Shown: positions 1-64,000 of the stretch, in pieces
How the letters are laid out: every line of letters starts with the position of its first letter
How positions within the stretch are numbered: the stretch's first letter is position 1
Source of the DNA: Octopus vulgaris
Taxonomy: Eukaryota
Reading direction: 5' to 3'
Assembly: GCA_951406725.2 (NCBI GenBank)
Contig: OX597816.1
Location: 21,018,001 to 21,082,000, forward strand
Length of the DNA stretch: 64,000 bases
Position numbers and translations under genes: made by a program
Notes under the pieces: model-generated
Told to the model about the DNA's origin: nothing
Database searches by the model: none
Seen by the model: only the letters and a program-made list of their open reading frames with translations

Positions 1-146
<146 letters not shown>

Positions 147-149
147 AAC

Positions 150-670
150 TGAAAGTTTTAAAACTTGTGTTTCATTGAAATTTAGTTTTATTCTCAGAAT
201 TTAGGTGCAATGAGTCAAGTTTATTTTGTTTGTGGTAAGACATTTCTAGGAATTTAATTAGTCAAGCGAAAAATATTGTATATAGCTTAATACGTCTAAA
301 TACATTCACTCGTATAATGGGTGTATATGCGCCTGCAAAGTTTGCATATCTGACCACAAACGAGCACAAACTACCAACGCATGAACTGAGAATGTTTACA
401 ATTGGTGTTTGTTAAGGTGTGGTCGAATTTGCTATATGTGTATGTGTATATGAGCCTAGTTGTTTGTGTATATGTGCCTAGCGGAAGGGTAAATGTGTTC
501 TGTATATTTGATTGGCAATTCATGTATTTCTCAGAAAGTCACAGCAGAATATTGCGTTCGCCATTGCACTTACCACATCAGTATCGTATAGTTCTCGGTT
601 TGAAATTCCTCAGACGCAGAGAAGAATAGAAATATAAAAAGAAGCCCCTTGCATAAAATTGAAACAGGTA
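150..670 (+). promoter_or_regulatory. Conserved non-coding module, copy A (putative promoter / non-coding first exon)
   Basis: Two blocks, tgtttcattgaaatttag...ctcagaattta...gtcaagtt.atttt and gtcacagcagaatattgc...cattgcac.tacca, recur upstream of the Gly/Val genes. Ends in a donor-like cag|gtaatc at 668, followed by (TATC)n. Confidence 0.55.
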
Positions 671-689
671 ATCATTATCTCTATGTATA

Positions 690-761
<72 letters not shown>

Positions 762-799
762 CATCCATCTATCTTTCTATTGATCTATCTATCTGTCTG

Positions 800-875
<76 letters not shown>

Positions 876-1083
876 CCTATATATTGTGCCTACATGTCTA
901 CTATGTATATCAGTTTCTTTTTATTTATAAGATTATCTTATTTATTAAATGTTTATGCATCTATGAATCTAACTAGCCAGATGTCACTCTGTCTACTTGC
1001 TGTTTATTTGCTTCTCTACCTCTCATCTATCTCTATCTGTCCATGCATCCATCCATCCATCAATCAATCCATCCATCTATCTT

Positions 1084-1154
<71 letters not shown>

Positions 1155-1270
1155 GTCTATCTGTCTATCTGTCTATCTATCTATCTATCTAGCTAGCTAG
1201 CTAGCTATCTAGCTAGCTAGCTATCTAGCTATCTATCTATCAATCTATCTATCCAAATATCTATCTATGT
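690..1270. repeat. (TATC)n microsatellite blocks
   Basis: Direct reading; source of the YLSI-repeat ORFs. Confidence 0.97.
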
Positions 1271-1429
1271 TTCAGTCTATTGTTCCTGCCTGTCTCTCTA
1301 TTAATATCATGTTGAGATTAATAGATTTATGTAATGATTCTCCCGTTCTATTATGACCCTCTCTATTTCTTAGATGTTCCAATATTTTGTCTTTACAATA
1401 GGCCACGCATATATATAATACTACTCACA

Positions 1430-1790
1430 CTTATCGCTTTCTTTTACGATGACCGATTTGTCGTCATCTGTGATAATTAAGCTAATTCCTTTACTCCGTT
1501 TGTGTTTTGGAGCTAAGATTGCATTGCATCGTCTAAATCTTTCTTACTGCCCAGCCCCTCAAACATGTGAAGTAGAATTCATTTCTGAGAATTAACTCAT
1601 CATATATAGTCTTATTACTGAAGAATTCTATAAGACAGAGATGGCGACAAAATTGTTCAATGTCTGCTTTCAGTTCCATAAAATCAGAGGTGGTGAAGAT
1701 GTAAATTTGAAACGATTCTATAAAAGACCGATTTCATTTTGGTTGAGGATCCCATTTGATAAATTATAATTTTAAGGACTATACGTTCTG
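1430..1790 (-). mobile_element. Degenerate Penelope-like element, N-terminal ORF fragment
   Basis: Minus-strand pieces NLSNGILNQNEIGLL*NRFKF, MELKADIEQFCRHLCLIEFF and VIVKESDK match the PLE N-terminal pattern NLS..L...E..LL.KGL.F / F.RRLRL.EFF / IVIK.ADKG. Duplicated at ~59800-60170. Confidence 0.6.
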
Positions 1791-2421
1791 TGGGTTTAAT
1801 TCAATTTCTTTTCTCCGTGTGTAGGGACCGGTTGTAGTACGTTCTCTTTCAAAAGGAATAGTAATATTGTGTCCCTGTTTCTGAAGTTCTTGCTTCTTCG
1901 TGGATGCGCTTCATATAGTGCCTGTCTTACCATCTTCTGCTATGCTTGTAAGGCCATTCGGGATGTATAAAGGTGTTGGTCATTAACTCTGGCTTTCTTA
2001 CGCTTCCATGATGTATTTGTATTCTAACTTTTGTTTTGTCTACTTTCCCCTAGTCTTTCTCCCCGTCTAGGGCATCTGGTATTACGTGTTGGTGGCTGTC
2101 TTCTATATCTTGAGGGTTTGTTTGAGCTAGAGATAAATTTTCCTCACATATATATCCAGTAAGTTGAATGTACTTATCTCAAATCTCGACATAATTTTTA
2201 TAACTAAGTATCAAGTTGTGAATGACTTTCATGCACAAGAAAATCTCTTTAAAGATACTTTAGCAACAAGAATTAACGACACAGATTCTAGAAATGAACA
2301 ACCCCGATCAAAGAAATATTTTCCAGAAAGGAAAATGGATAATCAAAAATAAACACCAACGAAATTAATACTCTGGAATAGAGTGGATTTGGTAGGCGGA
2401 AATTGAAAAAAGGCCTGCAGT

Positions 2422-2494
<73 letters not shown>

Positions 2495-3640
2495 CAAGAT
2501 GGGACAAGAACGCAAAACCTCCAGACAGTTAGGTGATACAAAGAAGGGACATCAAACCACCCAGATAGACGATACAAAAAAAAATACAAGGACGGATCAT
2601 TCGGAGTTTTCTTTCCTCTGGGGAATTCCAGATTATCTTTGCAATTTCAGCTGGTTATACTCGAGATTGCTCCGATCTGGCCAGCCTCGAGGAAAAACTT
2701 ACCTAAGAGCATTAGATTCCTTGGAAGAAAACAGCGAATGTATACGAAAACAAGGACGGGAAAAAATGGAGAGTGTTACACATATAGAAACCGGGACATA
2801 AGAACAGGTTTCTTTCGACCAACGACGAATTAAATTAACCTGGTGTGTTTGGAAGTAAAGCCTTACGATAGGGTTATATGATTGCACAGGCACGGGATGG
2901 AACATTGATATTGCAAGGACGACGTCCGAACCGAGAAAGAAAGGTCAGGCAATGCCGATCACCGGCCATGTGCATGAGAAGAAGGAAAGTTAGAGGCAGA
3001 GGGACAGAATAATTAAGGGAAAGCGAGAAAAAATAATAATAACACAGTGTAGAGAAAGGAGGAGGGAAAGTGAGCATGAAGAGAAGGCAAGGAAATGTGA
3101 GAGAGGGCGAACGAAAGAATGAAGAGTGGAAAGAATGAAGTAAGCATGAAAGGGCTGATAGAAAGAAAGAAAAAAAGAATGACTAGAGTCGTAGAAGATT
3201 TAGATACATATATACTTACATATAAGAGACCAAAGTTTACATATAAAATAGCAGAGGCACCCGGCGTATTTGAAAACATACTTAAGAGAGTAAAGAGTAG
3301 CAGAATTCAACATTGACACATTAATCAGCCGAAACTGCGATGATGATACGTTTCTTGACTGAGGATTGAAGGCTTCCAATGTCCCGTCCATGATTTTGTA
3401 TCGGCTTCTAAATGTTTTGCGTCCTTGTCCCAGTTTGTCTTTATATATATATATATAATAATAAATATTAGGGAATAAATCCAAATTTACAGGGAAAAAT
3501 CAGATTTAGGATTGAATCCAATTTTATAGTAAAATATTATATTATATTAATTAGAGACAAAACCACTATTATGCAATCAAACAAAGAAAGACTTAAGCCA
3601 ATACATAAAAAATTTTATATAAATTAAATATAATTAAAAT

Positions 3641-3694
3641 AACCACTACGATTGTTTCGTGTCAGCACTTCTATGAGACATTCTTCAGCTGGTT
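3641..3694 (-). ncRNA. Minimal type I hammerhead ribozyme motif (degenerate), PLE terminal-repeat type
   Basis: Reverse complement AACCAg-CUGAAGA-aUGUC..GACAc-GAAAC-aauc-GUA-gUGGUU has the core boxes, with one mismatch each in stems I and II. Confidence 0.6.
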
Positions 3695-4995
3695 TCAAAA
3701 CCTAAAATATAATCAATATTTTTAAGATATAAATAATCTATATAATCTAAATAAAAATTTACTTATAAAAAACTCTATTATTAAATAAGATTATATCGAA
3801 ATCGACTATAATGTTAAATATTAACTTTAATTTATAAGGTAGAAAATCCATATTCTAATATCCATTTTAGTCTATATCTACTTATATAGATTTTTGAAAT
3901 GACTAATATATATAAATTATCACTGAAAATATATATAAATATTATAATCAAGAACTAAAATAAACTCTATAAACGATTGTATATAATGAAAACCTAATAT
4001 ATTTAAATTCTCATATTTAAAGATGAAATAGCTAATTTCAAAAAACAAAAAATAAAAAAAAAAAATATATATATATATACACACACATGCTCATGCACAT
4101 ATATACATGTATGTATATAAACATATCTAAATACGTACACAAACTCACACACACAAACTCACACACACACATATATATATCTATACATACACATAAACAT
4201 ATAGACACAGATATATTTATAATGCAGCCCTATATTTCTACACAATACTTATTCATACTCCCACACACACACATACAATCACTCATTCATAAACATATAC
4301 TCTCAGCATGACACTAACACAGAGGAGAAATAACATCCAGTAGCCGCAGATACTCAACCACATACTTATAGAAATATTTCATTCTTAGTAAAATATTATT
4401 AAATACTATATACTATATATATGTAATAAACATATATAAATACGTAAACAAACACACACACATATATATATATATATACATACACAAATTTAAAACAATA
4501 GTATTAAATACTATATACTATATGTATGTAATAAACATATATAAATACGTAAACAAACACACACACACATATATATCTATACATACACAAATACATATAG
4601 ACAATATTTCTACACATTAATTATGCATACTCGCACACACACACATACAATCACTCATGCATAAACGTATGCACACTGCAATACACTAACACAGAGGAGG
4701 AACAACATCCAGTAGACACAGATACTCAGCCACATACTTATAGGAATATTCCTTACTTAGTAATATAGTATTAAAAAATACTATAAGTACTATAAACAAA
4801 TTTATGAATGGGAATATTATCTAATATAAATTATGCTTTTATTTTAAACATGGCCTAAACCATCTTAAGTCGAAACCTATCTATATATCAAAGTTTATCT
4901 AAATTATTTAATAACTAATAACAAAGAAAATTACGATAAATAGATCACTACATAAACAAATTAAAAAAAAATTTAAAAAACATTTACCCTATTCA

Positions 4996-5104
4996 TCTTT
5001 AGACAATGCATTGTTTCGACGTTTTTAATGGCAAACCAGCCTAATTAAATTAAATTAAACTTAATCAAGTCGATCTACGAAAGGCTACATCTCATCGGTA
5101 AAGA
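4996..5104 (-). ncRNA. Type I hammerhead ribozyme motif with palindromic stem III (CCGAUGA core variant)
   Basis: Reverse complement UCUUUA-CCGAUGA-GAUGU...ACGUC-GAA-ACAAUGCAUUGU-C-UAAAGA: 6-bp stem I, 5-bp stem II base, palindromic stem III, GUC cleavage triplet. Confidence 0.7.
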
Positions 5105-5409
5105 AGCCAGGAGGGACAGACATACACGAGGCAGTAGTATCTATGCCCCGGGAATGTCTGCCCTAAAATTTTCAAAACTACCGTAATCGCGCCAAACTTA
5201 TCAGCAGCAAATATAAACTGCTGATTCAATTTCAGAATTAGTCAGAAAATCATCAATTAATCAATATAGGGTAGCAAAAAATTCAATAGAAATTTTTTCG
5301 CCACCAGCGGTCTAGTGAGTGGGAGAAAATAGTCAGAGACTATATATATAAATTCAATAACAATTGAGGAACGGCCTCAAATAGGCCATTCGACCCACTA
5401 GAAAGAGCA

Positions 5410-5450
<41 letters not shown>

Positions 5451-5472
5451 ATATGTATATTTATTTATATAA

Positions 5473-5508
<36 letters not shown>

Positions 5509-5889
5509 TTCTGAGTGTGTGTGATTCTGAGTGTGTGTGAGGGACTGTGTTTATGTCTGCGTAATTTAGCGGTTCCGAAATAAGCCCTGGGATCAATTTG
5601 TTCGACCAGCATTCTAATAACTAAAACAAGCGAAAGAAGATATGTATCTGCAGAGGGAGATAGCGATAGAGAGAGAGAGAGAGAGAGAGAGGAGGGATGT
5701 AGAACTGCCAGGCAAATACGGAGAGAGAGAGAGAGAGAGAGTGAGAGAGAGGGAGAGAGAGAGGGAGAGAGAGGGAGAGAGGGAGAGAGGGAGAGAAAAG
5801 ATACAGGTAAAGGGACGGGTGGACAGACAGGTAGATCGAGAGAGAGATAGACAGGCAGAAGGACAGACAGAGAGACATAAACAGGAAGT

Positions 5890-6182
5890 CATAAAACTAA
5901 TGTTTCATTGAAATTTAGAAACATTTCTCAGAATTTAGAAAGTGAAAGTCAAGTTATTTTGTTGCGTCATGACATTTCTCGGAATTTCTTAAGGAGTGCG
6001 TAAACGAATGTATAGAGGTTAATTGTGCTCAATGCAGTTGTTCAGTACTGTTAGAAATAGCACCTAAAACTCCCTCGAATGATTTCCAACATTTCAAAGG
6101 AGAACTCATTGGATCATGACATGTGTAACATTGAAGATGATAGTAATGGTGGGTGTTAAGAGGTGGCCATCGATAGACTCTC

Positions 6183-6225
<43 letters not shown>

Positions 6226-6470
6226 ATCTGTGTGTATGTGAGCGCGCGCGATTTAATGTTTGTGTGCGCGTATGTCTCCATCGGTTTGTGTTTATGAGAT
6301 CGATTCTTCATATGTACCTGTTTATATTCTCCTTTGTCGGTTACAGTGGAATATTGCAAAGATCATTGGACATACCAAACCGGTATTGTGCAGCTTTGGG
6401 CTTGAATAATCTCAAAGCCAAAGAAAGAGAAAAAGAAGTAAAAACAGCGTGTACTCCTAGATGTAAGCAT
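5890..6470 (+). promoter_or_regulatory. Conserved non-coding module, copy B (upstream of the 7409 ORF)
   Basis: Homologous to 150-670 and 22140-22340. Donor-like gtaagc at 6463 precedes (TATC)n. A further donor G|gtaagt at 6798 and a polypyrimidine-cag acceptor ending at 7264 follow. Confidence 0.55.
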
Positions 6471-6506
6471 TACCTATTTATCTATCTGTCTGTCCGCCTG
6501 ACCGTG

Positions 6507-6619
<113 letters not shown>

Positions 6620-7408
6620 GCCTATCTGTCTATCTACCTATATGTCTGCTTATCTGTCTGTTTATCTATCTGTCTGTCTGTGTGTCTGCCTACCTATCTT
6701 TCTTTTTATGAATCTGCTTGTTTTGGGTGGAATCATTCTAACAATTTGAAATATCTTTCAAAACAATTCCATGATTCAGAGGAATGTAACAGGGATGGTA
6801 AGTCAAACGACTTGTAAAGTGCCAACTTTGTGTTGTTATTAGTTTCACGCCAACCCACCAAATGCTTCAGGTACCCTTTGAATTAGCAGATGTATTTCTG
6901 TAACTAGATATTCATCATTTTGGCACAAAGCTTCAAAGAGTCTACAAACTCAAGTAGCTTACCATTAACGAAAATCTGAAGGGTGGTACAAACAGTACCA
7001 CATGCAAATTGATACGTTACAATTGCTTTTTCCCAAAATTAATGGGCCAGACAAATGCAGATACAAGAGACGGCAGGCCTGTTTCAGCGTCACTGACTAG
7101 ATCACAATGGTACGTACATACGTATATACATACATACATACATACATACATACATACATACATACATACATACATACATACATACGTGCGTACGTACATA
7201 TAAGCATGCATGCATACATGTTTGTTGCATTAAATTCAAGTTTTGCTTTTTTCTCTTTTTGCAGGAAGCGGTCATTCAGGTTCACTGACGAAACTTCAAA
7301 CGAGAGAACTCACATAGACATCCACTGACGTGGTGAGTGTTCATCAGCGGAGAGGGTGACTGTGGTGGCTATATATGGGAAGGGAGTGGTGGAGTAGCAG
7401 AGCTAACA

Positions 7409-7954
7409 ATGGAGTTTACTTATCGGGATTCTGGGGATAATCAGACTGGATGTCAAAAGCCGAAGGATCATGCAATAGAGGGAGAGGATGGAGATCATGA
7501 AAAAGTCGCTAATAATATCAGAGAAAGTAGTGACGAGAACGAGGAAGGGGATATTGGAACGGCTGCTACTAATATAAAAAAAACCGTTGATAATGTAGAG
7601 AAAGAAAATAGTAGTGTTGATGGAGAGGTTGGCTTTTCTAAACAGCTTGGTACTATTGGTATGGAATTGGTTTGTAGCGGAATAAGTGTGGTTGGTATAG
7701 GAGTGGGTGAGACCGTTGGTATAATAGGGCATTTGACTGCTTTTGGAGTGAAATTGGTTGGTAGTGGAGTGGTATTAGCTGGTAGAGGAGTGGGGGTAGT
7801 TGGTAGGGGAGTGGGATTTCTTGGTAGAGAAGTTGGATCACTTGGTAGAAGAATGGGATCAGCTGGTAGAGGAGTGCAATCCGTTGATGGTAGAGGCGTG
7901 GAATTAGATAGCGGAGTGAGTGGGGAGAAGGAGGTTTCTAGTGATAGAGAGTAA
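7409..7954 (+). CDS. Hypothetical 181-aa protein: acidic N-terminal part plus Gly/Val heptad repeats (short paralog of the 25218 protein)
   Basis: First in-frame ATG at 7409 (acaATGg) downstream of a strong acceptor. Repeats GMELVCS/GVKLVGS/GVVLAGR/GVGVVGR. DNA similarity to 24932-25230. Confidence 0.6.
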   Translation: MEFTYRDSGDNQTGCQKPKDHAIEGEDGDHEKVANNIRESSDENEEGDIGTAATNIKKTVDNVEKENSSVDGEVGFSKQLGTIGMELVCSGISVVGIGVGETVGIIGHLTAFGVKLVGSGVVLAGRGVGVVGRGVGFLGREVGSLGRRMGSAGRGVQSVDGRGVELDSGVSGEKEVSSDRE

Positions 7955-8042
7955 TTCGTTGACGGAGGAGTGAGAATGGAGTCAAGAGGGTTGATAATGA
8001 GCGTAAGAAATTAGTCGGAATTGGAGTGAGCAGCGTGAGAGA

Positions 8043-8663
8043 ATGTATTATAAATTAGCTACGATTGTTTACTTTATTCATGCAGTCATTGTTTCGGGGT
8101 ATTTCTTGCTTGTATCTAGGATATTTTGTTTTCATGACGTTAGAGTTTGTCGAGGCAACGTTCGTGGGTTATTGTCAGCAAAAAAGGGTCATGCATTGGT
8201 AGCGATGGTTTGTGGGGTGACATTGCTTGCCGATCGGATACAACAATTGCTTAATATTGGGCGGTGGGGGTTGATTCATATTGAGTTGTTACTTGCTTAT
8301 AACATAGTGCCATGGTTTTATTGTGAGGAGGGATGCGCGAGTAGTGTGAATGGTAATAATGAAGAAAAAGGGAGTTTCGAGAAGGGACGAAGAGGGTTTG
8401 CTGTTAGTGGACCTAAAGGATGTGCTGAAAATAGACAAAGATCGAGTGTGGATAGTGTGGATGAAGAGGTTATGATGAAGGATGAGAAATATAGGATGGA
8501 GGAAGGGAAAGTTACGATGGAGGAAAGGAAGTTAGGACAGAGGAAGAGAAAAGTACGACGGAATTTAGGTGGAGAAAGGCATTTTTTTGTTTTGAGGAAG
8601 AGAAAGATAAGATGGAGGAAAGAAGAAAGTCTGTCAAAACGGCCGAGACTTTCTACCAACTGA
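8043..8663 (+). CDS. Hypothetical 206-aa protein, hydrophobic N-half and Lys/Arg/Glu-rich C-half
   Basis: ATG-initiated, non-microsatellite ORF 88 nt after the 7409 ORF. No recognised domain. Confidence 0.3.
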   Translation: MYYKLATIVYFIHAVIVSGYFLLVSRIFCFHDVRVCRGNVRGLLSAKKGHALVAMVCGVTLLADRIQQLLNIGRWGLIHIELLLAYNIVPWFYCEEGCASSVNGNNEEKGSFEKGRRGFAVSGPKGCAENRQRSSVDSVDEEVMMKDEKYRMEEGKVTMEERKLGQRKRKVRRNLGGERHFFVLRKRKIRWRKEESLSKRPRLSTN

Positions 8664-9024
8664 AGATTCTTCTTGAAATCATTTTATACCAACTTCTTCG
8701 TCTCTTTGGATTGCCGCTATTCCTTCACCATGTGCATATTTTAATATTCTCATTGATTTTAATACGGACGTACAAACTCACAAGTACATTTATGTATTTA
8801 CAAATTTTTATATTATATCTTGTGTAAATGAATGCACCTATGTATGCCGTGGAGTATTCCGACGCTTTGAAATATATTGAATGTATATGAACACTGATTT
8901 TTGAAATTTGTTCTCTCTTTCTTGGCTTTATATTCCTGATGCTCTGTTAGAACGCTAATTAGCTGTGATGTAAAAGGGAATAATTATCTCATTTATTTCT
9001 TCATTATATACATATATATATATG

Positions 9025-9127
<103 letters not shown>

Positions 9128-9430
9128 AGACATAGATACGTGTAGACAGACAAGCAAGAGTGAAAAACCAGCATGTGAGAATTTTTGTGCTTATGGTCAT
9201 TCCCTGCCAGCGCTGACAACTGCTGATAACGTGTTTTCATCCCTCTAAATTAGCAGTTCAGCAAAAGGGAACAACAATAGTAATTGTACAAATCAGTCCC
9301 TGAAATTATTCTATGTCTGTCGCTTATTTTATTGGTCAATTTTGTGAAACTACTAAGTTAAAAGGATGTAAACACACCAATACCAGCTGTGATGGGAGGC
9401 AACCATATACGCAAAAACACTCATACACTG

Positions 9431-9471
<41 letters not shown>

Positions 9472-10034
9472 ACTTTCATTCCTTCGCTCTCTCTCCTTCC
9501 CCTCCATCATTGTCTCTCTCAGTCCGGCCGCAGTCTAATACCTGAAACTAATACATACATATGTGTGTATATAGGTATGCATATATGGGTACAGGACTTC
9601 TAAATACGCAAACAACATGAAATACGAAAATAACTTTGGGACGCATAGATCGAGAGAAACAAATGGAAAACAAGACACGCAACATAAAAAACAATGACCC
9701 TTCATCAGTTGTCCATCTATTCCTTATTCAGAGTAATGAACGACAAGATAAGACTTTGAGGCAGTCGCTCCCGCGAACCAAAATAAAATTTGGGTTGAGC
9801 AAACAATTATAAACAGGAAGGGCCGTCAGACTCAGGTGAGTTAAGGTAGCGACCCCTGGAAGAAGATTCTTTGATAAGAGAGAAGATAGGAGAGGAGCGA
9901 GATAGGAATGCGTCTACACTGCACAACGGATAGACGGAATATGTATACATATACATACACACACATACACACACACAAATATGTATATATGTATATATAT
10001 ATATATATATATATACATACATACTCACACAAAA

Positions 10035-10094
<60 letters not shown>

Positions 10095-10098
10095 ATAA

Positions 10099-11898
10099 AA
10101 CGGTAAGATAACAAAAACCAAGAACTTATACCTGGTAGATAACAGCAAATACACACAACTCTTACACAACAGCATCATTAATAATTATACTAAGGCTAGG
10201 GCACAGACATATAACGAAATTAATAAAGAAGCTAGCGTCATCGCTGCTAAACTTAAATTAGATAAAAAAATAGAAACCCTCCCCCAAAAAGAGGCCTTTA
10301 TTACTATTAAAGACCACAAAGAAAACTTCCTTTCCAATCCTAAATGTAGGCTTATCAACCCAGCCAAGTCAGAACTAGGGATTATTAGCAAAGAAATTTT
10401 AGATAAAATAAATACGAAAATTAAGACCGATACTAGGCTAGTGCAATGGTCCAATAGTATAGAAGTCGTAGACTGGTTTAAAGCTATTAAGAATAAGAAA
10501 AAAGCGAGGTTTACACAATTCGATATTGTTGGTTTTTATGCCTCTATCTCTAAAGAACTTCTAGATAAAGCCCTAATCTTCGCTAGTGATTTCATAGAAA
10601 TTAGTACCAATGATAAGGATATAATCTTCCATGCTAGAAAGACATTACTTTTCAGTGAGAATGCAAAGTGGGTAAAAAACACCGACACGGAGGGCGCTTT
10701 CGATGTGAGCATGGGTTCATATGATGGGGCAGGCATCTGTGATCTAATTGGACTCTTTCTCCTAGATACCTTCAGTAAGACATTCCCTAACGTACATTTT
10801 GCCATCTACAAAGATGATGCCCTCGCCTTAACAGCTAATACAAATGGACCAGCACAAGATCGTTTTAGGAAGGATATTATCCAGTTAATGAAACACTTCG
10901 GACTTAGTATAACTATAGACACTAACCTGACGGTTGTCAATTTCTTAGACGTTTCCTTAGATCTTAATAATAATATTTATAAGCCTTATAGGAAGCCCAA
11001 TGATAGACTAAGTTATATTAATGTAGGTTCATGCCATCCCCCTATAGTATTCAAAAATTTAGTTAAAAATATTAGTAAGAGGATTTCTAGCCTCTCATCT
11101 AATGAGGACATCTTCAATAGCGTTGCCCCAGTTTATAATAAAGCTTTAAAAGATAGTGGTTTTAGCGAAAAAATAAAATATACACCTATCACCAGCCCAA
11201 CAATAAGGAAAAGGAATAATAGAAATAGGAAGGTCATCTGGTTTACGCCCCCTTACTCACCCGAGGTGGCCTTCAATATAGGTAAATATTTCCTAGCACT
11301 GATAGATAGACATTTTCCAGTTAACCATGCTTATAGGAAACTCTTCAATAGACACAATTTAAAAATTAGTTTTAGTTCAACTACCAATTTTAAAAACATA
11401 ATCAATCATAACATACAAAAAACACAAGAAGAAAACAGCTGTTCATGCAGGAATAAAGAATTGTGCCCGCTAAATGGAGCTTGCATGTCCAAGACCATCA
11501 TATATGAAGCTACCGTAAACTCTATAACCACTAAAGACACCGTTTCGACGAAGAAATACGTGGGCCTGACAGAGGGTAATTTCAAGGCCAGGTTCAATAA
11601 CCACACTTTGAGCTTTAGGCACTGGAACAAAAGAAAAGCGACACAATTATCCAATCATATTTGGTCTTTAAGAGATAAAGGTGTCGATTATAACATACAA
11701 TGGAAGATTTTGGCCAGATGTAAGCCTTATACTAACGGCAGCGGAAGGTGCGGTTTATGCGACATGGAGAGATGGCTTATCTGGAAAAGCAGCTTAGACC
11801 CTACCACATGTCTAAATACAAGGACAGAGCTTTTCGGATCATGCCCACATGTGACTAAATTTCTGTTACGTTTTTGGTCCCCTAAAGAAAACGGATAG
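10099..11898 (+). mobile_element. Penelope-like retroelement (Naiad-type), 5'-truncated open frame with RT + GIY-YIG endonuclease
   Basis: Frame open from ~10099. RT motifs KDHKENF..PKCRLINPAKSELG, FDIVGFYASI, MGSYDGA, YKDD, NFLDV. Cys motif CSCRNKELCPLNGAC, then IIYEAT...YVGLTEGNFKARFNNH, CGLC and LN.RTE. Confidence 0.92.
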
Positions 11899-12092
11899 AA
11901 CATGCTTTCTGTGTTATGTCCCAAGAAGATTTTATATATTTTTATATATTTTTATATATTTTTATGTATTTTTATATAATTTTTATGACGAAAAATGCGA
12001 GCGATGTATAAGTACGCAGGCAAAGCAGAGTTATAAAAGAGTAATTTCCCTTCATTTTTAACGGTATTTTTTCATAACGTTTTCAAATAGCC

Positions 12093-12155
12093 AGATAACC
12101 GAAGAGATGGTGTTGTGGATTTCCACTTCGGCATCTGAAACTCAGAGTTTTATCT
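12093..12155 (+). ncRNA. Hammerhead ribozyme-like motif in the 3' region of the Naiad-type PLE
   Basis: AGAUAA-CCGAAGA-GAUG...CAUC(u)-GAAA-CUCAGAG-UU-UUAUCU: 6-bp stem I, near-palindromic stem III, one extra U before GAAA. Confidence 0.6.
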
Positions 12156-12175
12156 TGACTACCGAGTAATGTAAC

Positions 12176-12251
<76 letters not shown>

Positions 12252-12344
12252 CGTTGTGACGAGAGTTCGAGTGTTTCCTATGGGTATGATGGTCAAATCC
12301 TTGGTAGATTAGGAAGCAAATAGTTCTACATCTAATCAATGAAG

Positions 12345-12625
12345 CCTTAAAATTACAGTATCTACTAATTTCTCTATAGTTGACTATTTACATGCTTCCC
12401 TATATCTGAACGTCTCGAGTAAACTTTCCATAAATCTAATGAGAAACTCGCCAAAATACATAATCAGTCTTGTCACCCTGCGGCAATATTTAAATACCTG
12501 ACAGCTAATATTAGTAACAGAGTGTACGATCTCTCTTTCTCTAAAACATTTTCGAGATATCAGCCCCCTACTATAACAATGCTCTAGCCAAAAGGGTCTC
12601 CAAAGATAAAATTAATATATCATCC
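12345..12625 (+). mobile_element. Degenerate second Naiad-type PLE fragment (RT thumb region)
   Basis: LKITVSTNFSIVDYL, SCHPAAIFKYLTANISNRV and APYYNNAL align with the 10441 ORF (LSITIDTNLTVVNFL, SCHPPIVFKNLVKNISKRI, APVYNKAL). Confidence 0.7.
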
Positions 12626-12632
12626 CTGTAAT

Positions 12633-12764
<132 letters not shown>

Positions 12765-12774
12765 TTTTTTAAAT

Positions 12775-14160
12775 AAAAAATGAATATTATAGACGAGTTA
12801 GATCAATACTAAAAACAGAGCTCAATGCTAAAAACAAGATAATAGGTATCAACACTTTACCTGTCCCAGTTATAAGTTACAGCTACAATATCCTTAACTG
12901 GACACGAAATGAACTGTCCAAAATAGATAGGAAAACAAGAAAAATACTGACAGGATCTAGGATGCATCACCCAAATCTGACATAGAAAGACTATATATAC
13001 AACGTATAGAAGGTGGTAGAGGCCTTATACAGCTGGAAAACTACTATAAAATAACCACCATAGGACTGCAAAAATACCTACTTCGGAAGGAAGGAAAACT
13101 GATCCAGATAGCAGCAAAACACGATCAAAAAAAAAACTGTTCTCAGTATTTAAGGAAGCTGACAAATACAAACAAGAAATCATACCACCTAATAAACACG
13201 AAGAAGAAGAAGGAGATGATGAAGAAACAACAAAAGCTATAAAACAAATGAAATCCAAACTAAAAGTAGAACAGCAACGAACCATGATAAAACGATGGCA
13301 AGAAAAGCCCCTTCATGATAAATACTGCACTAAACTAAACGCAAAAGAAATAGACAAAGAAAAATCCCAGCAATGGTTGAGAAGCTCAGGACTCAAAGCA
13401 GAAACAGAGGGATTTTTAATTGCAGCACAAGACCAAAGCCTCCCCACCAGAAATTACCAAAAACATGTAATGAAAAGAAATATTACAAGTAAATGCAGAA
13501 TATGTGGAGATGGACAAGAAACAATAAATCATATTATCTCTAGCTGCCCAGTCCTGGCTAAGAAGGAATATATTCACAGACATGACAGAGTTGGAACCTA
13601 CATACACTGGAAGCTATGCCAACATTATGGAATAACAACAGAAAAAAGATGGTATAGGCACACACCAGAAAAGGTCACAGAAAACGAGAAAGCAACCATA
13701 CTCTGGGATATGCCGATACACACAGATAGAGAAATTAAGGCCAACAGACCAGATATAGTTGTCAGAGATCATGAAGAAAAAAATGCTTTCTAATTGATGT
13801 ATCAATACCGGCAGATGACAACGTGTCTCTAAAAGAAATGGAGAAACTCTCAAAATACAAAGACCTGGAAATAGAGGTAACTAGAATGTGGAATCTGAAA
13901 ACAGAAACAATTCCTATCATAGTAGGTGCATTAGACATGATAAAAAAATATTCAGATAAATACATAACAAAAACACCAGGACTTACAAACACATATAACA
14001 TACAGAAAATTGCACTACTAGGCACTGCACACATCCTACGCAGAACACTTTCCATACAATAACCATCAGAGCATCACAACAAATCACAGCACATACCCAA
14101 GGCACACAGAGCTGCGCTCGGTAGTGAAGTGAAAGCACGCTATAAAAAATAAAACTACTG
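12775..14160 (+). mobile_element. R4/Dong-clade non-LTR retrotransposon family 1, 5'-truncated with intact 3' end, in (TAA)n
   Basis: GGRGL, AAQDQ, zinc knuckle CRICGDGQETINHIISSC, RHD, restriction-like endonuclease RPDIV..LIDVSIP..EKLSKY. Frameshifted. TAA tracts on both sides. Confidence 0.9.
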
Positions 14161-14859
14161 AATAATAATAATAGTAATAATAATAATAATAATCCGCACT
14201 GAATTACAACATTAACGTACTAAACCGGGCTCCCCATTGAAAAACAAATCCAATACAATAACATCGATGGAATTAGATAAAGAAATCTGAGGAAGACTTG
14301 AAGGAAGCGGCCTTTTAACGAAAATACCAAAAAAAAAACTTTTACTGCCATACAAAGCAGTTTCTCCTTCGCATGGTATCTGAATGAGATATGTGCGTAA
14401 CACACACTCGATATCGACACCGGAAAGTTTACAAATTATAAACAGAACAAAATAGTAAGTACATAAATTGAGTAATTACGCATACACTCGAATGTCTACA
14501 CAATCATATATACATGTTGATACCCATAGGACTACAGATACAATCCAATGTATACACAACTACGTGAAATTTACAGGACACACACCCACGCACATCAAAG
14601 CACATGTCACAATAGAAACAAAAACAAAATCAAAACTTCCTTTTACTTTTTTTTCTTATTTAATTTTCATTTTTTCGAACTAACACATACAGAGTGAACC
14701 ATTTATAAGTGTTTAAAATAAGTTTTAAAAATAACTCACAAATAAAACTATGTTCGGAGATAAATCTTTCACTAAAATAAAACATCACAGATGAATACAG
14801 ATTGCTAGCCTTAAGAAGCTACGCTACGAGTGATGTTTACATGTAGAAAACACGGAAGC

Positions 14860-16640
14860 AGTGTTGTCGCTAAAAATTAACCCTAAACTGACAGATCCAT
14901 ATCCTAATGTAAGCGTCGAAGCTCGTCATACCTCAATGTTAAGAAAACAAATTACAAACCGCAATGGTCATCGATCGGATCAAAAACGACCACATACTCG
15001 AATGTTGAACCAGATTCGCGTTGGAAAATCAGCTCCTGGTTCAAATCTTCCCGACACACTGGAGCTGGACGTACCCCACAACTGGAATATTCCAACAGAT
15101 GGCCATCCATGCTCGTCATCAAATAACCAAAAGAAAAAGAATGAAATATGGTCTATGTAAGATGATAAAGAAGTTCTTACGGCCTTCTACCATGCCATAT
15201 ATTTCCCCACAGATAAATCTAATACTGTACAAACCTACTTAAACTGGAGACAGAAACACCCTGAAGTAAGACACTACATAGACAGTAGCAAACTTGCCAA
15301 TGTCAGAAGAAACATTATGAAAAAAAATTACTGACTGAAGTAGAGATTGACAAAATTAAACAAGCAGTAAAGGATAAAAAGAACGAAGCTGCAGCTAAAG
15401 AAGATAATAGACAGGAAATAATTATAGACCAGCCCAGGGCTGATAAAAACGCAGTAATGATTGAAAGAGTTAATGTAATTGATAGGCAAAGTGAAATACT
15501 CCCTGAACCAATCATAAACACGAAGACAGAAGAAAATCAAATAGATGAAGAAAGTCACACAAATATTGACCCAACAGAACTACATGAGCTAAAAACTCAA
15601 ATCATGATTGAATGGCTGAAAATGAAAGAAACCAGTATGGATGAACGCGATACTCTCCCAAAAACCCGCAATTCTAACCAAAGCCTGAAAATAATTGGTA
15701 AAATCCGCCTTGAACTTAAGGATGTAATTTCAGCTAATGATGTTGATATCACTGATCGCAACCATCCGCGAAAATTTCAACGATTCTATGCGGTAAAAAG
15801 TTTAGAAAACGGCAACATTCCCACAAAAAGCCTTCTTGGCAAGAGCGTATCCAACACCTAATTATGCTACTTAGGTCTGACATTGAATGTTTGAAAGACC
15901 TTAAGTTTGACAAGACTACCAAACCTACAAAAATCCGAAAATTAAAGCAAAAATATAACATGAAAACCATACTTGACATTGATGCCACCATAGAAACCAT
16001 CCTGCAAAAGGTATGTGCTAAAGTTGCCCGCATAGTGAGGTATGAAAAGCGTGTTAGATTCTTCAAGGACAACAACGTGTTCAAACATAACCCCAAAGAA
16101 TTTTACAGGAAGCTAGGGAAAACACCAGTTACTGCAAAGTCTGTACCATCAAAAGTTGTGCAGGGATTTTAGAATAAAATTTGGACAGAAGAATAAACAA
16201 ACAACGAAAAGGTTCCTTGGATTGATAGAATATCTACAGACTTGGACTCCACAGAGGAGCAAAAGTGGGAGGGTGTCACGGTAGAAGATATAAGATCTGA
16301 TCTCAGGAGGTCAAGCAAATGGAAATCTCCAGGAAAAGATAAAATTCCTAACTTCTGGTTGATTGCCTTCCCAGAGAGTCATGAACTGCTAACAGAACAT
16401 CTGTCCTGACTGAATATACCTATAGTTTTTATTAGCAGCATATTCACTAATGAACAAAAAGGATATAAACGTGGATCCTATGGTTGTAAAGATCAGCTAC
16501 TTATCAATAAGATGGTCTTAGAACATTGTCACAAACGACAGAAAAACTTGTCAATTGCCTTGATAGGCTATAAAAAAGCTTTTGATAGCCTACCACAGCT
16601 GGATTAAGAAATGCCTTGAAATGTATAAAATAGCGCCTAC
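14860..16640 (+). mobile_element. R4/Dong-clade LINE, degenerate N-terminal and RT fragment (different family)
   Basis: WRQKHP..IDSSKLANVRRNI, RYEKR...NNVFKHNPKEFYR, WKSPGKDKIPNFWL, EQKG..RGSYGCKDQLLINK, YKKAFDS, with stops and deletions. Confidence 0.8.
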
Positions 16641-18954
16641 AAACACTGAAACAATAAAACACGAAGACAAACGCAACATTTCCAACAAAAACGATGTAAC
16701 GACAAACAAACATACGGATAAGAAAGAAAGCTACACAAATCTAAAACCTGGAAACAACGAAGGGAGCCTAATGATCATGAAACTATAAAAAGCAGAATAA
16801 TCAAAGAACTGAAAACCTCACAGCTCAAAATGGACCACCGACCATACCGCCCAAAAATCAAAATAGACAAAACAACAATATAAATTACAAACAACATAAA
16901 CCTAGCCGTCACGGAACTAATAGCCACTGAAACAAAAAGCGATATCACTGAGATAAATGACTTAGTATACGCAGCAGCCACTACAACCACAAAAGAAGCT
17001 GGATACTCACTAAAAACCAATCCAAACAGGAGTACCACCACCCAAACAAACCATGTGGATAAATAACATCCAAAACAAAATACAAAAAAATGAGAAAAGA
17101 TCTGTCGATTCTTTATGAAATCAGTAGACAATCAACGCTACTGAGCAACAAATAGAAAACAAAAATACTCTGCAAATACAACACAACAGCAAAAGATTTA
17201 CCTGAGATAAAAAAAAGCTAAAGCAAGATATCCTTGCCAAAGCACAAAGGATCCGCCGGTCCGAGAAACGCCAACGTTTCTTTGAACAAAACAAGCAGTT
17301 CAACACCAACCCCAAAAAGTTCTGCCAAGAACTTGGCAAAAATGAAATAGAAATTACTGCAGCACCAACGGCAGAAGAAGTGGAAGAATTCTGGAGGAAA
17401 TATGGTCGGCGAACAAACAACCAAAACAAAAGGAGTATTTAAACAACAAACGCAGCATCTGAGCAACTTTGGACCCCCATAACAACTGAAGAGGTCACCC
17501 AGGCACTGCAAAGACTAAGCAACTGGAAGGCACCTGGGCATGACAAGATCCCCAACTTCTGGTTGAAAACTCTAACAGGAATGCACAAAAAGCTGGCTGA
17601 AAACTTTAACAACATACTAGCAGAGCCAGAGACAATGCCTGAATGTCTCACGAAGGGGAAAACCATCTTAATTCCCAAATCAAATGAGACAGCAAAACCA
17701 GAAAACTACAGACCTATAACCTGTCTCCCTACAATGTACAAAGCATTTACTGCAGTAATATCGCAAGGATTGAACAAGCACCTGGACGAAAACCACTGTT
17801 TCCAGAAGAGCAGAAAGGATGACGCAAAAACTCATATAGCTGCAAAGATCAACTAATGATCAATAAAGCCATAACTAAAGACAGCCACAGAAAGAAGAAA
17901 GGCCTCAGTATGGCCTGGATCGACTACAAAAATGCGTTTGATAGCATCTCCCACACATGGATCCTCGAAACACTAGCCATAAACAAAGTTGTACCAACAA
18001 TTATAAAATACATAGGACACTCTATGAATAAATGGCAGACAGTGCTACAGATCCAAACAAAAGACGGACTTGTGAAAACCAAAGCCATCCCCATTAGACG
18101 AGGATGATACGCTCTCTACACTCCTTTTCAGCTTGGCACTGTCACCTCTATCGGATATGTTAAACAGAACTGCATGCGGATATAAATGTTACGGCAAAAC
18201 GATCAGCCACCTTTTATATATGGATGACCTAAAACTATGCGCTGCAAATGACAAACAGCTGGAAACACTACTACAGACAGTTTCATGGATTTACCAAAGA
18301 AATAGAAATGAAATTTGGGTTAGAAAAATGCGCCAAAGTAACCAAAGAGTAGCAACATCACACTAGATAAAGCCAATGAAGTAAAAGTATTAGACCAAAC
18401 CAAACTTACAAATATTTAGGAATCCATGAACTAGATAAGACACAACACACAAAAATGAAAGAGAAAATAAAGAAAGAATACCATAGACGAGTGAGATCAG
18501 TACTAAAAACAGAGCTCAATGCTAAAAACAAGATAATAGGTATTAGCACTTTATCCGTCCCAGTTATAAGTTACAGCTACAATATCCTTAACTGGACACT
18601 AAATGAACTGACCAAAATAGATAGGAAAACAGGAAAAATAATGACAGGATCTAGTATGCATCACCAAAAATCTGACATAGAAAGGCTATATATACAACGT
18701 ATAGAAGGTGGTAGAGACCTTGTACAACTGGAAAACTATTATAAAATAACCACCATAGGGCTGCAAAAATATCTACTTCAGAAGGAAGGAAAACTGATAC
18801 AATTAGCGGCAAAACACGAACAAAACAAAAATCTGTTCTCAGTATTAAGGAAGCTGACTAATACAAACAAGAAATCATACCACCTAACAAATCTGAAGAA
18901 GAAGAAGAAGAAGAAGAAGAAGAAGAAGAAGAAGAAGAAGAAGAAGAAGAAGAA

Positions 18955-19027
<73 letters not shown>

Positions 19028-19853
19028 GAGAAGAAGAAACAACAACAACAAAAGCTGTAGAACAAATGAAACCCAAACTAAAACTAGAACATCAAGGGAT
19101 TCATGATAAAACGATGGCAAGAAAAGCCCCTTCATGGCAAATACTGGACTAAACTAAATGCAAAAGAAATACACAAAGAAATATCTCAGCAATGTTTCAG
19201 AAGCTCAGGACTCAAAGCAGAGACTGAAGGTGTTTAATTGCAGCACAAGACCAAAGCCTCCCCACCAGAAATTACCAAAAACATGTAATGAAAAGAAATA
19301 TAACAAGTAACTGCAGAATATGTGGAGATGGACAAGGAACAATAAATCATATTATCTCTGGCTGCCCAGTCCTGGCAAAGGAGGAATATATTCACAGACA
19401 CGACAGAGTTGGGACCTTCATACACTGGAAGATATGCCAACATTATGGAATAACAACAGGAAAAATATGGTATAAGCACACCCCAGAAAAGGTCACAGAA
19501 AACGAGAGAGCAACCATACTCTGGTATATGCCAATACACACAGATAGAGAAATTAAGGCCAACAGGCCAGATACAGTTGTCAGAAATCATGAAGAAAAAA
19601 TGCTTTCTAATTGATGTATCAATACCAGCTGATGACAACGTGTCTCTAAAAGAAATGGAGAAACTTTCAAAATACAAAAATCTGGAAATAGAGGTAACTA
19701 GAATGTGGAATCTAAAAACAGAAACAATCACTATCTTAGTAGGCGCATTTGGTATGACAAAAAAATATTCAGACAAATACATAACTAAAAAACTAGGACT
19801 TACTAACACATGTAACACACAGAAAATTGCACTACTGGGCACTGCACACATCC
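16640..19853 (+). mobile_element. R4/Dong-clade LINE family 1, long degenerate copy, 3' end missing at an RTE junction
   Basis: WKAPGHDKIPNFWLK, NYRPITCLPTMYK, WIDYKNAFDS, HLLYMDDLKL, CCHC knuckle, RPD endonuclease. Closely similar to 12775-14160 over the shared part. Confidence 0.9.
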
Positions 19854-19855
19854 AA

Positions 19856-22130
19856 AGTCGGTGGTGAAAGAGTCGTGGGTAGAAGGCGCACGGAATGGTC
19901 GGTGCAGGACGAGGATGTTGAATACGTTCCTTTCTTCTCCTGAGTTTTGCTCCTTAATTCTGTTGTCTGTTCTGCTCGATGAAATGGCTCCATTGCGAAT
20001 AGCAGTCCTTCAAGCTGTCCTATCCATGGCAATCTGTTCTTTCCATGAATATGGCTGCATGTTAGCTTGAGCAAATGTCCGTTTTAGCTGATCTTGAAAA
20101 AGGAAATTCGGACCTCCCCTGGATCTTGTTTCGATTGCAACTTCTCCGTAGAGCATGATACTTGGGAGATTAGAGGGCTCCACACACTGGACGTGACGTG
20201 CCCAGTAGAGACGATAGCGAAGAATAGTGGTTTCAACACTTGGTAGTAAGAGGCGGTGAAGGACTTCGTTGTTGGTAACGTGATCTTCCCATTGTATATT
20301 GATGATCTGTCGTAGCTTCAATTACTTGAGGCATTCAAGGCGCTTGAAATCACGGCAGTAAAACGTTCAAATCTCATACTCATAGAGTTGACAGGACAAT
20401 GGCACGGAAGACCTTGATCCTTTTTTCGGATGGTCAGCGCGTGATTCAAGAATACACGTTCTATGAGTGTGCCTAAGGTGCAGTGAGCCGCCCCAATCAG
20501 GTCCCCCATGTCCTTTTCACATTTGGGCGTCTTCAAAGGATACTTCGAGATATATGAAGTGTTCAACCTCTTCAAAAGGTTGGCTGTTGATTCTAATGTT
20601 TGTGGGTGGACTGTTCTGGCCTAGTGTAGATTGGATCGGTGTCTTGGTCTTTAACATGTTTACCTGCATTCCGAAGCGTTCGTAAGCCGCATTGTAAAGA
20701 TCGGTCGTGTTTTGTAGGCCATCTGCGGTACGGTTCGGAGTGGCATTGTCTTCGGCATACTGCATGTCACGGACTGAGATGGCGGAGGTACTCGTCTTTG
20801 CACGGAAACGTGCGAAATTGAAGAGTCAGCCATCCAAGCGATAGCGCATATTCATGGAAGGCGAGTCTAGTGGGATTATGTTGAACATGGCGGTCATGTA
20901 CAAAGAGAAACAGGTTGGTGCCACGACGCATCCTTGATTAAGTCACCCAGTGATGGTAAACGGGTCGGTGAGGGCATTTGGTTGGCATACATTACACATT
21001 ATGCTGTCGTGAATGGAGCAGACCAGGACAAGGAAGTCCTGTGGATATCAAAATAGAGCAAGGACGTCCCACATTGCAGGACGGGAGACCTTGTCAAAGG
21101 CTTGCTTTTGCACATTGAACATTGTAGGCTATTGTTGGTCCTGACACTTCTCCTGGAGGTGACGGGCACAAAAGATCATGTCGAATGTGTCTCGAGAGGG
21201 TCGAAAGCCACACTGGGATTCTATGAGGACGTCTTCCGCGAGAATGAAGAGGCAATTCAGTAGGATAGGGGCGAAGATCTTACTTGCGATACTCAGGAGT
21301 GAGATGCCCCGATAGTTGTTGCAATCTTCTACTTCACCCTTCTTGTAGATGATGCTGACAGTTGCATCGCAAAAAGTCGTTCGCGGGTGGGTGGTGGTCT
21401 TGTTTCCCCATATTTTGTGGATAAGGAGCATAGGATGAAAAATTGCGTGAAACGGGATATTGCCTGGTCCTATAGCTTTCCCCAGCTTCATGCGCGCAGG
21501 AACCTTGTTGAATTCACGGCGTAAGGGCTGCAGGGCGATCCAATGGTGCATGGGAAGCTGCGGAGTGTTCTGGAGATCTTCAGGAGTGCGTGAGTGGTTA
21601 AGTAGGCACTCGAAATGGGACTTCCAGCAGTCGAGTATTCCCTGGGTGTCGGTTGTTGCAGAACCAGATGCATTCTTCAGGCCACCCACTGATGACCTTG
21701 TTGGGCAGAAGTTCTCTTTGCTTGAGGTATAAAACCTGCGAACTTCTCGTTGATTCGCATAGGTTTGAATCTCCTCTCTTTTCCTCTGTCACCAAATGTT
21801 CTGAGCTTCTCGAATTCCTTGCTGGCATTCTGCTGATGCTTGCTGAAATTTTCGTTTTTTCTCCGCAGTGGCATTGTTCTCGAGAACTAGGGGCATCCGC
21901 AGTTTGGCTTCGAGAAGACGGGAGGTGGTTGCATCATTTTCATCAAACCAGTCCTCGGCGGCAGCGGTCATGCTTCACGAAGTCTGGTCCAGGGATCTCA
22001 ATGGAGGCCGGATCTGGGAGGTCTATCAGGTGTCTCCCTAATGGATTCGCTGAAGTCTTGGGATTCTTGTGAGTTCCGGAGTTTGGCGTAGTCAAATTGA
22101 CAGCAAGAGATGTTTGCTGCGACCTGCACG
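19856..22130 (-). mobile_element. RTE-clade LINE, degenerate RT region and 3' end
   Basis: DWFDEND, CNNYRGISLLSIASKIF, ESQCGFRPSR..DMIFCARHLQEKC, QYAED, W.DHVTNNEVL, RL.WA.HV, RSRGGP. Confidence 0.9.
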
Positions 22131-22139
22131 TGTCTGTAT

Positions 22140-22336
22140 CCGTTTGTGATTTTGTGTTAGACTCTTCATACGTAAATGCTTATATTTTCCTGGGACGGTT
22201 ACAGTGGAATATTGCATTCATCATTGGACATACCAAACCGGTCTTGTGCAGTTTGGGGCTTGAATAATCTTAAAGACAAACAAAAAACGGAAAGAAAAAA
22301 GAAAATAATAACAGAGTGATATTCCAAGAGTTAAAC

Positions 22337-22340
<4 letters not shown>
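22140..22340 (+). promoter_or_regulatory. Conserved non-coding module, copy C (upstream of the 750-aa ORF)
   Basis: ggttacagtggaatattgc....tcattggacataccaaaccggt.ttgtgcag.tt.gggcttgaataatct is nearly identical to 6339-6415. Followed by (TATC)n. Confidence 0.6.
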
Positions 22341-22416
<76 letters not shown>

Positions 22417-22433
22417 ACTATCAAGTTATCTAT

Positions 22434-22585
<152 letters not shown>

Positions 22586-22646
22586 ACGATCTATTGGTAC
22601 TTGATTAGTTGATTATGAATAGTAGTACTGAATTTTCGCTTTTCAG

Positions 22647-22800
22647 GAATGGGTTATCAAAAATGTAGTCGTTTTTGAAATCAGATTCATATTTGGTGAA
22701 GCAAAGAACACTTTTCTCCTATCGTTTGAGAAATACTAATTCCTGCTTACACATTTGTCTCTCCAAAGTTTCAGAGCGTTTTCCTGGAGTAAGTCTTCAG
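22647..22800 (+). other. Putative 5'-UTR exon of the 25218 gene
   Basis: ttttcgcttttcag acceptor and cag|gtatgt donor. Next acceptor cttccttacag ends at 24931. Confidence 0.4.
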
Positions 22801-23034
22801 GTATGTTTGAAATTTATATTTGCATTTTTGCCTTAATTGTTTTGAATTTTCTCTTCGTTGGAATTTGCTTTTTATCCTCACAGTTGAATTTCCATTTGGG
22901 TAGAGCCGTGACTTTTCCTCGCATGACAATAATACATGAATTTAGTGGAGAAAAAATGTATGCCAACGTATATAAGAAAGATTCATTTTCATTCAGCCAC
23001 TGCACCACATAGAAAGCAACTACTTTCCACCCTA

Positions 23035-23720
23035 ACTATTTAGAGAACGTTGACTGTTTCGGTTTGTTATTAAACATTTTATCTAGACCGTATCAGCCTT
23101 TAGTTTGGGCATAAAGTATATTGTCACGTTACATTAACGCCCGGAAATAGCGGGGAAATTACAAAACTTCTAGCCCTAATAATGTGATCATCTTCTGCCA
23201 TTCATGATGAAATTTAGAGGACCATGACTGTTTGGGACTGTCCTTAGACAAGTTCAATCAACTGTATCAGCATTAAGCTTTGACGTCAAATATATTGTCA
23301 CATGGCATTAATGCACAAATGTAGATCAGAAGTTACAATGATTTCTAAGTCTAATCACTTGATCATCTGCATCACGTGGCAGTTTAAATTTAGAGACTCG
23401 TGAATGTTTGGAACAGACATTAACCACGTTCATCCGATTGTGTTAGCCTGAAGTTAAGGCGCCAATATTATTGTCACACGATATTAAAGCACAGATCCAG
23501 CGGAGAACTTACAAAACGTTCTAAACCTACTCACGCGATCATTTGCGATATTTGAATGACTAAATTTAAAGAATTTTCAGTCTTTGGGACTGTCACTTGA
23601 TACGGCCACTCATCCGTGTTAGCCTTAAGTTTAGGGTAAAAAAATATTGTCAAATGACACTATCATGCAGTCGTAGCGAGGAACTTTGAAAATTTCTAAG
23701 CTTGACTTTGTTATCACCTC
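23035..23720. repeat. Diverged ~175-bp tandem repeat, ~4 copies
   Basis: Anchor tattgtca at 23119, 23293, 23469 and 23645. Further shared motifs aatttagag, tttgggactgtc, gatcat. Confidence 0.85.
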
Positions 23721-23995
23721 CTGCCTATCAAATTGTATTCTCAACAGCTGTTAAATTGAGCCATGTTCTTTCCATAAAAAGAAAAAAAATTTTGATCTCC
23801 AATCAGAAGAAAGATCAGTTTTGCGTAACCCCACATCTTTCTCTCTTACATAACTCTTGAATATCAGAAAAACTCGTGAACCAGTTTAGCTTTGAGAAAT
23901 GAAGCATCTAAAAGAAGCCTCCTCCCAGTGCCTTATCAACACCTTTTTTCTGTATTTCTATTCGTGGGTGGGATGCGAAATTATTTGTTTTATGC

Positions 23996-24047
<52 letters not shown>

Positions 24048-24050
<3 letters not shown>

Positions 24051-24790
24051 GCTGAGTAAAAACTAAGCAACGTTTTGAAACATGTAATTCATCACAATAT
24101 ATTTCAACAATGCGGAAATTTTATTCATCAAATTAAGTACCATTGCAATCAACACATTTTTGCCAACGAATCACAAGTTTGAATATTCCGATAATATAAA
24201 AATCTGGTGTCCTGGAGCTGATGAAATCTTTGAAGGTACTCTCAGCATCGGTTTGAATTTCGAACTCCTTCTCTCGCAGGAACCCTTGAAGTTACTTGAA
24301 AAAGTGGTAGTCGGTAGGAGAGAGGTCTAGGGAATAATCTGAGTGAGGAAGAACTTTGTAGTCAAGTTCCCTCAACTTCTGGAGCGTCATTAGTGAAACA
24401 TGTGGTCTAGTGTTGTCATGTAGAATGATTGGCCCTCTTCTGTTGACCAGTCTTGAACGGGGGAGTAAAAGTGTTTCGTTTATTTTGGCAATTTCGAGGC
24501 AATATGTTTTTGCAGTAATGGTTTTTCCGATTTTTAAGAAGTTATAGTGAATGAGTCCAGCAGTCCACCACCGAACAGTCACCATAACCTTCTTTTTGAA
24601 GAGCCACGGTTTAGGGAAGGTTTTCGATATTTCATTTTGGTCCAACCACTGCGAAAAATGATTTTTATTATTGTACAGTATCCACTTGTGATCGCAAGTA
24701 ACAATAATGTTCTGGTAATATGAATCGATCTGCTTACGGAAAAGAACCGAAGAGTAAATTTCATATCTGTTCAATTTCTGATTTTCATAC
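24048..24790 (-). mobile_element. Mariner (Tc1/mariner) transposon remnant, transposase catalytic domain and one terminus
   Basis: IVTCDHKWILYNN, KKVMVTV.W, LHDNTRPH and HSDYSLDLSPTDYHFF (YSPDL.P.D motif). TIR-like caggctgagtaaaaa abuts a (TA)n tract. Confidence 0.92.
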
Positions 24791-24825
<35 letters not shown>

Positions 24826-25217
24826 TGTATGTATATATGTATGTATGTATGTACAACTATATCTGGTCTAGAGACACAAGTATTGATTTGAGGCATTTAC
24901 TTTACTTTTCGCTTGTTAATCTTCCTTACAGGTAAAAGTCATTGACGTTCAAAGAAAACCTTAAATAAGAATAATCAATTGGACAGCCGCTGATGTGGAG
25001 AGTGTTGTTTGAGTAGTGGAGTAAGAGTGAGTGGTCATTAGTGGAAAGGGGCGTGGTGGTGGTGATGATATATGAGGAAGGATTGGTGGCGTAGTGTTAT
25101 TATCGGCGACGGTATGGGCATAATCAAGACGTTGTCGACGGTATAGGATAGGGTTCTTGAAAGGGCTGCTAGCAATATAAAAAAAAGGAGTACGGGTGAT
25201 AGTGAAAAATAGTGTAG

Positions 25218-27470
25218 ATGGGAGTCTTTGGATGGTTTCGTAATGCCATGGGATGGGTTAGTAGCGGATTGAAAAGTGCGGCTAAAGGAGTGGGAGGGAT
25301 TCTTAGTGGTGCAGGGGAATTGGTTGGTAGTGGAATGGAATGGCTTGGTAATGGAATAGAAGATGTCGGCAGTGGAGCGGAATTCGTTGGTAGTACAGTG
25401 GAATCACTTGGTACTGGAGTGGAGTCAGTGGCTAGTGGCACGAATAATGCTGTGAATAAAGTGAAATCTAAACTAAAACAGGCTGGTAGCGGAGTCGTGA
25501 AGGTTGCTTGTTGTGGTGCAAAATTAGTTAGAAGTCAAGTAGAAACAGTTGGGACTAAAGTGCGATTAGCTGGTGGCGTGGTGAAATCAGCTGGAGGATT
25601 GTTAGGATTAGTTGGTAAAGGATTAGCATTATTTGGCGGAGGAGTCAAAAGGGTTTCTAGTGGTGTATCGGATTTGGTTAGTGGTAAAGTGGGATTAGTT
25701 GATAGTGGAAAGGCATTCATTGGTAGTGCGGTGGAATCAGTCAGCAGTGCAGCAAAATATATTTGGAATGAAAGGGAAAAATTTGTGAATGGCGTCACAA
25801 GTGTTGTTAGTGGTGTTAGGGAACTGGTTGCTAAAGAAAGGGAATCACTTGTGAAGAAAGTGGAATCAGTTGGTGCATGTTTGCAATTAGTTGGGACAGG
25901 AGCGCAACATATTGGCACAGCATTGAAGGGATTCAAAAAGATTATTAATAAGGCAACAGAATGGGTTGGTATTAAAGAAAATATAGTGGGAAAGGGATTC
26001 GAATTCTTGGGTAAAGGAATGGAGTTTATTGGAAATGGAATGGAATTAGCTGGAAAAGGAGTGGAATCGGTTGGTAACGGAGTGGAATCAGTTGGTAAAG
26101 GAGTGCGGATTGTTGTGGATGTAGTCAAGCAGGCTTTTACTCCTGGAGTTGCATCAACTTTTAATGGGATGAAATCAGTTGTCAGCGGTGTGGGATTAGT
26201 TGGAAAGGGAATGACATCCATTAAACAAGGAGTGGGAAATATTGTGAATAGTGTCAAGAGGTTTGCTGGTCATGAAGAAAAATTAGTTGGCAATGAAGTG
26301 GAAACAGTTGGTGATGAAAATGAGACAGTTGATAGTAAAAAGGAACTGGTTTTTAGAGGGTTAGAACAATTACTTAACGGAGCCTCAAACATTGTGAATG
26401 GAGTGGAAAAGTGTTCTAAAGAAGGAAAGGAATTACTTGCTAGTGAAGTGAAAACAGCTGCTAGTGCATTGAAGACACTAGGTACAGGAGCAAATTTAGT
26501 TAGTAGTACTATTGGAGAAGTCGGTGGTGGGTTGCAAGAAGTTGGTCGCGGAGTGAGAAAAGTTGAGGATGGAATCAAGATGGATGCTAATGGTGGAAAG
26601 AAGAGGGTTGGTTGCAAAGAGGAAACACATGGGAGTAAAGTGGAAAATTTAGGTAGTAAAATGAAATTTGTTGGTGATGGGGTGGGAGAAAATGTTGGCG
26701 GAGTGAAAACAGTTTCGAATGGAATGGAAAAGTGTTCTAAAGAAGGAAAGGAATTACTTGCTAGTGAAGTGAAAACAGCTGATAGTGCATTGAAAACACT
26801 TGGTACAGGAGCAAATTTAGTTAGTAGTACTATTGGAGAAGTCGGTGGCGGGTTGCAAGAAGTTGGTAGCGGAGTGAGAAAAGTTGAAGATGGAATCAAG
26901 ATGGATGCTAATGGTGGAAAGAAGAGGGTTGGTTGCAAAGCGGAAACATTTGGGAATAAAGTGGAAAATTTAGGTAGTAGAATGAAATTAGTTGGTGACG
27001 GGGTGGGAGTAATTTGTGGCGGAGTGAACACAGTTGCGAATGGAATGGAAAGGTTTTCTAAAGAAGGAAAGGAAATACTTGCTGGTGAAGTGGAAACAGC
27101 TGCTAGTGCATTGAAAACACTTGGTAGAGGAGCAAATTTAGTTGGTAGTACCATTGGAGAATTCGGTGGTGGGTTGCAAGAAGTTGGTAGCGGAGTGAGT
27201 AAAGTTGAGGATGGAATCATGATGGACGCTAATGGTGGAGAGGAGGGGGTTGATTCCAAAGCGGAAACATTTGGGAGTAAAGTGGAAAATTTTGGTAGTG
27301 GAATGAAATTAGCTGGTAATGGGGTGGGAGTAATTGGTAGCGGAGTGACAAAAATTGCGAATGGAATGGAAAGGATTTCTAAAGAATTAAATGAATTACT
27401 TGGTAGAGAAGTGAATACCGCCGCTACAGATGGAGATGAATTTGCTGTTATTGGGGCGGAGGTAGTTTGA
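25218..27470 (+). CDS. Hypothetical 750-aa Gly/Val/Ser/Lys/Glu-rich heptad-repeat protein with three 107-aa units
   Basis: Uninterrupted 2.25-kb ORF with no TE motifs. G-x-E-x-V-G-S heptads throughout, amphipathic N-terminus MGVFGWFRNAMGWVSSGLKSAAKG, acceptor and conserved module upstream. Stop may be premature (GGA in the duplicate). Confidence 0.7.
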   Translation: MGVFGWFRNAMGWVSSGLKSAAKGVGGILSGAGELVGSGMEWLGNGIEDVGSGAEFVGSTVESLGTGVESVASGTNNAVNKVKSKLKQAGSGVVKVACCGAKLVRSQVETVGTKVRLAGGVVKSAGGLLGLVGKGLALFGGGVKRVSSGVSDLVSGKVGLVDSGKAFIGSAVESVSSAAKYIWNEREKFVNGVTSVVSGVRELVAKERESLVKKVESVGACLQLVGTGAQHIGTALKGFKKIINKATEWVGIKENIVGKGFEFLGKGMEFIGNGMELAGKGVESVGNGVESVGKGVRIVVDVVKQAFTPGVASTFNGMKSVVSGVGLVGKGMTSIKQGVGNIVNSVKRFAGHEEKLVGNEVETVGDENETVDSKKELVFRGLEQLLNGASNIVNGVEKCSKEGKELLASEVKTAASALKTLGTGANLVSSTIGEVGGGLQEVGRGVRKVEDGIKMDANGGKKRVGCKEETHGSKVENLGSKMKFVGDGVGENVGGVKTVSNGMEKCSKEGKELLASEVKTADSALKTLGTGANLVSSTIGEVGGGLQEVGSGVRKVEDGIKMDANGGKKRVGCKAETFGNKVENLGSRMKLVGDGVGVICGGVNTVANGMERFSKEGKEILAGEVETAASALKTLGRGANLVGSTIGEFGGGLQEVGSGVSKVEDGIMMDANGGEEGVDSKAETFGSKVENFGSGMKLAGNGVGVIGSGVTKIANGMERISKELNELLGREVNTAATDGDEFAVIGAEVV
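26403..27365 (+). repeat. Three in-frame 321-bp (107-aa) tandem units
   Basis: Unit starts at 26403, 26724, 27045; next boundary 27366. Confidence 0.95.
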
Positions 27471-28900
27471 GCGGAATTATTTTGTAGTGAAGGGGCAAAA
27501 ATTAGTAGTGAACTTGTAGGGGTTGATAATTGTGTGGAAATAATTGTTTGCGCTGCCAGAGAAATTTCGAATGGAATTGAGATGCCTACTAGTGGTAGAA
27601 AGGAATTAATTGATAATGAATTAGCTGGCAATGTACCAAAATCCGTTTCTAGAGGAGTCGAATTAGTTATTAATGGTGCGGAACTAGTCTGTAGTGGAGT
27701 CAGAAAATTTGCGAATGGAATTGAAATGGTCGCAAACGGTGGAGAGGAATTAGTTGCTAGTGGATTGGCATTAGTTGGCAGCGGATTGGAACAAGTCGGT
27801 ACGGGAGTCAGAACAGTTACAAGTGGAATAGAAATGGTCTCTAATCTTGGAGAGGGATTGTTTGGCAGAGAAAAAGAAGTAATTGAACGTGGCGTGGAAT
27901 TAGTTGGTAAAGGAGTGAAAGTGGTTACAATGGGATTAGCTCGTGGTGGGGTAAAGCTATATGTTAGAAAACGTAGCGGGTCGTTGGTAGCGAATGGAAT
28001 TGAAACGTATGGTACTAGCGAAGAGGAATTAGTTGGTATTGGGTGTTGAACAATTGGTAGCGGTGTCAGAAGAAATGCAAAATGAATTGATATGGTTGCA
28101 AGGTGTTGTGAAAAATTAAGTGGTAGTAAAATTGGATTAATTGAAAATGGAGTGGAATAAGTTTCTGGACGGAATTAGTTGGTAGTGAAGTAGAATTGTT
28201 AGTGCAGTGGAATTAGTTGGTAGTGGGGTGGAGTTAGTTGGAAGTAGGGTGGAGTTAGTTGCTAGTGGGATGGAGCTAGTTGGTAATGGGGTGGCACTAG
28301 TTGGTAGTGGGGTGAATTTAGTTGGTAGTGGGGTGGCACTAGTTGGTAGTGGGGTGGCACTAGTTGGAAGTAGGGTGGTGTTAGTTGGTAGTGGGGTGGA
28401 GCTAGTTGATAGTGGGGTGGAGCTTGTTAGTATTGGGTTGGAGATAGATGGTAGTGGGGTGGAGCTAGTTAATAGTGGGGTGGAACTAGTTGGTATTGGG
28501 GTGGAGTTAGTTGCTAGTGGGGTGGAGCTAGTTAGTAGTGGGGTGGAGCTAGTTGGTAGTGGGGTAGCACTAGTTGGTAGTGGGGTGGAGTTAGTTGCTA
28601 GTGGGGTGGAGTTAGTTGCTTGTGGTGCTAGTTGGTAGCGAAGAAAAATTTGTTGGTTGTTGAGTGGAATTAGTTGGTACAGTTAGGTTTAGTTGGTAGT
28701 GGAAAGTAATTTGGACTGGAATTAGTCGGTAGTGGAGTTGGATTAGTTGGTAGTAGGGTACGATTTGTTGGTAATGAAGTGGTTTTAGTAACATGTGGGG
28801 TGTACTAGTTAGCAGCGAAGTCGGAATATTTGCGAATGTAATGGAGAGGGTTGCTTGTTGCCGAGAGAAGTTAGTTTGTAGTGCAGTGGAATTAGCTTGT
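27471..28900 (+). pseudogene. Interrupted continuation of the heptad protein, including a 21-bp (GVELVGS)n array at ~28205-28630
   Basis: Same frame stays open past the TGA to 28049. Unit ggggtggagttagttggtagt repeated about 20 times, with stops and indels between blocks. Confidence 0.7.
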
Positions 28901-29085
28901 AGAAGAGTAAAAGGAGTTGCTAGAGGAGTAGAACATTGTTGATACTGGGGTGGAATGAGTTAACTGAGTCAGAAGAGTTAGAAGGGAACGGGCTGTGTGG
29001 CATTGATGGTGGTAATGTTGGGTGTAAGTTGGGTTCTCTGAAGATGGCAGCGGTCATGGATGGTATTTGATAATGGTCAAAACAG

Positions 29086-29318
29086 GGCGGCGAGCTGGCA
29101 GAAGGGTTAGCACGCCGGGCGAAATGCTTTGCGGTATTTCGTCTGCCGTTACGTTGTGAGTTCAAATTCCGCCGAGGTCGACTTTGCCTTTCATCCTTTC
29201 GGGGTCGATAAATTAAGCACCAGTTACGCACTGGGGTCGATGTAATCGGCTTAATACCTATGCCTGTCCTTGTTTGTCCCCTCTATGTTTAGCCCATTGT
29301 GGGTAATAAAGAAATAGA
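29086..29318 (+). mobile_element. tRNA-derived SINE (octopus-type) with 19-bp target-site duplication
   Basis: Head ggcggcgagctggcagaa...gagttcaaattccgcc (A/B boxes), tail aataaagaaata. TSD tatttgataatggtcaaaa at 29064-29082 and 29319-29337. Confidence 0.92.
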
Positions 29319-30294
29319 TATTTGATAATGGTCAAAAAGGATGTAGTTGTTTCTGATGAAGACGAATTGGTGATAATGAACTTATCAAGTAGAAGTAGAT
29401 GGATGTAATTGTTAGGAATTGTATAGAAATGGAATACAGAATTATCGATAATCATATTAAAAAGACAAGCAATGCCACTCAACCACACAGAACAGAAAAG
29501 CGCATACAGTGGGCAGGGGGGGGGCATATCAGATGTATAATTCACCACATACACGTACAGGGAATAGGGGAACGCGCATCAAACACCTTAGAACGACGCC
29601 ACACACAGTGGACAGGGAAGAATACATCAGCTGGGGTGGATCTGAACACGACATGGTTTTGGCCTTCTACCACATCTTGACACTGTTGCTATAACAGTGA
29701 GTTATTGTGGCTATGGTTTGGAAATGTTCCTCTTGTAGGAACCTGCACATTTGTAGTTCTTGGACTGATTTGACAAATTTATAACAACAACAAAGACAGC
29801 ATACAGCAGCAATATCAATAACAAAAACAGTAGCAAAAAAGATATTGTGTTAGAAAGGAGATATGTACGAAACAAATACCAGCAGAAACACTATCATCAC
29901 AACCATAACAATCATCACCGCAACCCACACTACAATGACCACCACATCGTAATCACCACTAGAACCATCACGTCAGCCACTACTTTTATAACCACTGCTG
30001 CTGCTTCCAATAGCACCACCATCAATACTACCAATATCATACAGACGGAGTCGGTGACGAAAAGAGTTTGACCACTGGAAGAGAGTAACCAATGAAAATT
30101 ATATGTAGAAGCTTCGACATGTCGAAAAGTCAGCTACGCTTTCACAGGACATGGAACTTGTTTAGCAGAGAAAATCGTCTGTTGAAATAACTATATGACT
30201 AAACTCTAAACCATGTATTGAGTGGTGGCATATTGGTCTTTGTTCTATAAGCTGTACAATATGTATGTACGTATCTCTCGCCTAATCTCTCTCT

Positions 30295-31045
30295 CTCTCA
30301 CTACGTCTTCGAGCCCTCAAAAAAACACTATTACAACGCCAATGTCCCTCCAACTTTATTGAGTATGAAATAAAACGCGCCAAAGAACTAGACAACAATA
30401 CACTGAAAACCACCCAACCCAACAACACACACAACCCCAAAATACTTCCATACATTTCCACCCACAACCCCCAAAATATCGAAGCATACACCACAATCAT
30501 ACAAAACCTCACTCTACTGTAAACAGTCCCAAAAATGAAAAACATTATAAATACACACAAAATCCTCAAATGTAAAAGGCAACACAAATCTTTAAAAAAA
30601 CTCTTGACAAATGCCAAACTTCACACACCACATCCACCCCCAGCAGTTAATGTGCACCCCCAAACTGTGGCACTTGCCCCTTCCTACTTGAAGGCTCTGA
30701 ATTTATCTTCAAACAAGGAACGAAGTTTAAAATCAAGACCAACTTCTCCTGTTCCTCCGAGAACCTTATCTACGTTCTCACATGCGCCGGTTGCCAACAT
30801 AATTATGTTGGATAAACGAGCCTCCCTTTACGTAAAAGAGTAGCGGTCCCTAAAGAACAAATAAATCCCCCGGAATACCGGCAAATTCCACTCAGTGACC
30901 ACATAGACTCATGCGCTAAAGACAAAATTCCCAAATTTTACATATTCCCCTTCTACCAATGTAAAGATGGAATCACCACCCAGCAGAGAATTAACAAGGA
31001 GAATCTCTATTGAAAAATTCAAAACGCATCTTAATATGCAAACTC
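30295..31045 (+). mobile_element. Penelope-like element 3' fragment (GIY-YIG with upstream Cys cluster, Neptune-like), degenerate
   Basis: LLQRQCP...IKRAK, NCGTCPFL, FSCSSENLIYVLTCAGCQHNYVG*T..LRKR, SDHIDSC. Confidence 0.8.
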
Positions 31046-32249
31046 CTTGTACTTCATACTTCTTTTTTCTATCTCATTCTTCATTGATGGACTAATACAA
31101 ATATATAATGATACCATGCAGTCATCACTTCAAGCTAAAACTTATATTCTTTATTTATCATTATTATTATTGTTGATATTATTATTATTATTTTTATTAT
31201 ATATGACATAATAATCTCATATGTAATTATAAATTGGTTTATTTAAATTTATATAAATAGAAAACAATATAAATAAAGTGTTAAAATCTGAATGTTAAGT
31301 TAGCAAACAATTATTAAAAAAAAAGATAAGGCAAATGAAGCTAAAATGATAATTTAATAATTTAAGGTTTATTAACACCTTTTATTACAAATAATTTATA
31401 AACCCAAATTGAAGAGCTTAAAACCCATAGAGTTGTCTCCCCTTATTCACAGGAACTGGACTACTACTTCCTGTTTTACCATTCACTTAAGAGACATCCT
31501 TCATTAAAATATACAACACATGGATTTAATCCCATGAATCTCAATCCTCCAGGGAAATTTTTTCAAGAACTATCATTAAACTCAAGATACACAAAGACTT
31601 AACAATGTCTCGGAGTACCTATTTTTAAATTTTTGTATATATTTATTATTATTTTTTTGAAAAAAACAATGTAATTTTCTTTATTCCCTCTCCTTAAACA
31701 TAACAAAAAAAAATTTCTTTACATTTCTTGAAAAGTCACATTGTGACTAAAACCGGTTTGAATTAATATATATATATTTTATTAATTTCTCAAAATTTTC
31801 CATACACCCATTTTCATTAAAATTTTCTTTCAAATTAGCATTCTGCCTTTTTATAATTTTTGCTTGCCTACCATTTCTCCAAGTGCGGTCAACACAACCC
31901 CCACCATTTATTGATTTATATACACAAACATACATATATATATATATATATATATGATTTGCTTAGATGTTTTTTTTAATAGTTTGTATACCTAATTGAT
32001 CAATAAATTAATGAAACAGTCATCCCACTCTGGAGCTCAAGACTTCTGTTAATCTCTGTGATTATTCTATCAAACAATCAACTCGCGAATAAGCTCGGAT
32101 TTACATTTTGTGCCTGTCATGTTATATATTTAACCCATATAGATTACTATATATCTCAAAGAACATTCTGTTAACCAGGTTCATCGCATCGAGTAGTAAC
32201 TGAAGTATTCACGTACATTTCTCGTATTTTTAAAATGTTTCTTAGGCGC

Positions 32250-32251
<2 letters not shown>

Positions 32252-32305
<54 letters not shown>

Positions 32306-32333
32306 TAACAATAACAATAACAATAACAATAAT

Positions 32334-32371
<38 letters not shown>

Positions 32372-32399
32372 TAACAATAACAATAACAATAACAATAAC

Positions 32400-32434
<35 letters not shown>

Positions 32435-32607
32435 TAACAATAATAATAACAATAACAATAATAATAACAATAACAATAACAATAATAATAACAATAACAA
32501 TAATAATAACAATAACAATAACAATAATAATAACAATAACAATAACAATAACAATAACAATAACAATAATAATAACAATAATAATAACAATAATAATAAT
32601 AATAATA

Positions 32608-32643
<36 letters not shown>
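32252..32643. repeat. (AAT/AAC)n tract switching to (ATT)n; junction of a segmental duplication
   Basis: Direct reading; runs straight into attgcgaatgg of the duplicated repeat gene. Confidence 0.95.
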
Positions 32644-35600
32644 GCGAATGGAATGGAAAAGTGTTCTAAAGAAGGAAAGGAATTACTTGCTAGTGAAGTG
32701 AAAACAGCTGCTAGTGCATTGAGAACACTAGGTAGAGGAACAAATTTAGTTAGTAGTACTATTGGAGAATTAGGTGGTGGGTTGCAAGATGTTGGTAGCG
32801 GAGTGAGAAAAGTTGAGGATGGAATCAAGATGGATGCTAATGGTGGAAAGAAGAGGGTTGGTGGCAAAGAGGAAACACTTGGGAGTAAAGTGGAAAATTT
32901 AGGTAGTAAAATGAAATTTGTTGGTGATGGGGTGGGAGTGGGAGAAATTGTGGGGAGTGAACACAGTTGCGAATGGAATGGAAAGGTTTTCTAAAGAAGG
33001 AAAGGAATTACTTGCTAGTGAAGTGAAAACAGCTGCTAGTGCATTGAGAACACTAGGTAGAGGAACAAATTTAGTTAGTAGTACTATTGGAGAAGTCGGT
33101 GGTGGGTTGCAAGAAGGTGGTCGCGGAGTGAGAAAAGTTGAGGATGGAATCAAGATGGATGCTAATGGTGGAGAGGAGAGGGTTGGTTGCAAAGAGGAAA
33201 CACTTGGGAGTAAAGTGGAAAATTTAGGTAGTAAAATGAAATTTCTTGGTGATAGGGTGGGAGTAATTGGTGGCGGAGTGAATACAGTTGCGAATGGAAT
33301 GGAAAGGTTTTCTAAAGAAGGAAAGGAATTACTTGCTAGTGAAGTGAAAACAGCTGCTAGTGCATTGAGAACACTAGGTAGAGGAACAAATTTAGTTAGT
33401 AGTACTATTGGAGAATTAGGTGGTGGGTTGCAAGATGTTGGTAGCGGAGTGAGAAAAGTTGAGGATGGAATCAAGATGGATGCTAATGGTGGAAAGAAGA
33501 GGGTTGGTGGCAAAGAGGAAACACTTGGGAGTAAAGTGGAAAATTTAGGTAGTAAAATGAAATTTGTTGGTGATGGGGTGGGAGTAATTGGTGGCGGAGT
33601 GAACACAGTTGCGAATGGAATGGAAAAGTTTTCTAAAGAAGGATAGGAATTACTTGCTAGTGAAGTGAAAACAGCTGCTAGTGCATTGAGAACACTTGGT
33701 AGAGGAACAAATTTAGCTGGTAGTACCATGGGAGAATTCGGTGGTGGGTTGCAAGAAGGTGGTCACGGAGTGAGAAAAGTTGAGGATGGAATCAAGATGG
33801 ATGCTAATGGTGGAAAGAAGAGGGTTGGTTGCAAAGAGGAAACACTTGTGAGTAAAGTGGAAAATTTAGGTAGTAAAATGAAATTTGTTGGTGATGGGGT
33901 GGGAGTAATTGGTGGCGGAGTGAACACAGTTGCGAATGGAATGGAAAAGTTTTCTAAAGAAGGAAAGGAATTACTTGCTAGTGAAGTGAAAACAGCTGCT
34001 AGTGCATTGAGAACACTTGGTAGAGGAACAAATTTAGCTGGTAGTACCATGGGAGAATTCGGTTGTGGGTTGCAAGAAGGTGGTCGCGGAGTGAGAAAAG
34101 TTTAGGATGGAATCAAGATGGATGCTAATGGTGGAGAGGAGAGGGTTGGTTGCAAAGAGGAAACACTTGGGAGTAAAGTGGAAAATTTAGGTAGTAAAAT
34201 GAAATTTCTTGGTGATAGGGTGGGAGTAATTGGTGGCGGAGTGAATACAGTTGCGAATGGAATGGAAAGGTTTTCTAAAGAAGGAAAGGAATTACTTGCT
34301 AGTGAAGTGAAAACAGCTGCTAGTGCATTGAGAACACTTGGTAGAGGAACAAATTTAGCTGGTAGTACCATGGGAGAATTCGGTGGTGGGTTGCAAGAAG
34401 GTGGTCGCAGAGTGAGAAAAGTTGAGGATGGAATCAAGATGGATGCTAATGGTGGAAAGAAGAGGGTTGGTTGCAAAGAGGAAACACTTGGGAGTAAAGT
34501 GGAAAATTTAGGTAGTAAAATGAAATTTGTTGGTGATGGGGTGGGAGAAATTGTTGGCGGAGTGAACACAGTTGCGAATGAAATGGAAAAGTTTTCTAAA
34601 GAAGGAAAGGAATTACTTGCTAGTGAAGTGAAAACAGCTGCTAGTGCATTGAGAACACTAGGTAGAGGAACAAATTTAGCTGGTAGTACCATGGTCAGAA
34701 TTCGGTGGTGGGTTGCAAGAAGGTGGTCGCAGAGTGAGAAAAGTTGAGGATGGAATCAAGATGGATGCTAATGGTGGAAAGAAGAGGGTTGGTTGCAAAG
34801 AGGAAACACTTGGGAGTAAAGTGGAAAATTTAGGTAGTAAAATGAAATTTGTTGGTGATGGGGTGGGAGAAATTGTTGGCGGAGTGAACACAGTTGCGAA
34901 TGAAATGGAAAAGTTTTCTAAAGAAGGAAAGGAATTACTTGCTAGTGAAGTGAAAACAGCTGCTAGTGCATTGAGAACACTTGGTAGAGGAACAAATTTA
35001 GCTGGTAGTACCATGGTCAGAATTCGGTGGTGGGTTGCAAGAAGGTGGTCGCGGAGTGAGAAAAGTTTAGGATGGAATCAAGATGGATGCTAATGGTGGA
35101 GAGGAGAGGGTTGGTTGCAAAGAGGAAACACTTGGGAGTAAAGTGGAAAATTTAGGTAGTAAAATGAAATTTCTTGGTGATAGGGTGGGAGTAATTGGTG
35201 GCGGAGTGAACACAGTTGCGAATGGAATGGAAAAGTTTTCTAAAGAAGGAAAGGAATTACTTGCTAGTGAAGTGAAAACAGCTGCTAGTGCATTGAAAAC
35301 ACTAGGTAGAGGAACAAATTTAGTTGGTAGTACCATTGGAGAATTCGGTGGTGCGTTGCAAGCAGTTGGTCGCGGAGTGAGAAAAGTTGAAGATGGAATC
35401 AAGATGGATGCTAATGGTGGAGGGGAGAGAGTTGGTTGCAAAGCGAAAACATTTTGGAGTATAGCGGAAAATTTTGGTAGTGGAATGAAATTAGCTGGTA
35501 ATGGGGTGGGAGTAATTGGTAGCGGAGTGACAAAAATTGCGAATGGAATGGAAAGGATTTCTAAAGAATAAAATGAATTAGTTGGTAGAGAAGTGAATAC

Positions 35601-37560
35601 CGCCGCTACAGGTGGTGATGAATTTGCTGTTATTGGGGCGGAGGTAGTTGGAGCGGAATTATTTTGTAGTGAAGGGGCAAAATTTAGTGGTGAGCTGGTA
35701 GGGGTTGATAATTGTGTGGAAATAATTATTTGCGCTGCCAGAGAAGTTGCGAATGGAATTGAGATGCTTACTTGTGGTAGAAAGGAATTAATTGATAGTG
35801 AATTAGCTGGCAATGTACCAAAATCCGTTTCTAGAGGAGTCGAATTAGTTATTAATGGTGCAAATCTAGTCTGTAGTGGAGTCAGAAAATTTGCGATTGG
35901 AATTGAAATTGTCGCAAACGGTGGAGAGGAATTAGTTGCTAGTGGATTGGCATTAGTTGGCAGCGGATTGGAACAAGTCGGTACGGGAGTCAGAACAGTT
36001 ACAAGTGGAATAGAAATGGTCTCTAATCTTGGAGAGGGATTGGTTGGCAGAGAAAAAGAAGTAATTGAATGTGGCGTGGAATTAGTTGGTAAAGGAGTGG
36101 AATTAGTTGGTAAAGGAGTGAAAGTGGTTACAATGGTATTTGTTCATGGTGGGGTAAAGCTATGTTAGAAAAAGTAGCGGGTCGTTGGTAGCGAAAGTTG
36201 CGAACGTAATTGAGATCGTTGTAAAGAGCAATTAGTTTATAGTGGGTGGAGTGGAATTAGTTGGTAGAGGTGTCAGAAGAGTGGCAAATGTAATCTAGAT
36301 GGTTTCTAATGGTGTAGAGGAATTAATAGATAATGAAGAGGAGTTAGTTGATAGTGGAGTGGGATTAGTTTGTAGCGGAGTCAAAAATTTTGCAAATGGA
36401 ATCGAGTGGGTAGGATCTATTTAGTACCGAGGCCAGGAAACTTGTAAATGGAATCGAGAGGATTGCTAATGTTGGAGAGGAATTGGTTGGTAGAGGGGTG
36501 GAATTAGCTGGTGGTGGGGTGGAAGTGGTAGGGAGTGGGGTGGGAAGTTAGCGGAGTCAGAAATGTTGTGAACGGAATCGGAAGGATTGTTAGTGTTAGA
36601 GAGGAATTAGCTGGTAGTGAATGGGAATTAGTGGGTAATGCAGCAGAATTATTTGGTAGTGGGGTAGAATGAGTTGATAGTGGAGTGGAATGAGTTGGTA
36701 GCGAAGGGAATTGAAACGTATGGTACTAGCGGAGAGGAATTAGTTGGTATTGGGTGTTGAACAATTGGTAGCGGTGTCAGAAGAAATGCAAAAGGAATTG
36801 ATATGGTTGCAAGGTGTTGTGAAAAATTAAGTGGTACTAAAGTGGAATTAATTGAAAATGGGGTGGAATAAGTTTCTGGACGGAATTAGTTGGTAGTGAA
36901 GTAGAATTGTTAGTGCAGTGGAATTAGTTGGTTGTTGGGTGGAGTTAGTTGGAAGTAGGGTGGAGTTAGTTGCTAGTGGGATGGAGCTAGTTGGTAGTGG
37001 GGTGGCACAAGTTGGTAATGCGGTGGCACTAGTTGGTAGTAGGGTAAAGTTAGTTGGTAGTGGGGTGGAGCTAGTTGATAGTGGGGTGGCACTAGTTGGT
37101 AGTGGGGTGGCACTAGTTGGAAGTAGGGTGGAGTTAGTTGGTAGTAGGGTGGAGCTAGTTGATAGTGGGGTTGAGCTTGTTAGTATTGGAGTGGAGATAG
37201 ATGGTAGTGGGCTGGAGCTAGTTAATAGTGGTATGGAGCTAGTTGGTAGTAAGGTGGCACTAGTCATTAGTGGGATGGAGTTAGTTGCTAGTGGGGTGGA
37301 GCTAGTTAGTAGTGGGGTGGAGCTAGTTGATAGTGTGGTAGCACTAGTTGGTAGTGGGGTGGAGTTAGTTGCTAGTGGGGTGGAGTTAGTTACTTGTGGT
37401 GTTGAGCTAGTTGGTAGCGAAGAAAAATTTGTTGGTTGTGGGGTGGAATTAGTTGGTACAGTTAGGTTTAGTTGGTAGTGGAAATAATTTGGACTGGAAT
37501 TAGTCGGTAGTTGAGTGGGATTAGTTGGTAGTAGGGTTCGATTTGTTGGTAATGAAGTGG
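32644..37560 (+). pseudogene. 5'-less duplicate of the heptad-repeat gene with nine 321-bp units, stops and frameshifts
   Basis: Unit starts 32653, 32978, 33299, 33620, 33941, 34262, 34583, 34905, 35227. Stops at 33644, 34103, 35068, 35569; +4 and +1 indels. Downstream part colinear with 27366-28790. Confidence 0.85.
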
Positions 37561-37863
37561 TTTTAGTATCATGTGGGGTGTACTAGTTAGCAGCGAAGTC
37601 GGAATATTTGCAAATGTAATGGAGAGGGTTGCTTGTTGCCGAGAGAAGTTAGTTTGTAGTGCAGTGGAATTAGCTTGTAGAAGAGTAAAATGAGTTGCCA
37701 GAGGAGTAGAACATTGTTGGTACCGGGTTGGAACGAGTTAACTGAGTCAGAAGAGTTAGAAGGGAACGGGCTGTGTGGCATTGATGGTGGTAATGTTGGG
37801 TGTAAGTTGGGTTATCTGAAGATGGCAGCGGTTATGGAGGGTATTTGATAATGGTCAAAACAA

Positions 37864-38094
37864 GGCGGCGAGCTGGCAGAAGGGTTAGCACGCCGGGCGA
37901 AATGCTTTGCGGTATTTCGTCTGCCGTTACGTTGTGAGTTCAAATTCCGCCGAGGTCGACTTTGCCTTTCATCCTTTCGGGATCGATAAATTAAGCACCA
38001 GTTACGCACTGCGGTCGATGTAATCGACTTAATACCTATGTCTGTCCTTGTTTGTCCCCTCTATGTTTAGCCCATTGTGGGTAATAAAGAAATA
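37864..38094 (+). mobile_element. tRNA-derived SINE, duplicate of 29086-29318 (3' TSD deleted)
   Basis: Same sequence and same left flank; about 150 bp including the right TSD is missing. Confidence 0.9.
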
Positions 38095-38849
38095 TATTGC
38101 CACTCAAACACACAGAACAGAAAAGGGCATACAGTGGGCAGAAGGGGCATATCAGAAGTATAATTCACCACATACACGTACAGAGAATAGGAGAACGCGC
38201 ATTAAACACCTTAGAACGACGCCACACACAGTGGACAGGGAAGAATACATCAGCTTGGGTGGATCTGAGCATGACATGGTTTTGTCCTTCTACCACATCT
38301 TGACACTGTTGCTATAACAGTGAGTTATTGTGGACATGGTTTGGAAATGTTCTTTTGTAGGCACCTGCACATTTGTAGTTCTTGGACTGATTTGACAAAT
38401 TTATAACAACAACAAAGACAGCATACAGCAGCAATATCAATAACAAAAACAGTAGCAAAAACGATATTGTGTTAGAAAGGAGATATGTACGAAACAAATA
38501 CCAGCAGAAACACTATCATCACAACCATAACAATCATCATCACAACCCACGCTACAATGACCACCACATCGTAATCACCACTACAACCATCACGTCAGCC
38601 ACTACTTTTACAACCATTGCTGCTGTTTCCAATAGCACCACCATCAATACTACCAATATCATACAGAAGCTTCGACATGTCGAAAAGTCAGCTAAACGTT
38701 CACAGGACATGGAACTTGTGTAGCAGAGAAAATCGTCAGTTGAAATAACCATATGACTAAACTCATGTATTGAGTGGTGGCATATTGGTTTTGTTCTATA
38801 AGCTGTACAATATGTATGTACGTATCTCTCACCTAATCTCTCTCCCTCT

Positions 38850-39600
38850 CTCTCACTACGCCTTCGAGACCTCAAAAAAACACTATTACAACGCCAATAT
38901 CCCTCTAACTTTATTGAGTATGAAATAAAACGCGCCAAAGAACTAGACAACAATACACTATAAACCACCCAACCCAACAACACACACAACCCCAAAATAC
39001 TTCCATACATTTCCACCCACAACCTCCAAAATATCGAAGCATACACCACAATCATACAAAACCTCACTCTACTGTAAACAGTCCCAAAAATGAAAAACAT
39101 TATAAATACACACAAAATCCTCAAATGTAAAAGGCAACACAAATCTTTAAAAAAACTGTTGACAAATGCCAAACTTCACACACCACATCCACCCCCAGCA
39201 GTTAAAAAATGTGCACCCCCAAACTGTGGCACTTGCCTCTTCCTACTTGAAGGCTCTGAATTTATCTTCAAACAAAGAACGAAGTTTAAAATCAAGACCA
39301 ACTTCTCCTGTTCCTCCGAGAACCTTATCTACGTTCTCACATGCGCCGGTTGCCAACATAATTATGTTGGATAAACGAGCCTCCCTTTACGTAAAAGAGT
39401 AGCGGTCCCTAAAGAACAAATAAATCCCCCGGAATACCGGCAAATTCCATTCAGTGACCACATAGACTCATGCGCTAAAGACAAAAATCCCAAATTTTAC
39501 ATATTTCCCTTCTACTAATGTAAAGATGGAATCACTACACAGCAGAGAATTAACAAGGAGAATCTCTATTGAAAAATTCAAAACGCATCTTAAATTGCAA
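38850..39600 (+). mobile_element. Penelope-like GIY-YIG fragment, duplicate of 30295-31045
   Basis: KKCAPPNCGTCLFL...CSSENLIYVLTCAGCQHNYVG. Confidence 0.8.
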
Positions 39601-40470
39601 AATCCTTGTTAATCATACTTCTTTTTTCTACCTCATTCTTCATGGATGGACTAATACAAATATATGATACTATGCAGTCATCACTTCAAGCTAAAACTTA
39701 TATTCTTTATTTATCATTATTATTATTGTTACTTTTTTTATTATTTTTTTTATTATATATGACATAACAATCTGATATTTAATTATAAATTGGTTTATTT
39801 AAATTTATATAAATAGAAAACAAAATTAATAAAGTGTTAAAATCTGAATGTTAAGTTAGCAAACAATTATTAAAAAAAAGATAATGCAAATGAAGGTAAA
39901 ATGATAATTTAATAATTTAAGGTTTATTAACACCCTTTATTACAAATAATTTATAAACCCAAATTGAAGAGCTTAAAACCCATAGAGTTGTCTCCCCTTA
40001 TTCACAGGAACTGGACTACTACTTCCTGTTTTACCATTCACATAAGAGACATCCTTAATTAAGATATACAGCACATGGATTTAATTCCATGGATCTCAAT
40101 CCTCCAACGTAATTTTTTCAAGAAATATCATTAAACTCAAGATACACAAACACTTTACAATGTATCGGAGTACCTATTTTTTGATTTTTGTATATATTTA
40201 TCATTATTTTTTTGCAAAAAACAATGTAATTTTCTTTATTCCCTTTCCTCAAACATGAAAAAAAAAAATTTCTTTACATTTCTTGAAGAGTCACATTGTT
40301 CCGAAAACCGGTTTGAACTAATATATATCTAATTAATTTCTCAAAATTTTCCATACCCACATTTTCATTAAAATTTTCTTTCAATTTAGCATTCTGCCTT
40401 GGTATAATTTTTCGTTGCCTATCATTTCTCCACGTGCGTTCAACACAACCCCCACCATTTATTGATTTAC

Positions 40471-40579
<109 letters not shown>

Positions 40580-40861
40580 TTGCTTAGATTTGTTTTTAAT
40601 AGTTTGTATGCCTAATTGATCAATAAATTAATGAAACAGTCATCCTACTCAAGACTTCTGTTAAACTCTGTGATTATTCTATCAAACAATCAACTCGCGA
40701 ATAAGCTCGGATTTACATTTTGTGCCTGTCATGTTATATATGTAACCCATATAGATTACAATATATTTCAAAGAACATTCTGTTAACCAGGTTCATCGCA
40801 TCGAGTAGTAACTGAAGTATTCATGTACATTTCTTGAATTTTTAAAATGTTTCTTAGGCGC

Positions 40862-40939
<78 letters not shown>

Positions 40940-40986
40940 TATAATAATAATAATAATAATGATAATAATAATAATAATAATAATAT

Positions 40987-41017
<31 letters not shown>

Positions 41018-41034
41018 AAGAAGAAGAAGAAGAA

Positions 41035-42684
41035 AAGAGGAAAACTAGTTAAGAGTAACAACGTCATACTAGATAAAACCAATGAAATAAAAGAATTAGA
41101 CCAAAGTCAAACTTACAAATACTTAGGAATCCTTGAACTAGGTAAGACACAACACACACAAATGAAAGAGAAAATAAAAAAAGAATATTATAGACGAGTT
41201 AGATCAATACTAAAAACAGAGCTCAATGCTAAAAACAAGATAATAAGTATTAACACTTTAGCTGTCCCAGTTATAAGTTACAGCTATAATATCCTTAACT
41301 GGACACTATATGAACAGACCAAAATAGATAGGAAACCAAGAAAAATAATGACAGGATCTAGGATGCATCACCTAAAATCTGACATAGAAAGACTATATAA
41401 ACAACGTATAGAAGGTGGTAGAGGCCTTATACAGCTGGAAAACTACTATAAAATAACCATCATAGGACTGCAAAAATATCTACTTCAGAAGGAAGGAAAA
41501 CTGATACAAATAGCGGCAAAGTACGAGCAAAACAAAAAACTGTTCTCAGTATTTAAGGAAGCTGACAAATACAAACAAGAAATCATACCACCTAACAAAT
41601 ATAAAGAAGAAGAAAAGGAAGAAGAAGAAGAAGAAGAAGAAGAAGAAGAAGAAGAAGAAGAAGAAGAAGAAGAAGAAGAAGAAGAAGAAGAAGAAGAAGA
41701 AGAAGAAGAAGAAGAAGAAGAAGAAGAAGACGAAAAAGAAGATGATGAAGAAACAACAAAAGCTGTAAAACAAATGAAATCCAAACTAAAACTACAACAG
41801 CAATGAACCATGATAAAACGTTGGCAAGAAAAGCCCCTTCATGGTAAATACTGGACTAAACTAAATGCAAAAGAAATAGACAAAGAAAAATCCCAACAAT
41901 GGTTGAGAAGCTCAGGACTCAAAGCAGAGACAGAAGGATTTTTAATTGCAGCACAAGACCAAAGCCTCCCATCAGAAATTACCAAAAACATGTAATGAAA
42001 AGAAATATAACAAGTAACTGCAGAATATGTGGAGATGGACAAGAAACAATAAATATTATTATCTCTGGCTGCCCAGTCCTGGCTAAGAAGGAATATATTC
42101 ACAGACATGACAGAGTTGGAACCTACATACACTGGAAGATATACCAACATTATCGAATAACAACAGAAAAAAGATGGTATAGGCACACACCAGAAAAGGT
42201 GACAGAAAACGAGAGAGCAACCATACTCTGGGATATGCCGATACACACAGATAGAGAAATTAAGGCCAACGGACCAGATATATTTGTCAGAGATCATGAA
42301 GAAAAAAATGCATTCTAATTGATGTATCAATACCGGCAGATGACAACGTGTCTCTAAAAGAAATGGAGAAACTTTCAAAATACAAAGACCTGGAAATAGA
42401 GGTAACCAGAATGTGGAATCTGAAAACAGAAACAATTCCTATAATAGTAGGTGCATTAGGCATGATAAAAAAATATTCAGACAAATACATAACAAAAACA
42501 CCAGGACTTACAAACACATATAACATACAGAAAATTGCACTACTAGGCAATGCACACATCCTACGCAGAACACTTTCCATACAATAACCATCAGAGTATC
42601 ACAGCAAATCACAGCACATACCCAAGGCACACAGAGCTGCGCTCGGTAGTGAAGTGAAAGCACGCTATAAAAATAAAACTACTG
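41035..42684 (+). mobile_element. R4/Dong-clade LINE family 1, 5'-truncated with intact 3' end, in (TAA)n
   Basis: YKYLGI, GGRGL, poly-Glu, CRICG, GPDIF..LIDVSIP. Same 3' terminus ...aaaactactg+aataat as at 14160. Confidence 0.92.
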
Positions 42685-42691
42685 AATAATG

Positions 42692-42811
<120 letters not shown>

Positions 42812-42825
42812 ATTATTACAATTAC

Positions 42826-42871
<46 letters not shown>

Positions 42872-42898
42872 ATTATTATTAATATTATTATTATTATT

Positions 42899-43448
42899 AG
42901 AGAGAGATGTGCATGCCATCAAAGTGACACTGGGGTAAAATATACGAAACCCAGTATAACCATCATGACTACCCGTCTGAAAAGGGTACACTAGGCGCAT
43001 GCATCACAACCATATGTGTGCGATATGGTGATCTCATATCAAGTTAAACAGCACATGACATTGCAGGTGGGGCCCAGTTAGAATTTTTCTTCTGGTCGAG
43101 TAACCCTTCTCGATCAAGAGGTCACTCAATAAGGGTTGTTTAAGGATGTGGAACGAACCACCCATGTTTCTAGAGGTGAATTATTCAAACCCCAAAGAAT
43201 CCCTCTCAATTCATGGCTGTGATGCTCTCCCACTACTTCTGCTGGTGATAAGAGATGCACATATTATCAGCCACTAAGGGACATGCTCAACTTGTTCAGG
43301 TCATACAACTGACAAGCAAATCTGTGGTATTGAGCAGAATATTTGCTGTAGCCCATCTTTTATACCAAGACAAAAGAATGTAAATGATAACACTTCCAAT
43401 CAGTTAAGATCAGAAGCCATGAGAGCCAGTCTTGTACAGCATCAGGGC
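42899..43448 (-). mobile_element. ~550-bp non-coding interspersed element embedded in (TAA)n
   Basis: No ORF; ATT tracts on both sides. Its 3' ~180 bp recurs in opposite orientation at 54497-54674, also between TAA tracts. Confidence 0.7.
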
Positions 43449-43488
<40 letters not shown>

Positions 43489-43511
43489 ATCATCATCATC
43501 ATCATCATCAA

Positions 43512-43583
<72 letters not shown>

Positions 43584-43659
43584 TATCATTATTATTATTA
43601 TTATCGCCATAGCTGGAGCTGTACATTTGGAGCACTGTAAGTTTACGGCTAATTAACCT

Positions 43660-45050
43660 GTTTAAAAGATTCTCTGCTGTATTTTTTTGTTTAAATCCTT
43701 TTGCAAGCTAGTTGTTCTTCGGGTGAGTAGGGTTGATGTATGTTAACCAAAGCCCCTTATGGTAAACCTTTTCTGTTTTCAAATTTCTTCGAAAATTTGC
43801 TTCGAAGAAAGTAAACCCTGAAGATGGCGACGAAAGGTGAGAATGAAGAAGGAACACAAAAACAAGGAAACTCGAAAGACATTTGGCAGAATGTCCACCA
43901 CATTGCGAGAGCGAGATATTACAGAGTAGGCTATACAGAGCTCAGTGCCCAGGCGTCGCAACGTGGTAATTACCCTCTTCTCAACGTCTATAGAATGAGG
44001 GCGGTATGAATTACGGTGCCTGGAGTCCCACCTAACCTGGATTTATGATGGATTCTCGCCTGCATTTGTATGGACGCGGTTAGATTCTCCGGGATGTTAA
44101 AATATCGAGGGGGCGGAATTCGTTTCGGACTATCTTGGGCGTTCTTCTCCACGTGAAGCCACAGTAGTTAGAAAAAGTCCCAGGCCTGATTTCGCTCTTG
44201 AATAGAGTAGAACTAAGGATGAATGAAGAGGGCAGAAGGCCGTGGTGTCACAATAGTAGTTTAAAAGGCTGCTTACGGTTTTTCTGCCCACAGAACAAGA
44301 ATGCCAGTAGTGGTATGGTGCATGCCACACGAGCCAAAGCAGATTTGTGCGGAATTTCAGCAGCATCTTGCTGAACTGTACGAGACGTGCAGTTGTCTGG
44401 AGGCGGAAGTGAACTTCGTTTTCTACATTGATGACATGACGCCGCTATCGGCCAGTGTCGTGGAGTTCTGCGAATTGAAGGTATACGTGACGGGTTGGCA
44501 AGTTGCACGAGGGAGTAGTCTCTGGGATTGGATGGTCTACTCTTCGAGCTTTATATATGTATACCACCTCACGCGATACAACAGAGAGAGGGTTCGTAAC
44601 GAACCTGGCATAGGTGTGGGTCCGGTCCAGTTGGATCAATCGAAAGCCTTTGATAGGGTCGGCCATCTGTATTTGGAAGCTGCCCTCAAGGTGTTGGTTT
44701 CTCTCCCATTTTCAGCGGCTTGATCCCTGCAATGAACATGACATCTTTTCGGCGGTCAAAGTAGATGGCCACCTCTCAGAATCGTTTAGTATCGCATGTT
44801 CGATCCGTCAAGGATGTCTACTTTTACCCCTTCTCTACGTACTGGCAGTCGAACAATTATTGCGGAGGCTGGAGGTTTCCAGGGGCATCCCACGCGAGGA
44901 TAGTGTCCGCGTGTGCCGACGACGTCAGCGAGATAGTGTCGGACATCTTGGAAATCGAGATGGTCAGCACTACCCCAAGGGAATACGAAGCGGTAACAGG
45001 AGCAATGATCAACCAAGGCCAGTTAGTGGGCCTGCACCAGAGCCGCTACC
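43660..45050 (+). mobile_element. Tx1/L1-clade LINE remnants (rearranged, RT fragment at ~44600-45030)
   Basis: LDQSKAFDRVGH, SIRQGCLL.PLLYVLA.E.LLR, ACADDVS. The upstream part is assigned by context only. Confidence 0.7.
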
Positions 45051-45399
45051 ACTACTGCTATCACGGGGCGCAACCATAATTACAAAACTAAGCAGGTAAT
45101 TGAAGAGAAGGAAAGAGGAATTCTTTCAAGTGAAGCACATGCAGTTGTCGCCTCTGCCACCACTACCACGTCAAAGAAAGAAGGAGAGAGAATTATTAAA
45201 ACAACAACGTCGTTTGCTTCTTCTAAGCAAACACAAATTGGGTTTTGCAGAAATGTTCCGCAGTATGGAAGAGGTGAAATTGTCGCAAGCTACGTTGGCT
45301 AAAACAAAAATGCATCTAACAAGAACTGAAAGGACGGTCCACTTAAACACACGAGAAGGAAGATATATGGAGGAGGACTACAATGTACAGATGTATATT

Positions 45400-47955
45400 A
45401 TAGTCCTTAAGAACGCGCAAGGTAGAAAGATCCACGCAGGCTCAGGGACCTAAGAGGAACATAGAAATTGATATTCCATGTGGCAAAAACAACGGTACAG
45501 TAGAGGTGAGATTTTCATCAGATCAACTGGCCATAGAAAATGCCACAACAAACCTGAAGGCCGAGGAGGAATTGCAGATGATTCCGACGTACTTCGTTCG
45601 AAGAAAGTTGTCAGAGTGAAAGTGGTGCAAGTGTCATCAGAAGTGGACATCTCCTTACTGGCAGCGGCCGTGTTGTACGGAATAGAAGAGAAATGTAAAA
45701 TCCTTGATATACGGAGACACAAAGCAGAAACCTAGCAAAGGACTGAAATGGAAATCCTGGTGTATGCGGATTTCAGGATCGCACAAGAGGTCACTGATCT
45801 CATCGAGCTCCCAGGTGGGTCAAATTTATTTGTAGCTATAGAAGGCTCAAAACCCAGAAGCCACATTTGTGGCGAAACAAACCTCTTAAAGGCTTTCTTC
45901 CCTAGACAATCGAGATCACCATACTACTGCAGACACCTCCTGCTCATGAATAACAGAGAAGAAAGTAGAAGGGAAAGCAGGTGAATGCAGCAGCAGGAAT
46001 GGCCACAACTGCAACAGCGGCAGAAACACCAGCAAAAACACAACTACTTCCACCGTCACCGCCACAGCCACTACCAACAACAACAACAACAGCAGGGAAA
46101 ATTACACAGTCTCCACAACAGCAGCAGTAACAGCAGCAACAACACCACCAACAACAACATCGGTAAACACACCAAAAAAATGCATAACATACACAAAAGG
46201 ACAAAAACCTTGCCAAGACGTGCCCCTCCCTCCCTATTTGGACCAAGCAACCATGTCTTATAATGATGAAGAGCAGAAGGAAGAGGAGGTTGGGAACGAG
46301 CCGAAATGGAGAAAGTCAGCAAGTCAAAAAGAAGAAAAAGTTGTAGAAATAGCCAAATGAACACCTCAAACATAGACAAACAAATGGCGGAGATCCCTGT
46401 GTGTGATGCTGCCCAAACATCAATCCCACGTGCAACCTAGCATACAGAATCTCCATCGACAACACAATTCCCATTACTTCCGCTACCACTATCACAGACA
46501 TCTCAATTGCAAGCACGACCCTCCTCATACACACAGTCCGGGCATTGCGCAGTGTAGTAACAAGAGCAAAATACACGGCGGTGAATACGAAAAATAGAAA
46601 CTTGATAGAGTACATACATAGACATGCAGACATCGCGCACGCAGATTTTGTCACACAAACACCCATGGGGGGAGGAAATTTCACTACTACATTAAAAAGA
46701 AAAACAGACTGTATACAGAATACAGGTGGCGGAGAATATGGCTGAACTGAAACCAGAGCACCAACCTCACGTGGCTCTGAATCAACATGGTAAATACCCC
46801 CTTTTCCCTTCCCCGTCTAAATTATAGCTTTGCTTAGACTAGGCAATGTGAATGTTCGTGGCCTAGGATCGTCTTGGAAACAGGGTTATCTGCGCAACGA
46901 TGACATTTATAGGTCACTTAAGTAGGTCACATTTAGATCACTGAGTGTCGATGTAGTCACCATCTGTGAAAGCAGGCTCTCCAACCAACAACCTTTGGTG
47001 CCCATTTTTAGTGAATACGAGATCTATTTATCTCCATGTCATCCGGGAATGGGTGATGGAACTGCTGTGGTGTTCCGGAGAAGCCTGGATCTCCAGATAA
47101 TGACTATCTTCCTGGACCCAGAAGGTAAGTTGTTGGTCCATTTCAAGGCGGTTGTTTTTTCTGCTCCGTCAGGAGCAGGGCAGTCGGAAATCTTCAACTG
47201 CCTGGACGTTTTCCCTGGGAACATCCCTTGATTTAGTGATTATGGGCGAGGCAATGATGTCTTAGAGCCACGTTTGGACCGTATGTGGTAGCAGATAGAC
47301 AAGGTGGGTGCGAAAGCCTATCATATATGCTCAGACGTTTTCAACGGTCCAACAGTTACCGGCAGGATTTCCAGAATGCGCTAGTGTGGACCTGGTCTAA
47401 CCGCCGACGTTCATCCAGGTCGTATCTAGATAGGATTTTCGGTAGGCCAGTAGATGGGAATAGTGTAAGTTAGCCACTCTTCAAAATCTTCGCCTGCGCA
47501 GACCACAAATTTGTGATCTGTACGGTAGACTTAAATACACAACGTAAGCAGGGAACCCGGCAAATGGAAGCAGAATGCTTCACTCCCAGCGTGCCAAGGA
47601 CAGAGACTGGTTTAGTGAATTAGTGAAGCGAGCATTAACGGGCTCAATACATAACAATAAATGACGGTACGACCTGAGAAGGGTATTTAGAATAGAACAG
47701 AAGACGCTTAGCAAGGCACTAGCAATAGGGAAAAAATAGAAGGAAAGCCAGTTAGGGACTTAGAAGAGGCGCTTATGAGAGCAACCGACGTGAAGGCGGT
47801 GAGATTGTTCCTCTACTAATTCTCCAACGCTTAGTACGAAGGATGCATCGTCAGAGCTAAGTTACGTGCCCTAAGAGACGAAGGAATTAAAGCTACTCGA
47901 TGTGCCCGAGTGGCAGAGGTTCAAAAGGCCAACAAAGGCATAGTTCGGCCCTGTA
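45400..47955 (+). mobile_element. Tx1/L1-clade LINE: ORF1-like region and APE endonuclease, degenerate
   Basis: Decayed knuckle EGSKPRSHICGETNLLKAFFP; GNVNVRGL, ICESR, GTAVVFR, WTWSN...SYLDRIF, DHKFV. Confidence 0.75.
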
Positions 47956-48249
47956 TGGATTTTGTAAATCAAAATAAATCAAAATTAAGACAGACTGAAA
48001 GAAATTTGAGGTTTTTTATCCTCAAACCACTGAGAGACAGGCTATTTAATAAAACGTCTTCAAATGTTTATAAGCCAATCCACGAAAGTTTCCATGCTCT
48101 GCGGGGATTAAAAATAAAAAACAATTGACAAAAGGATTTTGGAAAGTACTTTTAAATAAACTTTCGTCCGTAGAGAGGCCCGAATCTTCCGGGCTCCTCA
48201 AAAAATCAAGGTGAGTGAGGTCTTCTTTTCCTTTCTCCGACTTGCATGA

Positions 48250-51200
48250 CTGTGCTGAGAGTGGGGTGTGTGAATGCCCGTGGCCTAATATATTCTTGGA
48301 AGCAAGGTCACTTGCTCAACGATCTCAGGTCGCTTGATTTAGATGCAGCTGCCATTAGTGAAACAAGAATTTCTGGAAGGCATTCTTTAGCATCCGTTTT
48401 ACAAGATATTCTCACCCTGTGATCTATCGGGAACGGGTGACGGTGTAGCAGCGCTACTCCGGAAATTTTAGATCACTAAGTACAGGATATCTTCTTGGAT
48501 CTGGACGGTAAGGTGAAGGTCCTGAACGTAAATGGCAGCGAAGATGGCACCTGTAGATTGGAGAAAGTTTCCGCCCCGACAGGGGCTGGAAAGGTAGATT
48601 TCTTCAAGCGTCTAGAAACATTTTTTGGAATGTCTAACAGTGTAGTATTAGTGGAGGACTGAAATAGTTTCTTGGACTCACGGAAGGACTGTGAGATTAG
48701 AACATAGCAGAAGTGGGTGTAAAAACCTTCAGAACCTGCTCAGAAATTTCCAGCTACCTGACAAATACCGACTGGATTTTTCTTATATGTCAGTGTGGAC
48801 ATGAAGCAATCACAACTAGTCATTCAGATCGTATTTTGAGTATTTGTGAGAGGTTAACTGATAGGAATAGCATAGCTTATCTACAATTTAAATTGGTCCG
48901 CTACAAAGATCACAAATTTGCGATATGCACAGTCAATTTATATAGGACACGTAGGTAGGGACCCACTACACAGATCAGATTAACCAACTGGTCAAGCTGC
49001 AGATTAGCCAAATAATTAAGCAGCAGTTGACGGGGGCAATCGCCAACAACCGGTAGTGGATCACCCTGAAGAAGACGACTAGAATAGAATCGATATCATT
49101 TAGCAAAGAGTTAGCAATAGAAAGAATTAGAGGGAGAAATAGTTAGCGAACTAGAAGATGTGATGCGTTGTCAGAGATAAGAGCCAGTTGCTAAAATACG
49201 GAGGAAATAACACTGTCTGGTGGGCCCGAGTGGAACAGACGCGACGTGACCAGAAAGCCACGATCAAGTCTTTGAGAGATCAAGACAGGTTTGTGTTACT
49301 AGGTTCCGCGCAGATATGTACGGCTTCTAGCAGCAATTTGTGCGGTTCTTTTTGGAAGGTGATGGTCGACAACGGTAGCGGACTTTACCTCGCACCTGGA
49401 TGGACTACAGTGGCACTCGAAAAGATGATAATGGCCAGTGTAATATGGGAGATGATGAGCAATTGCATATGTAAATCGCCCATTTTGGACGGTCTGCCCT
49501 ATGAATTCTATGTATTCATACCAAAATTTCCTTAGCAGCCTTTTGGTAGGCATCTCCTGAAACTGGCAGCAGAACGGGAGAATTTCTAGTTCCGTTTGCT
49601 GAGGTGTGGCAATGCTGGCGAAACTAAACACCGACAACTGCGATGTGCTAGGGAATTTTCAGTCCTTAACAAAACACAGAATTTAAGATTTTGACCAAAG
49701 TGTTAGCGAAAAGATTGGCGCCTGTCACCGGTCGTTTGGCTGGGGAAATGCAAACGTGTGCAATTCCGCACAGGTGTATCCAGGACAACCTCCACCATAT
49801 GCGATACCTATGGGAAGAGAAAAAGCTGTCATTGAAAAGTCGAGCAGAGGTCGCCTCCCTCATCATTTATCACCGGACCGTCGTCCGTTGTCTAAGTTAC
49901 TGCTTGATTGGTTAAAATGTCCCTTGTTTATTTTGTTGAGGAAGTTGTACGCTCCAATGATCAGGTGGAAAATTTGCTGTCAGCTTCCATGGCTTTTGAT
50001 ACGCACACACACACTCATATTGCGTAACTTGCAACGATTTCTACCAAGAGAATATGTGTGGGCTCCGTTTGTGAGAAACAACATTCCGCAGATTGTCTTT
50101 TTGATGAAACTGCAGTCGTGGGTAGAGAATAGAATGAGACTAGACATCCCCTGCCTCCTATATTGTCTCCAGGCGCTCACTGTCCTTTACCTGATGGGAA
50201 ATAAGATTGGTGGATATTCCACTTTAGCCAAATATAGAGCATTAGTGACGATGATGAAGTCCTCGGGGAGACACCTAGCGTTGAGGGAAACGAACTGGAT
50301 TGTCTGTTCCGGAGGTCTTTCAGGTCGGAAACTTCTATGGATAATTTCCAGATGAATTTAGCCTGACAGGGTTATCGGATGGTGCTACCGGATGGTGCTA
50401 CCGGATGGTGCTACCGGATGGTGCTACCGGATGGTGCTACCGGATGGTGCTACCGGATGGTGCTACCGGTTCGTGATAGACTCTACAGGCTCGGATGTGC
50501 TATCAGATTGCCTTCTCCTCGGTACTCCTCGGAGCGACGAAACCGTTCTGAATGCACTCGTTCAGTGTCCGGGCATTGCTGACTCGTGGAGTTATGTCGA
50601 ATAGCTGCTGTCGCGTGTGGAACGGATCCGCCTGGCAGTCGAGTCACTAATGATGATTGCCACGCAGCTCTCCTTAAATAGGGCGGACAGGGCAGTTTCC
50701 CTTCGCCTGGTAGCTGTGGCGAAAGATGTTCTATGGTGGAATAGGCTGAAAGGAATGACGACCGAGACATTCCTCCTTGGTGGTAGCCCTCAACGACATT
50801 TTCAAGTTTTACATGAAAAGGAAAATGAGGGTGGAGAGGGAGGTGCTGTCTCCGAGTAAAGTTGCGAAAATGGTAAGAGTGGAGGTACTGCTCGAAGGAC
50901 TGTCTACAGACTTGTGATTCGAAAGCAATGCGTTGGAGAGGGTACTTGTCCTTGGGATTCAGGTAGCTATTGATTATCCCTAGTGGTCTCCTACAAGGAG
51001 AGGACCACACCACTATCATCTTTCTCCCCACTCTCACTAACACCCGTATTAGATATGAACTTCATTTCTTTTATCGGATACCCTGTATATCTTGCTTTTT
51101 CTTTTTTTCATCTTTCTATTGTCTCTAACCCCCTTACACACACACATACGTTCTTTATGTCTGTCGTTGTATTTCGCCCTCATTCTTCGCCCTGCCGGCA
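48250..51200 (+). mobile_element. Tx1/L1-clade LINE ORF2 (APE, partial RT, C-terminal Cys region, 3' UTR), degenerate
   Basis: GCVNARGL, AISETR, DHKF, KSPILDGLPYEFY, ILTKVLAKRL, QTCAIP.R.IQDN, LPVRDRL..DETV.NALVQCP. Confidence 0.8.
50376..50466. repeat. 13-bp minisatellite (cggatggtgctac) x7
   Basis: Seven perfect copies counted. Confidence 0.97.
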
Positions 51201-51236
51201 GGTAAGTGAAATCATCATCATCATTATTATTATCAA

Positions 51237-51420
51237 GCCGGCGAGCTGGCAGAATTGTTATCGTCCCGGTCAAAATGTTTAACGGCATTTTGTCCAACTT
51301 TACGTTCTGAGTTCAAATTCCGCCAAGTTTGACTTTGCAGTACATCCATTTGAGGTCGATAAAAAAGAAGCAGATGCGGGCTGATGCTGATGTAATCGAT
51401 TTCTCCCACTCACAAAACTC
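51237..51420 (+). mobile_element. Older tRNA-derived SINE, same head as 29086
   Basis: ggcgagctggcagaa...ttacgttctgagttcaaattccgcc...gactttgc...ggtcgataaa. Confidence 0.85.
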
Positions 51421-51759
51421 ATTGTGTGTATACACACACATATATATGTATGTGTTTGTGTATGCGCGTGTGTGTGTGTGTGATTGTGTATACGTAAACA
51501 TATATATATATATATTCTTTTATATGTTTCAATGCTCGAGCTCCGCCTGTAATCGAACAAATCGAATCGAGCACATATTCTTTGTAAGCTTAGAGCTTAT
51601 CGTATCGGATTCTGTTGCTGAACCGCTAATTTACCCTGGACATAAATACACCACCATCGGTTGTCAAGTGACAGTGGAGGGACAAACACACACACACACG
51701 CACATACATAACGATAACTTTATAATTTCATTAAACTGAAAAGTAATTTCGTTAAACCG

Positions 51760-52140
51760 AATAATAAGAGTATGACTGCAGGTGGAAGTCCACATGTAAC
51801 ACAGAGACCGAAGGAAAAATGTATTAACTAATTGATACACTTTGCTAAGATCTTCCAGTAAATCCTGTAGTTGACCCCTTGTTTTTTGAAGAACTACACA
51901 CTACTGGATAATTTGGTAATGTTTTATCTATTCCAGTGTCTGAAGCTAAAATGTGACTCTTGAATATTGCTTTCAAATTTCCCTCCGTGAGACCCACATA
52001 TCTCTTGGTTGAAGCTGTATTATTAGGGTTCGTGGAATTTACGGTGGTTTCATAAATAATGGCCTCGGTTATACAGGCATCATTTAGTGGCCACGAGTCT
52101 TTATTCATGCAGGAACTCAAAAAGTTGGAGTACTATAATG
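51760..52140 (-). mobile_element. Naiad-type PLE GIY-YIG fragment
   Basis: CMNKDSWPLNDAC...IIYETTVNS...KRYVGLTEGNLKA aligns with the 10441 ORF. Confidence 0.85.
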
Positions 52141-52238
52141 ACAACATTTAAGTGACTGTTGTGAATTATAACATATATAAATAATCCTTTATTTATTTAT
52201 TTAATATTGAGGTCTCATTATTTTGTTGTTAGTTTTAC

Positions 52239-52311
<73 letters not shown>

Positions 52312-52366
52312 TATTATTATTTTTATAATCATTATTATTATTTTTATTATTATTATTATTTTTTTA

Positions 52367-52397
<31 letters not shown>

Positions 52398-52418
52398 CCT
52401 TCATCATCATCATCATCA

Positions 52419-52453
<35 letters not shown>

Positions 52454-52507
52454 GTTATTATTATTATTATTGTTATTGTTGTTATTATTATTATCATCAT
52501 CACCATT

Positions 52508-52542
<35 letters not shown>

Positions 52543-52594
52543 CATCATCATCATCATCATTATTATTATTATTATTAATATTATTATTATTATG

Positions 52595-54250
52595 ATTTCT
52601 CCTCTCTTCAAATTTTCTCTTGGTATGATTTTCTAGATTACACACGTAAATTCACAGGTAAAATATGTATTTAAAAATTTGATAAATAATTAAATTCATG
52701 GTTGAATGTTGTTTTCACAGTGATAATGCTCTTCTCAATACATGAGCCGTCCCAGTTAAAACGATTTTTTAAACTACCTGTCGGGACGTTAAGCCTGGTG
52801 TCATTTTCAAATATGTTTCAGTACCTATTTTTAATTCCTAGAGATCCTACAATCACTGGTACTGTAGTCGCCTAGACATTTTTTCAATTTCTATTAGCAA
52901 GTCTTTATATTTACTGATCTTTTCAAATTCAATCGCCGCTATATTGTGATCGCAAGGAATACTCATGTCAAATAATAAACGCATCTTTTTTGGCTGATCT
53001 TTTATAATAATATCCGGTTTATTAGCTTGTATAGTTTTATTGGTATGTACGGGTAAGTCCCACACAAGCAATACATTTTCTTCTTCAGCCACAGTTTCAG
53101 GATGGTGTTTATACCATTTGTCAGCGGTTTTCATTTTATAATACCGACATATTGTCCAGTGTAAATACTAGCCGATTCTGTCATGTCCTGCTTTATATTC
53201 TACAGGTGCTAAGACTCTACACCCTAAGATTAGTTGGTCAATAGTTTCAATCTAATCGTTACAGAATCGGCATTTTGGGTCAGCTCCATTTTTTTATCAC
53301 ATTAACTTGGTAGTTCCGGGTTAATAAGCTTTGGTCTCGAGCAGCTAATGTGAAGCCTTCACTCTCTGCTTTTAGCCCTGAGCTTCGTATCTATTGGTGA
53401 GTGTGTTTCTGGTCGACATCAGTTTCTTTATGACGGGTCAGATACTTGCCATGCAGAGGTTTCTGTTCCAATCTGCGAGGTAATTCTTCCTGTGCTTTTG
53501 TATTTGCAATTAATTTTATTTACTTTGCAGCAGCAGTTGGCGCATTTCCTTCAACCTGATCAATCTAGTAGGTATCTAAGAGATCAGCAGCGAATTCTTT
53601 GCTCTCTTTCAGAATAGAGTGAAGTTTTTTCTGACTTTCATGTTTTTCAACATGTTTTAGCATCTAATCGTTGGTTGCTTCTAGGTATTTGGCCAGTCCG
53701 ATTGTGGTGGTTTTGTACGTAAGTTCAAGCTGGGTCAAACTTCGCCCTCCCTGAGCTCTTGGAAGGAAAAAACGATCCACGTCTGCCTTTGGATTGTGCA
53801 TCTTATTGCAAGTCAGTAGCTCGCGGATTTTTCCGTCAATTTTCGTTATTTCACTGGTATTCCAGTTAAGCACATTGAAGCTATAGAGAACAACAGGGAC
53901 TGCAAAGGTATTTATGGCTAAAACCTTATTAAATGCATTCAGCTCAGACTTCAGGGTTACTCGATCTCTTCTATAACATTCCTTCCCAACCTCCTCTTTC
54001 GTGCTTGCATGGTGGATACCAGAGCCTTCATTTACGACTAAGTATTTATTGGTTTGTTCCTGCTCAAGTTCCTTTATTACTCTTTCGACATCTAATTCGA
54101 TTGAACTTGACTTTACCAATTTCCCTTTCTTAAAACTGGCTTTGGCACACTTTTCAATGCCAAACTCCATCCTGATATCATTACTGAAACCTTTCACAGA
54201 ATGTAGTAGTCCTTCAAGCCCTTCATCATCTTTGCCATATCGTTTTAAAT
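52595..54250 (-). mobile_element. R4/Dong-clade LINE family 2, 5'-truncated, with (TAA)n-rich 3' flank at 52215-52595
   Basis: FSNDIRMEFGIEKCAK, GGRSL, AARDQ, RFC, NKPDIII..FDMSIP..EKISKYKDL, C-terminus IVLTGTAHVLRRALSL*. Confidence 0.9.
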
Positions 54251-54296
54251 CATTTTATTTTTATTATTGTGATAATAATAATAATAATAATAATAA

Positions 54297-54674
54297 GGGC
54301 CCCACCTGCAAGGTCATGGGATCCCACCTGCAAGGTCATGGGATCCCACCTGCAAGGCCATGGGGCCCCACCTGCAAGGTCATGGGCCCCCACCTGCAAG
54401 GTTATGGGACCCCACCTGCAAGGTCATGGGGCCCCACCTGCAAGGTCATGTGGCCCCACCTGCAAGATCATGGGGCCCCACCTGCAAGGTCATGGGGCCC
54501 CACCTGCAAGGTCATGTGCAGTTTATTTTGATATGAGATCAACATGTCGCGCACATATGGTTGTGATGCATATGTCTAGTGTACCCTTATCAGACGGGTA
54601 GTCATGATGTGTATACTGGGTTTCGTATATTTTACCCCAGTGTCACTTTGATGGCATGCACTGCTCTCTCACTC
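54297..54674 (+). mobile_element. 5'-truncated copy of the TAA-associated non-coding element, headed by a 22-bp x10 array (54297-54516)
   Basis: cacctgc at 54303 + 22n up to 54501; the remainder matches the reverse complement of 42899-43075. Confidence 0.85.
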
Positions 54675-54765
54675 AATAATAATAATAATAATAATGATAA
54701 TAATAATTATAAAATAATACTACTACTACTACTACTAATAATAATAATAATAATAATAATAATTA

Positions 54766-54799
<34 letters not shown>

Positions 54800-54934
54800 C
54801 ATTATTATTATTATTATTATTATTATCTTGATTATTATTATTATTATTATTATTATCATTATTATTATTATTATTATCATGATTATTATTATTATTATTA
54901 TTATTGTCATTATATAATTATTAATATATAATAA

Positions 54935-56130
54935 TTGCTTAAGGTGACAAGGTCTACGCGCGGGTGAGGTTGTGGTGGTTACATTCTGTTGCTTCCTTTG
55001 TGTTTCCTATCGCCATATTCTCCCTATTTGTTTCTCTATCCTTTCTTATTTTCCCACTCTCTTACACTTTCGTCTCTCGGACTTTCCCACGCTTTCTCTT
55101 CCTCTTTATCTTTCTCTATCTATCTCTCTGCCACTTATAAAAAATTTAAATTTCCGCGTTTAAATTACAAATCCGCTTCCATTTTACTATGTTGAAAATT
55201 TGATAGAAATCAGGCAAAATGTGTCCGATCTATACCACCAAGTGTCCCCCAAAATCAATAAAATCCCAGTTTTCACACCAAATCAACCACTTTAACGCCA
55301 CAAAACTTCTCCCAATCAATTCCCCCTCCCAAGTTACCCACTCCTGTAAATTTTAATCCCCTTCCAGCCGCATTTAGACCTCTTTTTACATAAAAATCCA
55401 ATTTGTGTCTACGTTCGCCTTAGAGCCCCCTTGAATCTTCTCACCATAGCAACCGCAACTCCCTGCCTCATCACGCCTTCTATGACTGTGTCAATTTTCA
55501 GCTCGATCTATCCACTGGTGGGCCGCCAACCTCTGTTGTAGCAAAGCGTGCACACAATTTTGACCCAAAGCCTCTTTTATATATATATAGATAGCAGAGA
55601 AACCCGATCTTGCTTGGGCCGGTCTTGCTCGGGATTAAAATAGTTTATCATTGTTTTATTCATTTTGGTATTATAACTCGATTTCATTCGGGTCTACGCA
55701 GGCCACATTTTAAAGCTGAGGAATTTTGCCCTAGAGGCCTCACCTTTCAATTGAGCAAACTCAACGTTGCCATGCAAGCTCGCCAGGACTTTTAACACAG
55801 GTGTGCAAATTTTCAACTGAATCCTACCCTATTTACTAACACTTTTGCCTGTATGTCTGCTTGTGAAATAACGTTTGCCCTTTTCACAAATATGTAGTAG
55901 GCTTACAGAGATACCGATCTTACTTGGGATTAAAATGGCATGGTTTTTCATTGTTTTACTTGTTTGGTTAGTATAAGCCGATAACATTCGGGTGTAATCG
56001 GGCCACATTTTATCTGATGAGATATTTTGTCCTAGAGGTCACGCCTATCATTTGCGGAAAAAAATAGTTGCCATGCAAACTCGCCAGCAGTTTTAACATA
56101 GGTGTGCATATTTTCAGCTCAACCGACCAC
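54935..56130 (-). mobile_element. Non-autonomous Helitron-like elements, including a diverged ~310-bp tandem pair (55592-55830, 55905-56130)
   Basis: Minus-strand 5' end tctatatatatataaaag at ~55590 and GC hairpin remnants (cccg...cggg) near ~54960 and ~55600-55635. The tandem similarity is read directly. Confidence 0.45.
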
Positions 56131-56245
56131 ATAATGCACACATAATATATATATACGCATTAAATATATATATGTAGATATATACGCATTATATATATGT
56201 GTATGTGTGTGTGTGTTTGTACGCATTATATATACAAATGTATAC

Positions 56246-56287
<42 letters not shown>

Positions 56288-56783
56288 CAGATATATACAC
56301 TTTGTATATATACATTATATATACATATTTATATATAGAACACACACATATATAAATTAACCCAATAAATATCTGATTCATAATATTTGTTCTCATGATT
56401 GTGTGGTAGTGGTGGCAATAAAAAAACTCTATGAATGCAGACATACGATCAGAGAGAGAGAAAGAGGGCGGAGGCGTTCGTGTAATAGCGACAGCACTGG
56501 CGAACGCGGCGGAGAAAGATAGTAGTATCTGTCAAACGGCCTTATTGAGAGAAAGTAATGGGAAGGGAGGAAACAGAAAGAGACAGAGGAAGATATGCAG
56601 ATAAGAGAATAAAAGGAGACTTGTCAAAGTGAGCGTTTTTTGACCTAGTAAACAAACCCTGTAAATTTTGGAATTAATTCGACGGGATCTAGTGACATTT
56701 AACCTATTCCAATTCCAAAACCAGACAAACAAATTTTTCGCATTTCAGATTAATAGATATTGATAATAATAATAATAATAATG

Positions 56784-56817
<34 letters not shown>

Positions 56818-56983
56818 TAATATTAATAATAATAATAATAAAGGCAAGAACAAAAGAATATTTATTTATAATTTTTTAGGCCAATAAATAAAGTGACCAT
56901 CCCTAAATACAAAATCTTTTTCAACACAAGATTTCTCAGCAGGAATCATGCAAATTCATACATATATATATATATATATGTGT

Positions 56984-57024
<41 letters not shown>

Positions 57025-57028
57025 TGTC

Positions 57029-57060
<32 letters not shown>

Positions 57061-57336
57061 CATATACATATGCATATACATATACATATATAAACACACA
57101 TTTACATACACACACACACACACACATATATATATAGTTGAATCTTACTGGAAGACAGAAGACGAAGACAGGTGTAGAAACAACAAGCAGCTGTATTAGT
57201 TTGACGCTCGAGAAAGTGAGAAATTATTTTACGTTTCGAGTGTATAAAGAGAAAATGAAAAGGGAGGGACGAGAAACAAGCTGGCGATTAGATAGACAAG
57301 TGGATTTATATATATATATATATATATTGATAGATT

Positions 57337-57413
<77 letters not shown>

Positions 57414-57445
57414 GTAGATAGATACATAGATACATAGATAGATAT

Positions 57446-58800
57446 GTTTATTTATTAGCCACACAGGGCTGCACACAGACGGGACAGATTACAAACTAGA
57501 AATTTTCTTTTGGGGGAGAGAAAAATATATAAAGGTAGGGTAGGTTTTCAATCAAAAGGGATCGCAAAAGGGAAAGCAGAAAGAAGGAGAAAAAAAGGAA
57601 AAGAAACAAAAAAACAACATAAATAAACGATCAATAGGGATCGTGTATCACAGTGTCAGGATAGATAAGTTTCTTTATTGGCCACACAGGGCTGCACACA
57701 GATGGGACAAATTACAAGGTAGAGCTTTTCTTTTGGGGGGATGAAAAAAAAACAAAAAACAAAAAACAAGAGAAACAAAAAAAAAGTGGCGTAGGCTTCG
57801 ATCAAAAGGGATCGTGAAAGGGAAAAAGGAAAAAAAGGAGGAAAAAGAAACAAAAGACAAGAAAAAGGAAAAAGAAGAAAAAAGAGGAAAAAAGGGGAAG
57901 AGGAAAAAATAACAAAAACGATTAATAGGGATCGTGTGTCACAGTATCATGATGTACGGTGCAAAGGGAAGAAGCAGATGAGGTTTATCCGTGGGAAGAA
58001 AAGCCTACGAAAAAGACCACGGTAACCTCGGTCAATATTGTTATATGTTACCACATTTGTTTGCAAGTGGGTAACCCTCTGTTTTCAATTTCAGTGTTCA
58101 TAGGACTAAGCTCAAGTTGGCTTCGTCATTCATACGTGCCATCCTTGCTACATTCACCCATCTTTTTTTAAAACATTCGCTAGACAAAACTTGCCTCTCT
58201 ACTCTCACTTTCCTTTTCAAGTAGTACTTCAAAAAGTTGAGAGATTGACCAGAGAGGAAAGTGTTTGTCTCCAATCCTTTCAGACCCGTCCACCAGATAC
58301 ATTCCTTCGCCATAGCCACAAGGATGATGAAAATAGCTCTTCCTTCCCGTTTGAAGGAAGCAGGCGTGACAATATTTACGATAGACTCAGCTGATAAACC
58401 GACTCGTCCCACACATGACAGTAGTTGTTCGACATAAGCCCACAGGTCGGAAATTGTTGGACACTGCACGCAGAACGGTTTCGTCGCTCTGACCGCATCT
58501 CGGGCAGGTCGGCCCCATGTTTCTCGAGCCGTGTCTGTAGAGATTATCCCGAACGGGTAGCGCTTCTCGGTAGCACTGCCAGGCCAGGGATCTTTGCAAG
58601 TTGTCCATGGGCCCTGGCCCGAACGTTGTCCCGAACAGGCGGGTCAGGTATTCCTCGTCGACGCCCAGGTTCGCCCCGAGCTCGTCGTCGTACCTTCCCT
58701 CCTCTAATCCCCTATAGAATGCTTTGGTTGTGATGTAGACACTCAAGGTCGACCCAGGACGGCAGAGTTGCTTGAGAACAACGCGACACTCTCGGTGCCA
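57446..58800 (-). mobile_element. Tx1/L1-clade LINE, 5'-truncated, duplicated 3' terminus, inserted in (TATC)n
   Basis: LAWQCYREALPVRD..CPRCGQSDETV..QCP. 3' UTR block gccacacagggctgcacacaga.gggaca present twice (57458, 57681). GATA tracts on both sides. Confidence 0.85.
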
Positions 58801-58811
58801 TATATATATAT

Positions 58812-58859
<48 letters not shown>

Positions 58860-58860
58860 G

Positions 58861-58923
<63 letters not shown>

Positions 58924-59520
58924 GACAAATGAAAGTTTTAAAACTAGTGTTTCATTGAAATTTAGATTTGTTCTCAGAATTTAGATGCAATGAGTCAAGT
59001 TTATTTTGTTTGTGGTAAGACATTTCTAGGAATTTAATTAGTCAAGCGAAAAATATTGTATATAGGTCAATATGTCTAAATGCATTCACTCACTTAATGG
59101 GTGTATATACACCAACGAGTACAGTGAGTCAACGAATGAATTGAGAAAGTTTACAATTGGTGTTTGTTAAGGTGTGGTCGAATTTGCAATATGTGTATGT
59201 GTATATGAGCGTATTTGTATGTGTATATGTGCGTAGCGAAAGGGTAAATGTGTTCTGTATATTTGATTGGCTATTCATGTATTACTCAGAAAGTCACAGC
59301 AGAATATTGCGTTCGCCATTGCACGTACCACATCAGTATCGTATAGTCCTCGGTTTGAAAATCCTCAGACTCAGAGAAAAGTAGAAAAAGAAAAAGAAGC
59401 ACATAGTGTGATATTGAAACAGGTAATCATTATCTCTACCTATCTATCTCTATGTGTCTTTCTCTCTGTCTCTCTACCTCTCTATCTTCTATCTATCTGT
59501 CTATCTATATCTCTATCTAC

Positions 59521-59605
<85 letters not shown>

Positions 59606-60562
59606 CATATATCTATCTATGTTTCAGTCTATTGTCCCCACCTGTCTCTCTATTAATATCAAGTTGAGATTAATAGATTTATGTAATGATTCTCCTGTTC
59701 ATTTATGACCCTCTCTAATTCTTAGATGTTCCAATATTTTGTCTTTACAATAGGCCATGCTTATATTAATACTACTCACACTTATATAATACTACTCACA
59801 CTTATCGCTTTCTTTTACGATGACCGATTTGTCATCTGTGATAATTAAGCCAATTCCTTTACTTCGTCTGTGTTTTGGAGCTTAGATTGCGTTGCATCGT
59901 CTAAATCTTTCTTACTGCCCAGACCCTTAAATATGTCAAGTAGAATTCATTTCTGATAATTAACTCATCATATATATTCTTATTGCTGAAGAATTCTATA
60001 AGACAGAGATGGCGACAAAATTGTTCAATGTCTGCTTTCAGTTCCATAAGATCAGAGGTGGTGAAGAGGTAAATTTGAGACGATTCTATAAAAGACCGAT
60101 TTCATTTTGGTTAAGGATTCTATTCGATAAATTATCATTTTAAGGACTATACGTTCTGAGGGTTTAATTTAATTTCTTTTCTCCGTGTGTAGGGACCAAT
60201 TGTAGTACGTTCACTTTAAAAAGGAATAGTAATATTATGTCCCTGTTTCTGAAGTCCTTGTTTCGAGGAAAAACTTAGCTAAGAGCATTAGATTCGTTGG
60301 AAGAATATAATAATAATAATCAAGGAAATATTTGATCGTACGCCATTCGTTATGATAGTGTATGTTGCAGTATCTAAACTTTTGTTGATGTATTTGAAAA
60401 CATATTTAATAGAGCTAAGAGTTGTAGAATTCAACATTGACTCATTAATCAGCCGAAACTTCGATGATGATACCGTTCTTGACTGAAGACTGAAGGCTTC
60501 GAATGTCCCGTCCGTGATTTTGTATCGGCTTCTTAATATTTTACGTCCTTGTCACAGTTTGT

Positions 60563-60639
<77 letters not shown>

Positions 60640-60737
60640 GGAAATGAAGAAAATACTGACAAATAATTGAAGTAATTTAAGTAATTTAATTAGGTGAATG
60701 TTCTTTTACCGGATGCGCATTTGTTATGCTTATCAAA

Positions 60738-60790
<53 letters not shown>

Positions 60791-60812
60791 CATATATATA
60801 TATATAAATATG

Positions 60813-60878
<66 letters not shown>

Positions 60879-61067
60879 GACAAACACATATAACACTGTT
60901 TCTGTCTTAGGAGTATGGCAAAAGAGATGAATAATGATATTTACAGAAATAACATAAAGTAACATTTTTTCGGACAATTTGTTCGACCTTCAAATCTTTA
61001 AGGTATCACTCCAGTATGGGCTCAGTCTACTAACTGAAACTAGAAAGAGAAAAAAGATAAACGGTTA

Positions 61068-61146
<79 letters not shown>

Positions 61147-61173
61147 TATATACGTATGTATAACTATATATAC

Positions 61174-61212
<39 letters not shown>

Positions 61213-62350
61213 CATACATAAATATACATATATATATATACGTGTGTGTGAGAGAGAGAGTGTGTTCATGTCTGCGTATATTAGCGGTTCTCAAATAAGT
61301 CATGGGGTCAATTTGTTCGACCAACATTGCCGCTGTCGAATAACTAAAACAGGCGAAAGATATGTATCTAGAGAGAGAGGAGGGATGTAGAACTGGCAGG
61401 CAAATACAGAGAGAGAGAGAGGGAGAGAGAGGGAGAGAGGGAGAGAGAGGGAGAGAGGGAGAGAGAGGGAGAGAGGGAGAGAGAGGGAGAGAGCGAGAGA
61501 TAAGATACAGGTAAAGGGACGGGTGGACAGACAGGTAGATCGAGAGAGAGATAGACAGGCAGAAAGACAGACAGAGAGACATAAACTGGAAGTCATAAAA
61601 CTAATGTTTCATTGAAATTTAGAAACATTTCTCAGAATTTCAAAAATAATAATGAAATTATTGTATACAGTGCTCAGTTGCACCACAACTTGTCAGACAT
61701 TGCATATAAAGCATATGCAGTAATGTACAAATGTCTGGAAAGCGAACAATGTATCAGTCAGATACATGCTTTTGTGTGTATGGAGGGGAGAAAATCAGGT
61801 GTAGTGTTGGCGAATCTCAGAAAACATGAGAGGTTTTGAAGGATCCAGTGCTCCGACAACTAACAACTGATGCTGGCAGTTTGTTCCATGCTTCAGCAAC
61901 TCTCGGCGTGAAAAAATGTTTCGTAAAGTCATGGGAGCTGTGCTGTTTTCTAACATTGTAAATATGTCCACAGGTGTTAGATGGGTGGAGTTTGAAAAGG
62001 TGCTCAGAGTTATTGTTTGTACGATGGTTGATGATTTTATGGGTGTCTGCCAAGTCAGCTGCCAGACGTCGGAGTTTCAATGTGTCCATGTCCAGGGAAG
62101 AAAGAGAAAGTTAAGTTATTTTGCTGCGTCATGGCATTTCTCGGATTTTCTTGAGGAGTGCGTTAACGAATGTATAGAGGTTAATTGTGATCAATGCAGT
62201 TGTTCAGTACTGTTAGAAATAACACCTAAAATTCCCTGGAATGATTTCCAACATTTCAAAGGAGAACACATTGGATCATGACATATGTAACAATGTAGAT
62301 GGTAGTAATGGTGGGTGTTAAGAAGTGGTCATAGATAGACATCAGGGTGT
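58800..62350. repeat. Segmental duplicate of window 1-6190 (modules A and B), with independent indels
   Basis: 151 aligns to 58931 and is colinear to ~1890/60260. Further matches 2686-2728/60263-60305, 3266-3441/60390-60566, 5545-6185/61260-62345. Confidence 0.92.
61645..62098 (-). mobile_element. CR1/L2-type LINE 3' fragment inserted in module B'
   Basis: TLKLRRLAADL..HKII...TCGH..V.KQ....FTKHFFTPRVAEAWNKLPASVV...S..SFK. Absent from the paralogous site at ~5936. Confidence 0.88.
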
Positions 62351-62395
62351 GATGATGATGATGATGACAATAATAATAATAATAATGATACTAAA

Positions 62396-62459
<64 letters not shown>

Positions 62460-62462
62460 TTA

Positions 62463-62769
62463 AATTGTCTTAACTGGTAAATCACAACTGTCTTAACTAG
62501 TACATCACAATTGTCTTAACTGGTACATCACAATTGTCTTAACTGGTACATCACAATTGTTTTAACTGGCACATCACACGTATTGAAAAGAGCATTGTCG
62601 ATGTGAGAACTATTACTACCCATGTATTTTAATTTAACTTTAAAAAAAATGAACGAACTAGTGAGTTTAGTTTAATAGCCTACCAATGTATACTATGAAT
62701 TTCTTAGACCTAGCAGTCGGGAAGACACTCGGCAAGAAATGGAAGCAAGTTTGAAAGAAGAAAAAAAAG

Positions 62770-62770
<1 letters not shown>
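62463..62770 (+). mobile_element. Extreme 3' end of a Dong family-2-like LINE, headed by a 23-bp x5 array, between TAA tracts
   Basis: Last unit reads IVLTGTSHVLKRALSM*, homologous to the Dong C-terminus. Units at 62463, 62486, 62509, 62532, 62555. Confidence 0.8.
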
Positions 62771-62850
<80 letters not shown>

Positions 62851-62875
62851 TAGTAATAGTAATAATAAGGATAAT

Positions 62876-62941
<66 letters not shown>

Positions 62942-62944
<3 letters not shown>

Positions 62945-64000
62945 TATCGGCCTATAACCTGTCTATCCACCACGTATAAAATCCTAACATCTATCCTGGC
63001 GGAGACAACATATGCTTTCATGGTGAAGAACGATATTTCCCCCATTCAACAAAAAGGGTGCCGCCGAGGCTCATACGGATGCAAAGATCAACTGCTAATT
63101 AATTGTATGATCCTTGAGAACTGTCACAACAAGCGCAGAAATCTCAGTTCCGCATGGATTGACTATAAAAATGCCTTCGACAGTATACCGCATCCATGGA
63201 TCTTGAGATTGCTGGACATCTTCAAAATTTCCCCTGTGATTTCCAGCTTCCTGAAGCACAATATGTCGTGGAATACGAATCTCCAATTATACCACTCTAA
63301 TGGAGTACTTGCCTCAGAAAATATAAACATCAACTGTGGAATTTTTCAAGGTGACTCACTTTCACCTTTAATATTCTGCATAGCCCTAATACCCCTTACA
63401 AGTGAATTAAACAGAACAGGGTATGGGTATAAAATTGCCAATAAAAAAAAAAGCCATCTATTTTATATGGATGACTTAAAACTCTATGGTAAAGACAATA
63501 ATGAACTTGAAGGCCTATTGCGCACTGTGAAAGCATTCAGCGATGACATCGGGATGGAGTTTGGGCTTGAGAAGTGTGCCAAGGCCACTTTCCAGAAAGG
63601 GAAAGTGAAGACCACAAATTCAGTCGTGATAGATGTTGACACAGTCATAAGAGAGCTTGAGCAAGAACAAACATACAAATATTTAGGGATAAATGAAGGC
63701 TCTGGTATTCAGCATGCAAGCATGAAAGAGAAGATCAGGAAGGAATGTTATAGGAGAGTTCGTGCAGTCCTGAAATCTGAACTAAATGCACGTAACAAGG
63801 TGTTAGCTATAAATTCCTTAGCAGTTCCAGTTGTTACTTATAGCTACCATGTGTTGAACTGGAATATGAGTGAAGTAAAGAATATAGACAGGAAAATACG
63901 CAAGCTGCTGAGTTGTAATAGGATGCACAACCCAAAGGCAGACGTAGATCGCCTTTACCTTCACAGAGCCCAAGGAGGTCGAGACCTGATCCAATTTGAA
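62942..64000 (+). mobile_element. R4/Dong-clade LINE family 2, RT region, 5'-truncated after (TAA)n, runs off the window
   Basis: NYRPITCLST.YK, QKGCRRGSYGCKDQLLIN, WIDYKNAFDS, GIFQGDSLSP, HLFYMDDLKL, EFGLEKCAK, YKYLGI. Confidence 0.92.

Follow-up and report, generated by a model that had tools for sequence, protein, structure and literature searches.

What kind of gene family occupies the region C3:20.96-21.11 Mb of Octopus vulgaris, and what might its products do? We analysed a 64-kb window of this region, to whose first letter all positions refer. The family is a cluster of six octopus + strand reading frames bearing glycine-rich seven-residue repeats. A unit of about 60 kb was duplicated thrice, and each unit consists of one short gene (181 aa) and one long gene; the long genes encode 438, 750 and 1001 aa, and long copy 1 runs on into an acidic tail. 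Two further long and two further short copies are situated outside the window, four copies that the preliminary description of this DNA did not contain. All six genes have in common a + strand polypyrimidine-CAG site and a leader. In long gene copy 2 the putative splice acceptor, a polypyrimidine tract ending in CAG, lies at 24900..24931 and is followed by a leader of about 285 nt with four upstream ATGs (24932..25217); the corresponding acceptor-like site of short gene copy 2 lies at 7240..7264. The long-gene leader, which is not open, is homologous to the short gene's leader together with the N-terminal part of its coding sequence. The leaders carry three to four upstream ATGs and a weak start context, which we counted against our preferred reading. 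Our search for an upstream exon common to short and long genes returned only repeats. The C26 matches were rejected as family members: they belong to a different minisatellite and matched through a stop-ridden frame.

Long gene copy 2 is a 750-aa ORF on the + strand (25218..27470) that begins MGVFGWF; the ORF list and Pfam agreed with the earlier claim of a Met-Gly start and no transposon domain. The protein is rich in Gly (18.8%) and Val (14.0%) and contains little Met (2.3%), Trp (0.7%), His (0.4%), Tyr (0.1%) or Pro (0.1%). Residues 2-19 (25218..25274) form a Trp/Phe-rich amphipathic segment with a mean hydrophobicity of 0.62, a moment of 0.47 and a net charge of +2. Residues 1-350 (25218..26267) consist of diverged heptads with one hydrophobic stripe at period 3.57, a net charge of +17 and a moment of 0.39. 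An array of 3.2 copies of a 321-bp/107-aa unit follows (26387..27426), each unit being 15 heptads plus two single inserts. Thus, the 107-aa organization described previously holds for residues ~395-750 and is absent from the first 390. Among 115 parsed heptads, a tally that excludes the heptad containing the + stop and segment-initial heptads, Gly occupied position a in 63 and f in 48, Ser occupied g in 32, and Leu, Phe or Trp occupied d in 46. The strict pattern G-hydrophobic-E/K-x-hydrophobic-G-S, from which the ORF had been said to be built, occurs only twice in the 750 aa and GVELVGS not at all. The amphipathic periodicity exceeds chance. The highest 19-residue KD means were 1.44 (750-aa protein), 1.50 and 1.32 in the long proteins and 1.77 in the short protein; by that measure the 750-aa protein has neither signal peptide nor membrane span, as had been claimed for the signal peptide.

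The ORF terminates at a TGA where other copies encode Gly. Downstream, a decayed continuation of the heptad array (27471..28900, + strand) comprises an open piece of 192 aa, followed by three further stops and a frameshift; after these comes a minisatellite of 21 bp (28196-28625), whose reading is GVELVGS. GVELV occurs mostly (10 times) here, in a 149-aa frameshifted fragment (28189-28635) behind four stops. The duplicate reported at 32644 is present, but as a headless pseudogene fragment of the long gene's 3' half (32642..37551, + strand): 9.2 units (32642-35608) and a tail, without the entire N-terminal half, starting at an AAT/ATT microsatellite. It has three stops and four non-3n gaps in 963 unit codons, compared with no stops and one gap in the 1069 codons of units attached to long genes.

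Short gene copy 2 (7409..7954, + strand) has its ATG where the short paralogue had been placed, and its 181 aa comprise an acidic N-terminal half and about 12 Gly/Val heptads. It is under purifying selection: dN/dS was 0.35 and 0.39 in two of three pairs (Fisher p ~0.01) and 0.70 in the third. The public model CAI9719048.1 begins at the same ATG. The public gene models as seen omit the repeat half of the short genes, and proteomics against them would miss that half.

On which strand does the family code? Protein coding on the + strand is likely. The changes private to copies 1 and 3 (103 and 45 bases, 298 codons) were expected to create 7.3 + strand stops, and none was seen; none of 2000 simulations was without any + stop. 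Over the same changes, two new − strand stops were seen against 2.1 expected. In the first base of position-c codons, G-to-T creates a stop on the + strand but merely changes Ser to Tyr on the − strand, and it was found in 1/115 cases versus 41/345 at b, e and f (p = 1e-4). Chemical coherence per heptad position was z = +2.3 on the + strand and −1.5 on the − strand, and a comparison of codon positions 1 and 2 gave no strand separation. Open antisense frames of 121, 244 and 634 aa, also absent from the preliminary description, lie at 25169..28174 (− strand) and read as a Pro/Thr/Ser mucin-like repeat of TNSTPLP type; we judged them to be non-coding shadows.

The reverse assignment, in which the Gly/Val frame would be the shadow of a true − strand gene for a mucin-like protein (TNSTPLP repeats, N-S-T sequons, a hydrophobic C-terminal tail in short copies), is very improbable. 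The length of the − frames suits it (they reach 634 aa within the window and 800 aa in copy 3), and dN/dS cannot separate the strands because wobble positions are common to both frames. In the long genes, 4, 7 and 5 third-position changes were silent only on the − strand versus 2, 1 and 1 only on the + strand, a lean that we counted against the + strand. Stops on the − strand were also scarce at heptad depth (1 in 115 heptads versus 0.117 per heptad under an unconditioned neutral model), again counted against our preferred reading. However, the − frame has stops in 6/6 copies, at the neutral rate (N-terminal halves of the long genes, 1, 1 and 2; short genes, 3, 5 and 4), Ser-to-Phe/Leu is common and Ser-to-Tyr absent where a + stop would result, 23 Phe occupy one 'mucin' position, and the public models lie on the + strand. 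A second alternative, also unlikely though less so, is that the long copies descend from a minisatellite-born gene but have by now become pseudogenes or RNAs that are not translated, leaving the short gene as the only one that could still make protein. All three long copies are broken in their 3' halves in the assembly (TGA at codon 439, TGA at 751 and, around codon 985 of copy 3, a one-base gap within a run of A), which we counted against our preferred reading; one duplicate is headless, several upstream ATGs precede the frames, substitutions between copies 2 and 3 are even over codon positions (36, 39, 28), and homologue searches turned up no annotated orthologue in other octopuses. Yet no copy has a stop in its first 300 codons, and the indels in the N-terminal ~300 codons are multiples of three (12 and 21 between copies 2 and 3; 9, 3 and 42 between copies 1 and 2 aligned as DNA), save one of 1 in the latter pair. 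Furthermore, coding DNA diverged two to three times as much as its flanks (8.7% versus 3.2-4.0%; 15.7% versus 4.9-7.4%), which drift alone does not give.

Divergence among the long copies was fast and non-conservative. Their dN/dS was 1.1-1.55 in three paralogue pairs, those with copy 1 including a tail that aligned poorly (tests made afterwards were confined to the first 320 columns), and amino acid changes were no more conservative than random in 3/3 pairs (z −1.5 to +1.0); both results were counted against our preferred reading. The preliminary description had held that a dN/dS near 1 among orthologues would speak against the family. Such values occur here in form, among paralogues only, and we do not read them as neutrality since the + frame is nonetheless kept open against expectation. 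DNA 90-99% alike was present in sequencing runs of three organisms, with no stop among the 30 coding differences listed. Among 21 runs listed, none was identified as RNA carrying the sequence, and in contigs from four sequencing runs (unstranded) no contig spans a joint across the acceptor-like site. One of these, X1, which we guessed to be RNA, covers the intron end, the 3' flank and the frame without a joint. Its repeat-to-gene depth ratio was 112 versus 7,700-15,400 in X2-X4, and two runs of the same study contain next to none of the sequence words. This pattern might reflect tissue-limited RNA; contig depth cannot show it, and it was not counted as evidence.

What would such a protein look like? 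The helical hydrophobic moment reached z = 18-19 at 100-103 degrees (versus 100 shuffles), and the best period was 3.56-3.59 in 10/10 segments. Under three gap penalties, the register shifted by +1 in 17-20 cases and by −1 in 0-3. The heptad runs are thus re-phased almost solely by single-residue insertions, keeping a single hydrophobic stripe in register for 350 residues at 3.57 residues per turn, a feature that is new. The amplitude over these residues was 0.178 at period 3.568, which 0/500 random-phase controls reached, versus 0.056 at 3.667. Lags of 43, 50 and 57 rank high, and 107 = 50 + 57; since the inserts may descend from a few ancestral 50/57-residue units, the p-value of the +1 inserts is inflated. 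Val, Leu, Ala and Ile fill the core of the stripe, and Gly makes up 29-40% of both its flanks. AlphaFold models were of low confidence (pLDDT 39 and 41), the N-terminal one all-helical and that of the 107-aa unit mostly coil. A homodimer prediction for one 107-aa unit scored 0.01, which speaks neither for nor against pairing.

Searches placed the family near no known one. Residues 1-380 of the 750-aa protein had no match among 8000 scored candidates of 412-1313 aa. With phmmer, 381 aa searched against 1.84 billion representatives gave 34 matches at E <= 0.001 and none at 1e-10; we rejected them as homologues, the 14 of 34 inspected being unrelated pure heptad repeats (bacteria, algae, snails, flukes) or unnamed. 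The short protein found two matches among 1151, both of which are models from this cluster in O. vulgaris, and the antisense 244-aa piece found 0/2939 among proteins of 428-2000 aa, which is weak evidence. Exact-sequence look-ups succeeded for 0/4 sequences in one set and 2/4 in another. The ESM Atlas contains the 750-aa sequence, for which it gave no feature match and no named structural match. No protein scored above the cut-off in Pfam (0/5) or NCBIfam (0/6). Among PDB sequences the best E was 0.004 (designed helices), with none under 0.001, and Foldseek against the PDB, queried with the pLDDT-39 model, gave no match at E 0.001. A literature search by motif, accession and topic returned nothing on this family.

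The resemblances proposed earlier, to YhgE/Pip helices and perilipin-4, survive as analogies and fail as family membership. YhgE/Pip proteins have membrane-spanning segments around their repeat region. Like their xxxLxxG repeat (TIGR03057), the octopus proteins have Gly every seventh residue and a hydrophobic residue three earlier, but Val instead of Leu, a second Gly flank and, by the KD values above, no membrane spans. TIGR03057 matched 1/6 proteins, at 16.7 bits (cut-off 18.6), and did not match the 750-aa protein. In synucleins, a long repeat is followed by an acidic tail, which the tail of copy 1 resembles. With perilipin-4 and -3 the family has in common that the proteins are very long, repetitive, Gly/Val-rich, weakly hydrophobic, Pro-free and amphipathic and have no signal peptide. 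Bulk values of the octopus protein were 0.37 hydrophobic, 0.036 aromatic and 0.23 charged with a moment of 0.37: a long, weakly hydrophobic, aromatic-poor amphipathic sequence. They are nearer to the perilipin-3 helix (0.37, 0.01, 0.23 and 0.35) than to perilipin-4 (0.35, 0.002, 0.15 and 0.257) as given in PMC5889406. That paper describes perilipin-4 as Gly/Val-rich and unfolded in solution, binding better when longer, and the type as 11-mer/33-mer repeats at 3.67 residues per turn with no indels between repeats. The octopus family differs from perilipin-4 in its more numerous aromatic and charged residues and in being a fast-evolving tandem cluster, and its period of 3.56-3.59 and 17-20 inserts exclude it from the perilipins; no perilipin family (PAT, four-helix bundle) was among Pfam matches up to E 1.

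Reflectins are rich in Met, Tyr, Arg and Trp and carry MD(X)5MD motifs; suckerins are secreted and consist of Gly/Tyr/Leu and His/Ala/Thr/Val modules bounded by Pro. The octopus translation has no MD(X)5MD motif and no signal-like window, and its Tyr, His, Pro, Met and Trp contents fit neither family, in line with the mismatch noted previously. With reflectins, suckerins and histidine-rich beak proteins it shares orphan low-complexity genes in tight tandem clusters, as PMC9068888 describes them, the same paper stating that suckerins were not found in O. bimaculoides. It differs from these cephalopod proteins in having almost no Tyr, His or Pro, in its helical heptads and in that no sequence likeness was found. 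Skip-residue coiled coils (myosin rod, chemoreceptor hairpins) also consist of heptad runs with single inserts and are among the weak profile and fold look-alikes; the octopus proteins have a Val/Met/Ala core, Gly on both flanks, 19% Gly and skips about every 50 residues, and match none of them significantly.

Our preferred reading, tentatively held, is that the protein is a giant amphipathic helix which folds conditionally, coats lipid and packs laterally against its neighbours. This reading starts from what is observed, namely cluster anatomy, an open + frame, heptad chemistry, the 3.57 period and fast divergence. The genes would be + strand, single-coding-exon orphan reading frames kept open by selection; transcription, translation and helix formation we infer. 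The products, predicted to be unfolded in water and probably cytosolic given the absent signal and membrane span, would, once on a lipid surface, adopt the form of long amphipathic helices joined in a chain. The Trp/Phe-rich N-terminal segment may serve as an anchor, and the helices would pack laterally through Gly at a and f and Leu/Phe at d, the glycine flanks lying side by side in a coat. With binding by many weak contacts, length (438-1001 aa) could vary and the C-terminal end would be dispensable. The insert-tolerant geometry and the perilipin-like bulk values count for this lipid coat. PMC4786415 states that helices tolerate insertions of 1, whereas insertions of 2 or 6 break them, and by this rule the octopus heptads also show the hydrophobic pattern with helix-compatible discontinuities of coiled coils. 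Counted against a coat were the seven-residue repeats at 3.57, versus 3.67 in perilipins, synucleins and apolipoproteins, and Lys/Arg at the back of the helix (median 120-141 degrees) rather than at the interface. In addition, 50 residues of uninterrupted heptads on a straight helix would rotate the stripe by 140-180 degrees; a supercoiled bundle accommodates this better than a flat surface does.

Close behind the coat ranks a lipid-free helical fibre, not probable in itself: the proteins would form tightly packed coiled coils, as bundles, sheets or fibres, with heptads that supercoil and single skips that relax the twist as in myosin rods and chemoreceptor hairpins. Unbroken runs reach 8-9 heptads, the period of 3.57 falls to the left-handed side of a straight helix (3.63), and small residues flank a two-position core, with Leu/Phe/Trp at d as a second packing face; the N-terminal model is all-helical (at low confidence), and the weak look-alikes are chemoreceptor and other helical hairpins (Pfam MCPsignal at 21 bits, cut-off 34.6). 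However, Gly/Val-rich sequence poor in Leu and Ala has a low helix propensity in water, fast non-conservative change is uncommon in a fibre that bears load, the 107-aa unit was modelled mostly as coil, and every fold match was non-significant. Membrane-disrupting or fusogenic effectors under diversifying selection, with active cationic N-terminal helices (for defence, for contact between gametes or in glands that secrete by cell rupture), seem a good deal less likely. The tandem triplication, the charge of +17 over residues 1-350 and the 2.8 times greater difference at non-synonymous sites than in flanks when copies 2 and 3 are compared (p = 2e-12) favour them; the N-terminus of the long protein presumably resembles Gly/Leu-rich amphibian antimicrobial helices, and Atlas neighbours include secretion-system and phage ejection helices, all below the naming threshold. 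But dN versus dS itself was not significant (p = 0.09) and synonymous sites were raised too (p = 0.05), so gene conversion can explain part of the divergence; nor is there a signal peptide, membrane span or Pfam family.

The earlier proposal of a lineage-specific, fast-evolving family of long amphipathic helices was strengthened by stop avoidance, strand, divergence, periodicity and the lack of homologues. A fuller version of the lipid coat is speculative: from a 21-bp minisatellite, the octopus would have built a giant amphipathic helix of 400-1300 residues, its heptads single-skipped to 3.57 with Gly on both sides, that tiles as a lattice on membranes or droplets and is under diversifying selection as a gamete or defence protein, a design undescribed for lipid-surface proteins. 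If not expressed, the locus is an ordinary decaying repeat cluster. If expressed, it would join reflectins, suckerins and beak proteins as a fourth kind of orphan protein found in clusters in cephalopods, and it would be a candidate for a simple biomaterial or emulsifier. It would further represent an independent animal route to very long amphipathic helices, one whose period and glycine pattern differ from those of the 11-mer helices in perilipins, synucleins and apolipoproteins. It would then also offer a tractable case of a minisatellite turned protein family, in which frame and helix register are conserved and residues are not.

The long gene of the window (copy 2) lies where the preliminary description placed it; it is a 750-aa ORF on the + strand (25218-27470) with the N-terminus MGVFGWF. 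Its composition is dominated by Gly (18.8%), Val (14.0%), Lys (9.5%) and Glu (8.9%), with a single Pro and a single Tyr. The Gly/Val heptads reported earlier hold as a loose consensus. GVELVGS itself does not occur in the ORF; this word stems from a 21-bp minisatellite at 28196-28625, behind four stops and one frameshift. Similarly, organisation into 107-aa units applies to 26387-27426 (321-bp unit) and not to the rest of the ORF. The duplicate at 32642 exists, but it lacks the N-terminal half and is broken; its decay provides a natural control for the attached copies.

The proposed tandem cluster consists of three units of ~60 kb each, spanning 222 kb of contig OX597816.1 (C3), with shared blocks 92-98% alike. 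Each unit holds one short and one long gene. The short genes (181 aa counted from the ATG) lie at C3:20962088, 21025409 and 21087481. The long genes lie at C3:20987111 (copy 1; 438 aa closed by a TGA, followed by a further 379 aa whose last part consists of acidic 43-aa repeats), C3:21043218 (copy 2; 750 aa) and C3:21103704 (copy 3; 1001 aa, a one-base gap lying close to its end, and 357 further open codons); damage is present in every one. The three 129-bp acidic repeats are found in copy 1 alone (7016-7406 of its locus, L031), and a high-copy repeat breaks into its 3' region (L031 ~7745-8030). A polypyrimidine tract with CAG opens all six genes and precedes a leader that can be aligned among them, which marks short and long genes as old paralogues. 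The long-gene leader matches the start of the short-gene coding region, yet is not open. Three queries and one pattern, giving lower bounds, found no family members elsewhere in the 2.8-Gb genome.

Among other long ORFs of the region, 16/52 match transposon families and 36/52 match nothing. Transposon remains in the window include a 599-aa ORF that weakly matches GIY-YIG (10099-11898) and that we take to be Penelope-like, a zf-RVT piece (13050-13793), a mariner-type transposase piece 350 bp upstream of the long gene (24292-24867) and a reverse transcriptase (62714-64000). Behind the short gene, a 218-aa ORF (8007-8663) is probably untranslated, since its counterparts in units 1 and 3 contain stops. 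The public models CAI9719048.1 and CAI9719053.1 begin at the short-gene ATG (for copy 2, window 7409-7670 and downstream) and depart after 87 residues to unrelated downstream pieces, so that the heptad half is dropped.

The - strand also has open frames of mucin-like TNSTPLP repeats, 634 aa long in the window and 800 aa long in copy 3. Because the two frames have wobble positions in common, dN/dS is unable to decide the strand. Three tests favoured the + strand. Changes found in copy 1 or copy 3 alone were expected to create 7.3 + stops and created none, an outcome reached in 0/2000 simulations, whereas their 2 new - stops agree with the 2.1 expected; G-to-T at heptad position c, which makes a + stop, occurred in 1/115 heptads versus 41/345 at three comparable positions; and chemical coherence per heptad position exceeded that of a neutral model on the + strand (z 2.3) but fell short of it on the - strand (z -1.5). 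Two results lean towards a coding - strand. Third-position changes silent only on - were in excess in the long genes (4, 7 and 5, versus 2, 1 and 1 silent only on +); the short genes gave 0, 2 and 1 (~30 sites) versus 2, 2 and 0 (~13). In addition, - stops are scarce at heptad depth, but this could follow from the rarity of Tyr, His and Gln on +. The family is probably protein-coding on the + strand.

Two of the three short-gene pairs show purifying selection (dN/dS 0.35 and 0.39, p about 0.01), and the remaining pair has a dN/dS of 0.70. For the long genes, dN/dS was 1.55 when copy 2 was compared with copy 3 (dN tested against dS, p = 0.09) and 1.14-1.20 in the copy 1 pairs; replacements were no more conservative than chance, residues not being kept one by one. 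Divergence of the long-gene coding DNA is 2-3 times that of the flanks, in agreement with the fast evolution suggested before. Diversifying selection or inter-copy conversion can each suffice for this excess. In one sequencing run (X1), a 951-nt contig is similar to copy 2 upstream but differs from it densely at window 25741-25861, where it aligns to copy 1; this apparent mosaic of copies 1 and 2 may have arisen by gene conversion or represent another type of paralogue. Runs of three organisms contained DNA 90-99% alike to the family. The 30 coding differences classified there (33 coding rows among the 40 listed of 182 differences, less three within a compensated gap pair) comprised 4 silent changes, 26 replacements and no stops.

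The 115 heptads were delimited by how closely their nucleotides resemble the repeat consensus. Gly occupies position a in 63 of them; b and e are hydrophobic, c is Glu/Lys, d often Leu/Ser, f Gly/Ser/Ala and g Ser/Asn/Arg/Lys. The register shifts by +1 residue 17-20 times, by -1 0-3 times and twice by the equivalent of +4. The net period is 3.56-3.59 in 10/10 segments tested and 107/30 in the 107-aa unit, and the hydrophobic period stays in phase across 350 residues (matched by 0/500 random-phase controls). Since coiled coils tolerate 1-residue inserts while inserts of 2 or 6 break the helix (according to the available text of PMC4786415), the +1/-1 asymmetry is what selection for a helix would leave; the +1 inserts may, however, descend from a few ancestral 50/57-residue blocks. 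A helical wheel gives a narrow Val/Leu/Ala/Ile core, Gly on both flanks and charges with Ser/Asn at the back. Among the amphipathic stretches, residues 2-19 rank highest in hydrophobicity and aromatic content, and residues 1-350 carry a net charge of +17. AlphaFold predicted an all-helical N-terminal part and a 107-aa unit that is mostly coil, both at low confidence (pLDDT 38.8 and 41.2).

Frame, strand tests, periodicity, composition and divergence were computed here; the mechanism we infer. The chain would be cytosolic and mostly unfolded, dock via its N-terminal helix and, on lipid, fold into ~50-residue helices linked at the skips, which would pack sideways through their Gly flanks. Analogy with perilipin-3, whose helix has matching bulk numbers, and with perilipin-4 supports such a lipid coat. 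Perilipin-4 is described as a Gly/Val-rich weak helix whose binding depends on length (PMC5889406, in part), which would explain the tolerance of 438-1001-aa lengths, and its multimeric assembly has been suggested (excerpts of PMC8064757). A supercoiled, lipid-free helical bundle is nearly as likely, because the heptad runs rotate the hydrophobic stripe 140-180 degrees per 50 residues of straight helix and extended surface helices described so far have a period of 3.67 (PMC6164224), against 3.56-3.59 here. An effector, a pseudogene and an antisense gene were weighed as further readings.

No clear match to a characterised family emerged: profile searches gave no family above cut-off, protein database searches no homologue outside the cluster's own O. 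vulgaris models, and fold and structure-sequence searches no significant fold match. The likeness to perilipin-4 and YhgE/Pip noted earlier does not amount to membership, both identities being ruled out by the features tested; these features also bore out that the family is neither reflectin nor suckerin. Two O. vulgaris database proteins match the short gene. No octopus protein beyond the O. vulgaris models was among the matches; gaps in annotation, absent expression or the limits of the searches may account for this.

A separate 21-bp minisatellite has two copies with a spacing of 6.3 kb (from C26:32567100 and 32573400 onward; loci L029/L030). Part of its unit is common to the repeat of the family, and either strand can be read through hundreds of codons, giving EVELKPS heptads on + and DGFNSTS on -. 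Several unrelated database proteins (P0012, P0020, P0026 and P0027) carry pure GVELV-, GIDLV- or GVETL-type heptads; their opposite strands would give Pro/Thr/Ser repeats, and some may be antisense mis-annotations.

The family, not described in the literature searched (subscription papers lying outside its coverage), is in keeping with the known tendency of cephalopod orphan repeat genes to form clusters (PMC9068888), and unnamed squid arrays in Supplementary Table 4 of that paper may include relatives. We conclude that this is a real, undescribed octopus sequence family, predicted to be a variant on giant amphipathic helices or coiled coils, in which the putative helix register is strikingly conserved while residues turn over fast.
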